A stretch of 64,000 nucleotides of DNA, taken from positions 1,178,001 through 1,242,000 of the forward strand of contig JBHGNT010000014.1 of the NCBI GenBank assembly GCA_043228905.1, given 5' to 3'. This DNA is from Azolla caroliniana (lineage: Eukaryota > Plantae > Polypodiophyta). The notes under the pieces were generated by a model. It made no database searches. It saw only the letters and a program-made list of their open reading frames with translations, and was not told the origin of the DNA. This document shows, piece after piece, positions 1 to 64,000 of this stretch (positions are counted from its first letter, which is position 1; every line of letters starts with the position of its first letter). The translations under genes were made by a program, and so were the position numbers.

Positions 1-888
1 TCTGTATATCGGTTGTAAGGAATTGAGGGCGGGGATATGCCTTGAGATTTTGGCACAGTGATTCTATCCATTGAGGATTGCTACCATCAATTGTGAAGTA
101 TTTATTAGGAGGTCAAAGCTAGATGTGACCATGTCTACCTTTGACCTCCTAATAAATGTTGTTGGGAAAAGAAAACTATGTTGGCATGAAGAGTGGGGCC
201 TTAAAAACCCAATTTCTCTCTACAAACTCAAAGATGATCGTGCTTGCAAAAGAGGAAGATGACAAGGTGATGGATGATTAAATGAAGGATAAAGACATTC
301 ATAAAATGAGGACTTCCAACTTTGAGATGAAAGTAGGAGACAAGATGAAACTCAATAAGAAGGGGAAATTTTAATGGAGGGGCAAATTTACACAACAAAT
401 TGGAATGTTGGGCATTGCAACAAGCATGCCACATTGAGGTATATTGTCACAAGAAAAAGAGTGATTCCAACCAATTATGGACAAGTGACTAACTACCCCA
501 CCACCTCCAACCATTATAATTATGCCTCAATGGGTTTTCTTCGAGAGGCCAACACAACTCATACCTTGGAGGGTTGCACTTCCAAGGGTCACTACTGAGT
601 CTCAAGGGGTTGCCTTCAGGTCACCTTCCTCATCGTGTGCTAACTAAAGGATTGGGGACGTGGACCCTCCCCCCCAATGGTAAAGACCACGCCATGCATC
701 ACACGTAAAAGCTCTTACCTCTCCACTTCAATCAACCATGGAAGCTTCAAAGGGTTCTTATGTTAATATATACACTTAGCACACACCTAGTCGTTGCAAC
801 GCTAATTAAGAGATATGATGGTCTTACTTAAATAGATAATTATTTGATAAAGAAATATATAAGGTGCCTCGATTAAATAGATAATTAT

Positions 889-1296
889 TGTTGAGAGACA
901 AGCTCAACATCGGCCGGATCGGCTGAGCAAACCGAGGACCAGATTGGTTGGAAACCGGTACACAGACCGGTGCGTAGGAAGGCCGGATCGGTGCGGAAAC
1001 TAGGAGGCCATCGGAAAGATATTCCGCAAGGAATATATTTGGGAGTTAGTGTAGGGGCTCCTCAATGAGCATTGAAGTACTTTCAGTACTTTTGTCAGTC
1101 CGAAAAGGACTTGTATAAAAGTGTTCATTGAACACACACGATGTACAGATTGAGTATTATTTTTTAATTAAGTTCTTGTGTTTACTCTCTCTCTCTCTGT
1201 CTCTCCCGTGCGTACTATGCAAACCTAAGCTTTCCATTAAACCTGCATTTTTTGTTGTTCGGGTTCCTATATTGCTTCCGCATGCCATTCTTTTCA
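889..1296 (+). repeat. 5' LTR of copia 1 (408 bp)
   Basis: TG...CA termini, direct repeat of 5549-5957, TATAAAA near 1114, followed directly by the PBS. Confidence 0.95.
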
Positions 1297-1308
1297 TGGT
1301 ATCAGAGC
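1297..1308 (+). promoter_or_regulatory. Primer binding site (initiator tRNA-Met)
   Basis: TGGTATCAGAGC immediately after the LTR CA; the canonical plant tRNA-iMet PBS. Confidence 0.95.
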
Positions 1309-1378
1309 ACGAGGGTTGAGAACCTCTGCAATCGACTTTGCTTGAAGGAAAAACCAACAAAGAAGAACAAGAAAACCG

Positions 1379-4300
1379 ATGGACAGAGGAATCGCTAGCT
1401 CGCTTACAACGGAGAAGCTTGACAGAACCAACTACGCATCTTGGTCCTACAAGATGCACCAGTACCTGCTCGGACACGGTTACTGGAGCTATGTCAATGG
1501 AGCAAATGACACAGCACCCGATTCGACACACAAAGACTTCCCGATGTGGGAACAATCGGCGAGCAGAGTGCTGTACTATTTCACGTCTTGTGTGGGCGAA
1601 CAACTATTAAGCTACGCTCGGGATGCAAAAACGCCGAAGGGTGCATGGGAAAATCTAAAGAAGATCTTCGCCGCGAGCACCATAGCTAGGAAGCTTCAGC
1701 TCCTACAAGAGTTGAGCAACCTACGACAATGCGATTTGTCGGTGGCTGACTATACCTCGAAGATCAAGGACATATGCGACTCCTTAGCTTCCATCGATGT
1801 GAACATCGAGGAAAGCGAGATGGTCCAGGTCTATCTCGGGGGTTTGGCGTCAAAGTTCAGAGCGTTCCGAACTGCTGTGTGTACACGGGAGAATACGTCG
1901 TCGTTTTTCGACTTACAGTCGATGCTCCTTATAGAGGAGAACCACACGGGTGTGTCGACAAGCACGCATGCCGACATCAAGATGTTGTACACGGAGGGAG
2001 AGAGGCCCATGGTCGTGGCGGACGAGGCGAGTCGATATGCAATGGAGGCGGCCAACGGGATCAAGGAAGAAGGCACCGAACTGATGCCGACTGCAATTCT
2101 GGACCCTCCGGAAACAGGGGGAGTCGAGGCGACGAGAACCGGCAAGGGAAATCCGCCGTGGAATGCTGGTATTGTGGCAAGAGAGGCCACAGGCAGAGCG
2201 AGTGCTGGAAAAAGCACGCCGATTCGGAGAGAACCGGGTCCGGAACAGGTTTGTGAAGCCTACCAACTTGGGAAGCAACACCGACTTCCCTTCCCCAACG
2301 AGCGTAACCGGAGCCGGAACAAGCTCGACTTGATACACTCTGATGTGTGGGGGCCAACACAAAACGTTAGTCTTGGCAGGAGCCGATATTTCGTCTCCTT
2401 CATCGACGACTACACGCGGCACACGTGGATCTACCTCATTGAGAGGAAGAGCGAAGTCTTCGACTGTTTCCAGGACCTCAAAGGGTTCATGGAAACGGAA
2501 ATAGGAAGGAAGATCAAGTGCCTGCGGTCGGATGGCGGAAAAGAATACTTTTCCGGTCAATTCAACGGTTATCTACAACAGATGGGAATTCGGCGCGAAT
2601 TCAGTTGTAGATACACGCCGGAGCAAAACGGCGTGGCCGAGAGGAAAGATCGGTCGGTTGTGGAAGCGGCGCGGGCAATGCTGGAAGAAAAGTGCTTGCC
2701 CAAGTTCTATTGGGCCGAGGCGGTACGAACCGCGGTATACTTCCAGAACCGGATCGGAGACAAAGTGTCGGCGCATGAGCTATATTTCGGAATGAAGCCG
2801 AACTTGCGACACTTACGAGTTTTCGGTAGCATTGCGTATGTGCATGTGCTGAAGGAGAAACGAAGGAAGCTAGACGCAAAGGCCGAGAAATGTATCCTGG
2901 TCGGTTACTCGGACGACCAGAAGGGTTATAAGTGTTATAACCCGCGCATCAAACAAGCACGCGTGAGCCGCAATGTTGTGTTTGACGAGTCTGCGTCCTA
3001 GTACTTGCCTCTAACTCCGGACCTTACTTCCAATCCGAGTTCTGATGATGAGGTCAGTGAAGCCGAGATGCCTCCGGATGAGCCTGAAATCGGTACCCGC
3101 GAAGAGAGTTCAATTTCGTTTCGGTTAAGCGGACCGAATGGACGACTAAGTCGGTTTGACCAGTCCGATGAAGAGCCGGCGAGTAGTGGAGACTCGGCCG
3201 TGCATTCCCCGCGCAGGAAGCCGAGGAGACGACTTACGCGCAAAGAAAAAGGGAAGAAGAAGGTGTCGGATTACGGCACGGATAGGAAAGAGTCGGATCG
3301 ACACGAGTCCGACTCCGAGGGAAGTGACGACAGGTCTTCCAGACCGAAGTCCGCGTTGGCCAAGAAAGCCTCAACATCGGCTAATGAGCAATTACGCCGA
3401 TCAACCCGCCAAAAGAACCCTGTTGTGCAATTCGGTTATAATGAGTACATGGCGCACCATTACGCGTACATGATGCGAGTGGCGGAAGTGCGTGAGCTAG
3501 AGAGCTATGCAAAAGCGGCGAAGGACGCGAATTGGCGCGCTACAATGGAGGAAGAGATGAGCGCATTAGCGGAAAATGAAACCTGGGACCTGGTTGACAC
3601 ACTGAAGGGTGTGAAGCCGATCAGATGTAGGTGGGTGTACAAGGTCAAGTACAACACCGACGGCTCAGTCAACCGATACAAGGCCCAGTTAGTGGCAAAA
3701 GGCTACGCGCAGAAACACGGCATCGACTACGATGAGATGTTTGCGCCGGTCGCGAAGATGACGATCGTCCGTGTTTTGCTCGCGGTAGCTGCGGCAAAGG
3801 GGTGGCACTTACATCAGATGGATGTAAAGAATGCGTTCCTGCAAGGTGAGCTTGAGGAACAGGTGTACATGGTACAACGCCCTAGATTTCACTCCGGAAC
3901 GAACACGTCGGCAGTGTGCCAATTGAAGAAGTCCCTTTACGGACTGAAGCAAGCCCCGCGTGCCTGGAACGCGAAGATCATGCAGCAACTGCGTCAGATG
4001 GGCTTTGCAACGTCAAAATCGGACTCTTCCCTGTTCATCTGGAAAGGTCAACTTGGTTCGGTCAGCATTTTACTATATGTTGATGACTTGGTCATCACCG
4101 GCACCGACCTAGGTGAAATCGACCGCGTGAAGCTCCAGCTTGCGGCATCATTCGACATGAAGGATCTGGGGGACCTTCATTACTTCCTTGGGCTCGAAGT
4201 GATCCATACCCCCGAAGGCATACTGATCAGCCAACGTCATTACGCGTTGAATATGCTCTTCAAATTCGGGATGGCAGACTGTAAGTCCGTCTCGACTCCT

Positions 4301-5554
4301 CTAGATAGAACCATCAAACTTCGCCCCAATTCCGGAAAGGTATGCGACCCGACGAGGTTCCGACAAATTGTTGGAAGCCTTATCTACTTAACAATCACCC
4401 AACCTGATCTCAGTTATCCGGTCGGGGTGATCAGTCAATTCATGGCGCGACCTACCAAGGAGCACCTTCAGTGTGCGCAACGCATACTGCAGTACGTAAG
4501 CGGCACTAAGGACCGGGGACTGCTATATCGGACCGGTACAACCTCGCAGTTAGTTGGCTACACCAATACTGATTGGGTTGGCAACGCCGCCGATCGTCGA
4601 TCTACGTCCGGATACGTGTTCTCTCGTGGGAGTGTTGCGATAGCGTGGAGCAGTAAGTAGCAGCCGACAGTTGCACTGTCGAGCACCGAAGCGGAGTATA
4701 GAGGAGCGGCTGTCGCGACATGCGAAGCCATATGGTTGAAGCGGATACTTAAGGATTTGTAGGTGGAGGTGTCGAATCCAACGACTATCTACTGCGACAA
4801 CCTCAACAGCATCCAGCTCGCCAAGAACCCCGTTTTCCACGCCCGGACTAAGCACATTGAGGTGCACTACCATTTCGTCCGTGAGCGTGTTCTCTTCGGT
4901 GAAGTCGAATTTCAGTATGTTCCGACGGATCGGCAGACCGCCGACATCTTCACCAAGCCTCTTGGTCTGGACAAGTTGCGGCAATTCTCGGGTGCGCTTG
5001 GGTTGTGTCACCTCGACGTGCCGAACTTGAGGGGGAGACATGTCTTGAATGACCATGGAAGGGGGAGAGAAGACCGCGATGCCGAGCCAGATGACGAATT
5101 CGATCTCGGATCGGCTGAAGGAGCCGAGGGCAGACCCTCGGAAGATTCCGGAAGCAGACATAAGGGGAGTAGCCGAAAGGAAGAGCCGAAGTCAACCAAG
5201 CATGGGGGAGATGACGCCGTCAAGGGTGAGAAGACCGAAGACGAGTTGGAGACAGCCAACTCAGACGAGAGCGAAAACCGATCGGAGGTAGCCAAGTCGG
5301 TTCGAATGTTTGATTTGAATACACTGAATCAACCGAGGGCCAAGTGGAAAAGAAGGCAACAGGAGAAACGCCAACACCGCGACAACGAAGGAGCTGTGAA
5401 GGGCCGTGGGAGCAGACAAGCCGACCAGAAGGGTCGAAGCGCGCGGAGTCGAACAAGTCGAGGAGTGCGAGCGACGCGTGGGGCCAGGAGGAACCGGAGT
5501 GGTGATCCGGAAGATCCCGAAGAGCCTCAAGTTGAGCTTGAGGGGGAGTGTTGA
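1379..5554 (+). pseudogene. copia 1 gag-pol, disrupted
   Basis: Gag N-terminus (KLDRTNYASW) and zinc knuckle CWYCGKRGHRQSEC, the latter in another frame (frameshift near 2008). Integrase (HSDVWGP, RSDGGKEY, PEQNGVAER), RT (LLYVDDL), RNase H (YCDN, TKHIEV, ADIFTK). Premature stops at 2999, 4658 and 4760. No protease. Confidence 0.93.
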
Positions 5555-5957
5555 GAGACAAGCTCAACAACGACCGGATCGGTTGGGACCGATCGGTTAG
5601 GCCGGATCGGTTGGAAACCGGTACGCAGACCGATGCGTAGGAAGGCCGGATTGGTGCGGAAACCGGGAGGCCATCGGAAAGATATTCCGCAAGGAATATA
5701 TTTGGGAGTTAGTGTAGGGGCTCCTCAATGAGCATTGAAGTATTGTCAGTACTTCTGTCAGTTCGAAAAGGACTTGTATAAAAGTGTTCATTGAACACAC
5801 ACGATGTACAGATTGAGTATTATTTTTTAATTAAGCTCTTGTGTTTACTCTCTGTCTCTGTCTCTCCCATGCGTACTATGCAAACCTAAGCTTTCCATTA
5901 AACTTGCGTTTTCTGTTGTTCGGGTTCCTATATTGCTTCCGCACACCATTCTTTTCA
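5549..5957 (+). repeat. 3' LTR of copia 1 (409 bp)
   Basis: Preceded by the PPT; direct repeat of 889-1296. Confidence 0.95.
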
Positions 5958-6554
5958 ATTACCAAGTAAAAAACATGTATACCTCTATTGTAGAAAAGCT
6001 ACGTAGAGGAAATGGCTCTTAGTGGATGCAAAGGGGAGAGACTGAGAACTAAAAAATAGCCCCATAGTTGGGGCACCTAAAAATCCCTTTTCCATGACAA
6101 CTCTTGCCCATTTATATAAGTTGGAAAACCTAAATGGTCCCTTTCATATTGCCAACCCATTGGGTATTAACCAATTTGTACATAATGTAGAGTAGTTTGT
6201 CATAAATAAGAATTATGACCGTGTCTCTTACATACATGTGGTCTCGATTAAATAGATAATTACCAAGTAAAAAACATGTATACCTCTATTGTAGAAAAGC
6301 TACCTAGAGGAAATGGCTCTTAGTGGATGCAAAGGGGAGAGACTGAGGACTAAAAGATAGCCCCATAGTTGGGGCACCTAAAAATCCCTTTTCCATGACA
6401 ACTCTTGCCCATTTATATAAGTTGGAAAACCTAAATGGTCCCTTTGACATTGCCAGCCCATTGGGTATTAACCAATTTGTACATAATGTAGAGTAGTTTG
6501 TCGTAAATTACAATAAGAAAGAAGTATGACCATGTCTCTTACATACATGTGGTC
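5958..6554. repeat. ~300-bp tandem duplication; first unit interrupted by copia 1
   Basis: 5958-6244 is nearly identical to 6259-6554. The second unit begins CTCGATTAAATAGATAATTACCAAG, matching 868-888 joined to 5958 onward. Confidence 0.9.
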
Positions 6555-7199
6555 TATGAATAATATACTAGATTGGAAATACTAAGCCTTAAAGGGTTGT
6601 TAACACTAAACTATATATGTAAAGTACCCCTGATGCATAGCATGATCCATCAAGGTTTTAACATCAATGTGGGTGTTACATTAAGGGCAAGACTAGGAAA
6701 AAGGGGGATAGAACAAATTTGCTCTTGCCACCCCAATGTGAAAGCACTATGTAAAATAACTATAAAAGTCATCTTGTGTGACTGTTTAGTGGATTCTTTT
6801 GAACCTTAGTCTGTAGCCACTTTCTAAAGGTTAAGCTTGAGCACTCTGTCCTCCCCTTGATGCCATATATTGTCAGTTGAATTATTATGGTTAAGTGCTC
6901 ATTAGTAAAATCGTAATCACTCCTCTTCTTTTTTGTGTTGTTTGACTCATTCGATTAATCTAGGTGTGGTTAACTACGGTAGTAGGCACCAATGTGGTCA
7001 ATCAACCTCACAACAAACCAAAAGGGATTGTTGCCTTATGAGAATACTTTAAAAGTGAATATATTGGTTTCACGCTCTTGATATCGTGAATGACACAAAT
7101 TTTCCTTCTATAATTGACATTGTTACTAGAGTTAATATGATTAGTTGTGAGTGAACTAGCAAAACTGGGGTAGCCCTAAAATGCTCCCTTAAGATGTCA

Positions 7200-8560
7200 A
7201 ACTATGGATGGAAGATAGATCAATACAAAAAACAGAAGCCATGGTGGAGTAAACCACAAATTCGAGGTGGTGTAGGGGGGGGGGATTCCATTTGACGTTT
7301 GTAGCCATAAGGTCGGCAAATTGAGTAGCATATGACTGATTGGACAACCCTTACTTTACATGAGAAATGTCACCAAAAACTAGTGAGTCCATATGTATAC
7401 TAAAAAGTTCATGAACAAGAAGGAAGTCCCCTCATAGTCTATAGACTAAAGCTACACGTGGTCATGCTACATCCTCCTTTTTCATCAGCCAAGTTTATTC
7501 ATGCTCATGCCACCATCCACACACTAAAGCTAGAGTGCACCGAGTTAGGATGAACTTCCTTGGTACCTTTCATTGTGATCCTTGATCTAGACACTCATGC
7601 AACCCCTCTCTCCCTAATGTTGCTCCAACTATTGCTTTTTCATCAGGCAAGTTTATTCCTTTTTGCACCACCATCCACACACTAAAAAGGGTGCTTGGCA
7701 TTCGAATAGACTTCATCGGCATCTTTCATTGTGATCCCTACTCCAGACACTCACACGACCCCTAATGTTTCTCTAGCATCTCCTCTCTATTCTAATCTCC
7801 ACACTTCTAATCATCTAACCACCCTACTAGGAGGCTCACCTTCAACCTTAATAGACTTCCCACTACACACTGCATGGTTAGACTTTGGACATAGGTAACC
7901 GTACTGCCCTTACCTTACCAACAAATACTTTGAAGTCACAATGTAAACTTTCCCAATCACCACACACATATCGGATGCCCAATCTTCCCCCTTCATCTTC
8001 AACACCTCTAGTGCCCCTTGGCACCGCTTATTCCATATCAATGCATCGCCTTTTCCACCCACCCCTATATTCTCTATATCACCCAAATTTGGAGTAGAAG
8101 CCACATATTTTAATTGCTCACTCTAGATGAAGCTTGTTTGGAGTTAACAACTCCAAGACTAGAAGTCAAAACCTAGTAGTGATGGGCATATAAGACCATT
8201 TTTTGCCTCGTCGTTAACAAGGACCAAAGAGATCAATGCCCCACTCACACAAGGTGAGAGTATGGAGGAAGACTCAAATATTCTTTGCACAAAAAGGGGC
8301 TATGCTCTCCCAAGGGACAATGTATTGCATGCATGATTAATGGATTCTTGCGGTTCATTGCATGTGACACCACACTAAGCTTGGTTCACCAATTGTGAAG
8401 CTTGTTGAATCAAGTTTGTCTAATTGGGAGACTCCTATCAATGTATGATAGTTTACCTTTGATCCATAACTTTGATGTTATCATACGTGACATGACTCAC
8501 TCTAAATGAATCTTGTGACGTGCCTCAGCTAACAAAAAAGTTATAACTATAAAGTTGTTA
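7200..8560 (+). mobile_element. Highly decayed copia-like remnant
   Basis: Protease-like LMDSCGSLHVTP...WFTN at ~8337-8395, riddled with stops; boundaries uncertain. Confidence 0.4.
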
Positions 8561-11500
8561 AATCTATCAATTTAGAGTTCTGGTGAGAGTTGGAGCACTC
8601 AACCTCTTTTAAACAAGATTTACTTTGGCTTCGAGTAATTTGTTCCCTTGCTTGTACTCAACTATTTCTCTAACCTCTTTTTTTCCCTTGAAAATATATC
8701 CTCCATTGGTATTAGAATTACAGTGGCCCGAGGCATTTCTTATAACTTCACTTAGAGAACTTCGTATTTGAATAATCCATGTTTTATGCTTCTCCACCTT
8801 ATGTAGCGACCATTGACTTTTGACAAATTTCTTCATCAAGAAATACTCCACATACCTCACATGATAGTGTTGTCTAACACATTCACATCAAGCAGTATAC
8901 AAAAGATATCTCAAGAGGTCGGGAATGTGCATGTGAGTAAGAAGTTAGAACTTGCATTGTGGGGTTCATTCTATATTTTGCCCCTTCAACTACTGAGTGA
9001 TATTATCAAAATTCATTTATGTGGAGATGGTCAAATTAGATTCTTTTAGTTGAATCTCATACAACGTTCACATAAAAAAGATCATGTTAAAAGCATTGTT
9101 CTCTAATGTGTCACACATTTTCCTCCACATCCTCGCTAAGCTTTGATTATGTGCTACTAAGAAGTAGACACTACCCTCAAGATGATAATTGATATTGCTA
9201 CCTAGTCAAGATTCTTCCAATTTTCATGGATCATGTTACCGGGTCTTTTCTTGTCAATTTTCAGGTCCTCTAAATTAGAACATCCTAGATATAATTCTTC
9301 TAGATCTCTAAGCCTCCTCACCATATATTTATGAAGTTCCCTCAAGAGCTTCGTACATGTGATGAACTACTTGTTGATGCTTGCGATAAGAACAATGACA
9401 TGGAGGTTGTCTTCGAGTGATTAAGCTTGTCTAAGTTGAACTCTTCCCCGTTTTCCCAATGATCAATTAATTTCTTGATACTCTTTTTCTTCTCTCATGT
9501 GTGTTTTTCTTAGTCTCCTTGCGAGGATTATTTAGTTGTCTAAAGTTCTTCCTTATCTTGTTGTAGAAGAACCCATCAAGACCTAAAGATGATACATCAC
9601 AACTACAGATTAGAAGTCAAATTATGTCAAGATTATGAGAATGACACAATGCTCCAAAGTCGCAATGAATTGACACATTCAATCCATTGTTGTTAAAAAA
9701 TGCATACTTCATGTCTAGAATACTCAGAAGTATTCAATACATATTCTACATTTTTTAATTGCCATCTTAAACCGTTTCACATATTTAAGGTATTCTACAT
9801 ACTCTACGTATTTAACAAGTATTTTGTATCTCCACAAAATAAAAATAAGAGATTGGCCAAAAAAATATTGTTAAATGCAATACAGATATAAGAAGTATTC
9901 TACGTATTTTACGTTTAGAATATGTAACATATGTATTGTACACATCTAAGTGTATGATAAATATTTTATAGCTATGGTTCAATCCATAACAACAAAAATT
10001 GGAAATGATCTATTCACACTAGTATGCACCAGACCATGTACAAGAGTTTGCTCTCACTCTAAAAGACGACAAGAACCAAAAATATGAGATCTACACCTCC
10101 AATCCTAAGTTGTTCATATATATACTTTGTCTTGGAATGTTCATACTAGCTTGGCCCATCTCCCCTTCTCCTGTTGTGTTACCTATTTACATAAAACATG
10201 ACTTTGTACCAATGCAGCCCACAACATCGTTGATCCTCGAAGTGGGAAAGGAATTTGATACATGGGATAGTAGATAAACTTTGTTCAACAATTCATGAGA
10301 GCATGGGTCACAGAGCAACCAAATCTTGGGACTTAGTATTGTTGCCAAACAAAGAGGTTGTCCCACAGACGTGCAATGTTAACAATGCAAAAATCCAAGA
10401 GCCAAGAGGATGTAATTTTAATATCAAGTGAAAGTATAATCTAGTATAGTTAAAGTGATTAAAGTAGTTATTATCTAAGTAGAGAGAATTAAGTGGTCAT
10501 TTTGACTCTTAATGTTCATCTTGAGCTACTCAATCTTGGCATTTTGAAAATAAAGTCTAAGCATCAATATATAAACCTTCGTTGTGTAACATTGGGAAGG
10601 ACTTGAGAGAATTCTAGGATAGACATGTCATTTTACTCTCCATTGTCGATTACCAATTGAATACTAAAAGTGTCTTATTGTTATATGACTAACCTCTTTA
10701 TTTGTTAAAGTGAATTTACATATGGAAGCTTTGTAATATGTTATGTACTTATTGTGGGCTCTCAAGAGTGGCAAAGTGAAGGATGGATCCTTTAACATTG
10801 GTAGTCAATGTGCATGTGAGTTATGGGCGGCAAGAATATTGTCGAGGAATCACTTATCAAAAGTAAGCAAAGCCCACACTACCAATATGACCTTTAAGAT
10901 TATGATAACTAGGTTCATATACATCTGAGAAATGATCATATTCAGTGATCATTATTTGATCTGACTGTTCTTGCGGTCCCCATATGGAAATATTGGTTAT
11001 TTAATAGCGAAAAAACAATACCTTACGTGCACATGAATAATATCTATCAAAAGTTGATTGAAGATACAACTTGGTCAGTGGTGAAGACATTGTATACGTG
11101 GAATAGCTTATGCATCTCCTTGAAGGTAAAGTTTGGGTATGAACTTGATTTTGCATGTGTGTGTTGCCTTTGTTGAAAAATGTCAAATTGAAATCAAAAC
11201 TTGCTTCCATTTCAATTCTAGATGCTCTATTCATTTTACAACACCATCAACAAAATTATTGCCAAAGTGTTCTTTACAAATATATGCGAAATGGGAAGCT
11301 AATTAGTTCAAAATTTTGACTTTGATTAGGGGACCATATCACAATTATATAGTTTACAAATGAAGAAAAATCCTCGATTTAGACGGATTTAATTGGGTGA
11401 GAAACTTCACTAAATGTTAACTAAAGTTTACTATTAAATATTCACATCAACATTATGACTTCATATTGAAGTATATTTCTTTAACACCGATTGTAAGAAT

Positions 11501-13074
11501 GAACATATAAACCATAAATTTGTAGAAATTTTAGGAAGCTCCTATACATTTGTCTCTCGGATTGGGCGAACATCTCTTGCGATTGATTCTTATTTACGCA
11601 AACAAAATCAATTTGGAACCTGACAATATTATTAATGTACTAGCTATAAATATTCAAACGCGTTCCTTTTCATTGCATACTTTGTTGAGTGCAATTGCTC
11701 TCAAAGTAGAGTTCAATTATGTCAACAACGCTTCATTTAAACTAAACAAGGTGAAACAAAATATTCGAATGTTTCTTTTGCCCCAAGGATCGATAAGACA
11801 CTTGCTATCACAGAGGCGAAAGGAACTGTTAAAGATAGAAATAAAAATGCGAGGTAGATGTGGAGAGAGAATAAATGATCAAAAATAAATACATGAACAC
11901 TGGAGCGCGCGGTGAGAGGACCTATTCTTCACCGACAAAGATAACTATATCATAAAAACGAATTCGAATAGTCCTACAAAAAGGAGGTCAAATAAAAGGT
12001 GTTTTTGCTTTATCCCAACGCGATGCATCGTCACATTAAAAGAACATTCGACTTAAATATATATAAGCTGGTTACAAAGAGAAAAGAAAAAGTTCTCACC
12101 TCGAAAGGAGGTTCAAGCTTTTGTGTGCAGAAGCATCAATTCTTGTTTTACCTTTGGGGGAAGAACTCCTTCAACATTTTCATCGCTTTTGTGTGCCCGA
12201 CTTTGACTAAACGAGCGTGTGCGCATACAAAAATATGCAATAAAAGTTGAAGAAAATCCCCGTCAAACCTTAAAAGCCCATCCATGTGCGTATTGAGAAC
12301 AATTCCACAACTGCTCAACGCAGTCGTGCTAGGTCCCACCCCCCATTATTGAAACAAGAAATGCAAAAAAAAAAAAAAAACAAGTAGGAAAGTCTCCTCC
12401 TTGGCTCTTCCCGAAGAAGAGCATCGGTTTCGTAGAAGAGGGCCCATATGAGGGTTGCCCTAGCAGCAATTCGCTTGGAATTCACTCAATAAAGGGAGGA
12501 AAGTTGTGAGCTCGAATCCTTAAAAAAGGTAATTTTAACTATTCTGATGACGAGCCCCCGCTCTGCAATGGATGTGCCTGGTTGGTTGGTGACATCTCAC
12601 TACATTCTAGGATTCTTCTTCTTTGTGGATCACCAATGGCACAAGAGAAGAGCTTGTGTAGTTACTGCAGAGGTTTGAGACGATAAACTTGAGTGGCGAC
12701 GAGTGTGGCTGAAAAAAAAACCCATTGCTCTGACCACGACTCTAAGGGAAGGAAAGAGAGGAAAGCAACGAATTAGAATTAGAATTATAATTGTTATCGT
12801 CTGTAAAGAGGCCAAATTTGACCTATGGGCCCAAAGTATACATGTGTTCTTGATATGTGTCTCCTTCCTAAGAAGGGTTATTCATACATTGAAGCACAAA
12901 GTCTCTATGTGTGAATAAAGCATATACACATATGGATGACAAAGGGAGGAAAATAAGACAAGGTGTGGTGACGTTCCACGGAGCTTTCTTCGTGATCGTG
13001 CGATGATCAAGCTGGGGTTCGAAGAGGGATTTCTGCTGAAAACTTGTTCGTTACGTTACGTTAAAGGGGATCTA

Positions 13075-13190
13075 TCATCGCCAGGATGCCCGCCTGCCCA
13101 TCATTGACTGCCCGGGCAATCATCGCCCGCCTGCCCATCAATGGCCGGCCGGACAATCATCGCCTGCCCGCCCACCGCCTGCCACATGTG
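13075..13190. repeat. GC-rich degenerate repeats upstream of the kinase
   Basis: Three to four copies of ATCATCGCC(C)GCCTGCCC-like units. Confidence 0.6.
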
Positions 13191-13237
13191 ACCAACCGAC
13201 TTGCGTGGAGGGCATTGGCCCAATTACAGAAAACCTC

Positions 13238-13403
13238 TCTTCTTCTTCTTCTTCTTCTTCTTCTTCTCCTTCTTTCTTATTTCTTCTTCTTCTTCTTCTT
13301 CTTTCTTCTTTCTTCCTTCTTCTTCTTCTTCTTCTTCTTCTCTGCACACACAAACAGAAACAGAAACAGAAACAGAGACAGAGACAGAGACAGAGACAGA
13401 GAG
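13238..13403. repeat. Compound microsatellite (CTT)n + (ACAGAA)n/(ACAGAG)n in the probable 5' leader
   Basis: Directly visible simple repeats. Confidence 0.95.
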
Positions 13404-13463
13404 ATGCACAGAGAAACAGAGAGCAGAAGATAAATGCCTTCGGCATATCCTCTCAGAACAATG

Positions 13464-14354
13464 GTAAGCTCAACACATTGTGTTCTCTCCTTCTCTCTTT
13501 CTCTCTCTCTCAAATGTCTCCGTAGCATCAACGGAAAACGATGGTCCTGTTTGTTTTCCTGATTCTTTTTTCCCTCTCTCTGTCTCTCTGTCTCTCTCTC
13601 TCTGCCTCAATCTCTGCTCTGTAGACGCCATCGAGACACTTTCTTCTGTTCTTATGTTGTTATTTGCTCAATCTTTTGTTCTGATTGCCCTCCATGCTTG
13701 CAGTACCATGTGACCTGATGTCGTCTCTCTGTTATGGATCCGAACTGACTCTGATATGATTGAGAAGAAGAAGCAGAAGAAGAAGAAGAAGAAGAAGAAT
13801 CCTGATGACAACATCAAGAGGTCTACGAGTAATTTAGGATGGAAGCAATTAATGGAGGGGAACAGAGAATACGATGCTAAGCAAGCAAAAATATAACGAT
13901 GGTTGTTTTCTCTGTCTGAGTCCATTGTCTTCGTCCATCGGCCATGGTAGCTTCAAGACTCAGGAATAATCCGTTGATTTGATTTGATCCAACTCAAAAA
14001 GAGAGATACATCGATTCTTTCTTCCTGCACGTTTTCCTTCCATTCTTTTGACAAAGACCAGTGAAAAGAGAAAGATGCACAGACAGACAGAGATGACCTT
14101 TTGTTCTCCTTTCCTTCTTTCTTTTAATTTCTTTGAGAGAGACAGATAGACACCCAAGAACTTTCTTTCTTGCTTTTTCTGCAAATTTTCTATTCCTTTC
14201 TTGTTTCCATTCTTTTTTCTTGTTCTTTTCTTTTGCTTCTTGTTTCGGTTTCCATAGAAAGCAAGAGAGTTCTTCTTTTCTTTCTCAGATTTGCTGTGTC
14301 TTTTCTTGATCCCATTCCTTTCCTGCTAAGGACATCTCTGTCTGCTATTGTCAG
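13464..14354 (+). other. Probable 5'-UTR intron of the kinase gene
   Basis: Donor ATG|GTAAGC at 13463/13464; long pyrimidine-rich tract; acceptor TTGTCAG|G at 14354. Confidence 0.55.
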
Positions 14355-14482
14355 GTGAATGGTCTTCCACAGAGAAGGAAGACCATCTCTGCAGGAATCA
14401 ATGTAAACCAAATTGGATCTGTCTTCCTCCATTTTGTTGGTAATTCCATTTCCTTTTGTCTGCTAAGAACTCATCTTAAGCT

Positions 14483-17056
14483 ATGCCATCACGGACGCTG
14501 CACCATGGCTTTTCTCCATCTCATCAATCTTCTCCCTCTTCTTCTTATACTAAACATTATGTACAGGAATTAATCGTCAATGTTCTCCCTACCATAGCCA
14601 CCGATATTGCCATTCTAGCCACAGCTACTTTTGTTTTCTTCTTCTATAATTGGTACCGAAAGATAGTGCAGCAGCAGCAACAACGGAACAGAAACAATAA
14701 GGCGGGCGCCGATGAGCAAGATATCACCCTCAAGCTTCACAGGTTCAAGTATTGGCACCTCAAGAGAGCTACAAGAGGGTTCTCTGAAAAACAGAAGCTT
14801 GGGAAAGGTGGGTTTGGCGTTGTATATCGAGGTATTCTCAGGGATGGTCGAGAAGTAGCAATCAAGAAATTAGATCTCTTCTCTCTTCAAGGTGAAAGAG
14901 AGTTTGAGAACGAGATTTCCATCTGTAGTAATCTTTCTTCTCCATACCTGGTGAATCTAATTGGTTATTGTGCTCACGGGAAGAGGATCAGGCTTCTTGT
15001 ATATGAATATATGCAGAATCGGAGTTTGCAAGAAGCTTTGTTTGACCAGAGTTATCCTGTTCGATTGGATTGGAACAAGAGGTTCAAGATCATCTTTGAT
15101 GCTGCGAAAGCTCTTGAGTTTCTTCATTTGCAATGCAATCCTCCGATCATACATGGTGATATTAAGCCGAGCAATATCCTTCTCGATAGTAGCTTTTCGG
15201 CACGGATCTCGGACTTTGGTCTTGCTAGATTCAAATTTGAGGAGTACTATGGATCAGATAGTGATGATAGGAATTCTACATTTAGTGGGATTAATCTTAC
15301 AACACCGGCTACTCCTCGAGGATTCAGACATGGAGCTTCGGAACAAAGTGTGTGTGAGACCAATAGGCACTCTGCTATGAGGAATCATGGTCTTTCAGAT
15401 TACAAGCTTTCATTAATGGAGTCCCAATCTGTGAAAAACGAAACTCTTAATACAAAAGGATCTCCCCACGAATTGTCATGCGGACAAGAGGATCTCATGT
15501 ACAAACATACCCCCCAACCTTCTGTTATTAGCCTCTCACCAGATCGATCGAGGCAAACTAAACATCATATTGCTAACAATCTGGAATCTGCATTTCCAGA
15601 GTTGAAGGAAAATAAAATGGTTATGGAATCTTCATATTTGGTGTTGAAGGAAGTTAAAATGGATATGGTATCTACATATCCAGCTTTGAAGGAAGTTAAA
15701 GTAGACATGGAATCTATGTATCCAGTGATGGAGGAAAAAAGGAATATGGGATTCACATATCGGGTATTGAAGAAAGAAAACCTGGTTATGGAAACTTCAT
15801 ATCCTGTATTGAAGGAAGTTAAAATGGATACGGAATCTATCCATCCAGTGTTGAGGGAAGAAAGAATGGATATGGAATTTGCATATCCAATGCTAAGTGG
15901 AGAAAACCTGGCAGTGAAAATAGGTATAGAACCTTCATACCCATCATTGGAGGAAGAAGTGGATATGGGATCTACATATCCAATGTTGAATGAAGAAAAA
16001 CAGGCTGTAGAACTGGAGGTGTCTACAACCAATGCACAGAGCAAGACTCTTGTTAATGGTCTTAATCATAGAGATATCAGGAGCAAAGATGAGGAATTGA
16101 TAGGAAAAAAGTATGTTATGGATTGGCTAGGATCTGATCACTCCTCCAATAAAGCTAAACCCAAAGAGATTGCTCCTGTTGATGTGGGAAATAATGCCAC
16201 TAATGAAAAAATAAGTAATCTCAACAGTCAATCCAGAAGAGAAAAAAAGATGAATATACGGAGAGAGAGTCGGGAATGGTGGAAAGATGAGTATTTTGCT
16301 GAGCTGAGTAGTAAAAGCGCAGTGAAAGATGATGGAAGGCCAAAGGAGACTTCTAAAGACTTCTTTGGATGGGAGTACAATGCAGAAACTAGGAGAAATG
16401 AACGAAGACTCATGAAAGATGGCATAAGAAACATGTCCAAACAGTGGTTCCGGAATGCTAGGAATAGCCAAGAGAGGCAATCGAGAAGGATGCCCTCGAT
16501 ATCGAATGATATGTTGTGGAGTGGAGAGCTTAATCACAAAGGTCAAATTAACAATGAATTGAATAGCAATCAGCAATGGAGTGGTGAGATTCTGGTAAGA
16601 GATGTTAGTAGTACAAGTATGAGAGGGACAATATGTTATGTTGCACCTGAATACGGAGGCAATGGCTTAGGCTCGGAGAAGGGTGATATATACAGTTTTG
16701 GCGTGCTTATACTTGTGATTCTGTCAGGACGACGACCTATCCAAATCTCGGCATCGCCAATGAAAGAATTCGAGAAAGCGAACTTGATCTCGTGGGCTCG
16801 ATCTTTATCGCATTCCAACAAGATACTAGATCTTGTAGATGATAGTCTCGGTGGAGAGTATGATAAGAAACAAGCTCACTTGTGTATAACATTAGCATTG
16901 CTATGTCTTCAACGAGTACCTACCCGCAGACCTGACATATCTGATGTCATTAAGATTCTTTCGGGACAGATTACCACACCTTCATCGCCAGTTGACCTCT
17001 CACCTTCTCCAAATGCAAAAATACGTTCCGAAAGGCCTCCTCTTTCACCAAAGTAG
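14483..17056 (+). CDS. Membrane-anchored receptor-like cytoplasmic Ser/Thr kinase, RLCK-XI type (At2g45590/At4g25390-like), 857 aa, intronless
   Basis: MPSR start, N-terminal hydrophobic helix, LGKGGFGVVY, VAIKK, HGDIKPSN, DFG at ~15212, a long insert with family-type WWKDEYFAELS and WSGEL motifs, then SMRGTICYVAPEY and DIYSFGV. Confidence 0.93.
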   Translation: MPSRTLHHGFSPSHQSSPSSSYTKHYVQELIVNVLPTIATDIAILATATFVFFFYNWYRKIVQQQQQRNRNNKAGADEQDITLKLHRFKYWHLKRATRGFSEKQKLGKGGFGVVYRGILRDGREVAIKKLDLFSLQGEREFENEISICSNLSSPYLVNLIGYCAHGKRIRLLVYEYMQNRSLQEALFDQSYPVRLDWNKRFKIIFDAAKALEFLHLQCNPPIIHGDIKPSNILLDSSFSARISDFGLARFKFEEYYGSDSDDRNSTFSGINLTTPATPRGFRHGASEQSVCETNRHSAMRNHGLSDYKLSLMESQSVKNETLNTKGSPHELSCGQEDLMYKHTPQPSVISLSPDRSRQTKHHIANNLESAFPELKENKMVMESSYLVLKEVKMDMVSTYPALKEVKVDMESMYPVMEEKRNMGFTYRVLKKENLVMETSYPVLKEVKMDTESIHPVLREERMDMEFAYPMLSGENLAVKIGIEPSYPSLEEEVDMGSTYPMLNEEKQAVELEVSTTNAQSKTLVNGLNHRDIRSKDEELIGKKYVMDWLGSDHSSNKAKPKEIAPVDVGNNATNEKISNLNSQSRREKKMNIRRESREWWKDEYFAELSSKSAVKDDGRPKETSKDFFGWEYNAETRRNERRLMKDGIRNMSKQWFRNARNSQERQSRRMPSISNDMLWSGELNHKGQINNELNSNQQWSGEILVRDVSSTSMRGTICYVAPEYGGNGLGSEKGDIYSFGVLILVILSGRRPIQISASPMKEFEKANLISWARSLSHSNKILDLVDDSLGGEYDKKQAHLCITLALLCLQRVPTRRPDISDVIKILSGQITTPSSPVDLSPSPNAKIRSERPPLSPK
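15581..16009 (+). repeat. Ten in-frame ~42-bp (14-aa) coding repeats within the kinase insert
   Basis: Units such as MESSYLVLKEVKMD, MVSTYPALKEVKVD, METSYPVLKEVKMD, MGSTYPMLNEEKQA. Confidence 0.92.
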
Positions 17057-18235
17057 CAGAACTCATTATGATAGATGACACTTGGATTCATTTTGTATAC
17101 TATTGGTCGGTTCATAAACTAGAACACACCTGTTATCAACTGGTAATGATAGATGACATTTTATATTCATTTTGTTTACCACCAGCAGTATGCCTTCACT
17201 TGTTCCTCAAAGCTTAACTCAATGTTTCTAAAATAAAATGATGTGAACATCTTGAGGGGATTTGGTTTTGCAAACCTGTACATGTATATTGTCATGTCAG
17301 ACTCTTTAATTAATATTAAGATGGGATACACTTGAAACAGATATTTGTACAAATTGTGCAACTGGAAATATCTATTTTGTACTAAGTGTGCAAAGTTTAT
17401 ACCAAGTGTTAAGACTCTCATGAAGACCTTGACCTTCGTGACATTACCTCACAGCTTTCAAAGCTAAGTTTATCACGAGACATACATTAGTAAGACTTAT
17501 ATTACTATCGGGAAACCTCACTGCAAGATGAAAACTCGCAAAATAATAATGACAAATGTACTAAGTGTCAAGTAGACACTGGAGCTCTTCGAAGCACTCA
17601 ACGGTAAAGAATGTAAATTTGAATATGTCCAGACTATGGCTATGACATACGGCTTATGTAAGGATGCCTTGATTTTGATGTTAGAAAACACTATCAGAAG
17701 GATGTTACATTGAATTTATGTGCTTAAATGTGTTACAGCATAAAAACATGCCGAACTGATGCCTAATAATCTGAGAATGAATAGCAGGTTGAAGAAGACA
17801 TGTTATCACTCATGTCAGCCAAAAGTATACCTTCAGAGTGTTTTCTTTCGTAATTCCAAGGCACCTCACCTTCCCCTGTTCATAGCATCCACCTCTTCTT
17901 TGGTTCTTGTCATTGTGGCGATCCTATTGGAAGACAATGAATTCTGTTCCAAAGACAAATATTAAAGTATTTAAGTATCTTACTTAGTTCCTTGATTCAG
18001 CATCCACTGTCCCACATAACCTCTTCATCAAATGAAATTACAGTGTTTATCAAGCATCAAGAAAAGAATAGTTGCAGACATACGACTACGAGTTGAACTG
18101 AAGTATGAATCTTTGGAGTGCAATGATGGTAATGACACAGCCACATCAAAGGGCTTATTCCAATCTGTTGAAAATGAGATTTTCTATGGCTCGCATGAAT
18201 CAATGGTATATATTGAGGACTTGCACAAGATGAGA

Positions 18236-18408
18236 GATATTTAGCAGTAACAAATTCAAAGAGAAAATATATAACCATGACTCAAAAGCATCGAAAAGGG
18301 ATATTTAGCAGTAACAAATTCAAAGAGAAAATGTATAACCATGACTCAAAAGCATCGAAAAACAATATTTAGCAGTAACAAATTCAAAGAGAAAATGTAT
18401 AACCATGG
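18236..18408. repeat. Tandem repeat, ~64-bp unit x ~2.7
   Basis: ATATTTAGCAGTAACAAATTCAAAGAGAAAAT...CATG repeated three times. Confidence 0.9.
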
Positions 18409-19509
18409 CTCTTTACATTCTATACACGAAGAAAAGGACACTAATATGTCTTTTTACGCCCGTAATAGAGGAATACATCCTTGTCATACTCTCAACAAAT
18501 TCATTCTCTTCTCATGCACATATTATATTTTGGATTATCTTAACATATTCATCTCCGTAATAAGATATGAAACATATATTTTGAGTTATCTTATATTTGT
18601 CATGTTGGTTTTTTCTTTCAGCACATACGACTTCTAGCCTCTGCTCCCAGGATAGCCGCATACATAATAGCCTTGACATTGAAAGCACCAAGTATGTAAC
18701 ACTTTAAGGAGATAACAGATAAGCCCCCAAAAATTCCCACAAGAAGATCTCTCCGCTCTGTAATGCGAATCTCAAAGCGGATTTTGCAAACCAATGTTGA
18801 AGCTCTTAATTCCGAGAGGGTCTGATCGTGCGAATTTTGTACCGAAGTATAGGAGGGGAAGAAGGGGTTTCCTCGCAAAGAGATTTAGGGAGGGTAGTAT
18901 ATCAACATTAAACTTAACATTCATATTAAGAGAAAAGAGTTAAATGCTAATTAGACTGCATCCTACATAATGCGATGGCTAGTCGCATGAATGCATGTAG
19001 AATTTTTGTGATAATCATTAAGACCATTGTTCAAAGTGCTGAATTCACTACAGCTACAGCATGACCAGGCACCAGGAGTGAATGATTTTATGATATACAC
19101 ACATGCATACATTTTATGCATAAATACAGGACATACATACATTTTATACACACTCACATACGCAGTATATACATTGTATGCAATGTATATATGCATACAT
19201 GGCATATAAGAAGAGAAAATGAATGCATTACATACTTAAATCATCATGCGGTGCTGTGGAAACAACCCCAGAAAATAGTTACCAATCCCACATCTGTGCA
19301 GGGAACAAATCCCAACCAAAGTGTAGAGATTTCAGAATGGCTATACCTGAGTGGAAGATCAGAAGGCACAGGCATATATCGATCTCTATGAGAAGGATAG
19401 ATGCAAACCGTGTGACTGACCTGTCTGAATTAGGGTTTCAGAGACCGACTTTCTGCTGCAGCACATTAAATGCGAGGAGAAACAGAGGAAATAGAAACAG
19501 GGCATCTTT

Positions 19510-20056
19510 GAAGAGGAGTAAATATGCCTCTCATACCCTCCCAAGGTTTTTGGAAATCTCAAACAATACCCTCAGCCTCATCATCAAGGGGTTTTTGGAA
19601 ATCTCAAACCATACCCTCAGCCTCATCATAAGAAGAGGAGTAAATATGCCTCTAATACCCTCCCAAGCTTTTTGGAAATCTCAAACCATACCCTCAGCCC
19701 ATCATCTCGTGAATATGCCTCTGATACCCTCCCAAGCTTCTTGGAAATCTCAAACGATACCCTCAACCTCATCATCATCATCATTGTCAAGTGCTCAAGA
19801 ATTACATATATCTGTGGACACACCACCCGGCCTCGCTCCTCTGGTCATTGCTTCGGTCTATGCTGCTTGCAATTCATAATTCGACGCTCGCCAAGCCTAG
19901 TTGATCGAGTACTGATGAAGCCGGGCCTGTTGGCATCAATATATGTAGGTGCCTTTTGAGCCATATGACAAGCTACGTGAGTTATCGGCACATGAAATGA
20001 GTTATCGGCACATGAAATGAGTTATTGGTATATGTAGGTGCCTTTTGAGCCATATC
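19510..20056. repeat. Degenerate tandem repeats
   Basis: TTGGAAATCTCAAAC(C/A/G)ATACCCTCA x4 (19510-19785); GAGTTATCGGCACATGAAAT x2.5 flanked by two copies of TATGTAGGTGCCTTTTGAGCCATAT. Confidence 0.85.
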
Positions 20057-21272
20057 ATGTGATTAGTTGAAAGGGACCCATATCATATGCATAGTTGAAA
20101 TGAGCGTTGCCACAAGCATGCATCGTGGAGCAGTGAATTTAGACCATTATTACGCCAACTAGTTAAGCTCAGTCGAGGGCCATTTCTAAATACATGGGTA
20201 CAAGCATAAAAAGAGAGCGTCATTTGTATAAAAATTCCTTGTCAATGCTATTAACAAAAAACTTGTCTACATGAATTGTGAACTTTAGATAAGTAGATCT
20301 ATTCCATTGCCATATGGATATATTTTGCCATGTTGACATAATCCATGTGAAAAGGTAACTTATGTTCTAAATCTCTAGCTCACATTACCCTTCTTTTTTG
20401 TTTATGCAAGGGTTAGATTAAGCGAAGAATCTCTATTGAGCTTAAATTGTTGAACAAGTCTAGCTTGAATTTGAGAAAATCATGTTTTTATATATGTAAA
20501 TGAATGCACAAAAGCCAATTATGATACTTTATAAGCAATAATTTGTAATTAACTCTTATTTAAAGTTGATGAATGACAATTGTTAAAGTGAATGGGTGAG
20601 AGCAAGAGAGAGAGAGGTTCTATTATCATCTTTGGAGGTCAAATATGACCTATGAGACCAAAAATATTACATTTCACGTAATACATATAAAAGCGAGTAG
20701 TGACTCTCGATGTTCAAGAACTATACCAATGAATGTTGCAATGGAGCGTGCACATTGTGACAGTGAGAGAAATTCGTGCAAGGATTGGGTTTGGTCAAAG
20801 ATGTGTTGAAATCATAGTCATTCGCAAATCGTTATATAAAACAAAGTGTAATACTCACACTCCTGAACTTGTTTCAAGCAAAGTGTGCATAGTCGACCAC
20901 TCTCATCACTTGTGCCCCAACACCCCATTTCACATCGCAGTGTGTGAGTTAAGCCGCATGGAAGCAATGATTCAAATGGTTGACAACGGGATGGGCTCTA
21001 GCATCGATGTGTATGGTTTCCCCATTCGGTGAAGAATATAGTTTTCTAATTAGGTGCAACATGTGTCAGTAGTAAAATGTGTGAGTCATGATTACATACA
21101 TTTAGGCTTACAAGGATTCAAACTCATTACAACCTCTTAATATACGTGTCAAACCTTAAACCATTATGGTAACATATACAATGTATAATTATATTATTAG
21201 TTATGTTAGGAAACATGTCCCTCCGGATGGGAAGAGGAGCACGAGTCGAAGAAAGAACCAAATCGGTTGATA

Positions 21273-24200
21273 GCAACTCGGCAAGATGTCGGCAACCTGC
21301 CGATCCGTTAGAACATACACCAGTTTGACTTCACCGGAAAGGACTCGTTCTCGGATAAAGTGGTAATTAATGCACCTCAATGTGCTTTGTCCAGGCATGG
21401 ACGATGGGGTTCTTTGCCAATTGGATGTTGATGAGGTTGTTGCAGTAGATTGTTGTCGGGTCTAACACCTCCACTCGCAGATCCTTCAGTAACCATTTGA
21501 GCCAAACGGCCTCACATGTTGCGATAGCCGCTCCTCTATACTCAGCCTCAGTGCTTGACAGTGCAACTGTCGACTGCTTGTTGCTGCACTAGGCGACCGC
21601 GAAGCTTCCAATTGAAAACGCATAATCAGATGTAGACCTGCGGTCGCCGACATTTCCGGCCCAATCAGCATCTGTATAGCTGACTAATTGTCCAACTATA
21701 CTAGCCCGATACAACAACACTCGATCTTTAGTGCTGTTGACATATCGCATGATCTGATGCACACATTTCAAATGTTCGATAGATCAGTCCAACCGGATAA
21801 CTCATGTCCGATTGAGTGATCGTCAGATAGATAAGGCCCGACTATCTGGGGAACTATGTCGCGTCACAAGTTGCTCCCGACCCTTGGCGAAGCTTAACAT
21901 TTTGGTCTAGAGGAGTCGATACAGATTTGCATTCCGTCATACCGAATTCGGTGATGACAAGCTCATCCACATAGAGCAAAATGCTCACTAGCCCATTCTG
22001 ACCCTACCAAATGGAGAGTGAAGAGTCTGATTTCTACGTTCCATGCTCGTGGGGCTTGCTTGAGTCCATATAGGGACTTCTTTAGTCGGCAAACAACCAA
22101 CGTGTTCATTCCAGACTGAAATTTGGGGGGTTGAACCATGTATACTTGTTCCACAAGGTCGCCTTGCAAGAATGCGTTCTTTACATCCATTTGATGTAGA
22201 TGCTACTCGGTGGGGCTTGTAGCACTTCTACCCCTTCTACTCATCGGAGTAGCCAACCAAGATACATTTCTCCGCCTTGGCATCTAGTTTCTTTTGCTTC
22301 TAATCCGGTATATGCACATATGCAATGTTACCGAATACTCAAAGGTGTGCCAAGTTCTACTTCCGCTCGAAATACAGTTCGTGCGGCGACACCTTTGTCC
22401 CTGAGGTAGATATCCAATTCTGTATGTAGACTAACAATCGGCAACGGTTCGGTTTGAACCGAACCAAACCACAAAACCGCGGTTTAATGGCTTAACGATT
22501 TCAATGGTTCGGGTTCGGTTCAGGTTTAGGTTTTTCTAAACGGTTCGGTTCGGGTTTGGTTTGGTTTCAACAGTAAAAACCCACGGTTTTAATGGTTTAA
22601 TGGCTTAACGGTTTCAATGGTTCGGGTTCGGTTCAGGTTTAGGTTTTTCTAAACGGTTCGGTTCGGGTTTGTTTTGGTTTCAACAGTAAAAACCCATGGT
22701 TTTAACGGTTTAACGGTTTCTATTTTTTAATTTTTTTAATTTTTTAAAAAACATTTTTAAAAATTATAAAAAAATTCTAAAAAAATTTTAGAATTTGTTT
22801 TTTAACAATCTTTTCATTTTTACACCTTATTCATTCTCACATTTTAGGAACATCTTAAAAATTCTAAAAATTCTATATAATGAAATATTATAAATTTAAA
22901 AAATTAAAAATTAGACCTATGTTGAAAACCGAACCGCGGTTTTTACGGTTTAATGGTTTAACGGTTTGAAAAAAGGTTTAACGGTTCGGTTTCGCAGTTT
23001 GGTTCAGGTTTCAAAAATTTTAAACGGTTCAGTTTGGACCCTCTCAAACCGAACCGAACCGTTGCCGATTGTTAATGTAGACGGCTATCCAAACTACATC
23101 GGCCCCAATAAATCAGGGGCATGCTCTTCTTCTCCATCATCACCCTCACTGCTTCTTCCAACATCCAGTTCTGCTCTGGCGTGTATCTACAAGAGAACTC
23201 TCGACGAATTCCCTTGGTCTGCAAATAACTTGTGAACTAGCTGGAAAATATTCTTTTCTGCCATTCGATATCATACACTTGATCTTTCTTTCGGTTTCTC
23301 GTTCGACATGACTCTTTAGGTCTCAGAAACATGAGAAGACATCGCTCCTCTTCTCGATCAAGTAGATCCAAGTGTGTCGGCTGAAATCGTCGATGAAATA
23401 GATGAAATATCGACACCCACCAATGTTCACGTTTTGTGTCGGTACCCACACATATGAATGGATAAGATCGCGCCAATTCCAACTCTGATTCTTCTCATTG
23501 GGGAATGGAAGCCTATGATGCTTCCCAAACTAACAAGCTTCACAAGTTTGGCCTTTCCGGCCACTAAACTTCGGTAGTTCGGAAACCTGTTCCGATTGAA
23601 TCTCCTAAAGCTTTCGGAAGTTGATGTGGCCGATCCGCTTATGCCATAGATTGATGTTAGACTCAACCTTTTTTCCACTCACGAACATAGCAGTGCCAAC
23701 ATCATTGGTTTCGAGTATGAACATTCTTCCATCCCTTCGCCCTTGTGCGATGATCTGGCCTTCCTCCTCGATGAAGCATACGTGGTGAGTGAACCAAACC
23801 TGCATTCCTTGATCCACAATCTAAACGACTAACACCAAGTTCTCGGCGTCTATACATGTAGGACGTTCCTCATTATTCCCTTCTGGCCGACATAGGTCAG
23901 AAGGACATCCCCGATATGCTCGATGGGATGTGGGGTGTCATCTCCGGTTTCGACCACCCTTGATTTCTTCGGCTTCTCGAGAAAGGAGAACCACTCTTTG
24001 TGGTTCGTCATGTGGTTTGAAGCTCCAGAGTAAACATACCAAACTTCCTCCGACTTCGAGTCGGAAGCAGCCATTCGGTTGACCTTATTCTTCATTACAA
24101 GGGTTGGTCCTCACTTGGCTCCCTCTTAGCTTCTAGCAAAGTGCGATAAGTGATGTCTATTTGCGTCCCTTCGGCTCGATCAGGCTTTGTCTGAATCTGC

Positions 24201-24797
24201 CCTTTTCTTCCAGCACTCGCTTTCTTTGTGTCCCGTCGGCCACAGTACCAACTATCTCTCGGCACCGCCTTGACTCCCCCTGCTTCCGGAGGATCCAATA
24301 CTGCTGTCGGCACCATCTTTGTGCCTCCAATTATGCTCTTGTCGGCCGCCTGCATTGCGCTCCAACTCGCCTTGTTCGTCAAGACCACGGTTCCGATCTT
24401 CCTCCATGTACAACATCTTGTTGTCGGTGTGCGTACTTGTCAACGCACCCACGTGGTTCTCCTCTACAAGGAGCATCGACTGTAAGTCGAAAAATGAAGG
24501 CGTATTCTCCCTTGTACATATCGTCGTCCTGAATGCTCCAAAATTCGACGCCAAGCACCCGAGGCAGACCTTGCACCATTTCATCCTCCTTGATGGTCAC
24601 GTTGATGGATGCAAGAGAGTCACAAATCTCCTTGATTCGGGTTGTATAATTGGCCACTGACATGTCTTTCTGTCGGACGTTTCTCAACTCTTGTTGGAGG
24701 TGCAGCTTCGAGGCCGTAGTGCTTGCGACAAAGACCTTCTTCAGGTTTCTCCAAGCTTCCTTTGGCATCGTGGCATCCCGGATATGGCTAAGTAGAT
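21273..24797 (-). mobile_element. Degraded Ty1/copia internal region (copia A), same family as copia 1
   Basis: Minus-strand fragments of gag (AWRNLKKVF), protease (WYVYSGASNHMT), GAG-pre-integrase (WHKRIGHINF), integrase, RT ([25 protein letters not shown]) and RNase H (YTDADWAG); many deletions and stops. Confidence 0.9.
22432..23074. mobile_element. Non-autonomous hAT element / MITE (643 bp)
   Basis: Perfect 23-bp TIR TAACAATCGGCAACGGTTCGGTT; 8-bp TSD ATGTAGAC at 22424-22431 and 23075-23082; subterminal CGGTT/AACCG arrays; AT-rich core; internal ~120-bp duplication. Confidence 0.95.
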
Positions 24798-25171
24798 TGT
24801 CAAAGTTAATATGCGAAAGCTTTGCCATACTGGTTTATCCGGTCAACAATAGAAAAACAGAGAAAAGTTTAATGGAAGCTTAGAATACACAAAAGAGACA
24901 CCGGAAAGCATGAACTCAATTTAAAATAATAACACTTTGTACATAGAATGTGCTAAGAGAGCACTTTTATACAAGTCCTTATACGGACTAACAAAAGTAC
25001 TAACAAGTACTTCAATGCTCATACAAGCGACTGGTTGTCATGAAGACAACATTTTGGTTATCAAGAATCGAACCCACGACTTCTTGGTCTATGTGTTGAA
25101 CCCTTAACCATTGTAATAACATATATGTTGTGTAATTATAATAATTATGTTTCTAGTTATTACAAGATATT

Positions 25172-25295
25172 AGAATATTCTAGAACATTCTAGATTATTC
25201 TAGAACATCCTTTAATATTTCATGATTATATTTCTTATCATAAAATCTAAAATATTCTAGAACATTCTAGATTACTCCATAAGGACCTATAAATA
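25172..25295 (+). promoter_or_regulatory. Heat-shock-element array and TATA box in the chromovirus U3
   Basis: aGAAtaTTCtaGAAcaTTCtaGAttaTTCtaGAAc (25172-25206); second TTCtaGAAcaTTC at ~25255; TATAAATA at 25288; also present in the 3' LTR. Confidence 0.75.
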
Positions 25296-25504
25296 ACTGT
25301 CTATACATTCGTTTCAACTCATTCGGTTCAACACCAGTCTTTAGCCCTTAGCCTACTCATTGTAATCTTGTTTCATCATAATATAAGCTCATTTCTATTT
25401 CAAGTCTTATCTCTCTCTCACTCTCTCTCTCTCTCTCATGCACACACACACACACCCTCTCTCTTTCACTCTCGCTCTATCTTCTACCCACGAGTCTCGA
25501 CAGT

Positions 25505-25515
25505 TTGAACCGAAT
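25505..25515 (+). promoter_or_regulatory. Self-priming PBS
   Basis: TTGAACCGAAT is the exact reverse complement of ATTCGGTTCAA at 25321-25331, which starts 33 nt after the TATA start; no TGG tRNA-type PBS is present. Confidence 0.85.
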
Positions 25516-25586
25516 ATTTTTGTTTCCTTTTCCAATAACCCTAGCAAGCTTTCTTCTTTTCCCTTCTTTCTTTTTCTCCCTCAGTT

Positions 25587-26714
25587 ATGGAATCCGTCAG
25601 CAAGCAAGAGTATATGCGTGTCCTTTCTGAGCTCGACATGCTCACAACTAAGTTTGTGGCATTAGAGCAAGAAAATCATAGGCTACTCGGGGATTTACAA
25701 CAAGTGAGTACCGAGAAAGCTCATCAATATGAGGAGTTATCACAACGGGTTCATCAACTCGAGGCTACTATATTAACATTACGAGAACAAGCGGCGGGGG
25801 TTCAAAACTCCCCAAGGGAACCAAAGATTAGCCTCCCTACCAAGTTTGATGGTACCCGATCTTTGTTTCGAGGTTTCTTGAATCAAGTCCGTTTGGTGAT
25901 TCAATTACATCCTAATCGGTACCCAACTGATGCTGCTCGTGTGGGATTAATAGGAACCTTGCTAAGCGGTACCGCATTAGCATGGTTTGCACCACTTCTA
26001 GAGAAGAAATCACCATTGTTGGAGGATTTCGAGGCATTCATTAAAGAGTTTCAAGCTAGTTTTGGAGACACCGATAGCACTAGAACGGCAATAAACAAGA
26101 TTCGAAGACTCTGACAAGGAGATCGTCCCGCTTCAGCCTACGCAACAGATTTCCGTCTCTTGGCATGTAACATCCCTTGGGATGAGGCAGCCTTAATGGA
26201 TCAATTTCGTTAGGGTTTGCGTAATGATGTCAAAGATCTTCTTCTTACTTTCCACGAAGATCCAAAGTCTCTTACAGAGGCCATTAGTCGAGTTGTGCGA
26301 TGTGATAATCGCCTATTTGAGCGACGTTCTGAACGTCAACAAATGCTATGCCGTCAACCGGAACAGACGTATGCTTCAATAGTCGCAACACCGCCACAAG
26401 TTCCCAGACCCGTTACGAGGGATGGTCCCACTCCGATGGAAATAGAGTCAACACAACGTCGAGGGCCTTTATCAGATGCTGAGAAACAACGACGTCGGGC
26501 GCATCACCTCTGCCTCTATTGTGGTGGTCAAGGACATATTGTTGTGAATTGTCCACATAAACCCAAACGACAAGTTTACCAAGTAAGTGCACATGACAAC
26601 CCTACCATGAGTTCTACTATCACTTCTAATAACTTAACTACTAAGCCTAATAACCCATGCCATGAGAATAGATTTGATGTCTTGAGCCAATTAGAGGATG
26701 TGTTAAACGAATAA
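25587..26714 (+). pseudogene. Chromovirus gag (coiled coil, PKISLPTKFDG capsid, CLYCGGQGHIVVNC knuckle)
   Basis: ORFs 25587-26114 and 26217-26714 lie in one frame, separated by premature stops. Confidence 0.92.
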
Positions 26715-29700
26715 GTCCGGCCAAAATAGGAGCCATTTGGTTGGACCATCCTAGATATGTAGAGTTTGTACCTAGTTGTGGTTCCATTTCATCAAATCAA
26801 GTTAGTAGAGTTTTTTTTGCACAAGTCGAACTTAGCACATCTACAGGTCATCGAGTCCTAGCCTCTGCCCTCCTAGATTCTTGAGCCAATTCTTGTTTCA
26901 TGGATCGCGAGTTTGCATTGACCCAAAACATCAACTTGAACAAGCTCCCGAACCCAGCAGCTGTAGGAGTCATTGATGGTCGCCCTATAGCATCAGGTAA
27001 TATAGTCGAAGAGTCTGAATCAATTCGTGTAGTCCTAGGTAATTTGGCTAGTATCATCTCATTCAACATCATTAGTAGTCCAGAGCACTCTCTAGTTCTT
27101 GGTATTCCTTGGTTTAAGTTACATAACCCAACTATTGATTGGAGAAAAAGAACTATTGAAGAGGTCATAGTACATTCCGAGTCTCTTGAAACTGCAACAA
27201 AGGATCTAGGATCCCACATGATTTCAACAATCTCTATACATCAGTTACGAGAGGATGGAAGGAAGGAAGACATGATGGTGTTTGCGGTTTTAGCAACTCC
27301 CTCATCTAGCTCACAAGAATTGGGGGTCCAATTACCAAAGAAGTACATAGAATTCTCCGATGTGTTCGATAAGGTGAAGGCTAATAGATTACCAGAGCAT
27401 CGACCCTATCATTGCCCAATTGATTTGCAGCCAGGAAAAGAGCCTCCATGGGGGCCAATTTATAACCTTTCGCCCACGGAGTTAGAGGTTCTTCGAGAAT
27501 ATATAGATGAGAACCTGGCAAATGGTTTTATCCAACATTCAAGATCTCCTGTTGGTGCACCCATCTTTTTCATTAAGAAGAAAGATGGTACACTTCGTAT
27601 GGCCGTGGATTATCGGGGCTTGAATAAAGTGACTATTAGAAACCGATATGCTCTACCATTGATCTCAAGCCTTCTAGAACGCCTCAGTGGAGCAAAGTAT
27701 TTCACGAAGTTAGATCTTCGAGGTGTCTACAACCTTGTTCGAATTCGTCCGGGGGATGAATGGAAGACCGCATTCCGCACTCGCTATGGTCATTTTGAAT
27801 ATACAGTGATGCCATTTGGTCTCACGAATGCACCGGCAGTTTTCCAACATATGGCGAATGACATTTTTCGAGACTTCCTCGATATCTTCATCATAGTTTA
27901 CTTGGATGATATCTTGATCTACTCAAAAACTCAAGAGGAGCATGAGATACATGTTCGCCAAGTTTTGCAGCGGTTACGAGAGTATGGTCTCTATGCAAAA
28001 TTCGAGAAGTGTAGTTTCGACTAGTGTCAAGTGGAATTTTTGGGGTACATAGTCTCTTCAAATGGCATCTCTATGGATCCATCAAAGGTCCAAACAATTT
28101 TGGATTGGCAAACACCACAGTCTGTGCGAGATGTACAATGTTTTTTGGGGTTCGCAAACTTTTATCGCAAGTTCATCAAAGATTATTCAAAGATTGTATT
28201 GCCCCTCACTCAACTAACACGCAAGAATCAACCATTTGTATGGGGTATAGATGCGAACTCTGCATTTGAGGGTTTAAAGCAAGCGTTTACATTTGCACCA
28301 ATTTTAATGCATGTCGATCCAATGAGGCGCTTTATACTTGAAGCTGATGCATCTGATTTCACACTCGGAAGGATACTATCCCAGATTTGTGAAGATGGCG
28401 AACTGCACCCTATGGCTTTTCACTCACGGAAATTTGAAGCCGCAGAAATCAACTATGAGATTCACGACAAAGAGCTTCTTGCCATTGTGGATTCTTTTCA
28501 ACAATGGCGTCATTTTTTGGAGGGTTCTTCTCAACAGATTATTGTCTTCAATGATCACAAAAATCTAACATACTTCCAAAGTGCTCGAGTCTTGAATCAT
28601 CGACAAGCTCGTTGGGCGCAGTTCTTAACTCGTTTTGATTTTGTAATTCTATATCGCCCTAGGATGCAACAAGGAAAAGCAAATGCTTTATCTCGACGTT
28701 CATATATGGAACTTCAACCCGGAGAGGCCGCATTTGAAAGTCAAAAGCAAATCCTCTTAGGTCCTGATCGTCTACAAGTAATGGCAATACATACTATCAA
28801 CACACCAGGAGATTCGAGGCTTCTTGATTCCATTCGGGAGCAGATTGCGACAGATGCATTCACCCGAGAGGTTTTGAGTCATATTATCCCAGATCGTGCT
28901 TCCAGCTCTCAATCTAAAAATCCTCATCTAGACTACACCCAATTCAATTGGCATGATGGTTTGCTTTTTTGACAAACTCTCTTGTATGTGCCTGACGGTC
29001 CTTCTCGACTCAAAGTCGTGCAACAATGTCATGACACGCCAATGGCTGGACATTTCGGCATCCACAAGACTTTTGAGTTGATTTCTCACCGATATTGGTG
29101 GCCACGGCTTTGCCATTTTGTTACGGATTATGTTCGTAGTTGTGATACAGGTTGCCGATCAAAAAAGCCTCGACATCATCCATATGGCCTATTATAGCCA
29201 ATGCCTATTCTGGAGAGCCCATGGAAATCTATTTCCTTGGACTTTATTACGGATCTTCCACCTTCCAAGGGATTTGATTCTATTCTCACGGTAGTCGATC
29301 GTTTTACGAAGATGGCACATTTCCTTCCATACACGAAGACCATTACTAGTCAAGAGACAGCCGATTTACTCATGCGGGAGGTGTTTCGCCATCATGGTCT
29401 TCCAGATTATATTATCAGTGATCAGGGTCCCCAATTCATCTCGAAATTTTGGCGGCACATGTTCAAACTCTTACATACTTCTTGTAAACTCTCTTCCAGC
29501 TACCATCCAGAGACTAATGGGCAGAGTGAGCGCACCAACCAAACAGTCAAACAATATCTACGTTGTTTTGTCAACTATCAACAAGATGATTGGGTGGATT
29601 TATTACATTTGGCGGAATTTGCTTACAACAACTCCGAACATTCTTCTACTGGCTATTCCCCATTTTTTGCTAACATTGGGTACCATCCTCGTTGGACGAT

Positions 29701-30340
29701 GCTTGAACATCCCGAACTCCCAAAAAACCCGATTGCTAAAGATCGGCTCACTCGACTCCAAGAAATTCAAGATATACTTTTGCATCATTTATGTGATGCC
29801 CAAAACACTCAAAAGAAGATTGTTGATCGTCATCGGCATGATTCATCGACTACGTTTCAAGTAGGAGATCGTGTATGGCTCTTACAAGGTAGCATTAAAA
29901 CCACTCGACCTTGCTACAAATTGGATTATCAACGTTTCGGCCCATATGTGATCTCTAGTAAGATCAATGATATGACATTTCATCTTGATCTCCCTCCTCA
30001 TATGCGTCTTCACCCGGTCTTCCATGTTTCACTTTTGGAGCCCTACACAACAAGCTCTATTCCGGGTTGTCTTACACCTCCCCCACCTCCAATTGAAGTT
30101 TCTAATGGCTCTGTGAATATGAGGTTGCTGTTATTCTCGACTCCAAGATCATCCGCAAAAAACTATATTATTTGGTTGATTGGTTAGGTTATACACCTAA
30201 TGATCGAACATGGGAGCCTGTCGAGCATCTTGCTAATGCCTCTGACATGGTTGTTGCATTTCACAACAAATATCCCCATAAACCAAGTCCGAACTCTTGT
30301 CTTCCGACTCGTGGAACTCGTCATCGAAAGGGGGGGATAA
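26708..30340 (+). pseudogene. Chromovirus pol in the -1 frame (protease, RT, RNase H, integrase, chromodomain)
   Basis: LLDS*A protease (TGA at 26882), [30 protein letters not shown] plus SLDFITDLP, GPY, and a frameshifted chromodomain EYEVAVILDSK...YLVDWLGY...TWEP at ~30115-30290. Confidence 0.93.
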
Positions 30341-32013
30341 TGTCATGAAGACAACATTTTGGTTATCAAGAACCGAACCCACGACTTCTTGATCTATGTG
30401 TTGAACCCTTAACCATTATAATAACATATATGTTGTGTAATTATAATAATTATGTTTCTAGTTATTACAAGATATTAGAATATTCTAGAACATTCTAGAT
30501 TATTCTAGAACATCCTTTAATATTTCATGATTATATTTCTTATCATAAAATCTAAAATATTCTAGAACATTCTAGATTACTCCATAAGGACCTATAAATA
30601 ACTGTCTATACATTCGGTTCAACACCAGTCTTTAGCCCTTAGACTACTCATTGTAATCTTGTTTCATCATAATATAATCTCATTTCTATTTCAAGTCTTA
30701 TCTCTCTCACTCTCTCTCTCTCTCTCACGCACACACACACCCTCTCTTTCGCTCTCGCTCTCGCTCTCACTCTATCTTCTACCCACGAGTCTCGACACTG
30801 GCACTGACTCCCAAAAATATGCCTATGTACTAGGCTAGATCTGTAGGCCTCTAACGGCCTACCGGTTACAATCCGATTTGGCTCTTGGTTCCAGATACCA
30901 TCCGGACACCGATACGGCTCTTCGTTTTGAACTCCGATACGGCTCTAGCTTATTCAACCAATCTAGATCCGGTTGAGCTTGTCCGCTCAACACTCCCCCT
31001 CAAGCTCAACTTGAGGTCGGATCGCAGTGTCTGTGTCTGTGGTAGTTGGCCCTCTCCTCCGGCTCCCCCTGGCGTCCTCCCGTCTTGCTCGCACTCCTCG
31101 ACCCGTCCGCTTCCGCTTCCCACGACCTGTCCATTCCCGCGCACCTCGACCTTCTCGATCGGCTTGTCTGCTTATAAGGCCCATCTCAGCTCTTTTGCTA
31201 TTACAACTCCGACGCATCTCGACCCATCAGTTTCTACATGTCAGTGTCGACATCCGCTGCCTCCTTGTCCATTTGGCCTTCAGTTGATCCGGTTCATCCA
31301 AGTCAACCACCTCTTCCGAATCAGGTGCATCTGATTCATTCCAGCTCTTGTCCGGATTGGCTGTCTCCAATCCGTCTTTGGTTCCCAAACCTTTCACGAC
31401 ATCGGCTCACGTCTGTGTCTTGGTCTTCTTGCCCTTCTTAGCTTTACCTCCCCCTTGTTTGGTTGGCTTTGGCTCGGGCTCTCCGTTCTGGTGGCTCCCC
31501 TTGCGTCCAGTCTTGGCTTCTTCAGTCGTCCCGTGCACTCCGACTTCTTCAGTCGGGCCGAAGTCGAAATCGGTTTTCAACTCGGCTTTTCGGTCGTCCT
31601 CATCATTCTTCCTTTCATTCCTCCCCCTCAAGTTCGGCATATCGAGGTGTTGCACACCCAATGCATCGGAAAATTGCCGCAACTGGTCTAAGCTAAGGGG
31701 TTTGGTGAAGATATCGGCCACTTGCCGATCCATCAGAACATACAATAGTTCCACTTTACCGGAGAGAACGCGCTCTCGGACAAAACAATAGTTCACCTCG
31801 ATGTGCTTAGTCTAGGTGTGAAAGACAGAGTTCTTCGTCAACTAGATGTTGTTGAGGTTGTCGCAATAGATCGTTGTTGGATGAGACACCTCCACTCATA
31901 AATCCTTTAGGAGCATCTTGGGCCATATGGCTTGGCATGTCGCGATAGTCGCTCCTCGGTACTCGACAGTGCTAATGTCGGTTGCTTCTTACTGCTCCAG
32001 GCAACTGCGACGC

Positions 32014-33300
32014 TGTCATGAAGAATGTGCTTCACAATATAAAAATGAACTTAAATATTGTATTAAGTAGTACTTGAGAGACTTGAACCCACACTTTTAT
32101 ATACGAAGTACAATATACATATCACTAGGCTAGGCTATTTATTTTTAGAAGTATTGTAAAGAATATGCTTCATGATATAAGAATGAAGCTAAATATTGAT
32201 TGAGTAAAATTGAGAGACTTGAAACCTCAACCTTGCCTTGTATACCAAGCACAAGATATACACCACTAAGCTAGGTTATTTATTTTTTAAAATATATTTC
32301 CATCATTGTACTTATCCTATATCTATTTTCATACATGAGAGCTCAAATGAGCATGATGGCTATCATGCATCACATGTAATGCATGTGCGCCAAATGACAA
32401 TCATGAAATAGTGTATCCCAAAAATTCAACTTGTTTGCAATCAAAACTGCATTTCTCAAGTTTGGCATAAAGAGCATACTTTCTTAGGCGTTCAAGTACT
32501 TTCCGCACATGTATATCATGCTCCTCCTATGTTTTAGAGTAAATAAACAGATCATCTAGGTAGATGATTAAAAAGATATCCAAGAAATCCCGGAAAATGT
32601 CATTTGCCATATGTTGAAATACTGCGGGTGCATTTGTGATCCTGAAAGGCATGCCTGTATGCTCGAAATGACCATATTGAGTATGAAATACAATTTTCCA
32701 CTCATCTCCCAGTCGAATTTGAACAAGATTATATGCACCCCTTAGATCAATTTTGGTAAAATGCTTTGCCCCACCAATGTGTTCTAAGAGACTGGAGATT
32801 AAAGGTAGAGCATACCTATTCCTTACGGTGACTTTATTTAAGCCTCATAGTCCACGACCAAACGAAGGGAGCCGTCCTTTTTCTTCACAAAAAAGATACC
32901 GACGTGTATGCTAACTCTCTCAATTATCTTCCATTTTGAGTGTTTTTCCATTGGTTGATATTTTTTCCATTGTGTTCTTGTAGAGTCTTGAATGATTTGG
33001 TCAAACATCGTATTGTTGTAAGTCCATCTCTTATATCCACAAGTCTCTTATTTCATAGAGTCTTGCTTGGTTTAATAAGGCCTTCATTTCAAATACAATC
33101 ACCAAATCTTGAAAAAAATTGCTCCACGTGATTATGACTTCTTATGATCACGATTGGCTCAAATATCAAACTACATATGATTGAGATTACCTTGATTTTA
33201 AACATGAACTCCAAATGTTAAGAAATCTTAAGCCAGATTTATGTAGTATGGAATCATCCTATCAACATTCTACTTTATTGTAGATTCCAAACATCAAACC
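32014..33300. mobile_element. Second chromovirus-related remnant: LTR-like start plus decayed minus-strand RT
   Basis: Starts TGTCATGAAG like the 25036 LTR; two ~139-bp tandem units follow; minus-strand [19 protein letters not shown]...[13 protein letters not shown] at ~32720-32860. Confidence 0.75.
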
Positions 33301-33389
33301 ATAAAAATCAATACTGCCATCTCTTTCAATAATAGGCAGGAATGTAAAGGATATAAGACACTCCAAAATCACTTAATATGAATAAGGGA

Positions 33390-33660
33390 GCACTGTCAAT
33401 ATGAATATACACCATTGTCAAATACAAAAATCCAGTATATACACATCCAAAAAAAGCAAAATAAACTATGTTTCCCAATATGGATAAAGTCATCAATGAT
33501 CCCAATATAAGTATGAATGAGATTGGCAAAATAAGTGTCAATTTGAATATACAGCACTGTCAAAGACAAAAATCTAGTATATATATACATCCAAATAAAG
33601 CAAAATAAACTATGTTTCCTATGTCTCATGGATAAACTCATCGATGATCCCAATATATTT
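33390..33660. repeat. ~143-bp tandem duplication downstream of the MADS gene
   Basis: TGTCAAT(A/T)TGAATATACA...AAAGCAAAATAAACTATGTTTCC...GATGATCCCAATATA occurs twice. Confidence 0.8.
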
Positions 33661-34108
33661 ACAATATGCAAGGCCTTACAATGGCTCATGAAATAAGTAA
33701 CTTTTCTTTTTATGAGTCATTGCTTGATGATTCCTAGATATTAGAGAGGATATCATGCATATAAGTGTTTAAAGAACATAAGCAAAATCCTTGCATGCAT
33801 ATAACCGAGTGCATTATGAACTTTCTTATGCATGTTGCCTCTGTATGAACGGTAGGTCTTTTGGTCTATTAACCAGCAAAAGGGCACCTCTTAATGTATC
33901 ACATAGCAATCTTCATGTATGTGTATCAACCAATATTAGACAACATGGAACCAGGTGTAAATGAAACCAAGTGTCTTAGTGATTAGACTTGTATATAAAA
34001 CTTTGTAACAAGAGGCAATCTCGAACTGGACTTACTCAAGACTGCCAAACCATTCTCATGATAGGGCCATAATCTTCATTTGAGGATCTCATATTCAAAT
34101 AACGATTT

Positions 34109-37064
34109 TTAACATTGAGTAGAGGGGTTTTCCATGCACAAGGAGGTATCACCAGATACTAACATACTTTGCTTTTCACATCGAGCATAAGGGCCTTCAC
34201 ATAAACTTGTATTATCACCAGACCCCCACATATTTGCATCATTAACATGATTATCCTGTGCTTTGTCATGATTGTTCGCATCATTGATCACAGACAAGTT
34301 AATCATATGCTGATCACCTCGATCCTCACAAGTGAGGTTACCATTTGTGACAAATCTGGCATGGCCATTGCCGTAAACACTTCCAAGATCGGCATCATCC
34401 TTCACATATAGACTACAAGGATCAACCATGTTCACACCGTCAAGGCAGACGACATGATTATCATCTGATTGGTGGCCAAATTTAGAATTGATCACTTGGT
34501 GATCATTATTATTGCCAATCTCTTGGTGAGCCATGTCCAGATTGACTAGAGAGTTGTCTCTTGAGATGCTTCTATGGTCACCACCATCATTGGCCTTGCC
34601 TCCTTCAAGAGCATCAAGAACATCATTCACGGTAAGTGCATTGCAAGATGTGGAAAGAACATGTGAACCTAGAGTGCTATCTTGGCCATCATTACTATCA
34701 GGAATCGAAGAAGGTGATGAATCCATGACTAGCAATGATTGCCATTGGAGCTTATCATGTTGTCCGTCATGGCTATCCCCACCTTCTAGATCCTTCTCAT
34801 GCTGTGAAGTGCATTGATCGTGGTCAATTATACATGATTGCTCTACATTAGCCCATCCTTCTTCATTCTCATTATCATCCTCCTCGTTCTCTAAAAGTAG
34901 CACATTGTTGAGAGACATATGATCATATTGCTGATGCATAGGATGGCAATGCACATCAGGATACGCTTTCCCAAAATAGAGCTCAGCTGGGGGATGATCA
35001 ACCAAAAGAGCTGATTGCCATTGGTTCTGATTGGATCGTTCATGCTGCCCAAAGTTTCGATTCTTCTCGTCTTCTATTCCTTCACTTCCATGTTGCAATA
35101 AGTTTTCTTTATCAATGATGCACGATTGCTCTACGTTGGTCCAGGTAGCCGTCCCTTGATTTGCATGCATTGGATCCTTCATGAGGAGCATACCATTATA
35201 AGTGTTATCACAAATGGTGGAACATGTTGCCTCCAAAGAAGCTCCAGTGCAAACCATGGACTCAGAATTCCTCTCCATTTCTACCTTCATTAGCAAACAA
35301 ACACAATCATTCCATGTAATCTCCACTTAGTTCAAATTTCTCTCTATTTAGCTTGTCATTTCTCGCCAAGATTACACAATTACTTATATTCATGATATTA
35401 ATAATACGTCCTTTGCTAACAAATAAAAATTATCATCAAAAGCCTCTGTTTCAATACTTTCCATGTACAATCATATATATCTCATGATTCAGCAGACCAA
35501 TATCATCTCTTTTCTACCTTCTTTAGAAAATAAAAACTCCCAATATGACATTCTACCTTTGTTAGAAAGTAAGAACTCCAATACAATTCCCAATAAGACA
35601 ATCATACTCCCCTTTTAACTTCATTTGCATTCTCAAATATTATTTCAATTTACCTCCCTTGCAATATTGTCTATTTAGTAATTTCTGTAACCTCTGATTC
35701 TATCTTCATTAGCAAATAAGACTTCTATTTAGCTCATTGGCTACATTGTGTAAAAATGACACTAAACTCTCCATTTCTATATTCATGAATAAAACAACAT
35801 TGTACTTTTACCTACATGCTCAACAATCCATTCATATAATCAAATCGGTTCATTTTGGCCAATGACCTTATCATTCTCAAACAGATCTTCTCCATTGCTT
35901 CCCTCATTCACAAATAACTTTGCAGCCTATCTGGCTCAGCATCAAATAATATTATCAAATGGATTCAGTATATCCAATAACATTGTCAAATGTGCTCTCC
36001 CTTTCTGATCTCATCATCATTTAAGTTTGCCTCAAATTGATTCTATGCAGTTCTACCCTCTTCAGCAAAGTAAGCAAATAGCTCTGTAAGCTTTCTTTAC
36101 TTAATTAGCAAAATTAACAACCCCTTTTATTGATTGGATTAAATCTCTCCATTAAATTTCGTCTGTTTCCACTAATCAACTCTGGACTTTCTATTTAGCT
36201 CATTGACAGGAGAGTTAAAATTGAACTTCTCCAATTCTTTCTTCATTAACAATTAGCTTCATATAATCTCCATTTAGTTTTTACTTACTTATCAGCAAAG
36301 ATTTTATCATGTCACATCCATATCTAATCTCAGTTTCTGTGACATACACAATCTCTTAAGAATTTACAGCAATAAAGTTTCATTCATAAATTAATGGATA
36401 GTCAAAAACAAACAAGAAACAAATGAGTCTTCGGACTTACACTGCTTATCAGTTTGAAATTTTGATTTTGTGGATCGGGTGATAGCCTTTGTTCCATGAC
36501 AGGGGGTAATAATGCATGTGGTGGCTGTTGTTCATGAAACATCATTTGATATGGCATCAATGGCATTTCCAGGCTTGGATACTGCAAATATCTAATCCTA
36601 TCGATGATAAGCCCATAGAAGGTCTCTAATCTCTCTGCATGCTGCTTCAATTCAATCACGCTCATACCATCCAAAGGCTGGAGCCACCAGTTGCCCATAT
36701 AATGCCTATGATTAATATAATCAGCATGAAGTTGTTGCTCCAATGCATGGTGCCTCTCCTTCTCAAGCTCTAGATCTTGAAGAAGACTGTTATATTCATT
36801 CTCTAGGCGCCGAATAAGCTCAATTTTCTCCTTATCCACAGACACTGGCCTTTTCATGATCTTATCTATGACATAATCTATGCATGGGTGTCCAAAAGAG
36901 AAAGCTTTTCCTGCTTGTGAGAACACTATTATGCCCACCTCTGACCCACATAGAATTGAGAGCTCGCTTGCCTTCTTTATGAGACCCACTCTTCTCTTCG
37001 AGAAGCATACTTGCCTCGCACTTGGATTCTCGATCTTCTTGATCTCAATCTTTGCGCGGCCCAT
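34109..37064 (-). CDS. Type I M-alpha (AGL62-like) MADS-box transcription factor; proposed exons 37064-36441 and 35284-34109, ~599 aa
   Basis: MGRAKIEIKKIE...RQVCFSKRRVGLIKKASELSILCG...AFSFGHP followed by a coiled coil and WW motif. Phase-0 donor AGT|GTAAGT at 36441 and phase-0 acceptor GCTAATGAAG|GTA at 35284 join it in frame to the 405-aa ORF. The MADS exon is certain; the second exon is inferred. Confidence 0.8.
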
Positions 37065-37126
37065 CTTAGATAAGTGACCTCCTCCTTAATGAGAACTTCT
37101 TCAGTATTATCAATCATATGCAGTCG

Positions 37127-37744
37127 CTAATGCAACTACCATGAAGAAAACAAACAGAACCCAGAAACCAACATTAGATTCTTTATAGACTGGAATATTT
37201 GGTGATTGCATTAAATATGCTAATCCATTTTATAATTAATCATTAAACATAAAAAATACGCTAATAGGAATCCTTCCATTAAACCCACAAGCACAGAAAG
37301 CAAGGCATTTAAATAAACCCTACTAAGCCTCAAGTTTTAGCTCCAGAACAAGGATGGGTTTATATTGTCATCTACAAAATGTTTTGAAAACCCTAAAGAT
37401 TCGAAAACCTTAAGATATAAGAAATATTCACTAGGCATAATTGCACCTTGAAAAGGCATGAAAAAACAAAACCTAATAGGTTAATACTCTAGAATGGAAT
37501 TTTGAGCACAGAATAATTTACAGTGATGGAACTTTTTATTAAACCGACAATACCAGAAATGCAAGAATCAGGGGGCAAGCCCACATCTCTGACTACACAG
37601 ATAATCACACCAAAAGACCAAAAAACAAAAAATGACCATAATGGGTTCCCACAAAAAAGACTAACATACAAGGATTGCATCGATACAAGGATTTGAACAG
37701 GAAAAAAAAACAGTAAAAAGATAAAAGAAAGCAAGGAGATATAC
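37127..37744 (-). other. Probable 5'-UTR intron of the MADS gene
   Basis: Minus-strand donor ATAG|GTATAT at 37744, acceptor GCATTAG| at 37127, CT-rich leader at ~37780-37920. Confidence 0.55.
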
Positions 37745-38139
37745 CTATGAGCGTGCATGAGAGGATCTGCGGGATGGGTTTTCTCATAGAAGAGAAGAAG
37801 AACAAATGAAGGTATACAGGAACCGCCCCAAGACTGAAGAAGGAGAAGCAGAAGAGAGGAAGAATTGGAGAGAGAGAGAGAGAGAGAGATTGAATGGAGT
37901 GTTTCAGAGAAGAGGAGAGAATTTCTAAATAAGGAAAGATCGGAGGGAATGAGCTGCCAGGTGTGATCTTGACATATGACACGACAAATCAGGTTTTTAT
38001 AGACTCTCTCTCTCTCTCTCTCTCATGTTCGCCTCAGACACACACACACACACATAGAGGTGTGTCAAGCCAAGCTTTTTCGAGTTCTCTCGCACTCTCG
38101 CTCCCTCCCGACCGACCAGTGCAGTGCCTCGAGGCGGGT

Positions 38140-38850
38140 GTGTGTGGACATGCGTTCGAGCACACTCGGGGTGTATCGTGTCAGTCCTCATGCACATGCG
38201 GGTTTCAAGCACCCGACACATTCGCGTCGATAAGTATGTGAGTTCATACACCCTGTTGCGATTGTGTTAGGGGGGGTGAATGTGAGTTCAAGCACCTAAT
38301 GCAAATGTGTCATGGTGCCATGTGCCCAGCTTGGTGCATCATTGATGGCGTATGTGAATCACTGCGAGTTTAAGCACACGATGCAATGTGGCATGGTGCA
38401 TGTGCCCGACTTGTTGCGCCACAGGTGGTGTATGTGAATCACTGCGAGTTCAAGCACCCGATGTAATGTGTCGTGGTACATGTGCCCGACTTGTTGCGCC
38501 AGGGCCCAGGGGTGGTGTATGTGAATCGTTGCAAGTTCAAGCACCCGATGCGATATGCCGTGGTGCATCAAGGGTGGTGTATGTGAATCATGCACCTAAC
38601 GTAGCGTCTAATGGTGCACCCATGAGTATAGGCATCGAGAGCAATGGAAGATGGATATGAGTTTAGGCAGTTTAAAACGCAATTTGTGATGGTTTGTCTT
38701 AGCTTGTGCACCCAACGCAGTGTATGAGGGTGTTCGTTAGCTTAACGCCCCTACAACACCTAGAGCATTGTGTCATGGTGTATGTGGGTTAAGGTAAATA
38801 AAGTAGTGTCTCAATGGGTATGTGGGTTGAGGCACTTAGATCATTGACCT
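38140..38850. repeat. Degenerate minisatellite upstream of the MADS gene
   Basis: Recurrent GTGTATGTGAATCACTGCGAGTTCAAGCACCCGATG...CATGTGCCCGACTTG units of ~75-90 bp. Confidence 0.75.
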
Positions 38851-39109
38851 TTGCCAATATCACATTGGCCATGGATACATGAGTGAAATTTGGTTTTGTC
38901 AAATTTCAAGCATGATTTTTCCATTCACAACATGGTTTTCCTTTTCTTCTTTAGGGTATCAGGGTATATGTGATTAAGACAATTAGAGAGAAGGTGTTTG
39001 AATGGTGTATGTTGAGACCATGTCATGGTGGCAAATATATCTGTGATTTGAGGTACCTTTAAATGTCTCATATTGCTCTTTCATAAACATCTTACTCCCT
39101 TTTTGTTGT

Positions 39110-39631
39110 TGTTAGGAATATGTCCCTCCAGTGGGCGGAACCAACTGTTCAGAAGTAGCCGAGAACCCATAGCCGATCGTCGAAGAGTGGGCACAGAGAG
39201 TCAATTGTTTGAACGGATTATTATTATTATTATTATTATTATTATAGTAATCATAATAATCAATGATATGTAGCAGTGGCTACAATTGTAAATAACCCAT
39301 ACGATGTATCAGTAGATATGCATCTAGGGCAAACAGACGTGAAAGGGTAAGTTGTGTGTAAGAGAGAGAGAGAGAGAAGGAGAGAGAGCAGCACCATAGT
39401 TGTGTGCGTAACAGCAGACGCTAAGAACCATGTGTGGTTGATACACTCATAATCAGAGTGTTGTAATCTCTGTCCTTGACATCCACTGTATAGTGAAGTT
39501 TTTCCTCTCCCGTGGTTTTCTCCCGTTTTAGGGTTTCCACGTAAATATTTGTGTACTATGTCGTTGTGTGGTTATGTTGTGTATTTTTCAGTATTGTTTG
39601 ATATTGTGGTTTTACGAATCGATTCTCAATA
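39110..39631 (+). mobile_element. Solo LTR (522 bp), copia/Tork-like
   Basis: Starts TGTTAGG, ends CTCAATA (CA mutated to TA); 5-bp TSD GTTGT on both sides; U5 motif CCGTGGTTTTCTCCC...GGGTTTCCACGTAAA. Confidence 0.88.
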
Positions 39632-39704
39632 GTTGTGACTCATGGAGTCGTAGCATGGACCACCACAAATAGTCATATGCATTCCACACTTGCATCTTTA
39701 TTAT

Positions 39705-40060
39705 ATCATACTAATTATGAGCAAAAGAATAAGAGATTAACGAGAATAATAGATTAAGGGTGGTTAACCTAAAATACCATCGAATATTATCTTATGTTAT
39801 ACCTTGGATGTTGAATAGCGGATCCGAAGAAGAGAGCATAGCCTCTCCAATAGAGTCTCGAGAACATCCAAAGTTGTTGTAATGAAGGGGGTATCCAATT
39901 CCCTTTGTAAAGTTCAACATCTAAGGCTCCTCGATCACTATGCATTCCCACAAGTGGTAGGTTCACATGGTTTTGTCCCAAATCCTAGGATAATTGGTTT
40001 CTCGATTATCCTACCCTTAACCCATCAAAATTAGCTATACAATTGGTCCGTAAGAATATG
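39705..40060. repeat. Dispersed repeat; second copy at ~48897-49295
   Basis: Shared ATACTAAT(T/G)ATGAGCAAAAGAATAAGAGATTAA...TTGGATGTTGAATA...AAATCCTAGGATAA...AACCCAT segments. Confidence 0.75.
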
Positions 40061-40910
40061 CCTATACCATACTTCCCATTTCCAAAACATTGCATTCTTG
40101 CAATGAAAAATCAAATCAAGGAACTTACATTTAAAAAAGTTCCTTCTCCCAAGTGGCACCACATATAGTTTGATCCAACCATTTGTTTAGATTTCAAATT
40201 TTTAGTTCAAGAATTAAGAATGTTTTCTGGCAATTGAGGTTTAATCGTCATGAATTACCAAATATTTTATGGTTAACATATTATCGTTGAATCCCATAAG
40301 TTCTTTAAGCTTAGGTGACTAACATGTTAAATAGGATGAACATTACCAATGAACCCTTACAATCTAGGACTATGAAAGGTTCATAATAGGATGGAGCTAA
40401 TTTAGATCACTTACCCATACATAAAGTTTTGGAATTAGGAGGTACATCCAAGAAAACTTTTTTACCAAGGTTAAGAACACGAGTATGCACATTATTATCA
40501 ACATAAAAATGTGCTCTATCTTCAATAGCCTTAATATTATCTCATGCAATATACAACATTTCTAGCATATCCCTAAGTTATTGTGTGCTCTCTAATTCAT
40601 CTCAATGAAAATTAACATCTACTAGAGCTTGTGGGTGAAAATTATATATCAACATAAAAGGACTATATCCATTTGAAGTATGTTTAGAGTTGTTATAAGA
40701 AAAATCTAATAAGAGGAGGTATAATCCACTTCACAACTACTTATTGTTGCCCTCTAACGACTATGGTTGCCTTCTTCCAGTCGTTGCCGGTCATTACAAC
40801 CATTGTCATCGCCGCTAGCCTTTCAAGTGACATTGGTCGACGTCACCCAACACCCCCCCCCCCCCCCATTTTTTTTACAATTTCTAATAGTTCTCACCTC
40901 ATTCAGCAAC

Positions 40911-41282
40911 ATGTCTCAACAAGCGTCTTCAACTTCAATTATAGGTAAAACCTTCACCGAGAGAGGGGCTCTGATTAGTTTTATCAAGGACCATTTCCAT
41001 GCTCAGAATATCATCGTTGTATTGGATAAGCATAGTGACAACCGAAAAGTCACTTTCAAGTGCTACTATGGGGGGAAATATCGCAACCCTCTAGGCTTGA
41101 CTGACGATACTCGCAAAAGACAAACGGGGACTCGTCTAATGGACTGCCCATTCTTCGTTAGAGAAAACTTCTCAAAGAAAATGGGACAGTGGACTATTAA
41201 AAAGGCAGCTATTGTGCACAACCATCCTATTTCTGACAATCTTCGTGGTATATCAACGGCTCGTAAACTAACTAGAGACAGT
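40911..41282 (+). pseudogene. MULE/Mutator transposase N-terminal FAR1 (WRKY-GCM1 fold) zinc domain, truncated
   Basis: CYYGGKYRN...RKRQTGTRLMDCPF...W...HNHP; cut off by an LTR starting at 41283. Confidence 0.75.
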
Positions 41283-43430
41283 TGTGGCAAATAGCGCTTT
41301 CCTATATATATTGTCGTGTTGTGTATAATGTGGCAAGATTAATAAATAGTTAGTTGGGATAAAGACCAAGAATGATAAATATATAACTAAAATGCTATAA
41401 ATAGAGACGGTTACTAACTACATATTTTTAGTCATATTTTTAGTCATCCTGTGTATACTACATTGGTGGAGATGATAGGCTCTTGTCATGCCCACTCAAA
41501 GGGGTGTTCAGTATTCCAACCGACCTCCTTACATAGCACAACAAGCCACCTCTCCGCATTAGCAGTTGACAATCATCGTCCTGGCACCATCAATAGCAGA
41601 ACACTCTCTCACACACTATGCATCAACATGAAGGTGAAAGCCCCATGAAAGCATTGTTAGTATGCAACCTAAGTTCATCGAGCAGACACACATTAACACG
41701 TCCATGGAGTAGATGCTTCATGCAATGTCGATAATGATGATGCAAGTAAACCATATGAATCAAACACTCAAGATGTGGCTTACTAATCAGTCGACAAGCG
41801 CAATGACCGACAGATAGAAAGATTCAAGAATCCGTCCAAGATCCTTCTTGGGTCTCCCTACAGAAGATGTCTTAGCCTGGTTGGATCATTTTGACAACGT
41901 TGCGAGTTACCATGCATGACACGATGAAAGAAGGCTTGGAGTTGCGAATGGTGTTGGAGCACGTTGCCGCCACATGGTTCATTCAACAGCCTAAAGAAAT
42001 CAAACAAAATTGGACTTACTTACGCGAACAACTCATACAACACTTTGCAAACAATGACGTAACACAAACAACCCTACAACAGTTAAACAACCTACGAAAA
42101 TAAGCATATAGATCAATTGTACAATTTGTCGTCAAGATGAAACAGTTGTTACTGTGTATTGACCCCAAAATGAAGGAAACCATGAAGCTCTATTTTCTAT
42201 TCCCATGATCACGCCACGACATATACCGTTGTATCAAGGACCAAGGCCCAACTACATTCCAAATGGCCATTCAAATCACACAATGAATTGAGGCACTCGA
42301 TTACGTCGACCTATCACAATCAACATCACCTACAAATAACAATAATCATAAAAACGATAACTGAACCCACCGCTATCCTAATGGATATAGACATCCAGAA
42401 TGCACACTTCCAGCACTAAAAACAACTTACCAAATAGAAATAATCAAGGCAAGCATGTTGTTTCTATTGTAACAAGTACAACCATGTTAAAACGTAAGTT
42501 TGCAGCCTCCAAGCATCATTAGAATGCACAAATCCATTTGGTCGACTCTGCATGGAAACAACCATTGAGCGGTACGTTGACAAAAGAGCAACTCTTGCAC
42601 ATTCAAGCCGCAACCTCTTCCGGGTGCAGTGTATGTTCCATAGAAGCACAAATAAATAACACACCACATGAAACCCTCCTAGATTTAGGGAGCACAATAT
42701 CTTCAATTAGTGTAGATTTAGTTAGGTCACTGAACTTACCCACTTTGCCCACGGCACCACACACACAAATTCACTTAGAACAGCCACAAATATAACTAGC
42801 CACAATACGTTGTATCCTCTGGCACTTCCTCGACCTATTCTACAAGCCTGCAAAGACAACCAAGATCAATCTTCCGGTGCAACATGCTATTCACAGCCAA
42901 TTAAGCACCAATTCAAATGGCACCTTGACGACATTCACCATTAGATGACCATAAGATCAATCAAGCAGTGTGAACCGAACCGAACCGAACCGTTGAAACC
43001 ATTAAGCCGTTAAACCGCGGTTTCGTGGTTCGGTTCGATTCAAACCGAACCATTGCCGATTGTTAAAGGGAACACAATTTACATGGTCCACATCTTGCGC
43101 AAAACGTTCTAATCAAATCAAACAACTCATCAAGGATGCAACCTCATGGACCCTTTCCCAACTTTGATTCATGGCAACAAGTACATTTTGGTAATAACTG
43201 AATACCTCACCCACTAGCGTGCCATGGTTGCACGCGCCCAACTTTTGTCTTACCGAGGATCACAATTCCGCACCGAGATCATTCGCATACTAAGCCCCAC
43301 TTTGGGCATCACATAAATCTTCACATTGGCATACCATCCGCAAGCTAATGGGCTCACCGAACATGTAAATTATAGAACAATTAAGCAGGTCATCTTGGCA
43401 TATGTGGACCCAATGCACCAGTAATGGGAT
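41283..43430 (+). mobile_element. Decayed Ty3/gypsy element with a short LTR and tRNA-Ala PBS
   Basis: LTR TGTGGC...CTACA 41283-41462; PBS TGGTGGAGATG 41464-41474; gag remnant, protease-like LLDLGSTISSI, integrase remnant (GNKYILVITEYLT, AYHPQANGLTE); RT/RNase H missing. Confidence 0.78.
42971..43065 (-). mobile_element. One-ended fragment of the same hAT MITE family as 22432-23074
   Basis: Reverse complement of the MITE left end, terminating in ...CCATTGCCGATTGTTA. Confidence 0.88.
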
Positions 43431-43614
43431 CTCCAAATGTGCAACCAAATGTTGGTTGCATCTTCATATGAATCATCAACCACTCTTGCAACACGCAATC
43501 CACTCTTGCTAAATAAGTAAATAAAATTATTATTAATTAATTAATTAATTTAAATAATATCAATTTTTATAATTGACGAATGGGAATACCAAGCAAGAGG
43601 GTACTTAGTTATTT

Positions 43615-43990
43615 ACGACATGTTCATAAAAAAAAGGTCCTTTTGTAGCCAATCACTTAATAAGTGATATTGAAAATCTTAATGCGTAGAGAGAGAAAAA
43701 AGTTAGTAATAACTTGGTCATAAAAAAGGTATTTAGTTAGTTACGACATGTTCATAAAAAAAGGGTCCTTTTGTAGCCAATCACTTAAGTGATATTGAAT
43801 ATCTTAATGCGTAGAGAGAAAAAAAGTTAGTAATAACTTGGTCTGGTGCCTCTGCAATAGTCCACCTCATGATCAATCATACTATTGTTGTTCATGACGG
43901 GCAAGAACACTTACCAATCTATGTAATTTATCGTATGGTACCCAAATTTTTTAGGGATATGCTAAAAATGACAAAGGATCTCGTAGATGA
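43615..43990 (+). pseudogene. rps19: NUPT: plastid rps19, 5' part tandemly duplicated, internal deletion
   Basis: KKGPFVANHL (twice), [34 protein letters not shown]; stop overlaps the rpl22 ATG as in the plastid S10 operon. Confidence 0.88.
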
Positions 43991-44313
43991 TTAGGAAATC
44001 ACCTTCTATCGAGAATGAAAGAAGATCAAATGTAGAAGTGCAAGCTTCAGCAAAGAATATTCGTATGTCAGTTGCTAAAGTGTGGCTTGTCGCCGAGCAA
44101 ATCAAAGGTTGTTCATATGAAGAAGCACTTGTATCACCTGAGTTTATGCCTTACAAAGCGTGTTATATGATATCACAATTGGTTTTTTCCGCAGCAAGAA
44201 ACATTACTAGTAATATGGGATTCAAGATAACCAACCTATTCATTAGTGAAATCCGAGTAGATAATTCCACTTACCTCAAGAGGTTTCAACCCCGAGCTCA
44301 GAGTCGTGGTTAA
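43987..44313 (+). pseudogene. rpl22: NUPT: plastid rpl22, 3'-truncated
   Basis: AKNIRMS..K...VAEQIKGCSYEEAL..EFMPYKACY...SAA.N...NLFISEIRVD..YLKRFQPRAQSRG; directly downstream of rps19. Confidence 0.92.
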
Positions 44314-45293
44314 TAATAACACCTCTCTCCCTCGTTGATAAATACCTATAAATACACTACTCTAAACATTGATATACCTAGAGATATTCAAATTGCATGC
44401 CCACATAATCACAAATGCTTAATTACTTGTAATATGCTATCCTTGAAAAAGATCGATATTCACACCCACGCACATAAGCTAGCTACAATGTCAACTATGA
44501 GGCTCAACCATGGTTAAATGACATCAATTTCTTGTCACACATAATATTATGTAAAGAACAAAAAGTAAGAAATACTTCCCTTGTGTTTTACTATGCTTTT
44601 GGCCTTTTAAAATATTTGTGTATTTTGTAGTCAATTGCAAAAAATTACGAATAGATTTGTACAAAAAACTAACAAAACCAAGAATGGATGAAGTTCTCAG
44701 ACAATACAAGGAATAGGTGAGAATTTCATTTTCTCTATTTGAGAAAGATCAATTTGAACACCCTAGCTTATTATTGAATGCCCCAAGTAATATATATTTA
44801 GATAAATCACATTTTGGCATTTAGACATAGAAATGTTTGCCTTGCAATGTTTGGATGACAAATGAATGTGTCATCCAAAGACAGTTATAAATGAGAGCAT
44901 TATCTAAGAAAATGACCGAGTTGATCTCAAAAAGTGTCATTCATTTCTCGTTGAAAAGTGGCCGAAGCAGTAATCAAGCAATGGCATGACTAATAATTTA
45001 TAATGGCCAAGTGCACATGAAATGTAGGTTTAGGAATATCTTCCTCAACAATTATTATTTGATGGTAACTAGTTCAACGACCAATTTTGGTGCAATATTG
45101 AGCATTGTGCAAATCATTAATGCATGTCAATGGATAGGAATTTTTTATAGTCATTGTATTGAAATGATGATAACTAGCACATATTCACTATGCTCCTTTT
45201 TTCTTCACTAAGGTAATTAACAAGTCCTATTTGATGGTAGCTAGTTCAGATATCAATTTTGATGAAGTATCAAGCATTGTACAAACAATCAAT

Positions 45294-45876
45294 TGTGTAG
45301 GATCTATGTATCGATGGAGTTAACTCCTCGATGTCGTTTGCGGAGTTCGAACCGGCGTATACCCTTTTGATGGCGAATCGGGCGGAGATGGTTGTCAGAC
45401 ACCTTTGAGCCTCACACTCACTTAATGATTAATAGATGATTAAGCACGATATCTCTCTCACTCTCTCAAGCTCACTCTCATAAACAATAGGGTAATGAAT
45501 ATAGACAATAAGAGTAACGAATATGTTTATTAACCCTCTTTGCTAAGAGGTCTAGCACCAACAAGGAAGAGAGATTAGTGTTCTCTAACTAAACACTTCA
45601 CTAATCTCTCTTAAGCTTAAAGATTACAAGAAGGAGGAGAGGAAGCTCTAGCTCTTAATCAATAGGAAGATCTTTACAAATGGAAGAACCCTTACAAAGC
45701 CACCACAATGTGGTTTATATAGCATTTAAATCTAGGGTATTGACCTTTCGCACTTGGATGTCTCTTAGCCCTCTTTCCTCTTGCCATTCCCTCTTCATAG
45801 GTCCTTTAGCCATACTACGTCCTTGTTGGTGCGCTCTTCTTCATTACCGGTCGTGGTGCACTCCAAGCGCTTAACA
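45294..45876 (-). mobile_element. Solo LTR (583 bp)
   Basis: TG...CA termini with perfect 5-bp TSD TCAAT (45289-45293, 45877-45881); TATA-like CTATATAAA on the minus strand at ~45720; interrupts a ~170-bp tandem repeat. Confidence 0.85.
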
Positions 45877-48366
45877 TCAATCAAACCGTCAACATGTGGC
45901 AACCGCCAGGATTTTTTTATAGTCACTTTATTAAGATTGTGATAACTAACAAATATTCACCATGTTCGTTCTTTTTTCTGAACTAAGATAACTACCACAC
46001 CCAAGGATATTTACTATGACTAATGTTACCAATCCTTAAGTTGTGTCGTGACATCATCCTCTTCAAGTTGACTAAGTTGTTAAGGTGGAATGCTCATGGG
46101 AATAACATCTATATGAGAACATTGTATATAGGTGGTAATCCCAATGTCAATTCCTTAGTAAAAACATGCTTGAAATCATTTATGATTGAATCAAGTAATC
46201 TTTGTTCATGAAAGGTAATTGATTCACATCAACATTAAAATTAGAATATTGAATCGTTGCATCAATCACACAAAACACACATACACAATTAAAAAAGTGG
46301 AAGAGATAATATTTTGAAGGAACTTTTGTACATTGAATAAAGTGTGTAACATTATTTAATATAAAAGTGATTGTTTGGTAAATTCAATTGATCGATAAAA
46401 ATGAGTTTTTATTATAGCCCAATATTACATAAATGGACCTCAATTTCATCAACTAAAAAACAAGCTTTTGTACTTACGAAATTATGCAAAACATCAATTG
46501 ATGAATTGTATCCCTCCATTGGCTGAATGAAATATATAAGTGATCATCAATAAACTTTTGTGACATACCAAACAAGTAATGTACTGGAGATCCATCGATT
46601 TGTCAAATTACTCTTGAAGCAAATAATTTGGTCCTAGTAAATGTTTAAGAAAAGAATATGGACAACTACATACATATCATGGAAATGACCTTTATGGTCG
46701 GAAGTTTTTCTGTTTCTTCTTTTATAGTGTAGAACTTTTGGTTTTCTATTATGGTTACCAACAATTGTCTTTTGTATGCCCTTTTTTCTTACAATATGCA
46801 CAAGAATGGACAATGTGCTTCTTGTTTTGACTAGCATCATGAATGGGTTTGGAATGTTTCCTTGAATGATCCGGACTTAGTCTAATTGACTCGAGTTTAT
46901 TGTTATCCTTCTTTGAAGTGTGTATATATCAAAATGCAATCTCGACAACATCTTCAAATTTTTCAAGATCCTTATCATGCACTATCTAATGAAAGTCAAA
47001 ATTCGGAATGCCATTAAGGAAATAAATAATAAATAAATTTTCTCCCTCAAGTCTAGTTTTTTGAATTTGTGTGCATGCATGATTTGTGTTTTAGAGAGCG
47101 GAATGACTTACTAGATAAAGTCATCAGGTTTTGTGCTGCTTCAATTTGAGAAGATGGTTGTAGAAATTGTCATTTAAAGAGATCGATGAAATCATCACAT
47201 GTATTGGGTTGTTTCTTTGAGGTATGAAGACCACGCCACCAAGTGGCAATTTCCCACCTAGCTAACGAGTCTTGGTTATTTTTGTACTATCAAGCTTAGG
47301 GTTCTTTCTTTTCGCCATGAAATGGTTTTACCACAAATGAAAACTCACCATGTTGTTCATCCTTTATCTTGACATATGTTTGCATGTCAGCATTACAAGA
47401 ATCAAGAAAAACATGAGATTTTCGTAGTTTCGAAAACTTGAGTCTTGTAGTTGATGGAAATCATTTTCAGACAAGGCGGTACATGATATAGAATCTGGGG
47501 TCAACTTTGTTTGTGGAGGTCCTGCATATTCTTGTAACCCTTGTTCTTATTGTCAATACATTACCAATATCCTCTTTTGTCTCTTAGTTCTCTTTTTCAT
47601 TGTAATTACCTTAGTGGTAAGTTGTTATACTACAAGCACTACATCTTGGGTTCGAAACCCAAACTTTCTCAACTCTCTATTAGATACTTCATACATATCT
47701 TTTAATTCACGAGATGCCATTGTGGAAGCTATATGTATGTATATGTGCAAGATTTAAATAATATCATATTAAAAAGACTTTAAAAATATATATTGATGCA
47801 TATTTACGTATATTAATATGCATATTGATGTATATATTTTTCTAAAGTTTTTTTTAATAGTAATAAAATATATTTTTAAATCATGTAATACATTTTCAAT
47901 TTGTATATATAATATACATCAAATGTGAAATAACCTAGTCATATACGCTAGCTAGGTCTATAATAGATAAAGCAAACTAATAACCATGATATTAACACGC
48001 ACACATTCATGCATCTAAAAAAAACTTTTGTGCATCGCAACAATCAAATATATGCAAGAAATGTGTCTGCTTATGTGCATACATGTGTAATTAGTCATAT
48101 GATTATTAATTGATGATGATTAATTAAAAAGATTAATAAAAGACTAATTAATGATTGAAAATGATCTATTAATGATTTGATAAAAAAAATGAATCATGAT
48201 GATATCATTGATTAAATCAAAGATCATGATAAGTATGATCGATTAATATATAATGCTAATGAAATACTAAAAACCTTATAGTAATGATTGAATCGTAACA
48301 TTAATTCACAATTTTATTAAAAATACGATTGATAATTAGATTATCCCTTAAATAAAAAATCATATG

Positions 48367-48645
48367 TGTCAGGTCCGTAGCCAAAGACAAGTTTAAATGA
48401 AGAAGAGAATGAGAAGTAGAAAATAAGAGAGGAATGACAATGTATTAGCAATGAAAGCAATGCTTACAAGAGTATGTCGAAAACTAGTGTTGAACTGAAA
48501 TGGTTCATCAATACTTAGCTACATGTTTATATAGCATGTTTGGTTACATGCATGCTCGCCACCTCATAGGCACGCATGATCGCCACTTGGCATTCATGCA
48601 AGCATGACACTTGGTAATCATGTGTTAGCCTATGTGGTAGTGACA
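48367..48645 (-). mobile_element. Possible short LTR remnant
   Basis: TGTCA...TGACA termini and minus-strand CTATATAAA, but no matching TSD. Confidence 0.35.
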
Positions 48646-48830
48646 TTTCATAATATCATGTATATTTTGATCTAATCTAAGAATTTATAAATTAATATAT
48701 GTAATATGATGTATTTTAGTGGTTGAAGCTACACATTCACTTTGAGGAGGTTATGGGTTTGAGAAGAATACCTATTTTATGTTCCTATGTCGATCAACAA
48801 TCTTGTTAATCACTCCAAACAAACAACAAA

Positions 48831-48861
<31 letters not shown>

Positions 48862-51779
48862 ATAATTTGAATGACTATGATACCAAATATTACAAAGTAT
48901 ACTAATGATGAGCAAAAGAATAAGAGATTAATGATGTTTAACCACATCAACCACCCCCAAGCAAAGGACATGAGATGAACATAAAATACCATTGGTGTCC
49001 CATAACATTGAATATTAGCTTATGTTATAACTTGGATGTTGAATAACTAATCCGAATAAGAGAGCTTAGCTTCACCAATAGAGTCTTGTTAACATCTCCA
49101 AATGTTGTAATAAAGGGGGTAGTCAGTTCCTTTTATATAGCTCAAAATCTAAGACTCCCAAACCACCACATGTTCCTATGTGTCATAGGTCCACATGGGT
49201 TTGTCGCAAATCCTAGGATAACCAGTCTCCTAACTAGCGTAACTTTAACCCATTAAAATTAGATATACAAGTGGTTCGTATGGTTGTGCATATAACAATC
49301 ATCAACTCACAATCCAATTTTCCCTTTATCTTTTGGGATGGGTGTGTGCGTGGCTTAGAACATCAAACATGAGAATATTGTAGTAATGGTATTGAGACCA
49401 TGTCATGGGGGCATGGGGTAATTATCTTTTTTTCTCAAGGTGATATTACCATGGATTTATAGTTATATAAACATCGTCACAAAAACACTCTTTAAGAGTT
49501 AAAATTGATTTCCAGAGTTTGATAATAAGTCTTTCCTTCCACCATTCCTCAAACCTAGTGATTTGCTAAAGAGAATTACCATGCCCTTGAACCCAAGGTG
49601 GTGGAAGAAGTAGCTTCTTGTTGTTTTGAGTCAATCGTGCATTCATTCATACACATGTCACCTCTCTTTAATTTTTAATCATAAAATATAATTGATACCT
49701 CTAATGACCATAATGGTGTTGTGATGAGGATCCAAATTAGTGCATATTATTGCCGTTGTTGTAGAATACTTATCATACAATATGCGTAGAATACGTGGTA
49801 ATTATTAAAATGGCTATGTTCAAGTTTCTAGAACCTTCCTTAAAATTACACATATGGCCTTCAATATATAGGCCTATGTTATTCATAATTATGAAAATGC
49901 TCTTCCTTATTTTTTAGACCAATGTTTTTTTGAATTTACAAACATGGCCCAAATGTTCGAGAGGCTACAACTCAGTCTTTGAATATCCGATTTGTACATG
50001 GTTCGCTTTATGACCCCTTAGCACAAAAGCCAATACCAAAATTCCACCAATTTCACTTCATGAAGTGTGAGTTTCATGACACTACAGAATTGTAATTCAA
50101 TTCATACCCTCGTTACTTTCAAAATTAACCCACATGTTCTCATTATAAGATTAGGGGAACTATGGAAAACCTATCTCATGATTAGTTACGGTTATGCACG
50201 TAACATGCGCCCATACAAGGATATGATCAAGTGCATGCAAAAAGAAGCACTACTATTTTTATCCGACAAGGAGCTCCAAAATGTTATAAAATGAGCAAGT
50301 GATCTCATTGTGAAGTTGGACGGTATTGGGAATTCAAGCACCTAGCTTTGTGTGGGATGATTAGGACAACAAAGGCAATGTGATTGTCAATTGTAGAGTT
50401 GTCACACAAAACCTAAGGACACCCCCCAATATTTTCTCTTAATCCCCTTCACCTAAATAAAATGGTTATCTTATGTAACTTTGAATGAAATTTTCGATTT
50501 ATTCCTAATGATCTAATGTAAACTATGGAAAATATAATTGCTTTGTTTAATTTAAATCATAATTTATTTCCAAGAATATCATAAACCATAATTGTAGATT
50601 GATTTGGTTGAAACTAACGTAATGGGAGGTAGGTTTTGAATATGTACATTGAGGTAATTGACATGCCATCATCTACTGGTTTCCATGAGGAATGCAACAA
50701 AATTTCCAAATCTCAAATCTGAGTTCCACGGGATAAGTTACAAAGAAGAGAATTTGAGGAACGAGAGAAGTCAAACCCGCAACTTCGGTTTATGAGGAAT
50801 CCAATACCAACCAATTGGGCAATGTTTGTATCAAGCATGAGAGCCACCATCTTTGATCCCACCACTGTATTACCCTAAATCATGTCAAAGAAGCCATCAT
50901 GTAAGGATGTGAAAGTTAAAACCTCTTTCTTCCCCATTTGGAAGAGGATTTTGACCACATGCTTACAAGTTCGTAAACAATTGACCAAATAAAAACGTAG
51001 AGTATTATGTGTATAAAAAATGTTAAGACATCGATGACAATGTATACATACATACATACATGGGAACCTACTGATATTTTGTATTTTGAAAATTACAAGA
51101 TTTTGTATAGATAATGTTTGATATTGGAAGTAAATGGGTATGTAAGTAGTACAACGGTTTTGATCCTTGTGTGAGATAATCGTGCTAAACACATTCACGA
51201 ATTCGTGAATGTGACCTAGTTATATGATGCTTCTTTACAGGACATTGATTACAATTTCAGCAGTTAGATTACCTTCCAAAGACCATGAGCTATGTGAATG
51301 AAATCATTCTATATTCCCCTGCATGAATGAAATTGATTATCGTGGAGGTCTCCAATGCGAACAGATTGTGTGTCCTTGTTGATAACAGAGTTGGTCACTC
51401 ACTTTTGAGTTGTAATTATGGTCGACTTAAGAGGAGTACAAAGTCATCAAAGTCGGGCTTATGCGCATGGCTTAGATGAGGTTCGGGAGCATTTGAAGCA
51501 GTAGCCAGGTGAGAGGAGCGCAAAATGAAACTCGCGCCCCTAGGGATGTGCGAAGTCGGGGCGATTGTGGGCAGATTGGGGAAATCACATGTATATAGTC
51601 ACGTGATACAGACATTGGGGTGGTTAGGACATGTAGGTTGTAGTGGAGACGAGACAGGGTGTTAGGGTTTGTTACATTCGTACATGTGTTCTCGGATCGT
51701 GAGATCTGGGCGAACGCATAGATCGGTCCGGTGGGTTAGGTGGGTAGTTCCGGCACGAGGATAGTGTGATTCTGGCGAC

Positions 51780-51995
51780 ACATGCACACACACACAAGCA
51801 CACACACACCCACCCACCCACCCACTCAATAAAGAATCTTCAAGAGATTCCTTCACACACAACACCCACCCACCCCAAAGAATCTTCAAGAGATTCCTTC
51901 ACACAACACACACACACACAGAGCCCAAAGAATCTTCAAGAGATTCCCTCACACACAACCCACACACACAGAAAGAATCTTGAAGAGATTCCTTT
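51780..51995. repeat. Four ~47-bp tandem units in the lipase promoter region
   Basis: AAAGAATCTT(C/G)AAGAGATTCC separated by CA-rich spacers; telo-boxes follow at ~52052 and ~52106. Confidence 0.9.
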
Positions 51996-52711
51996 CCCCT
52001 GCTCTCCCCTGCTCCTCCCCACAACAACCACCCCTTGCTCTTCTCAAATCCTAGGGTTTTGTGGTGTGCTTCCCTGTTACGCCCAACGTTCTGCACAGAA
52101 ACAGGAAACCCTAACCTGTTGCCCTAGGTCAGGCCACGTCATCGCCGCCATCATCGCCGCCATCTTCGCGGTCGTCAGATTTTGGAAGAAATCAGAACAA
52201 GAGAAGAAGAAGACCCTCCGTGAAGCAGAAGAGAAGAAACGTGAATCCGATTCGTCTCTCTGCATATAGCGCAGGAGAAGAAACAAAAAGAAGCATCCGG
52301 CCCCTTGCTCCTAGCGGACTCAAGTTTCTCTCTTTCTTTAGAACTCGCAGTTAAGCATTTGCATTCGGATTGCTACACAGAAGATAGAAAAGGTGGGGAG
52401 GATTAAGAAAGGAACTTATCCTGTTTTAGCTCTGTAATCGAATTAGGGTTTTCTGCGATCGAGTAATCTGATCGATATTTATACGGGAGTTATCAAGCTA
52501 GGGTTATTGCACAGAAAGGCAATAATCTGATTGACATTTATATCTGATTTATCAAGTTAAATTGTTACACAGAAAGGCAAGGGGGAGTAAGGAGGGAGTT
52601 ACCAAGGATCCTAAGAAGAAGAATAAAGAGGGAGTCAGAAGAAGGATAAAGAGTAAGGAGGGAAAGGAGAAGGATTAAGAAAAAGGTGCATGCTATTGGG
52701 CGCTCATCCTC

Positions 52712-55700
52712 ATGGCCACCGCAACCATGGCCACGGCCATTGGAGCTGCTGCGGTCTTCTATTATTCACTCAAGCGCCGCATGTCAGAGAATGGATCCGG
52801 GGAACAATCTCAAGAGGGCGTGGGTGTGAATGATCCCAACTCAGCCTCTACAACCGCACGTGTTCGATTAGGTCTTGCTCGTCATGCCCCTTCCACGTGG
52901 TTTGAAGCTATTGCCACTCTCTCAGAAACATTAAGGTTCACCTACTCTGAGACTCTAGGCAAATGGCCAATTGTGGATTTGGCCTTTGGCATCAACTTTT
53001 TAATGAAGCGCCAGGTGTGTTTCTCTCTGAGTTGTCAATTATTCGTTTATGGGTCTTCGATTATGGGAGAAGAACATGTTCATGGGGAAATTTGTTCATG
53101 AATTTCAACTTTATAGATTTACCGTGGTTCTGGTCATGCATCTATCAATTTGAAGTATTTATGCAGAATCTATTCATGAATCTTAATGGGGAATGTGTAT
53201 ATGAATCACAAATTTATGTCTTTATGCAGGATTTATCCTTTCATCTCAATTTGACACCTTCTCATTGTGGAATTTGTTCACGAACTCATTTTAGATGCAT
53301 TTTCTAATTGAATTTGGGTATGCACCCCCATTGTTTGTGAAACACATATTTAAAATCTGATTTGATTATTATCATCAGGGGATGTTAATTTTTGTTCATT
53401 TTTATGGCATGTTCTCAGAAATGACTTTATTTATCTATATTCTCTTTTGGAGCTCTTGAAATCGGAAAATATGACATTTCATAGTTAGTTTGGGACAACC
53501 AAGAACCAATGTTCCACAATATGGAGGAGCCAAGGCCAAAAGGCCCCAGGATTGGCACGTGATTGGTGGGTGCACTTAGCATTGGGTTCCGATTTGTGAG
53601 GTGGTAAATTTGTGCCTTATGAAGTCCGTTTAGGTTAGATTCTACATGAAATAACTTAAAGCGTTGTGACTGGATAAGGAGGCGTGCTAAGAATTTGTTT
53701 TCAGAGATGTCGCTTTGGCAGTATGGGCTGAAACTTACCTTATTCAAACAAACCTGTTTAAATGTTGAACCTGAAATTCAGCTTTAGGGCTAAAGGAAGC
53801 TCATTTGGAGTGCTGAAATCTGCACATCTCATAGGTGTTTTGGTGGTCTCTTTTCTGCTATGTTCAAAGGAGAGTGCCTTAGCAGTTATACATGCAGGTT
53901 TTAGTTGCTCAAATAGTCCTTTATTGCTGGCTATATTATTTTAAGGGTTTGGGTTCTATCATACTGTATCCTCTACTAATTATCAATAGCAAAACTCTGA
54001 ATGGGGTGCCGATCTTTGGGGCCAACACTTATAGAGCTGCGTATTTGTATATAAGATTTCTCTGGGGCTCAAACTTTAGGTAAATGATCGATTCATTGGT
54101 GTTTTACTGCCCTTGGGAATTTCCACTCAATTTTGCTGTTCTGGAGCAATCTAGCTTCCTATGAATGAAATTGAGTCTTTGTGAGTCCAAACTCTTACTT
54201 TGTGTTTCTTCATTTATAAGATTTCTCCCATGATCAAAATTTAGCAAAACTGGTGTTTTACTTCCATTTGGAAGTACCGCATGCTGATTTTAGTTATGCT
54301 CCTTGATTTGAAAACGTGGTTGTTTTATGGAATTTGGTGATGAATCTTGATTTCAGAAGACACACGTCGTTATGGGAGTTTGATTATGAATCTCAATTTG
54401 ACATCTTTATGAGGACTTCATTTAGGAATTGGCTTATGAATGTAAATTCAGAAAAACTCATATTTATTATTCTTATTTGGAATTAAATTCAGAAAAACCC
54501 GTTTTTAAGGGGCATTTGTTTATGAATCTCTATTTGAAAAAGCCATTTTTATGGGTAATTAGTTTGAAGATTAAAAACGATAACATTTGATATCTTTGTA
54601 GGGGCAATTACAAGCCGCAAGCATTTATGCAGGCGAAGGAACTCAAGAACTAAAAGGTGTAGAGATTCTTGCAGAATTGAAGGAGTTGATTCACTTGATC
54701 ACTGCATGCATACATTTTTCAAAGAAGCCTTTCCCACAGTTTCTTGAGGCCACAGGATATTCGTTGGAGTGTGTTCTTTTGCAAGAGGCTAAAGCAGGGG
54801 TATGCATCCTTTCTTGTCCCCTCTAGTTACAGATGGCAGCTGTGTTTGAGAGTGAAAGTTCAAAGAGAAGGAACATTATATATTATGATTATAAATATGG
54901 GTATTGTGAGTATATTGATGTTGAAATAAAATCTCTTAAGTTTCCCAAAGAACCATGATAATGATCTTAACTCTTGAAATTGCTTTGCAATTGGTAATGA
55001 TTTTTGAGATGGTTTTACAAAGGTGCATTAAATGCTATGTATGGGGTAAGTGATGGGTGAGGGTACATGGTGTTCAATGTTGGTTATTACGGTGAACGAG
55101 GCAATGATGAGGTACAGCAAGCAATGATATCCATGATTAGCTGCTGGTATGCGCCACAGCCTTGTATCCGTTACTCATGATCTTTGTTGTTGTCACCATT
55201 CTTTTCTCACACGATGGTACCTCCTCTGTTATTAGTGGAGTTGTGGACCTATTGATGAAGTCAGTGATGGAGTGCAAATTGCATTGTGGTCCATGTGCTA
55301 ATGTAAGGGTTGGTATACTTGTAGGCAGGGCACTTGTAGGTGAAGTGTTCTTGGTTCTTCGCGTCTCGTTGACGTAACTTGCAAAGTGTGTCGGCACTAG
55401 GTATAAAAAGTACTATCTTGCTGCAATCTTTAGCTTGTTGGAGAAAACTCTACGCTGGTCTATTTCTTTGAGAGCTCTAAGGAGATATAGTTTTCCATGT
55501 ATGTTAATTTCCAAATTTATGTGATTCCATCCTTTGAGAAGCTAATGAAATGACCTTTGTAGTGAGCCATCCATGTGGAAAGTGGCTCTATTGGTGGGAT
55601 CCAAGTCTTTTAGGTATAATGTTGCATTCATTTCTTTATGGCAAGCCACCTTTGTGGGAAGCAACTCTATATGTGTGATCAAAGTCCCGTGAGCATTTCA

Positions 55701-58700
55701 ATAGCTATAGATTTTGCAGCAATACCATGTTCTTTTCGTTATCTTGGATTCCTATGTCTGTCTATAATTTATACTGTGAGATGTCCATAAGATGATCTCT
55801 TTGTAGTAGGCTAGCTTTATGAGATGAGGTTCCCTCGGTGTGATCCAAGTGTTTTGGCATGGAGTTGCCACATCTTACCGCAATAACTTGCTCTGTTCAT
55901 CATTTTTAAGAGGTGTATGATATTGGAAGGGTGGCTAGTGCTCGATGATGATGCCATTATTGTTTCATCACATGTGAATACCAAGCAATGCAATGTAAGG
56001 ATGTGGTCAATGATAGAGAAGGCTAAGAGGAGGGAGAGGGGAGGAGGGAGAGACATTATGTTCATGTGCAAATGCAGAGACTTCATTACTAGAAATTAAA
56101 ATAATGCTTTTTTCCCAGCTTTTGAAGCCAGCATTTACTATCTTGGTGGATGAGAAGGTGCAAGGCATACTCTTGTTGATTAGAGGAACACATAGTGTGA
56201 AGGACACACTAACGGCTGTAACGGGAGCAATTGTTCCATTTCACCATACTCTTCTTGATGAAGATGGTATCAGCAATATTGTTCTTGGTTATGCGCATTG
56301 TGGGATGGTTGCAGCTGCCCGATGGATTGCCCAACTTGCAATTCCTGTGCTATTGCAAGCCCAAAAGGACCATCCAACATATAATCTTAAGGTACACAAA
56401 CACATATTTATGGGTTTTACCTATGTTTTAAAAGTACTAATGTATTAATCCTGCACATTTGACACTGACATTGAGAGTAGAGGTGTATCATGAAATTTCT
56501 GTGATAAAAATATCCTTGCTAAAAAAATGGTAGTATGATCTTTCTTGATATGCAGCATTATTTGGTTGTGACCCTCAGTGTTATATCACTTGATGATATA
56601 TTGCTTATTAGTGGTTAATATCTAACTCTCAGTTATTTTCAGATGATTTGTTGAGTTCTATGATTTTATCTGCTGTGGTGAGATTATTCAATTTTATGAT
56701 TGATAATATGATGATCAAGGGTAGGAATTGTAGAAAAATCACTACCCACCTAACTTTGATCTGTATTTTCATTTGGTTTGTTAAGTTCTATGATTCTGTG
56801 GTGAGATTGTTCAATTTTATGATTGATAGTATAGTGATAAAGGGTGTATAGTCAAAAAATCACTGCCCAGCCATCCATACCTGGATAGCAATTTATATCT
56901 TCATAGAGTTTGTAAACAATCTTAGCTCAGCCATCCGTAACCCTTATTTTATGAGTTATTATTTTGGATCAGATTATAGTTACTGGGAACTTGTGTATCT
57001 AGTAAAAAAATCACTGCCCAGCCATCCATACCTGGATAGCAATTTATATCTTCATAGAGTTTGTAAACAATCTTAGCTCAGCCATCCATACCTGGATAGC
57101 AATTCATATCTTCATAGAGTTTGTAAACAATCTTAGCTCAGCCATCTGTAAGCCTTACTTTATTAGTTATTATGTTGGATCAGATTATAGTTACTGGGAA
57201 CTTGTGTGTCCATGTCTGGAAATGAAGTGAGCATTACTTTTTATGCAAGTTATAGTTCACATAAAAATTAACAAAAAAGAACTCCAGGTATTTTGCGTGC
57301 TCAGTTCATCCCTTCCTCCGTTTGGTTTGTGTATCCTTCTTGGCCCTTTACCATTAACCCAGGTTGGTGGATTCTGTTAACAATATAGAATCTGGATACA
57401 CATGAGTGTGTAGTATGTATGCATCTGTGTACGCAAAGTTTATACAAAATTGAATGCATCCAGATTTGTCCAATGTTGATTACCAACTGTATCCTTTTTA
57501 TAAACATGTTGCTCGAGGTCAACATTATTCATACCATTATTAATATATTGATATGTGTAAACTGATGTGTCTAGATCGTTGGTCATTCCTTGGGAGGTGG
57601 AACTGCAGCATTGCTCACATATATCCTCCGTGAGAGGAGAGAATTCTCTTCAGCTACTTGCATTTGCTTTGCTCCAGGTATTGATGCTTAGTTATATGAA
57701 TCTGCCATGTTTGCATAATCAGCTTAATGAAACGATTTGTTTTCTGAAATCTGTGGTCCAGCTGCATGCATGACGTGGGAACTGGCAGAATCTGGCAGAC
57801 CTTTCACTACTTCAGTGGTTAATGGCTCAGATATTGTGCCCACTTTCTCGGCAGCATCGATGGATGACCTTCGTGCTGAAGTGAGTATTCTCTCACTTTT
57901 GTTGTTTGGGCTGTGCAAGGGAGACCTCACCGCATTCCCTAATTTTGCACTAATTATCTTATGCATCTTGGATGCCTAACTTTGTAATCTTTTTAACAGG
58001 TTACTGCATCTGCTTGGATAAATGATCTTCGTGAACAAATAGAAAGAGTAAAATTTCTGAAAGCTGTCATGCACTCTACATCAGCTCTAGGTAGTCGCAT
58101 CTCATCTATTTCAAGGCCTCTTTATCCATACCTAGAAGATGCTGCAAAAGCTGGAGCTGCAACGTGGAGGCCTGTTTCAAGTGGAACACAGGTACCCTAA
58201 GCCGCAATTGAGCCTTGATGGAGTGTTAGAAAGGAATTTAAAGCAACTTTTACTAGAGATTGAGGCAACCTTGATGTATGTGATCAATAATTAGTGATTA
58301 TGCTAATGAATGAATGTTTCTTTTGGTACTGCAGGTTGTAATGAGACATGCTCAAAATGCTGTTAAGTCTGTCGTAAAGACCCCCCAATCTTTTGTGCTC
58401 GCTGGATGGTCATGTATGGGAACACGTCGTCGTTTAGTTGCATCACATTCATCGTTAGATTCTGGATTTGAAAAATTAGAGGATAGTGTAATTGAGAAAA
58501 CGGAAGTTCTAACATCATCCGATTGGTCTAATACTGAAATAAGACATGGCTTTACTGGTTCAAATGTTGGTACTTATCATGTGGATCAAATGTCTGAGTG
58601 GTCAAGTCCTGAAATAAGACATGGATTTACTGATTCAAGTGTGAGTAATTATCATGTGAATCAAGGCTCTTATTCTGAAGCACGGGTACATGATCCACAT

Positions 58701-59228
58701 GAGCAACAACAATCTGATGATGATGATGACGAAGGGTTGCCAATGAGTAGAAGCAACCATTTGCCAGAGTTGACTGAGGAGTATTTGCTCCAACACTTAG
58801 AACATGAACTAGACCGACAGCGAGAAACGTCCATCACTGAAAGGGAAGAGGAAGAGGAAGTAGCGAAGAAATTAACACAAGAGGAGGAGGAGGAAGTTGC
58901 AGCCAAGACAGCTAAGGTAGGTAGTGACTGTATTGTTACAGATAGTAGAACCCAAGGTAGGGAGCTCAACAGGTTCTTTCCTCCTGGGCGGATCATCCAT
59001 CTGCTGAGTATCGAAACAGATATAAACATAATAGAAGGTACCGATGCATCAGTCTGTGAAGGGAGATCCTCACGTGCTGGCTTGTTCATAACCGATCGAG
59101 CTCTTTATGGCAATGTGCATCTTTCCCGCACAATGATCAATGATCATTACATGCCGAATTATAGGAGAATGATGGAAAGTGTGGTGAAAGACATAGAACA
59201 AAATGTTTCCTTAGGAGTTCATAACTGA
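52712..59228 (+). CDS. Class 3 lipase with mono-/diacylglycerol-lipase N-terminal domain, ~693 aa; exons 52712-53014, 54602-54799, 56119-56391, 57575-57677, 57762-57880, 58000-58191, 58335-59228
   Basis: ETLRFTYSETLGKWP.DLAFGI, IRGTHS, YAHCGMVAAA, catalytic IVGHSLGGG, NGSDIVP, FFPPGRIIH, MINDHYMP; all six introns are GT-AG and keep frame. Confidence 0.93.
56640..57210. repeat. Intronic tandem duplications in lipase intron 3
   Basis: CAGCCATCCATACCTGGATAGCAATT(T/C)ATATCTTCATAGAGTTTGTAAACAATCTTAGCT x3, plus a ~130-bp doublet at 56645-56850. Confidence 0.88.
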
Positions 59229-59284
59229 TGCAACTCTATATTGCAATGTGCATATTTCATGCACTATTCACAACAATCAATTAT

Positions 59285-59957
59285 AGGAAGATGGTGGGAA
59301 GTGTAGTGAAAGATGAACAAAACTCTATATAAAGAGTTCCTCTTCTCACAGCCCATCTCAGCATTCCATTTCATACAAATATACACCCACATTTTTTAAT
59401 ATGAAATGTGTACATAGTGTTGACCAACAATGAGCGCATTGGCACACCCTTTTTTATACAGAAGTTTATAAAGCTTATCCTCAACGTTGATTCTTATTTA
59501 ATGTAATATATTATATATATAGATTGGATTAAAAAAGGATTCTGATGGTGTACAGATGGAGCACTTAAAACATGATACGGGCTTTGAATCCAATTACCAG
59601 TTCCTGCCGTGAAGTATTGCAGGAAAATGGTGGGAAGTGTAGTGAAAGATGAACAAAACTCTATATAAAGAGTTCCTCTTCTCACAGCCCATCTCAGCAT
59701 TCCATTTCATACAAATATACACCCACATTTTTTAATATGAAATGTGTACATAGTGTTGACCAACAATGAGCGCATTGGCACACCCTTTTTTATACAGAAG
59801 TTTATAAAGTTTATCCTCAACGTTGATTCTTATTTAATGTAATATATTATATATATAGATTGGATTAAAAAGGATTCTGATGGTGTACAGATGGAGCACT
59901 TAAAACATGATATGGGCTTTGAATCCAATTACCAGTTCCTGCCATGAAGTATTGCAG
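59285..59957. repeat. 336-bp near-perfect tandem duplication in the lipase 3' region
   Basis: 59285-59620 versus 59621-59957 differ at only a few positions. Confidence 0.95.
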
Positions 59958-60926
59958 AAATGCTGTCAAATGATATCTAAAAAATACATCTTTAGTGTAT
60001 GGAGGTTGTGAACATTATGGGAATCTATACCTATTTGCTTCCACATGATACTGAAAAATGAGAATCCTCTGTGCATTGTCATTTTTCTAGTTTTACTCAT
60101 CTATAGTGATGTTGAGGTTTATTTAGCTTACTCTCTAATGATTCTGTTGACGTTAAAATTTTGAAGCCCAATAGGTTCTATTACAGATTTAGTATACTAG
60201 GTTCTGTAAATAGCAGTGCATCAAAATTCTAAGGAATCTTATCATGTAGGCTTTTGTGTCATTTGCATACCTCTATTTGTCTAGGTGAAAGAAAGAAAAC
60301 TCCATGGTAAAGTGGGTACATATTGATTGAGAACAATCAATTACAATTTCAGATACAGATGGAAAAACATGTTCATATTAGCCTTCCTCATCACCTGCTA
60401 ATATCTCCTGTCTTTAGTCGTTTTACTTCAATAACCTTCCTTCAATTCTCAAGTGCCATCTGATGTCAAAATATACCAGGAAGCGGAGAGACTCATACTA
60501 AGTAAAAGCAGAGTACAAGCAAATGTGGATGAAGCAGAAATGGGAATATGCCAAATCCATATTTAAGGATCTAGGTTTTAAAATTCTTATTATGCAGTAA
60601 AAGATTTAACAGGTCTTTATAAACTTGAGCTTAGCAAAAGAACCGCTTTCTGGAATTGGCTATTACCACTAATTTTATGAAGGTGCAATACTAAATAGAA
60701 CTTATATAATGTGAAAGGAATTCTATCATTAGAAATCTGCAAAGGAAATTCAGCAAAACTTTTGAAGTTCCAAGACCAACATCATGCAAATCATGCTCAA
60801 AGCATCAACAAAGTTATATAAACAAATAAAACGTCATAAATCAAACGTCATAATAGCAATAATTACATCTTATGTTGGGGAGATTAGTATAGAAAGATCT
60901 AAGACGGCTCAAAATATACATATACA

Positions 60927-63053
60927 TTACTGGTGTAAAGAATTTCTCATTGCCAGAGCAGACTCAATTGATTGTGCAGCCTTGGCTAAGAGCCGTCTTG
61001 ATTCTAAGATAGAGTATAATGTGATCTTATCTTGGGCTGCCACTGCTTCAAGTGCAGTTGCTGCTGTATTTGCTTCTTCGATTAGGACCCTGATATGGTC
61101 ACAAGAATGTTAACAAAACCAAAACCTTGAAACATGCATTTTTACACAGTAAGGTGAAACAAAGCTTGCTTCATCTACTTGTTTGCAACTTTGCAACTGT
61201 CTCTGAGGATTAGACTAATGAAAGATGAGAGGTTAGAAATAAATGATTCAAGATAGAGAATATAATGGTGAGTCAAGTTCAGCAAAGAGGAGGGGAATAA
61301 TACATCAAATAAAGAGATTACATCTTAAAATGTTATCTCGTCTTTCAGAATAAGCCAAAATAAACATAAAAGGAGAGGTTCCCTAAGAATCGTTACATGG
61401 GGGAGACAGATAGATTTTATCATCGTCTTCAAAGAGAGAGAGACAGAGAGAAAGAAAGAAAGAAAGAAAGAAAGAAATATTAACGTCTTTTAAGAGGCCA
61501 GAGGCCAAAATGGCCAATAAGACCAAACAAGAGATTACGTGTTAAGTGTTGTCTTGTCTTTGAGAACAACAAATCAAAATAAATAAATGAGAGAGAGATA
61601 TAGATAGATGGATAGAGATAAGGAACTAATCAATAAATGATTGAAGCCACTACACTAGAAAATAGAGATTTCATTATTCACCGAGAAAAAATAATACCTT
61701 GCTTGCTCGGTAAAGTCTTCTTGCCTTGTAGAGTGGCGACTGGCTTGCATTTGTTTCAGTTTTGCAAGCTTGGTTACGATAGACGGATCTTTATAAGCTC
61801 GTGGAGACTTATTAATCACCACACTGTCCCGTAATTCTATGAGAGCCTTGTCCTTCACTCTATCAGAAACCTTCACACTCTTCCTAACAGGCCGGCCACC
61901 ATGGTTTGATAAATAGCCACAAAAACCGTTCTTAACCCTTATCCGATAATCCTAATATCAATCCCCAAAACAGGATGTCAAATGTATGTTAAAACAGTCA
62001 ATGAAAACATAGTAGAACAAAATCATTAGTTACACCCCCTCCCCTGGGCCCCCCTTCAAATCAAATAAAACTTGACACATGCCTTAGGAAAATCCTACAT
62101 AGTCCCTTACAGGATCTGCCCATTTTGCTCTGATTGCTTCAGATATCTTCAATCTATGATCAGATGATTTGCCACTTGATGGGTCTTTCTTCCTTCGTTG
62201 CCGCTGACACCTTCGTTCTGCTCTCAGTTGGGCTAGTATGAGTTTATAGCTATCCCATTCATATTCAAAATCATCATCACCACCTCTCCTTGCTGACTCT
62301 GCTATCACCTCAGTCCAATCCCTCATACAACTCTCTTGTCGCTGTCTCAGTCTCCTTTTTGACTCCCAAATGTTCATAATCGCAGTTTTTATCTTCAGTT
62401 TGGTCTCTGAACTACACAATGTAAAAACAATTTAAACTCAAATTTCAGTTTGTTATCAATTTTATACTCTATTTGAAATATTCTTAAATTGAAAATTTGC
62501 AAGAAACGTTCTTACAAATGTTAAGGTCTTTCAAAAACTAGTGGCCTTTCAAAGTTTACATGTAAAAGAAGATCAGAAGCAATGACATTTGAAGTTTGCA
62601 TCATTGAAAATTGGCAAAAAACGTTCTTACAAATGTTAAGGTCTTTGAAAAACTAGTGGCCTTTCAAAGTTTACATGGTCGTCACTGCCTATATTTCAAT
62701 AGCATAGTGATATTGTAAATCAGCACTCCTTAGATTCATGCGATAAAAATGTTTACCTCTAACTGCTCAATATGATAATTCTTTTGGAAGTAAACAAAGT
62801 TTAACAAATAACAAGGTAGTTTAGTCCAATTTGAATTTGTGATTGTTTGTATTTTAAAACATGAAGAAGTATTTACCTTTGAGTACATCCTTCAGCTTTA
62901 ATCCGTAATTTCTCACGTATCTATGGGAAAAGAACATTTTGTACCAAAATTAATGTATTGATGACAAAATTTTAAGCATAAAACAAGGATGTTCAGTCAC
63001 CTTTGGATCTTTCATAGCCTTTTTTGTTTGTTCCCTGATGCGTCCCTTCGTTT
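60927..63053 (-). CDS. 3' part of a NUMOD3-like (nuclease-associated modular DNA-binding) helical protein, At1g53800-like; exons 63053-63001, 62920-62877, 62411-62111, 61951-61698, 61089-60927; 5' end outside the window
   Basis: ETKGRIREQTKKAMKDP, QSSETKLKI, CMRDWTEVIAESARRGG..EYEWDSY, HRLKISEAIRAKWADPDYR, LIEEANTAATALE...LESRRLLA; GT-AG junctions keep frame. Confidence 0.85.
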
Positions 63054-63189
63054 CTGCAAAAAATATGAGGAAATTTGATGTAATGATAAAAAATCACTTT
63101 CCACATCATTTGTAGGATGTTCTAATAGTATGTATATAACCCCCATTTCTTTTGGTTTGCTTTTTTACTCCACAAAATGTAAGAAATGT

Positions 63190-64000
63190 CATTGATTGGT
63201 TACCGTTTCGAAAGGCCCAAGATCATGATGGATTGGTAGGTGAGCACCTTATCTATGACCATGAAACCTTGCTGCTGTCGCTAGCACACATCTAAAATAG
63301 AGCTATGTGTGAATGTTTCCTTACTAACTGGACAGATATTGCACCAATCTTCAAGTGCAAAGAACCCATGATGCCAAGCAATTATGGGACAATCATGATT
63401 GACCATTACTTGGCTATACTATATAGCTTGATCCTAGAGTCAGAAATAAGTGTATGGCTGGAGAGAAATGGCTGCCGTTCAGCTGGACAGGCAAGTTTAC
63501 ATAAAGGGTTCACAACTTTGGATCACATATTGACCCTCTGATCCCTTATAAAGGACAGAATCCATTAAAAGAGGATTTATTGCTGCTTTATGACATTGTG
63601 CTGATCTTCAACTCTCCGGAGGGACTACGCTCCATGCTCGGCTCATGCAACAGCTAGGATCCCTTGGTGTCCCCATAGATATGCAATGGGGAATCTATAT
63701 GCATTGTATGAATCTGTGGAAGGAAACATGTGATCTCCCAATGGGTTGTCGTGGTTGGAGTAAAACAAGATACTCCTATGTGCTGATCTTCAACTCTCCG
63801 GAGGAACTACGAAGACATCTAAATGCCTTCAAATCATTTTGTAGGGACAAAGAGTTTGCCGGTAAACTTGGATAAAACTACACAAGCATGGGTAATGAGA
63901 TCAGAATCAGAATTCTTCATGGGAGAGGAAAAAGTGGCTTACAGATAGTCCCACATATACCAAGGATTAACGTTCACAGGGCCTTGGTTCTCCTTACAGA
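63190..64000 (+). mobile_element. Decayed non-LTR retrotransposon (LINE) RT fragment inside an intron
   Basis: IAPIFK...PSNYGTIMI...LYSLILE...GQAS..KGFTTLDHILTL, typical of LINE RT domains 1-2. Confidence 0.75.

What the first reader, a model, noticed from the sequence alone, without database searches (positions are those of the whole stretch)
15212..16651. Kinase activation segment expanded to ~477 aa with a ten-unit Tyr/SUMO-motif array
Seen: DFG at aa ~244 and APE at aa ~721, versus the usual 20-35 aa spacing. The insert holds ten ~14-aa repeats (15581-16009), consensus ME(S/T)xYPVLKExxxD. Eight units keep a YxxL/M motif (YLVL, YPAL, YPVM, YRVL, YPVL, YPML, YPSL, YPML), and several contain hydrophobic-K-x-D/E (VKMD, VKVD, LKKE). 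All indels between units are multiples of 3. Known: RLCK-XI kinases have a split catalytic domain; YxxPhi is an adaptor/endocytic motif and PsiKxD/E is the SUMO consensus. Inference: a lineage-specific multivalent docking or modification array inside the activation loop of a catalytically intact-looking kinase.
Basis: partly seen in the sequence, partly recalled or inferred. Interest (0 to 1): 0.72.

Follow-up and report, generated by a model that had tools for sequence, protein, structure and literature searches.

The report
Fern kinase with variable repeat insert
This fern gene belongs to a plant kinase family already known for a very long insert in its activation loop; here part of that insert is a transcribed run of ten 14-residue repeats whose number differs among relatives, and it likely acts as a flexible acidic spacer rather than as a row of docking signals.

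Summary
In detail: an 857-aa ORF (14483-17056) has DFG at 244, APE at 721 and ten 13-18-aa units at 15581-16006. The long insert is the published kinase insert domain (KID) of RLCK XI kinases (199-527 aa, PMC9992409); the ten nearest fern relatives have 380-445 aa. Only the array is new. It is not spliced out: one spliced RNA contig spans it without a gap. It is shared with a distant relative (P0140, about 12 degenerate units) and absent from 111 other family members. Unit number varies among close copies (about 8, 10, 11). The Tyr/SUMO reading is weak. Unit divergence is near neutral (dN/dS 0.8-1.1), and 8 of 10 YxxPhi is within neutral decay (p about 0.1). Only one strict SUMO site exists, K406 is lost in three relatives, Y499 in two, and P0140 keeps 2 YxxPhi. 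Between copies the array is only as constrained as the flanking insert (0.26-0.40). AlphaFold predicts it disordered. It carries the whole net charge (-11) of the acidic first part of the insert, a pattern found in 100 of 100 relatives. Verdict: a lineage-specific repeat variant of a known family, likely an acidic spacer.

The parts
14483..17056 (+). Single-exon ORF of an RLCK XI kinase, 857 aa (P0001)
   Evidence: RNA contig of run X2 covers 14377-17277 without a gap
14570..14650 (+). Predicted single transmembrane helix (about aa 30-56), followed by basic residues
   Evidence: Kyte-Doolittle 19-residue peak 1.81 at aa 30-34; helix 27-70 in the AlphaFold model
14783..15220 (+). Kinase subdomains I-VII: GKGGFG, K128, E144, HGD (non-RD) D226, K228, N231, DFG 244-246
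   Evidence: Pfam Pkinase aa 101-250, E 1e-37; residues; pLDDT 88-98
15221..16642 (+). Kinase insert domain (KID), 474 aa between DFG and APE, predicted disordered
   Evidence: family feature in PMC9992409
15581..16006 (+). Tandem array of ten units of about 14 aa (42 nt), net charge -11; the 18-aa unit 8 is likely a fusion left after loss of ten codons
16112..16126 (+). Family KID motif YVMDW (aa 544-548), border between the acidic first part and the basic second part of the insert
16271..16306 (+). Family KID motif REWWKDEYFAEL (aa 597-608)
   Evidence: invariant in alignment A1 of 12 fern sequences; D/EWW motifs in PMC9992409
16622..16963 (+). P+1 loop (SMRGT, APE) and kinase subdomains VIII-XI: E723, D735, R816
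   Evidence: 1 replacement against 15 silent changes in the second gene copy of runs X4/X6
13434..13463 (+). Ten ATG-started codons at the end of an upstream exon; donor GT at 13464; acceptors used at 13704 and 14567
   Evidence: loose ends of RNA contigs in runs X2 and X3; junction letters

Best explanation
The gene encodes a membrane-anchored RLCK XI kinase whose activation segment is the family's long insert, and the ten-unit array is a transcribed, lineage-specific tandem duplication that likely serves as a disordered, negatively charged spacer in the variable first part of that insert. Shown: the intact catalytic residues, the family motifs, retention in RNA, different unit numbers among close copies, and the array's net charge of -11. 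Inferred: one 42-nt unit was amplified long ago and still gains and loses whole units by misaligned recombination or slippage. The two kinase halves fold together around the looped-out insert. Selection keeps the frame and the general make-up (acidic, Ser/Thr-containing, no stable fold) more than any single Tyr or Lys. The array replaces the unrelated acidic stretch that other ferns have at this place, and so keeps the family's acidic-then-basic pattern. Any regulation there is more likely by Ser/Thr phosphorylation, as reported for the same region of two Arabidopsis members.
For: Family inserts are 199-527 aa and predicted disordered (PMC9992409); 111 homologues found here have 273-556 aa, 4 of them longer than 474. 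AlphaFold: kinase halves at pLDDT about 88-98, insert mostly under 50 with no structure in the array; array alone pLDDT 45, pTM 0.10, from 3 sequences only. The part before the YVxxW motif is net acidic and the part after it net basic in 100 of 100 homologues where the motif was found (of 111; median -11). In the window the array has -11 and the rest of the first part 0. The first part varies twice as much in length as the second (CV 0.22 against 0.11). Other inserts carry their own unrelated internal duplications: 12 of 113 rows against 0 of 113 shuffles (two rows were not family members and were not among the 12). Unit number: 11 in P0122; one unit in run X10 and three regular units in copy 2 of run X9 where P0122 has four. 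dN/dS among units 0.78-1.08 (37 replacement, 13 silent); YxxPhi 8 of 10 p 0.10-0.12; Tyr p 0.27-0.31; Lys p 0.89-0.94. Identity to P0122: array 91%, flanks 93% and 86%. Phosphoserines reported for AT1G80870 and AT5G51770 (PMC3380553) lie in the first part of the insert.
Against: Between the window and run X10 the array shows purifying selection: 8 replacement and 8 silent changes, dN/dS 0.26-0.40, p 0.009-0.09 depending on the transition bias assumed. That is like the flank (0.37-0.54, only 9 changes) but not neutral. The array has lasted across a deep split: P0140 matches it at 43 of 98 residues, about as well as the motif-bearing flank (40 of 87), with units recognisable one by one. All 8 Tyr are kept in P0122 and 5 of 7 in P0140 (chance 0.46 and 0.14). 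The among-unit test assumes a star-shaped history and has little power. Low AlphaFold confidence from shallow alignments does not prove disorder. No experiment exists for this protein.
Confidence: 0.62

Rival explanations
1. The array is a multivalent Tyr module: repeated YxxPhi sites bind the mu subunits of adaptor complexes (or act as phosphotyrosine or aromatic 'sticker' sites) and set the trafficking or clustering of this membrane kinase, with unit number tuning the strength.
For: 8 YxxPhi in the insert against at most 2 in 111 homologues. All kept in P0122; Tyr at 5 of 7 matching units of P0140. The protein has a predicted transmembrane helix. A YXXPhi motif is needed for endocytosis of bean SYMRK (PMC10020325, abstract). 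No match to four NLS patterns (recalled from memory) in the window protein, while 104 of 111 homologues match.
Against: The count follows from copying one unit; neutral decay p 0.10-0.12. Y499D in X10 and X9 copy 2. P0140 has only 2 YxxPhi in about 12 units. In SRK, removing one YxxPhi or AP2M left signalling intact, and the other Tyr was needed for kinase activity (PMC6027874, abstract and passages).
Confidence: 0.14
2. The array is a SUMO or other Lys-modification array.
For: One psi-K-x-E and three psi-K-x-D in the array; P0140 has two psi-K-x-E in its array.
Against: Whole-insert count 7 against up to 6 (mean 2.2) in homologues. Unit Lys kept in 5 of 10, no better than neutral. K406 is Asn in P0122 and Glu in X10 and X9 copy 2. 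K431 is Glu in all four runs.
Confidence: 0.04
3. The array is functionless, tolerated filler: any in-frame sequence of any charge would do.
For: dN/dS near 1 among units; unit number 8-12 among relatives; unrelated duplications in other inserts.
Against: dN/dS 0.26-0.40 against X10; unit-by-unit likeness to P0140; the acidic charge of the region is kept family-wide.
Confidence: 0.18
4. The array is an intron or an assembly artefact.
For: None found. Contigs drop rare splice forms, so a minor skipped form cannot be excluded.
Against: One 3015-nt contig of run X2 spans 14377-17277 with 0 gaps and itself ends at a splice junction; X2 also shows the spliced upstream exon. Overlapping contigs of X3 chain across the array, and no joint inside it is listed for any of the 4 runs. 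An independent protein record, P0122, holds the array.
Confidence: 0.02

Closest known systems
RLCK XI subfamily with kinase insert domain (Arabidopsis AT1G80870, AT2G45590, AT4G25390, AT5G51770; PMC9992409)
   Same: One transmembrane helix, non-RD HGD loop, all catalytic residues, insert between DFG and APE inside the published 199-527 aa range, D/EW and D/EWW motifs, SMRGT before APE.
   Different: A ten-unit Tyr-containing 14-aa array, found in none of 111 homologues and with 0 hits for two unit motifs in the paper's two supplements. Longest first part of the insert: 297 aa against at most 260. No match to recalled classical NLS patterns.
Fern RLCK XI of Pteridium aquilinum (P0002) and Adiantum (P0005, P0006), and Salvinia cucullata RLCKXI-2
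   Same: Same clade in a kinase-domain tree (SH-aLRT 98, quick tree; Salvinia not in the tree); 46-51% overall identity for the three.
   Different: No array. Inserts are 411-413 aa; in Salvinia the stretch from DFG to the GKEY motif, seen whole in the supplement row, has no such unit. The window protein is on a long branch (0.25).
Kinase insert domains of animal receptor tyrosine kinases
   Same: A disordered insert that splits the kinase domain; phosphorylation there regulates signalling (as cited in PMC9992409).
   Different: Those inserts lie at another place in the kinase fold and dock SH2 proteins through phosphotyrosine (recalled). No such partner or phosphotyrosine was shown here.

Membership tests
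RLCK XI | RLK/Pelle-type kinase domain whose best relatives are RLCK XI | tested here: met
   Named hits include MpRLK-Pelle_RLCK-XI and At1g80870/At2g45590/At4g25390-like proteins; nested among them in the tree
RLCK XI | Insert of about 200-530 aa between subdomains VII and VIII | tested here: met
   474 aa; published range 199-527
RLCK XI | D/EW and D/EWW motifs in the insert | tested here: met
   YVMDW 544-548 and REWWKDEYFAEL 597-608; the DWWW-type motif upstream of YVMDW, present in some ferns, is missing
RLCK XI | Single N-terminal transmembrane helix | tested here: met
   Predicted only: hydropathy peak 1.81, helix 27-70
RLCK XI | Non-RD catalytic loop and complete catalytic residues | tested here: met
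   HGD 224-226, K128, E144, N231, D244, E723, D735, R816; activity itself not tested
RLCK XI | Insert predicted disordered | tested here: met
   pLDDT mostly under 50 over aa 262-713
RLCK XI | Classical nuclear localisation signals in the insert (reported for Arabidopsis and rice members, common but not universal) | tested here: inconclusive
   0 matches to four ELM-type patterns recalled from memory, against 104 of 111 homologues; the second part is still net basic (+7); localisation not testable here
AP-2 YxxPhi docking array | Tyr and +3 hydrophobic residue conserved beyond background | tested here: inconclusive
   p 0.10-0.12 among units; all kept in P0122, Y499 lost in two copies, 2 of about 12 units in P0140
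AP-2 YxxPhi docking array | Binding to a mu-adaptin and an effect on endocytosis | not testable with these tools
   Needs binding and trafficking assays
SUMO acceptor array | Repeated, conserved psi-K-x-E sites | tested here: not met
   One strict site; unit Lys neutral (p about 0.9); K406 lost in three relatives

The most novel reading that the evidence does not exclude
In one fern lineage the RLCK XI insert has been rewired: classical nuclear-import signals were lost and an old, copy-number-variable array of Tyr-containing units was gained inside the activation segment. It acts as a tunable multivalent module (adaptor docking, phosphotyrosine or aromatic stickers) that redirects a membrane-and-nucleus kinase toward membrane trafficking or clustering.
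Probability: 0.13. Interest if true: 0.65.

Novelty: new variant of a known kind. Interest (0 to 1): 0.27.

Why it matters
The headline oddity, a kinase split by a huge activation-loop insert, is already published for the whole family, whose function and even kinase activity are still unknown (PMC9992409). The array adds a natural series of alleles with about 8, 10 and 11 units. It also points to a family-wide acidic-then-basic charge pattern of the insert, which I did not see described in the parts of that paper I read. Both give a handle for testing whether length and charge, or specific motifs, matter in this insert. If the Tyr units proved to be docking sites, it would be an unusual case of a valency-tuned module inside a plant kinase's activation segment.

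Tried and rejected
No whole genome is held for this window, so paralogues could not be listed. Pfam found nothing meaningful in the insert (two weak hits below cut-off). A search of 1.84 billion representatives with the array gave 17 hits. Two are true relatives (P0122, P0140). Six more that I read (P0138, P0139, P0141, P0142, P0149, P0150) are unrelated Tyr-containing repeats with no kinase or KID motif; the other nine were not read. A profile search with the three array-bearing sequences found no further member among 7986 candidates of 155-697 aa. The Atlas feature search with P0122 gave no usable hit. Earlier findings of this scan: none by sequence or by words. An idea that the unit came from the upstream ten-codon exon was rejected: rank 4261 of 127942 positions, score -11.9. 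A folded repeat (solenoid) was not predicted, but the alignment had 3 sequences. Run X13 laid nothing and X14 only 15834-16160, which proves nothing. The gap of X10 over 15805-15904 is not evidence on its own; the 8-unit reading rests on the contig that joins across it. The careful tree did not finish; the quick tree is cited. Paper searches for a fern or repeat-bearing KID found only PMC9992409 as relevant (listings only for the rest); subscription journals are not covered, and supplement cells were cut at about 400 residues on display.

Full report
Observation. The window holds an uninterrupted 857-aa ORF at 14483-17056. DFG is at aa 244 and APE at aa 721, with 474 residues between them. Ten units lie at 15581-16006, of 14, 14, 14, 13, 14, 14, 14, 18, 13 and 14 aa and 53-83% alike in DNA; Tandem Repeats Finder sees period 42, score 259.

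Family. The best relatives are RLCK XI kinases. A kinase-domain tree of 50 rows puts the protein with Pteridium, Adiantum and unnamed relatives (SH-aLRT 98, quick tree), on a long branch, so the source is most likely a leptosporangiate fern; I did not determine the genus. PMC9992409 (read: abstract, introduction, methods, results, discussion, parts 1-5 of 7; supplement tables by search) describes exactly this insert between subdomains VII and VIII in 152 land-plant members. There it is 199-527 aa, predicted disordered, with D/EW(W) motifs and functional nuclear signals, in non-RD, membrane-anchored kinases whose activity and role are unknown. Of the 120 hits listed, 111 have such an insert (273-556 aa, median 347, 4 longer than the window's; 9 multi-domain or unrelated rows dropped). 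The ten nearest have 380-445 aa. All catalytic residues are present. AlphaFold folds both kinase halves with confidence and leaves aa 262-713 mostly under pLDDT 50. The split kinase is therefore known; only the array needs explaining.

Is it in the mRNA? Run X2 shows the upstream exon joined to 13704, so it is spliced RNA. One X2 contig of 3015 nt covers 14377-17277 with no gap and ends in a second splice junction. Overlapping contigs of X3 also chain across the array, and no joint inside it is listed in the four runs.

Who else has it? None of 111 homologues has more than 2 YxxPhi in the insert. A unit profile finds no array in them (best score 8.9, against two units at 20 in P0140), and two unit motifs have 0 hits in the paper's supplements. 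Two records do carry it. P0122 (84% identical; a fragment whose last 50 residues leave the family pattern) has eleven regular units, which shows that the window's 18-aa unit 8 is likely a fusion left after loss of ten codons. P0140 is a 312-aa insert fragment with the family's YVMEW and REWW motifs and about twelve degenerate units, split by eye. Its flank is about as far from the window (40 of 87) as Pteridium is (33 of 79), yet its array aligns at 43 of 98 (score 149 against 30-45 for six ferns without it). The array is therefore old and confined to one lineage.

Copy number moves. In run X10 a contig joins across the middle of the array. Its first letters fit 15764-15801 (30-base overlap with the neighbouring contig, and the five mismatches reported by the tool are reproduced when three letters are assumed), which leaves one 42-nt unit where the window has 138 nt: most simply 8 units. 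A collapsed loop in the assembly is a less likely reading. The second copy in run X9 has 126 nt there, three regular units. Unit numbers of about 8, 10 and 11 among copies that are roughly 90-94% alike point to gain and loss of whole units by misalignment (inferred).

Are the motifs selected? Among the window's units, match to the consensus is 82, 83 and 85% at codon positions 1, 2 and 3; dN/dS is 0.78-1.08 (37 replacement, 13 silent). Simulated neutral decay gives 8 or more YxxPhi in 10-12%, 8 or more Tyr in 27-31% and 5 or more Lys in 89-94% of 3000 runs (star history assumed, low power). Against X10 the array has 8 replacement and 8 silent changes (26 of 27 differences were displayed), dN/dS 0.26-0.40, p 0.009-0.09. 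The 5' flank gives 0.37-0.54, and the kinase C-lobe, in another pair of copies, 0.02-0.03. So there is some constraint, about ten times weaker than on the kinase and no stronger than on the rest of the insert. Y499 is Asp in X10 and X9 copy 2; K406 is Glu in both and Asn in P0122. Against my reading, P0122 keeps all eight Tyr (chance 0.46) and P0140 keeps Tyr in 5 of 7 matching units (chance 0.14), but only 2 as YxxPhi.

What it most likely does. Splitting each insert at the YVxxW motif, the first part is net acidic and the second net basic in 100 of 100 homologues where the motif was found (of 111; median -11), and the first part is twice as variable in length. In the window the array carries -11 and the rest of the first part 0. 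Twelve other inserts hold their own unrelated duplications, against none in shuffles, and AT2G45590 shows repeated SPE-containing stretches in the same region (seen by eye). Phosphoserines reported for AT1G80870 and AT5G51770 (PMC3380553, passages) fall in this first part. A ubiquitination survey lists only K89 for AT1G80870, outside the insert (PMC8133621, passages). I conclude that the array likely serves as an acidic, disordered spacer that this lineage rebuilt by tandem duplication (confidence 0.62). The Tyr-docking idea stays possible (0.14). YXXPhi matters for bean SYMRK endocytosis (PMC10020325, abstract) but not for SRK signalling (PMC6027874, abstract and passages). The window protein lacks matches to recalled NLS patterns that 104 of 111 homologues have, which hints at changed localisation.

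Novelty. I found no paper on this array (searches; open-access library only) and no earlier finding of this scan. It is a new variant of a known kind: a real, expressed, variable repeat inside a published insert, with weak evidence for motif-level function. Interest 0.27.

Noticed in passing
window 13434-13463, 13704, 14567: An upstream exon ending in ten ATG-started codons is spliced in two ways. Joined to 13704 (run X2) it makes a 14-codon upstream ORF in a leader of about 800 nt with 16 ATGs. Joined to 14567 (a second gene copy in run X3) it is in frame with codon 29 and would give another N-terminus just before the transmembrane helix.
   Followed up: partly
window 17276-17830: Contigs of runs X2, X4 and X6 jump from 17277 to 17833; the skipped stretch can be read CT..AC, a 555-nt intron on the minus strand. 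A convergent transcript likely overlaps the kinase 3' UTR; its gene was not identified.
   Followed up: partly
window 14483-17056 in runs X3, X4, X6, X9: These runs hold a second copy of the gene, about 92-95% alike where laid, beside the window-like copy, as a hybrid or polyploid would.
   Followed up: partly
RLCK XI homologues among P0002-P0121: The insert is net acidic before and net basic after the YVxxW motif in 100 of 100 homologues where the motif was found.
   Followed up: partly
P0049 (Adiantum), P0015 (Cryptomeria), P0121 (Neltuma): Unrelated near-exact internal duplications inside the insert: 35 aa, 15 aa, and a long one that repeats the DFG region.
   Followed up: partly
window 36402-37064 (-): Intronless 220-aa ORF with an SRF-type MADS-box domain (Pfam E 3e-25), likely a type I MADS gene.
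   Followed up: no
window 25171-30777: Retrotransposon-like gag, reverse transcriptase and integrase ORFs in pieces (gypsy-like by eye) between matching repeats at 25171 and 30476 that look like LTRs.
   Followed up: no
window 1379-4660 (+) and about 21300-24900 (-): Two copia-like retrotransposon copies by eye, the second decayed into short frames.
   Followed up: no
window 34109-35290 (-): 393-aa acidic, His/Asn-rich ORF with an internal repeated segment and no Pfam match; may be one exon of a larger gene.
   Followed up: no

What the first reader, a model, noticed from the sequence alone, without database searches (positions are those of the whole stretch)
25288..25515. tRNA-independent self-priming chromovirus in a plant genome
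Seen: two bases after the 5' LTR, where a TGG-type tRNA PBS should be, lies TTGAACCGAAT (25505-25515). It is the perfect 11-nt complement of ATTCGGTTCAA at 25321-25331, which starts 33 nt after TATAAATA and so sits at the expected transcription start. Known: fission-yeast Tf1 primes minus-strand synthesis with the first 11 nt of its own RNA, released by RNase H, and Tcn1-clade chromoviruses occur in fungi and non-seed plants. Inference: this element uses the Tf1 mechanism. The 3' LTR has lost one copy of a 14-bp direct repeat here, which shifts the primer 14 nt closer to TATA.
Basis: partly seen in the sequence, partly recalled or inferred. Interest (0 to 1): 0.82.

Follow-up and report, generated by a model that had tools for sequence, protein, structure and literature searches.

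The report
Self-priming retrotransposon family in a fern
A dead jumping gene in what is likely a fern genome has no tRNA docking site; instead 11 bases after its left repeat pair with the predicted start of its own RNA, relatives keep this pairing with different letters, and so the family likely primes its own copying, a trick proven in fission yeast and already predicted for this group in mosses, though not reported from ferns in the papers searched.

Summary
Observation confirmed. A decayed 5,762-bp chromovirus (25036-30797) has TTGAACCGAAT 2 nt after its 5' LTR. This is the exact complement of 25321-25331, which starts 33 nt after the TATA box. There is no TGG site. 33 of 80 related loci kept both the TATA box and the LTR junction, and 28 of those 33 have a 10-12 nt primer/PBS match with at most one mismatch, starting 31-35 nt after TATA. 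In 19 aligned sequences, 7 of 10 pairs change on both sides and 99.5% of cells pair (0/500 shuffles reach this). A second, weaker inner stem also covaries. The 3'-LTR 14-bp loss is the derived, rare state. Transcription start and RNase H cleavage are untested. The mechanism is not new: REXdb predicts self-priming for 83% of 1,500 plant Tcn1 elements, and this scan noted it four times in moss DNA. What is added is the host. A neighbouring kinase groups with ferns, where Tcn1 was reported as not found. Tcn1 membership rests on anatomy and a tree that has no labelled Tcn1 reference. Verdict: new member of a known kind, interest 0.3.

The parts
25031..25035 (.). left target-site duplication CTGGT (right copy CTGGC, 4 of 5 identical)
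25036..25502 (+). 5' LTR, 467 bp, TG...CA
25288..25295 (+). TATA box
   Evidence: a TATA box lies 31-35 nt before the primer in 28 relatives
25306..25319 (+). 14-bp unit, 12/14 like the primer-bearing unit that follows; missing from the 3' LTR
25321..25331 (+). predicted self-primer (predicted first 11 nt of the transcript)
   Evidence: TSS not mapped
25333..25339 (+). conserved motif after the primer; predicted 5' arm of an inner stem
25499..25504 (+). LTR end plus 2-nt spacer; predicted 3' arm of the inner stem
25505..25515 (+). primer-binding site TTGAACCGAAT, not TGG-type
25587..26714 (+). gag (Ty3 capsid, DUF4939, CCHC knuckle read from the sequence); premature stops at 26112 and 26211
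26702..26708 (+). candidate -1 frameshift site GTTAAAC at the gag/pol overlap; TTAAAC in 12 and TCAAAC in 3 of 15 relatives shown
   Evidence: frameshifting inferred
26705..30340 (+). pol: protease (weak Pfam hit), RT, RNase H, integrase, SH3, chromodomain; stops at 26882, 28022, 28970, 29195 and a frameshift near 30110
30115..30294 (+). chromodomain with Y, W, Y at the aromatic-cage positions (positions recalled)
   Evidence: Pfam Chromo E 5.7e-12
30326..30337 (+). polypurine tract
30341..30797 (+). 3' LTR, 457 bp; TATA at 30593, primer copy at 30612-30622, only 19 nt apart after the 14-bp loss
30798..30802 (.). right target-site duplication CTGGC

Best explanation
This is a decayed, full-length Ty3/gypsy chromovirus, likely of the Tf1/sushi (Tcn1-like) group and likely in a fern genome, whose primer-binding site is complementary to its own LTR rather than TGG-type, so its family likely primes minus-strand DNA synthesis with the first 11 nt of its own RNA. 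Steps: (1) transcription starts at the A about 33 nt after TATA (inferred from spacing; not mapped). (2) The 5' 11 nt fold back onto the PBS 173 nt further on (complementarity and covariation shown), helped by a short inner stem between the motif after the primer and the LTR end (covariation shown, weaker). (3) RNase H cuts after nt 11 to free a 3'-OH (inferred from Tf1). (4) RT extends it through U5 and R; a normal polypurine tract primes the plus strand (tract shown, use inferred). This copy cannot move by itself (six premature stops and a frameshift, shown). Its 3'-LTR deletion would probably also move the start site past the primer in any progeny (inferred).
For: Exact 11-nt complement 2 nt after the LTR, 0.25% by chance. 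28 of 33 related loci with TATA and junction show a 10-12 nt match with at most one mismatch; all 28 primers begin with A, and 25 of 28 start 32-33 nt after TATA (search window 28-37). 15 primer classes: 101 of 105 variable positions pair with their own PBS, against a mean 3.1 of 7 across classes; 0 of 100,000 permutations reached it. On 19 aligned sequences, 99.5% of cells pair, 7 of 10 pairs change on both sides, score 0.79 against 0.16 shuffled and at most 0.17 slid. Inner stem: 80.5% paired, 5 of 10 pairs compensatory, 0/500 shuffles. In three DNA runs the 40 listed variant places include none inside primer or PBS but eight in the TATA-primer spacer (31 more places not shown). Anatomy fits REXdb Tcn1: 5-bp TSD, 5.8 kb, overlapping gag/pol, chromodomain. 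RT-RH is 57.5% identical to a Naganishia (basidiomycete) element and 48% to Cucumis and Tanacetum elements; those two with Closterium form a clade that excludes it (100/100). Host: the kinase at 14483-17053 groups with Adiantum (99/97) and a Pteridium protein; AU tests reject grouping it with bryophytes, lycophytes or seed plants (p 7e-5, 6e-5, 3.5e-4).
Against: No RNA 5' end or cleavage data. 5 of the 33 loci fail: L086-L088 (8/10, near-identical to each other), L069 (4/10, PBS apparently lost) and L034 (no primer; LTR apparently truncated). The junction motif used to find loci fixes the first three pairs, so only positions 4-10 are a test. The whole 220-nt leader does not fold unusually well (z -1.66; 12 of 200 shuffles as good). 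The third duplex of the Tf1 'pretzel' is not seen in the window's fold, and the inner stem is short in this copy. The RT backbone is unresolved in the careful tree; an AU test does not reject joining the self-priming set with the seed-plant elements (p 0.30); no labelled Tcn1, Tf1, CRM, Galadriel, Galahad or Mordred sequence was available. The fern call rests on one gene. The hosts of the related contigs are not known. Related rows are not independent, so shuffle counts are not probabilities.
Confidence: 0.88

Rival explanations
1. A host tRNA fragment ending in the T-loop primes at TTGAACCGAAT, since GGTTCAA resembles the tRNA T-arm motif (recalled); the LTR match would be secondary.
For: The window's primer ends in GGTTCAA. 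Half-tRNA priming exists in some plant Copia lineages (PMC6317226). The host tRNA set could not be searched.
Against: Only 5 of 15 primer classes end in GGTTCAA; others such as AAGGTGAACAA, AGTCTAGTCAA and AGCAGACCAA lack that ending, yet each pairs with its own LTR. A tRNA primer does not explain the fixed TATA spacing.
Confidence: 0.04
2. The duplex is conserved for another job (leader folding, dimerisation, packaging or translation control) and priming uses some other route.
For: Covariation shows pairing, not priming. No biochemical data exist here.
Against: The 3' arm sits exactly where minus-strand synthesis must start (2 nt after the LTR end) and there is no TGG site. The geometry and 10-12 nt length match Tf1, where cleavage between nt 11 and 12 is shown (PMC7175516).
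Confidence: 0.05
3. Self-priming is right, but the element belongs to a fern-specific chromovirus clade (Galahad, Mordred or unnamed) and not to Tcn1, or the host is not a fern.
For: A PCR survey of 26 ferns and horsetails found no Tcn1 but did find Galahad and Mordred (PMC2864245 section 7). No labelled references were in the tree; the backbone is unresolved. One host gene only.
Against: Higher RT-RH identity to a fungal element (57.5%) and to vertebrate ones (52-60% over long matches) than to seed-plant elements (48%). Self-priming plus a gag/pol overlap fits the Tcn1 row of REXdb; the other named plant chromovirus rows are tRNA-primed. The kinase AU tests favour a fern.
Confidence: 0.12

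Closest known systems
Plant Tcn1-clade chromoviruses (REXdb; Neumann et al. 2019, PMC6317226: passages, supplementary file 5)
   Same: Self-priming predicted for 83% of 1,500 elements by the same criterion (10 bp or more, 0-5 bp after the LTR); 5-bp TSD; 5.5-9.4 kb; overlapping gag/pol; chromodomain with aromatic cage.
   Different: [quoted passage not shown] The passages read report no covariation test or inner stem. Additional file 1 was too large to read and may list primers.
Tf1/Tf2 of Schizosaccharomyces pombe and the Tf1/sushi group (PMC7175516 passages; bioRxiv 10.1101/2022.12.06.519325 passages)
   Same: 11-nt 5' end complementary to a PBS after the 5' LTR; chromodomain integrase; neighbouring duplex.
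   Different: Tf1 priming and RNase H cleavage are shown by experiment and need three duplexes; here two are supported by sequence and nothing is shown biochemically. Here gag and pol overlap in different frames.
SM-Tcn1, PpatensLTR and Cryptococcus Tcn1 (Novikova et al. 2010, PMC2864245: passages and sections 7-8)
   Same: Similar size, LTR about 450 bp, two ORFs, T-rich leader, high RT similarity to basidiomycete elements.
   Different: That paper found no PBS or self-primer in SM-Tcn1 and no Tcn1 clones in 26 ferns and horsetails.

Membership tests
Tcn1 clade (REXdb) | RT/RH/INT group with labelled Tcn1 references | tested here: inconclusive
   Outside the Cucumis/Tanacetum/Closterium clade (100/100); near a Naganishia element in the quick tree (SH-aLRT 88) but unresolved in the careful tree; AU p 0.30; no labelled Tcn1 row
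Tcn1 clade (REXdb) | No tRNA PBS; LTR-complementary tract of 10 bp or more starting 0-5 bp after the 5' LTR | tested here: met
   11 bp, 2 bp after the LTR, no TGG
Tcn1 clade (REXdb) | C-terminal CHD chromodomain with aromatic cage | tested here: met
   Pfam Chromo E 5.7e-12; Y, W, Y present (cage positions recalled)
Tcn1 clade (REXdb) | 5-bp TSD, 5.5-9.4 kb, gag overlapping PROT-RT-RH-INT in another frame | tested here: met
   CTGGT/CTGGC, 5,762 bp, overlap at 26705-26714
Tf1-type self-priming | Primer/PBS duplex kept by selection | tested here: met
Tf1-type self-priming | Primer is the 5' end of the transcript | not testable with these tools
   Only contigs were available; the 31-35 nt TATA spacing and initial A are indirect support
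Tf1-type self-priming | RNase H cleavage after the primer | not testable with these tools
   RNase H domain present; activity needs an experiment
Tf1-type self-priming | Three-duplex 'pretzel' | tested here: inconclusive
   Central and inner duplex supported; third duplex not seen in the window's fold and not tested across relatives
tRNA-primed plant chromoviruses (Tekay, Reina, CRM, Galadriel) | TGG-type PBS complementary to a tRNA 3' end | tested here: not met

The most novel reading that the evidence does not exclude
Self-priming Tcn1-like chromoviruses have radiated into many families in a leptosporangiate fern, a group in which the clade was reported as not found. At least two families, with different primer/PBS pairs, have left traces in this window. 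Related families from one assembly series lie on several RT branches, mixed with families from other samples. If those hosts are ferns and mosses, the clade has either jumped repeatedly between non-seed plants or is an old vascular-plant lineage lost from seed plants, which reopens the fungal horizontal-transfer question.
Probability: 0.4. Interest if true: 0.5.

Novelty: new member of a known kind. Interest (0 to 1): 0.3.

Why it matters
The mechanism is known from Tf1 and predicted in print for plant Tcn1, so this is not a new way of priming. The value is twofold. First, it gives covariation evidence, across 15 primer classes, for what had been a copy-by-copy prediction, together with a conserved inner stem and a fixed TATA-to-primer spacing that explain why LTR deletions like the one here are likely dead ends. 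Second, it likely extends the clade to ferns, which bears on whether plant Tcn1 came from fungi once, several times, or by descent.

Tried and rejected
No whole genome is held, so no in-genome copy census or host tRNA search was possible. ARAGORN and Rfam found nothing in the window. No RNA holder listed on record. Four runs guessed to be RNA or of unknown kind (X6, X7, X9, X18) laid nothing on the LTR; X20 laid 23 contigs, one with an A-run after 25386, but contigs cannot show a start and one crosses the predicted start: no verdict on TSS or expression. Exact look-ups of two host proteins failed. Cluster look-ups gave no host names for the closest pol and gag relatives. The ten viral-contig loci are distant (34-40%) and served only as outgroup. 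The first DNA alignment misplaced L020 and L025, which have long loops; these two and L050 were dropped for the pair counts (19 of 22), and all three pair fully. L039 was missed by the anchor but pairs 11/11. 47 of 80 loci lacked a junction with a TATA box upstream and were not scored; of these L023 and L077 still show 12/12 matches at contig ends. I first guessed a moss host; the kinase tree rejected it. Rejected: that the 5' LTR gained 14 bp by duplication, since relatives have the primer's 3' end 42-46 nt from TATA (window 5' LTR 44) and only one listed contig piece shows the 14-letter gap. Lin and Levin 1997 (PMC1369541) was not held. Literature searches for Tcn1 in ferns gave no report; passages of PMC8282616, PMC9033089 and PMC13469084 gave none either. 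The library lacks most subscription papers, and automated genome tables or datasets such as the Figshare set of PMC8282616, which includes two ferns, may already list fern Tcn1. The PDB search gave Ty3 RT as best hit and says nothing on clade.

Full report
Observation. The LTRs are 25036-25502 and 30341-30797, TG...CA, with CTGGT/CTGGC target-site copies. The PBS starts 2 nt after the LTR and there is no TGG. 22 of 8,943 sampled positions give an equally long match anywhere in the LTR. The 3' LTR lacks 14 bp, leaving 19 nt between TATA and primer; the two 14-mers are 12/14 alike.

The element. It is 5,762 bp: gag, then pol in the -1 frame with a short overlap, encoding protease (weak hit), RT, RNase H, integrase, SH3 and a chromodomain. 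A polypurine tract precedes the 3' LTR. It has six premature stops and a frameshift before the chromodomain. The LTRs differ at 5 of 356 aligned positions before the microsatellite. It is inserted in the LTR of a minus-strand Copia element. The family is large: 536-894 contigs per DNA run lay on 671 bases (not a copy number).

Covariation. A Gag alignment of 58 proteins fetched the best 80 of 488 confirmed metagenome loci. Junctions were found by an LTR-end motif and TATA boxes separately. 33 of 80 loci had both, and 28 of these carry a 10-12 nt complement with at most one mismatch, starting with A 31-35 nt after TATA (25 of 28 at 32-33). The sequences differ widely: ATTCCGGTTCAA, AATTCGAATCAA, AAGGTGAACAA, AGTCTAGTCAA, AGCAGACCAA and others. 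Leaving out the three invariant pairs, 15 primer classes pair at 101 of 105 positions with their own PBS and at 3.1 of 7 with others; no permutation in 100,000 reached the observed value. On an alignment of 19 sequences, 99.5% of cells pair and 7 of 10 pairs change on both sides, far above shuffled and slid controls. Five loci fail (L034, L069, L086-L088), in ways consistent with truncation or decay. The motif after the primer pairs with the LTR end in a second stem: 80.5% paired, 5 of 10 pairs compensatory, 0/500 shuffles; I read this stem off these same sequences, so the counts lean towards it. In this copy it is only 2+3 bp, and the whole leader is not unusually stable (z -1.66). No third duplex was seen.

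The 14-bp deletion. In relatives the primer's 3' end lies 42-46 nt from TATA; in the window's 5' LTR it is 44. Family contigs from three DNA runs show substitutions, not a gap, in the spacer, and one listed piece carries the 14-letter gap. So the 3' LTR is derived and the loss is rare. It falls in predicted U3, which progeny inherit from the 3' LTR, so it would probably move their start past the primer (inference).

Clade. RT-RH identity is 57.5% to a Naganishia element, 52-60% to fish and frog elements over long matches, and 48% to Cucumis, Tanacetum and Closterium elements. In the quick tree (63 rows) the window lies in a 39-row group that holds every locus with a scored primer included in the tree (SH-aLRT 94), sister to the Naganishia group (88). 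In the careful tree (26 rows) the backbone is open; the seed-plant plus Closterium clade excludes it (100/100), but an AU test does not reject joining them (p 0.30). No labelled Tcn1 was available, so membership rests on anatomy that matches the REXdb Tcn1 row.

Host. The intronless kinase ORF at 14483-17053 has its best hits in Pteridium and Adiantum. It groups with Adiantum (99/97), and AU tests reject bryophyte, lycophyte and seed-plant placements. A Psilotum protein falls outside the Pteridium/Adiantum/window group, which suggests a leptosporangiate fern. This is one gene. A second chromovirus fragment at 32412-32897 is 87-93% identical to L024, L026 and L027 but 74% to this element; L024 and L026 use a different primer. 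So at least two primer types likely coexist in this genome.

Mechanism. Shown: complementarity, position, covariation, spacing, domains. Inferred from Tf1, where the first 11 bases pair with the PBS and RNase H cuts between bases 11 and 12 (PMC7175516, passage): transcription start at the primer, cleavage, extension. Rivals are a T-loop tRNA fragment (only 5 of 15 classes end in GGTTCAA) and a non-priming structural role; both are unlikely.

Known versus new. Neumann et al. [quoted passage not shown] Novikova et al. 2010 found no Tcn1 in 26 ferns and horsetails by PCR (PMC2864245, section 7). Seven searches found no fern report, within the library's limits. Earlier notes of this scan describe the same layout four times in moss genomes (unchecked). 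Verdict: real, well supported, a known mechanism in a likely new host group; interest 0.3.

Noticed in passing
window 21283-25022 and 30972-32002 (minus strand): The chromovirus sits inside a Copia LTR; Copia RNase H lies to its right and Copia gag, integrase and RT fragments to its left, which looks like two tandem Copia copies sharing the interrupted LTR.
   Followed up: partly
window 32412-32897 (minus strand): RT fragment of a second chromovirus family, 87-93% identical to L024/L026/L027, the first two of which use primer AATTCGAATCAA.
   Followed up: partly
window about 889-5957: Copia element with LTRs about 92% alike and a TGGTATCAGAGC site after the 5' LTR, the usual tRNA-Met type (recalled): a tRNA-primed element in the same window.
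   Followed up: partly
window 26702-26733: Conserved TTAAAC/TCAAAC, gag stop, then a conserved GTCC..CCAAAAT.GGAGCC motif in 15 relatives shown: candidate -1 frameshift signal.
   Followed up: partly
window 14480-17056: Intronless receptor-like kinase ORF (RLCK-XI-like by its Marchantia hit) with a 42-bp repeat array at 15536-15934 in the insert that splits the kinase domain.
   Followed up: partly
window 36402-37085 (minus strand): Intronless MADS-box ORF, type I-like by layout.
   Followed up: no
window 40758-41294: ORF with AFT/FAR1-like domain, likely from a Mutator-type transposon.
   Followed up: no
window 25587-30340: Six premature stops despite only 1.4% LTR divergence; the copy may descend from an already defective parent, or the coding part decayed faster than the AT-rich LTR.
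   Followed up: no
P0211: A Gag 57% identical over 67% of the query is named as from the mycorrhizal fungus Cetraspora pellucida on a 7-kb contig: a real fungal relative or plant contamination.
   Followed up: no
L036, L041, L051, L065, L068, L069, L086-L088: A sub-branch with 10-nt primers and, in most, a longer leader of 500-900 nt between PBS and the gag match; earlier moss notes also mention 10-nt sites.
   Followed up: partly
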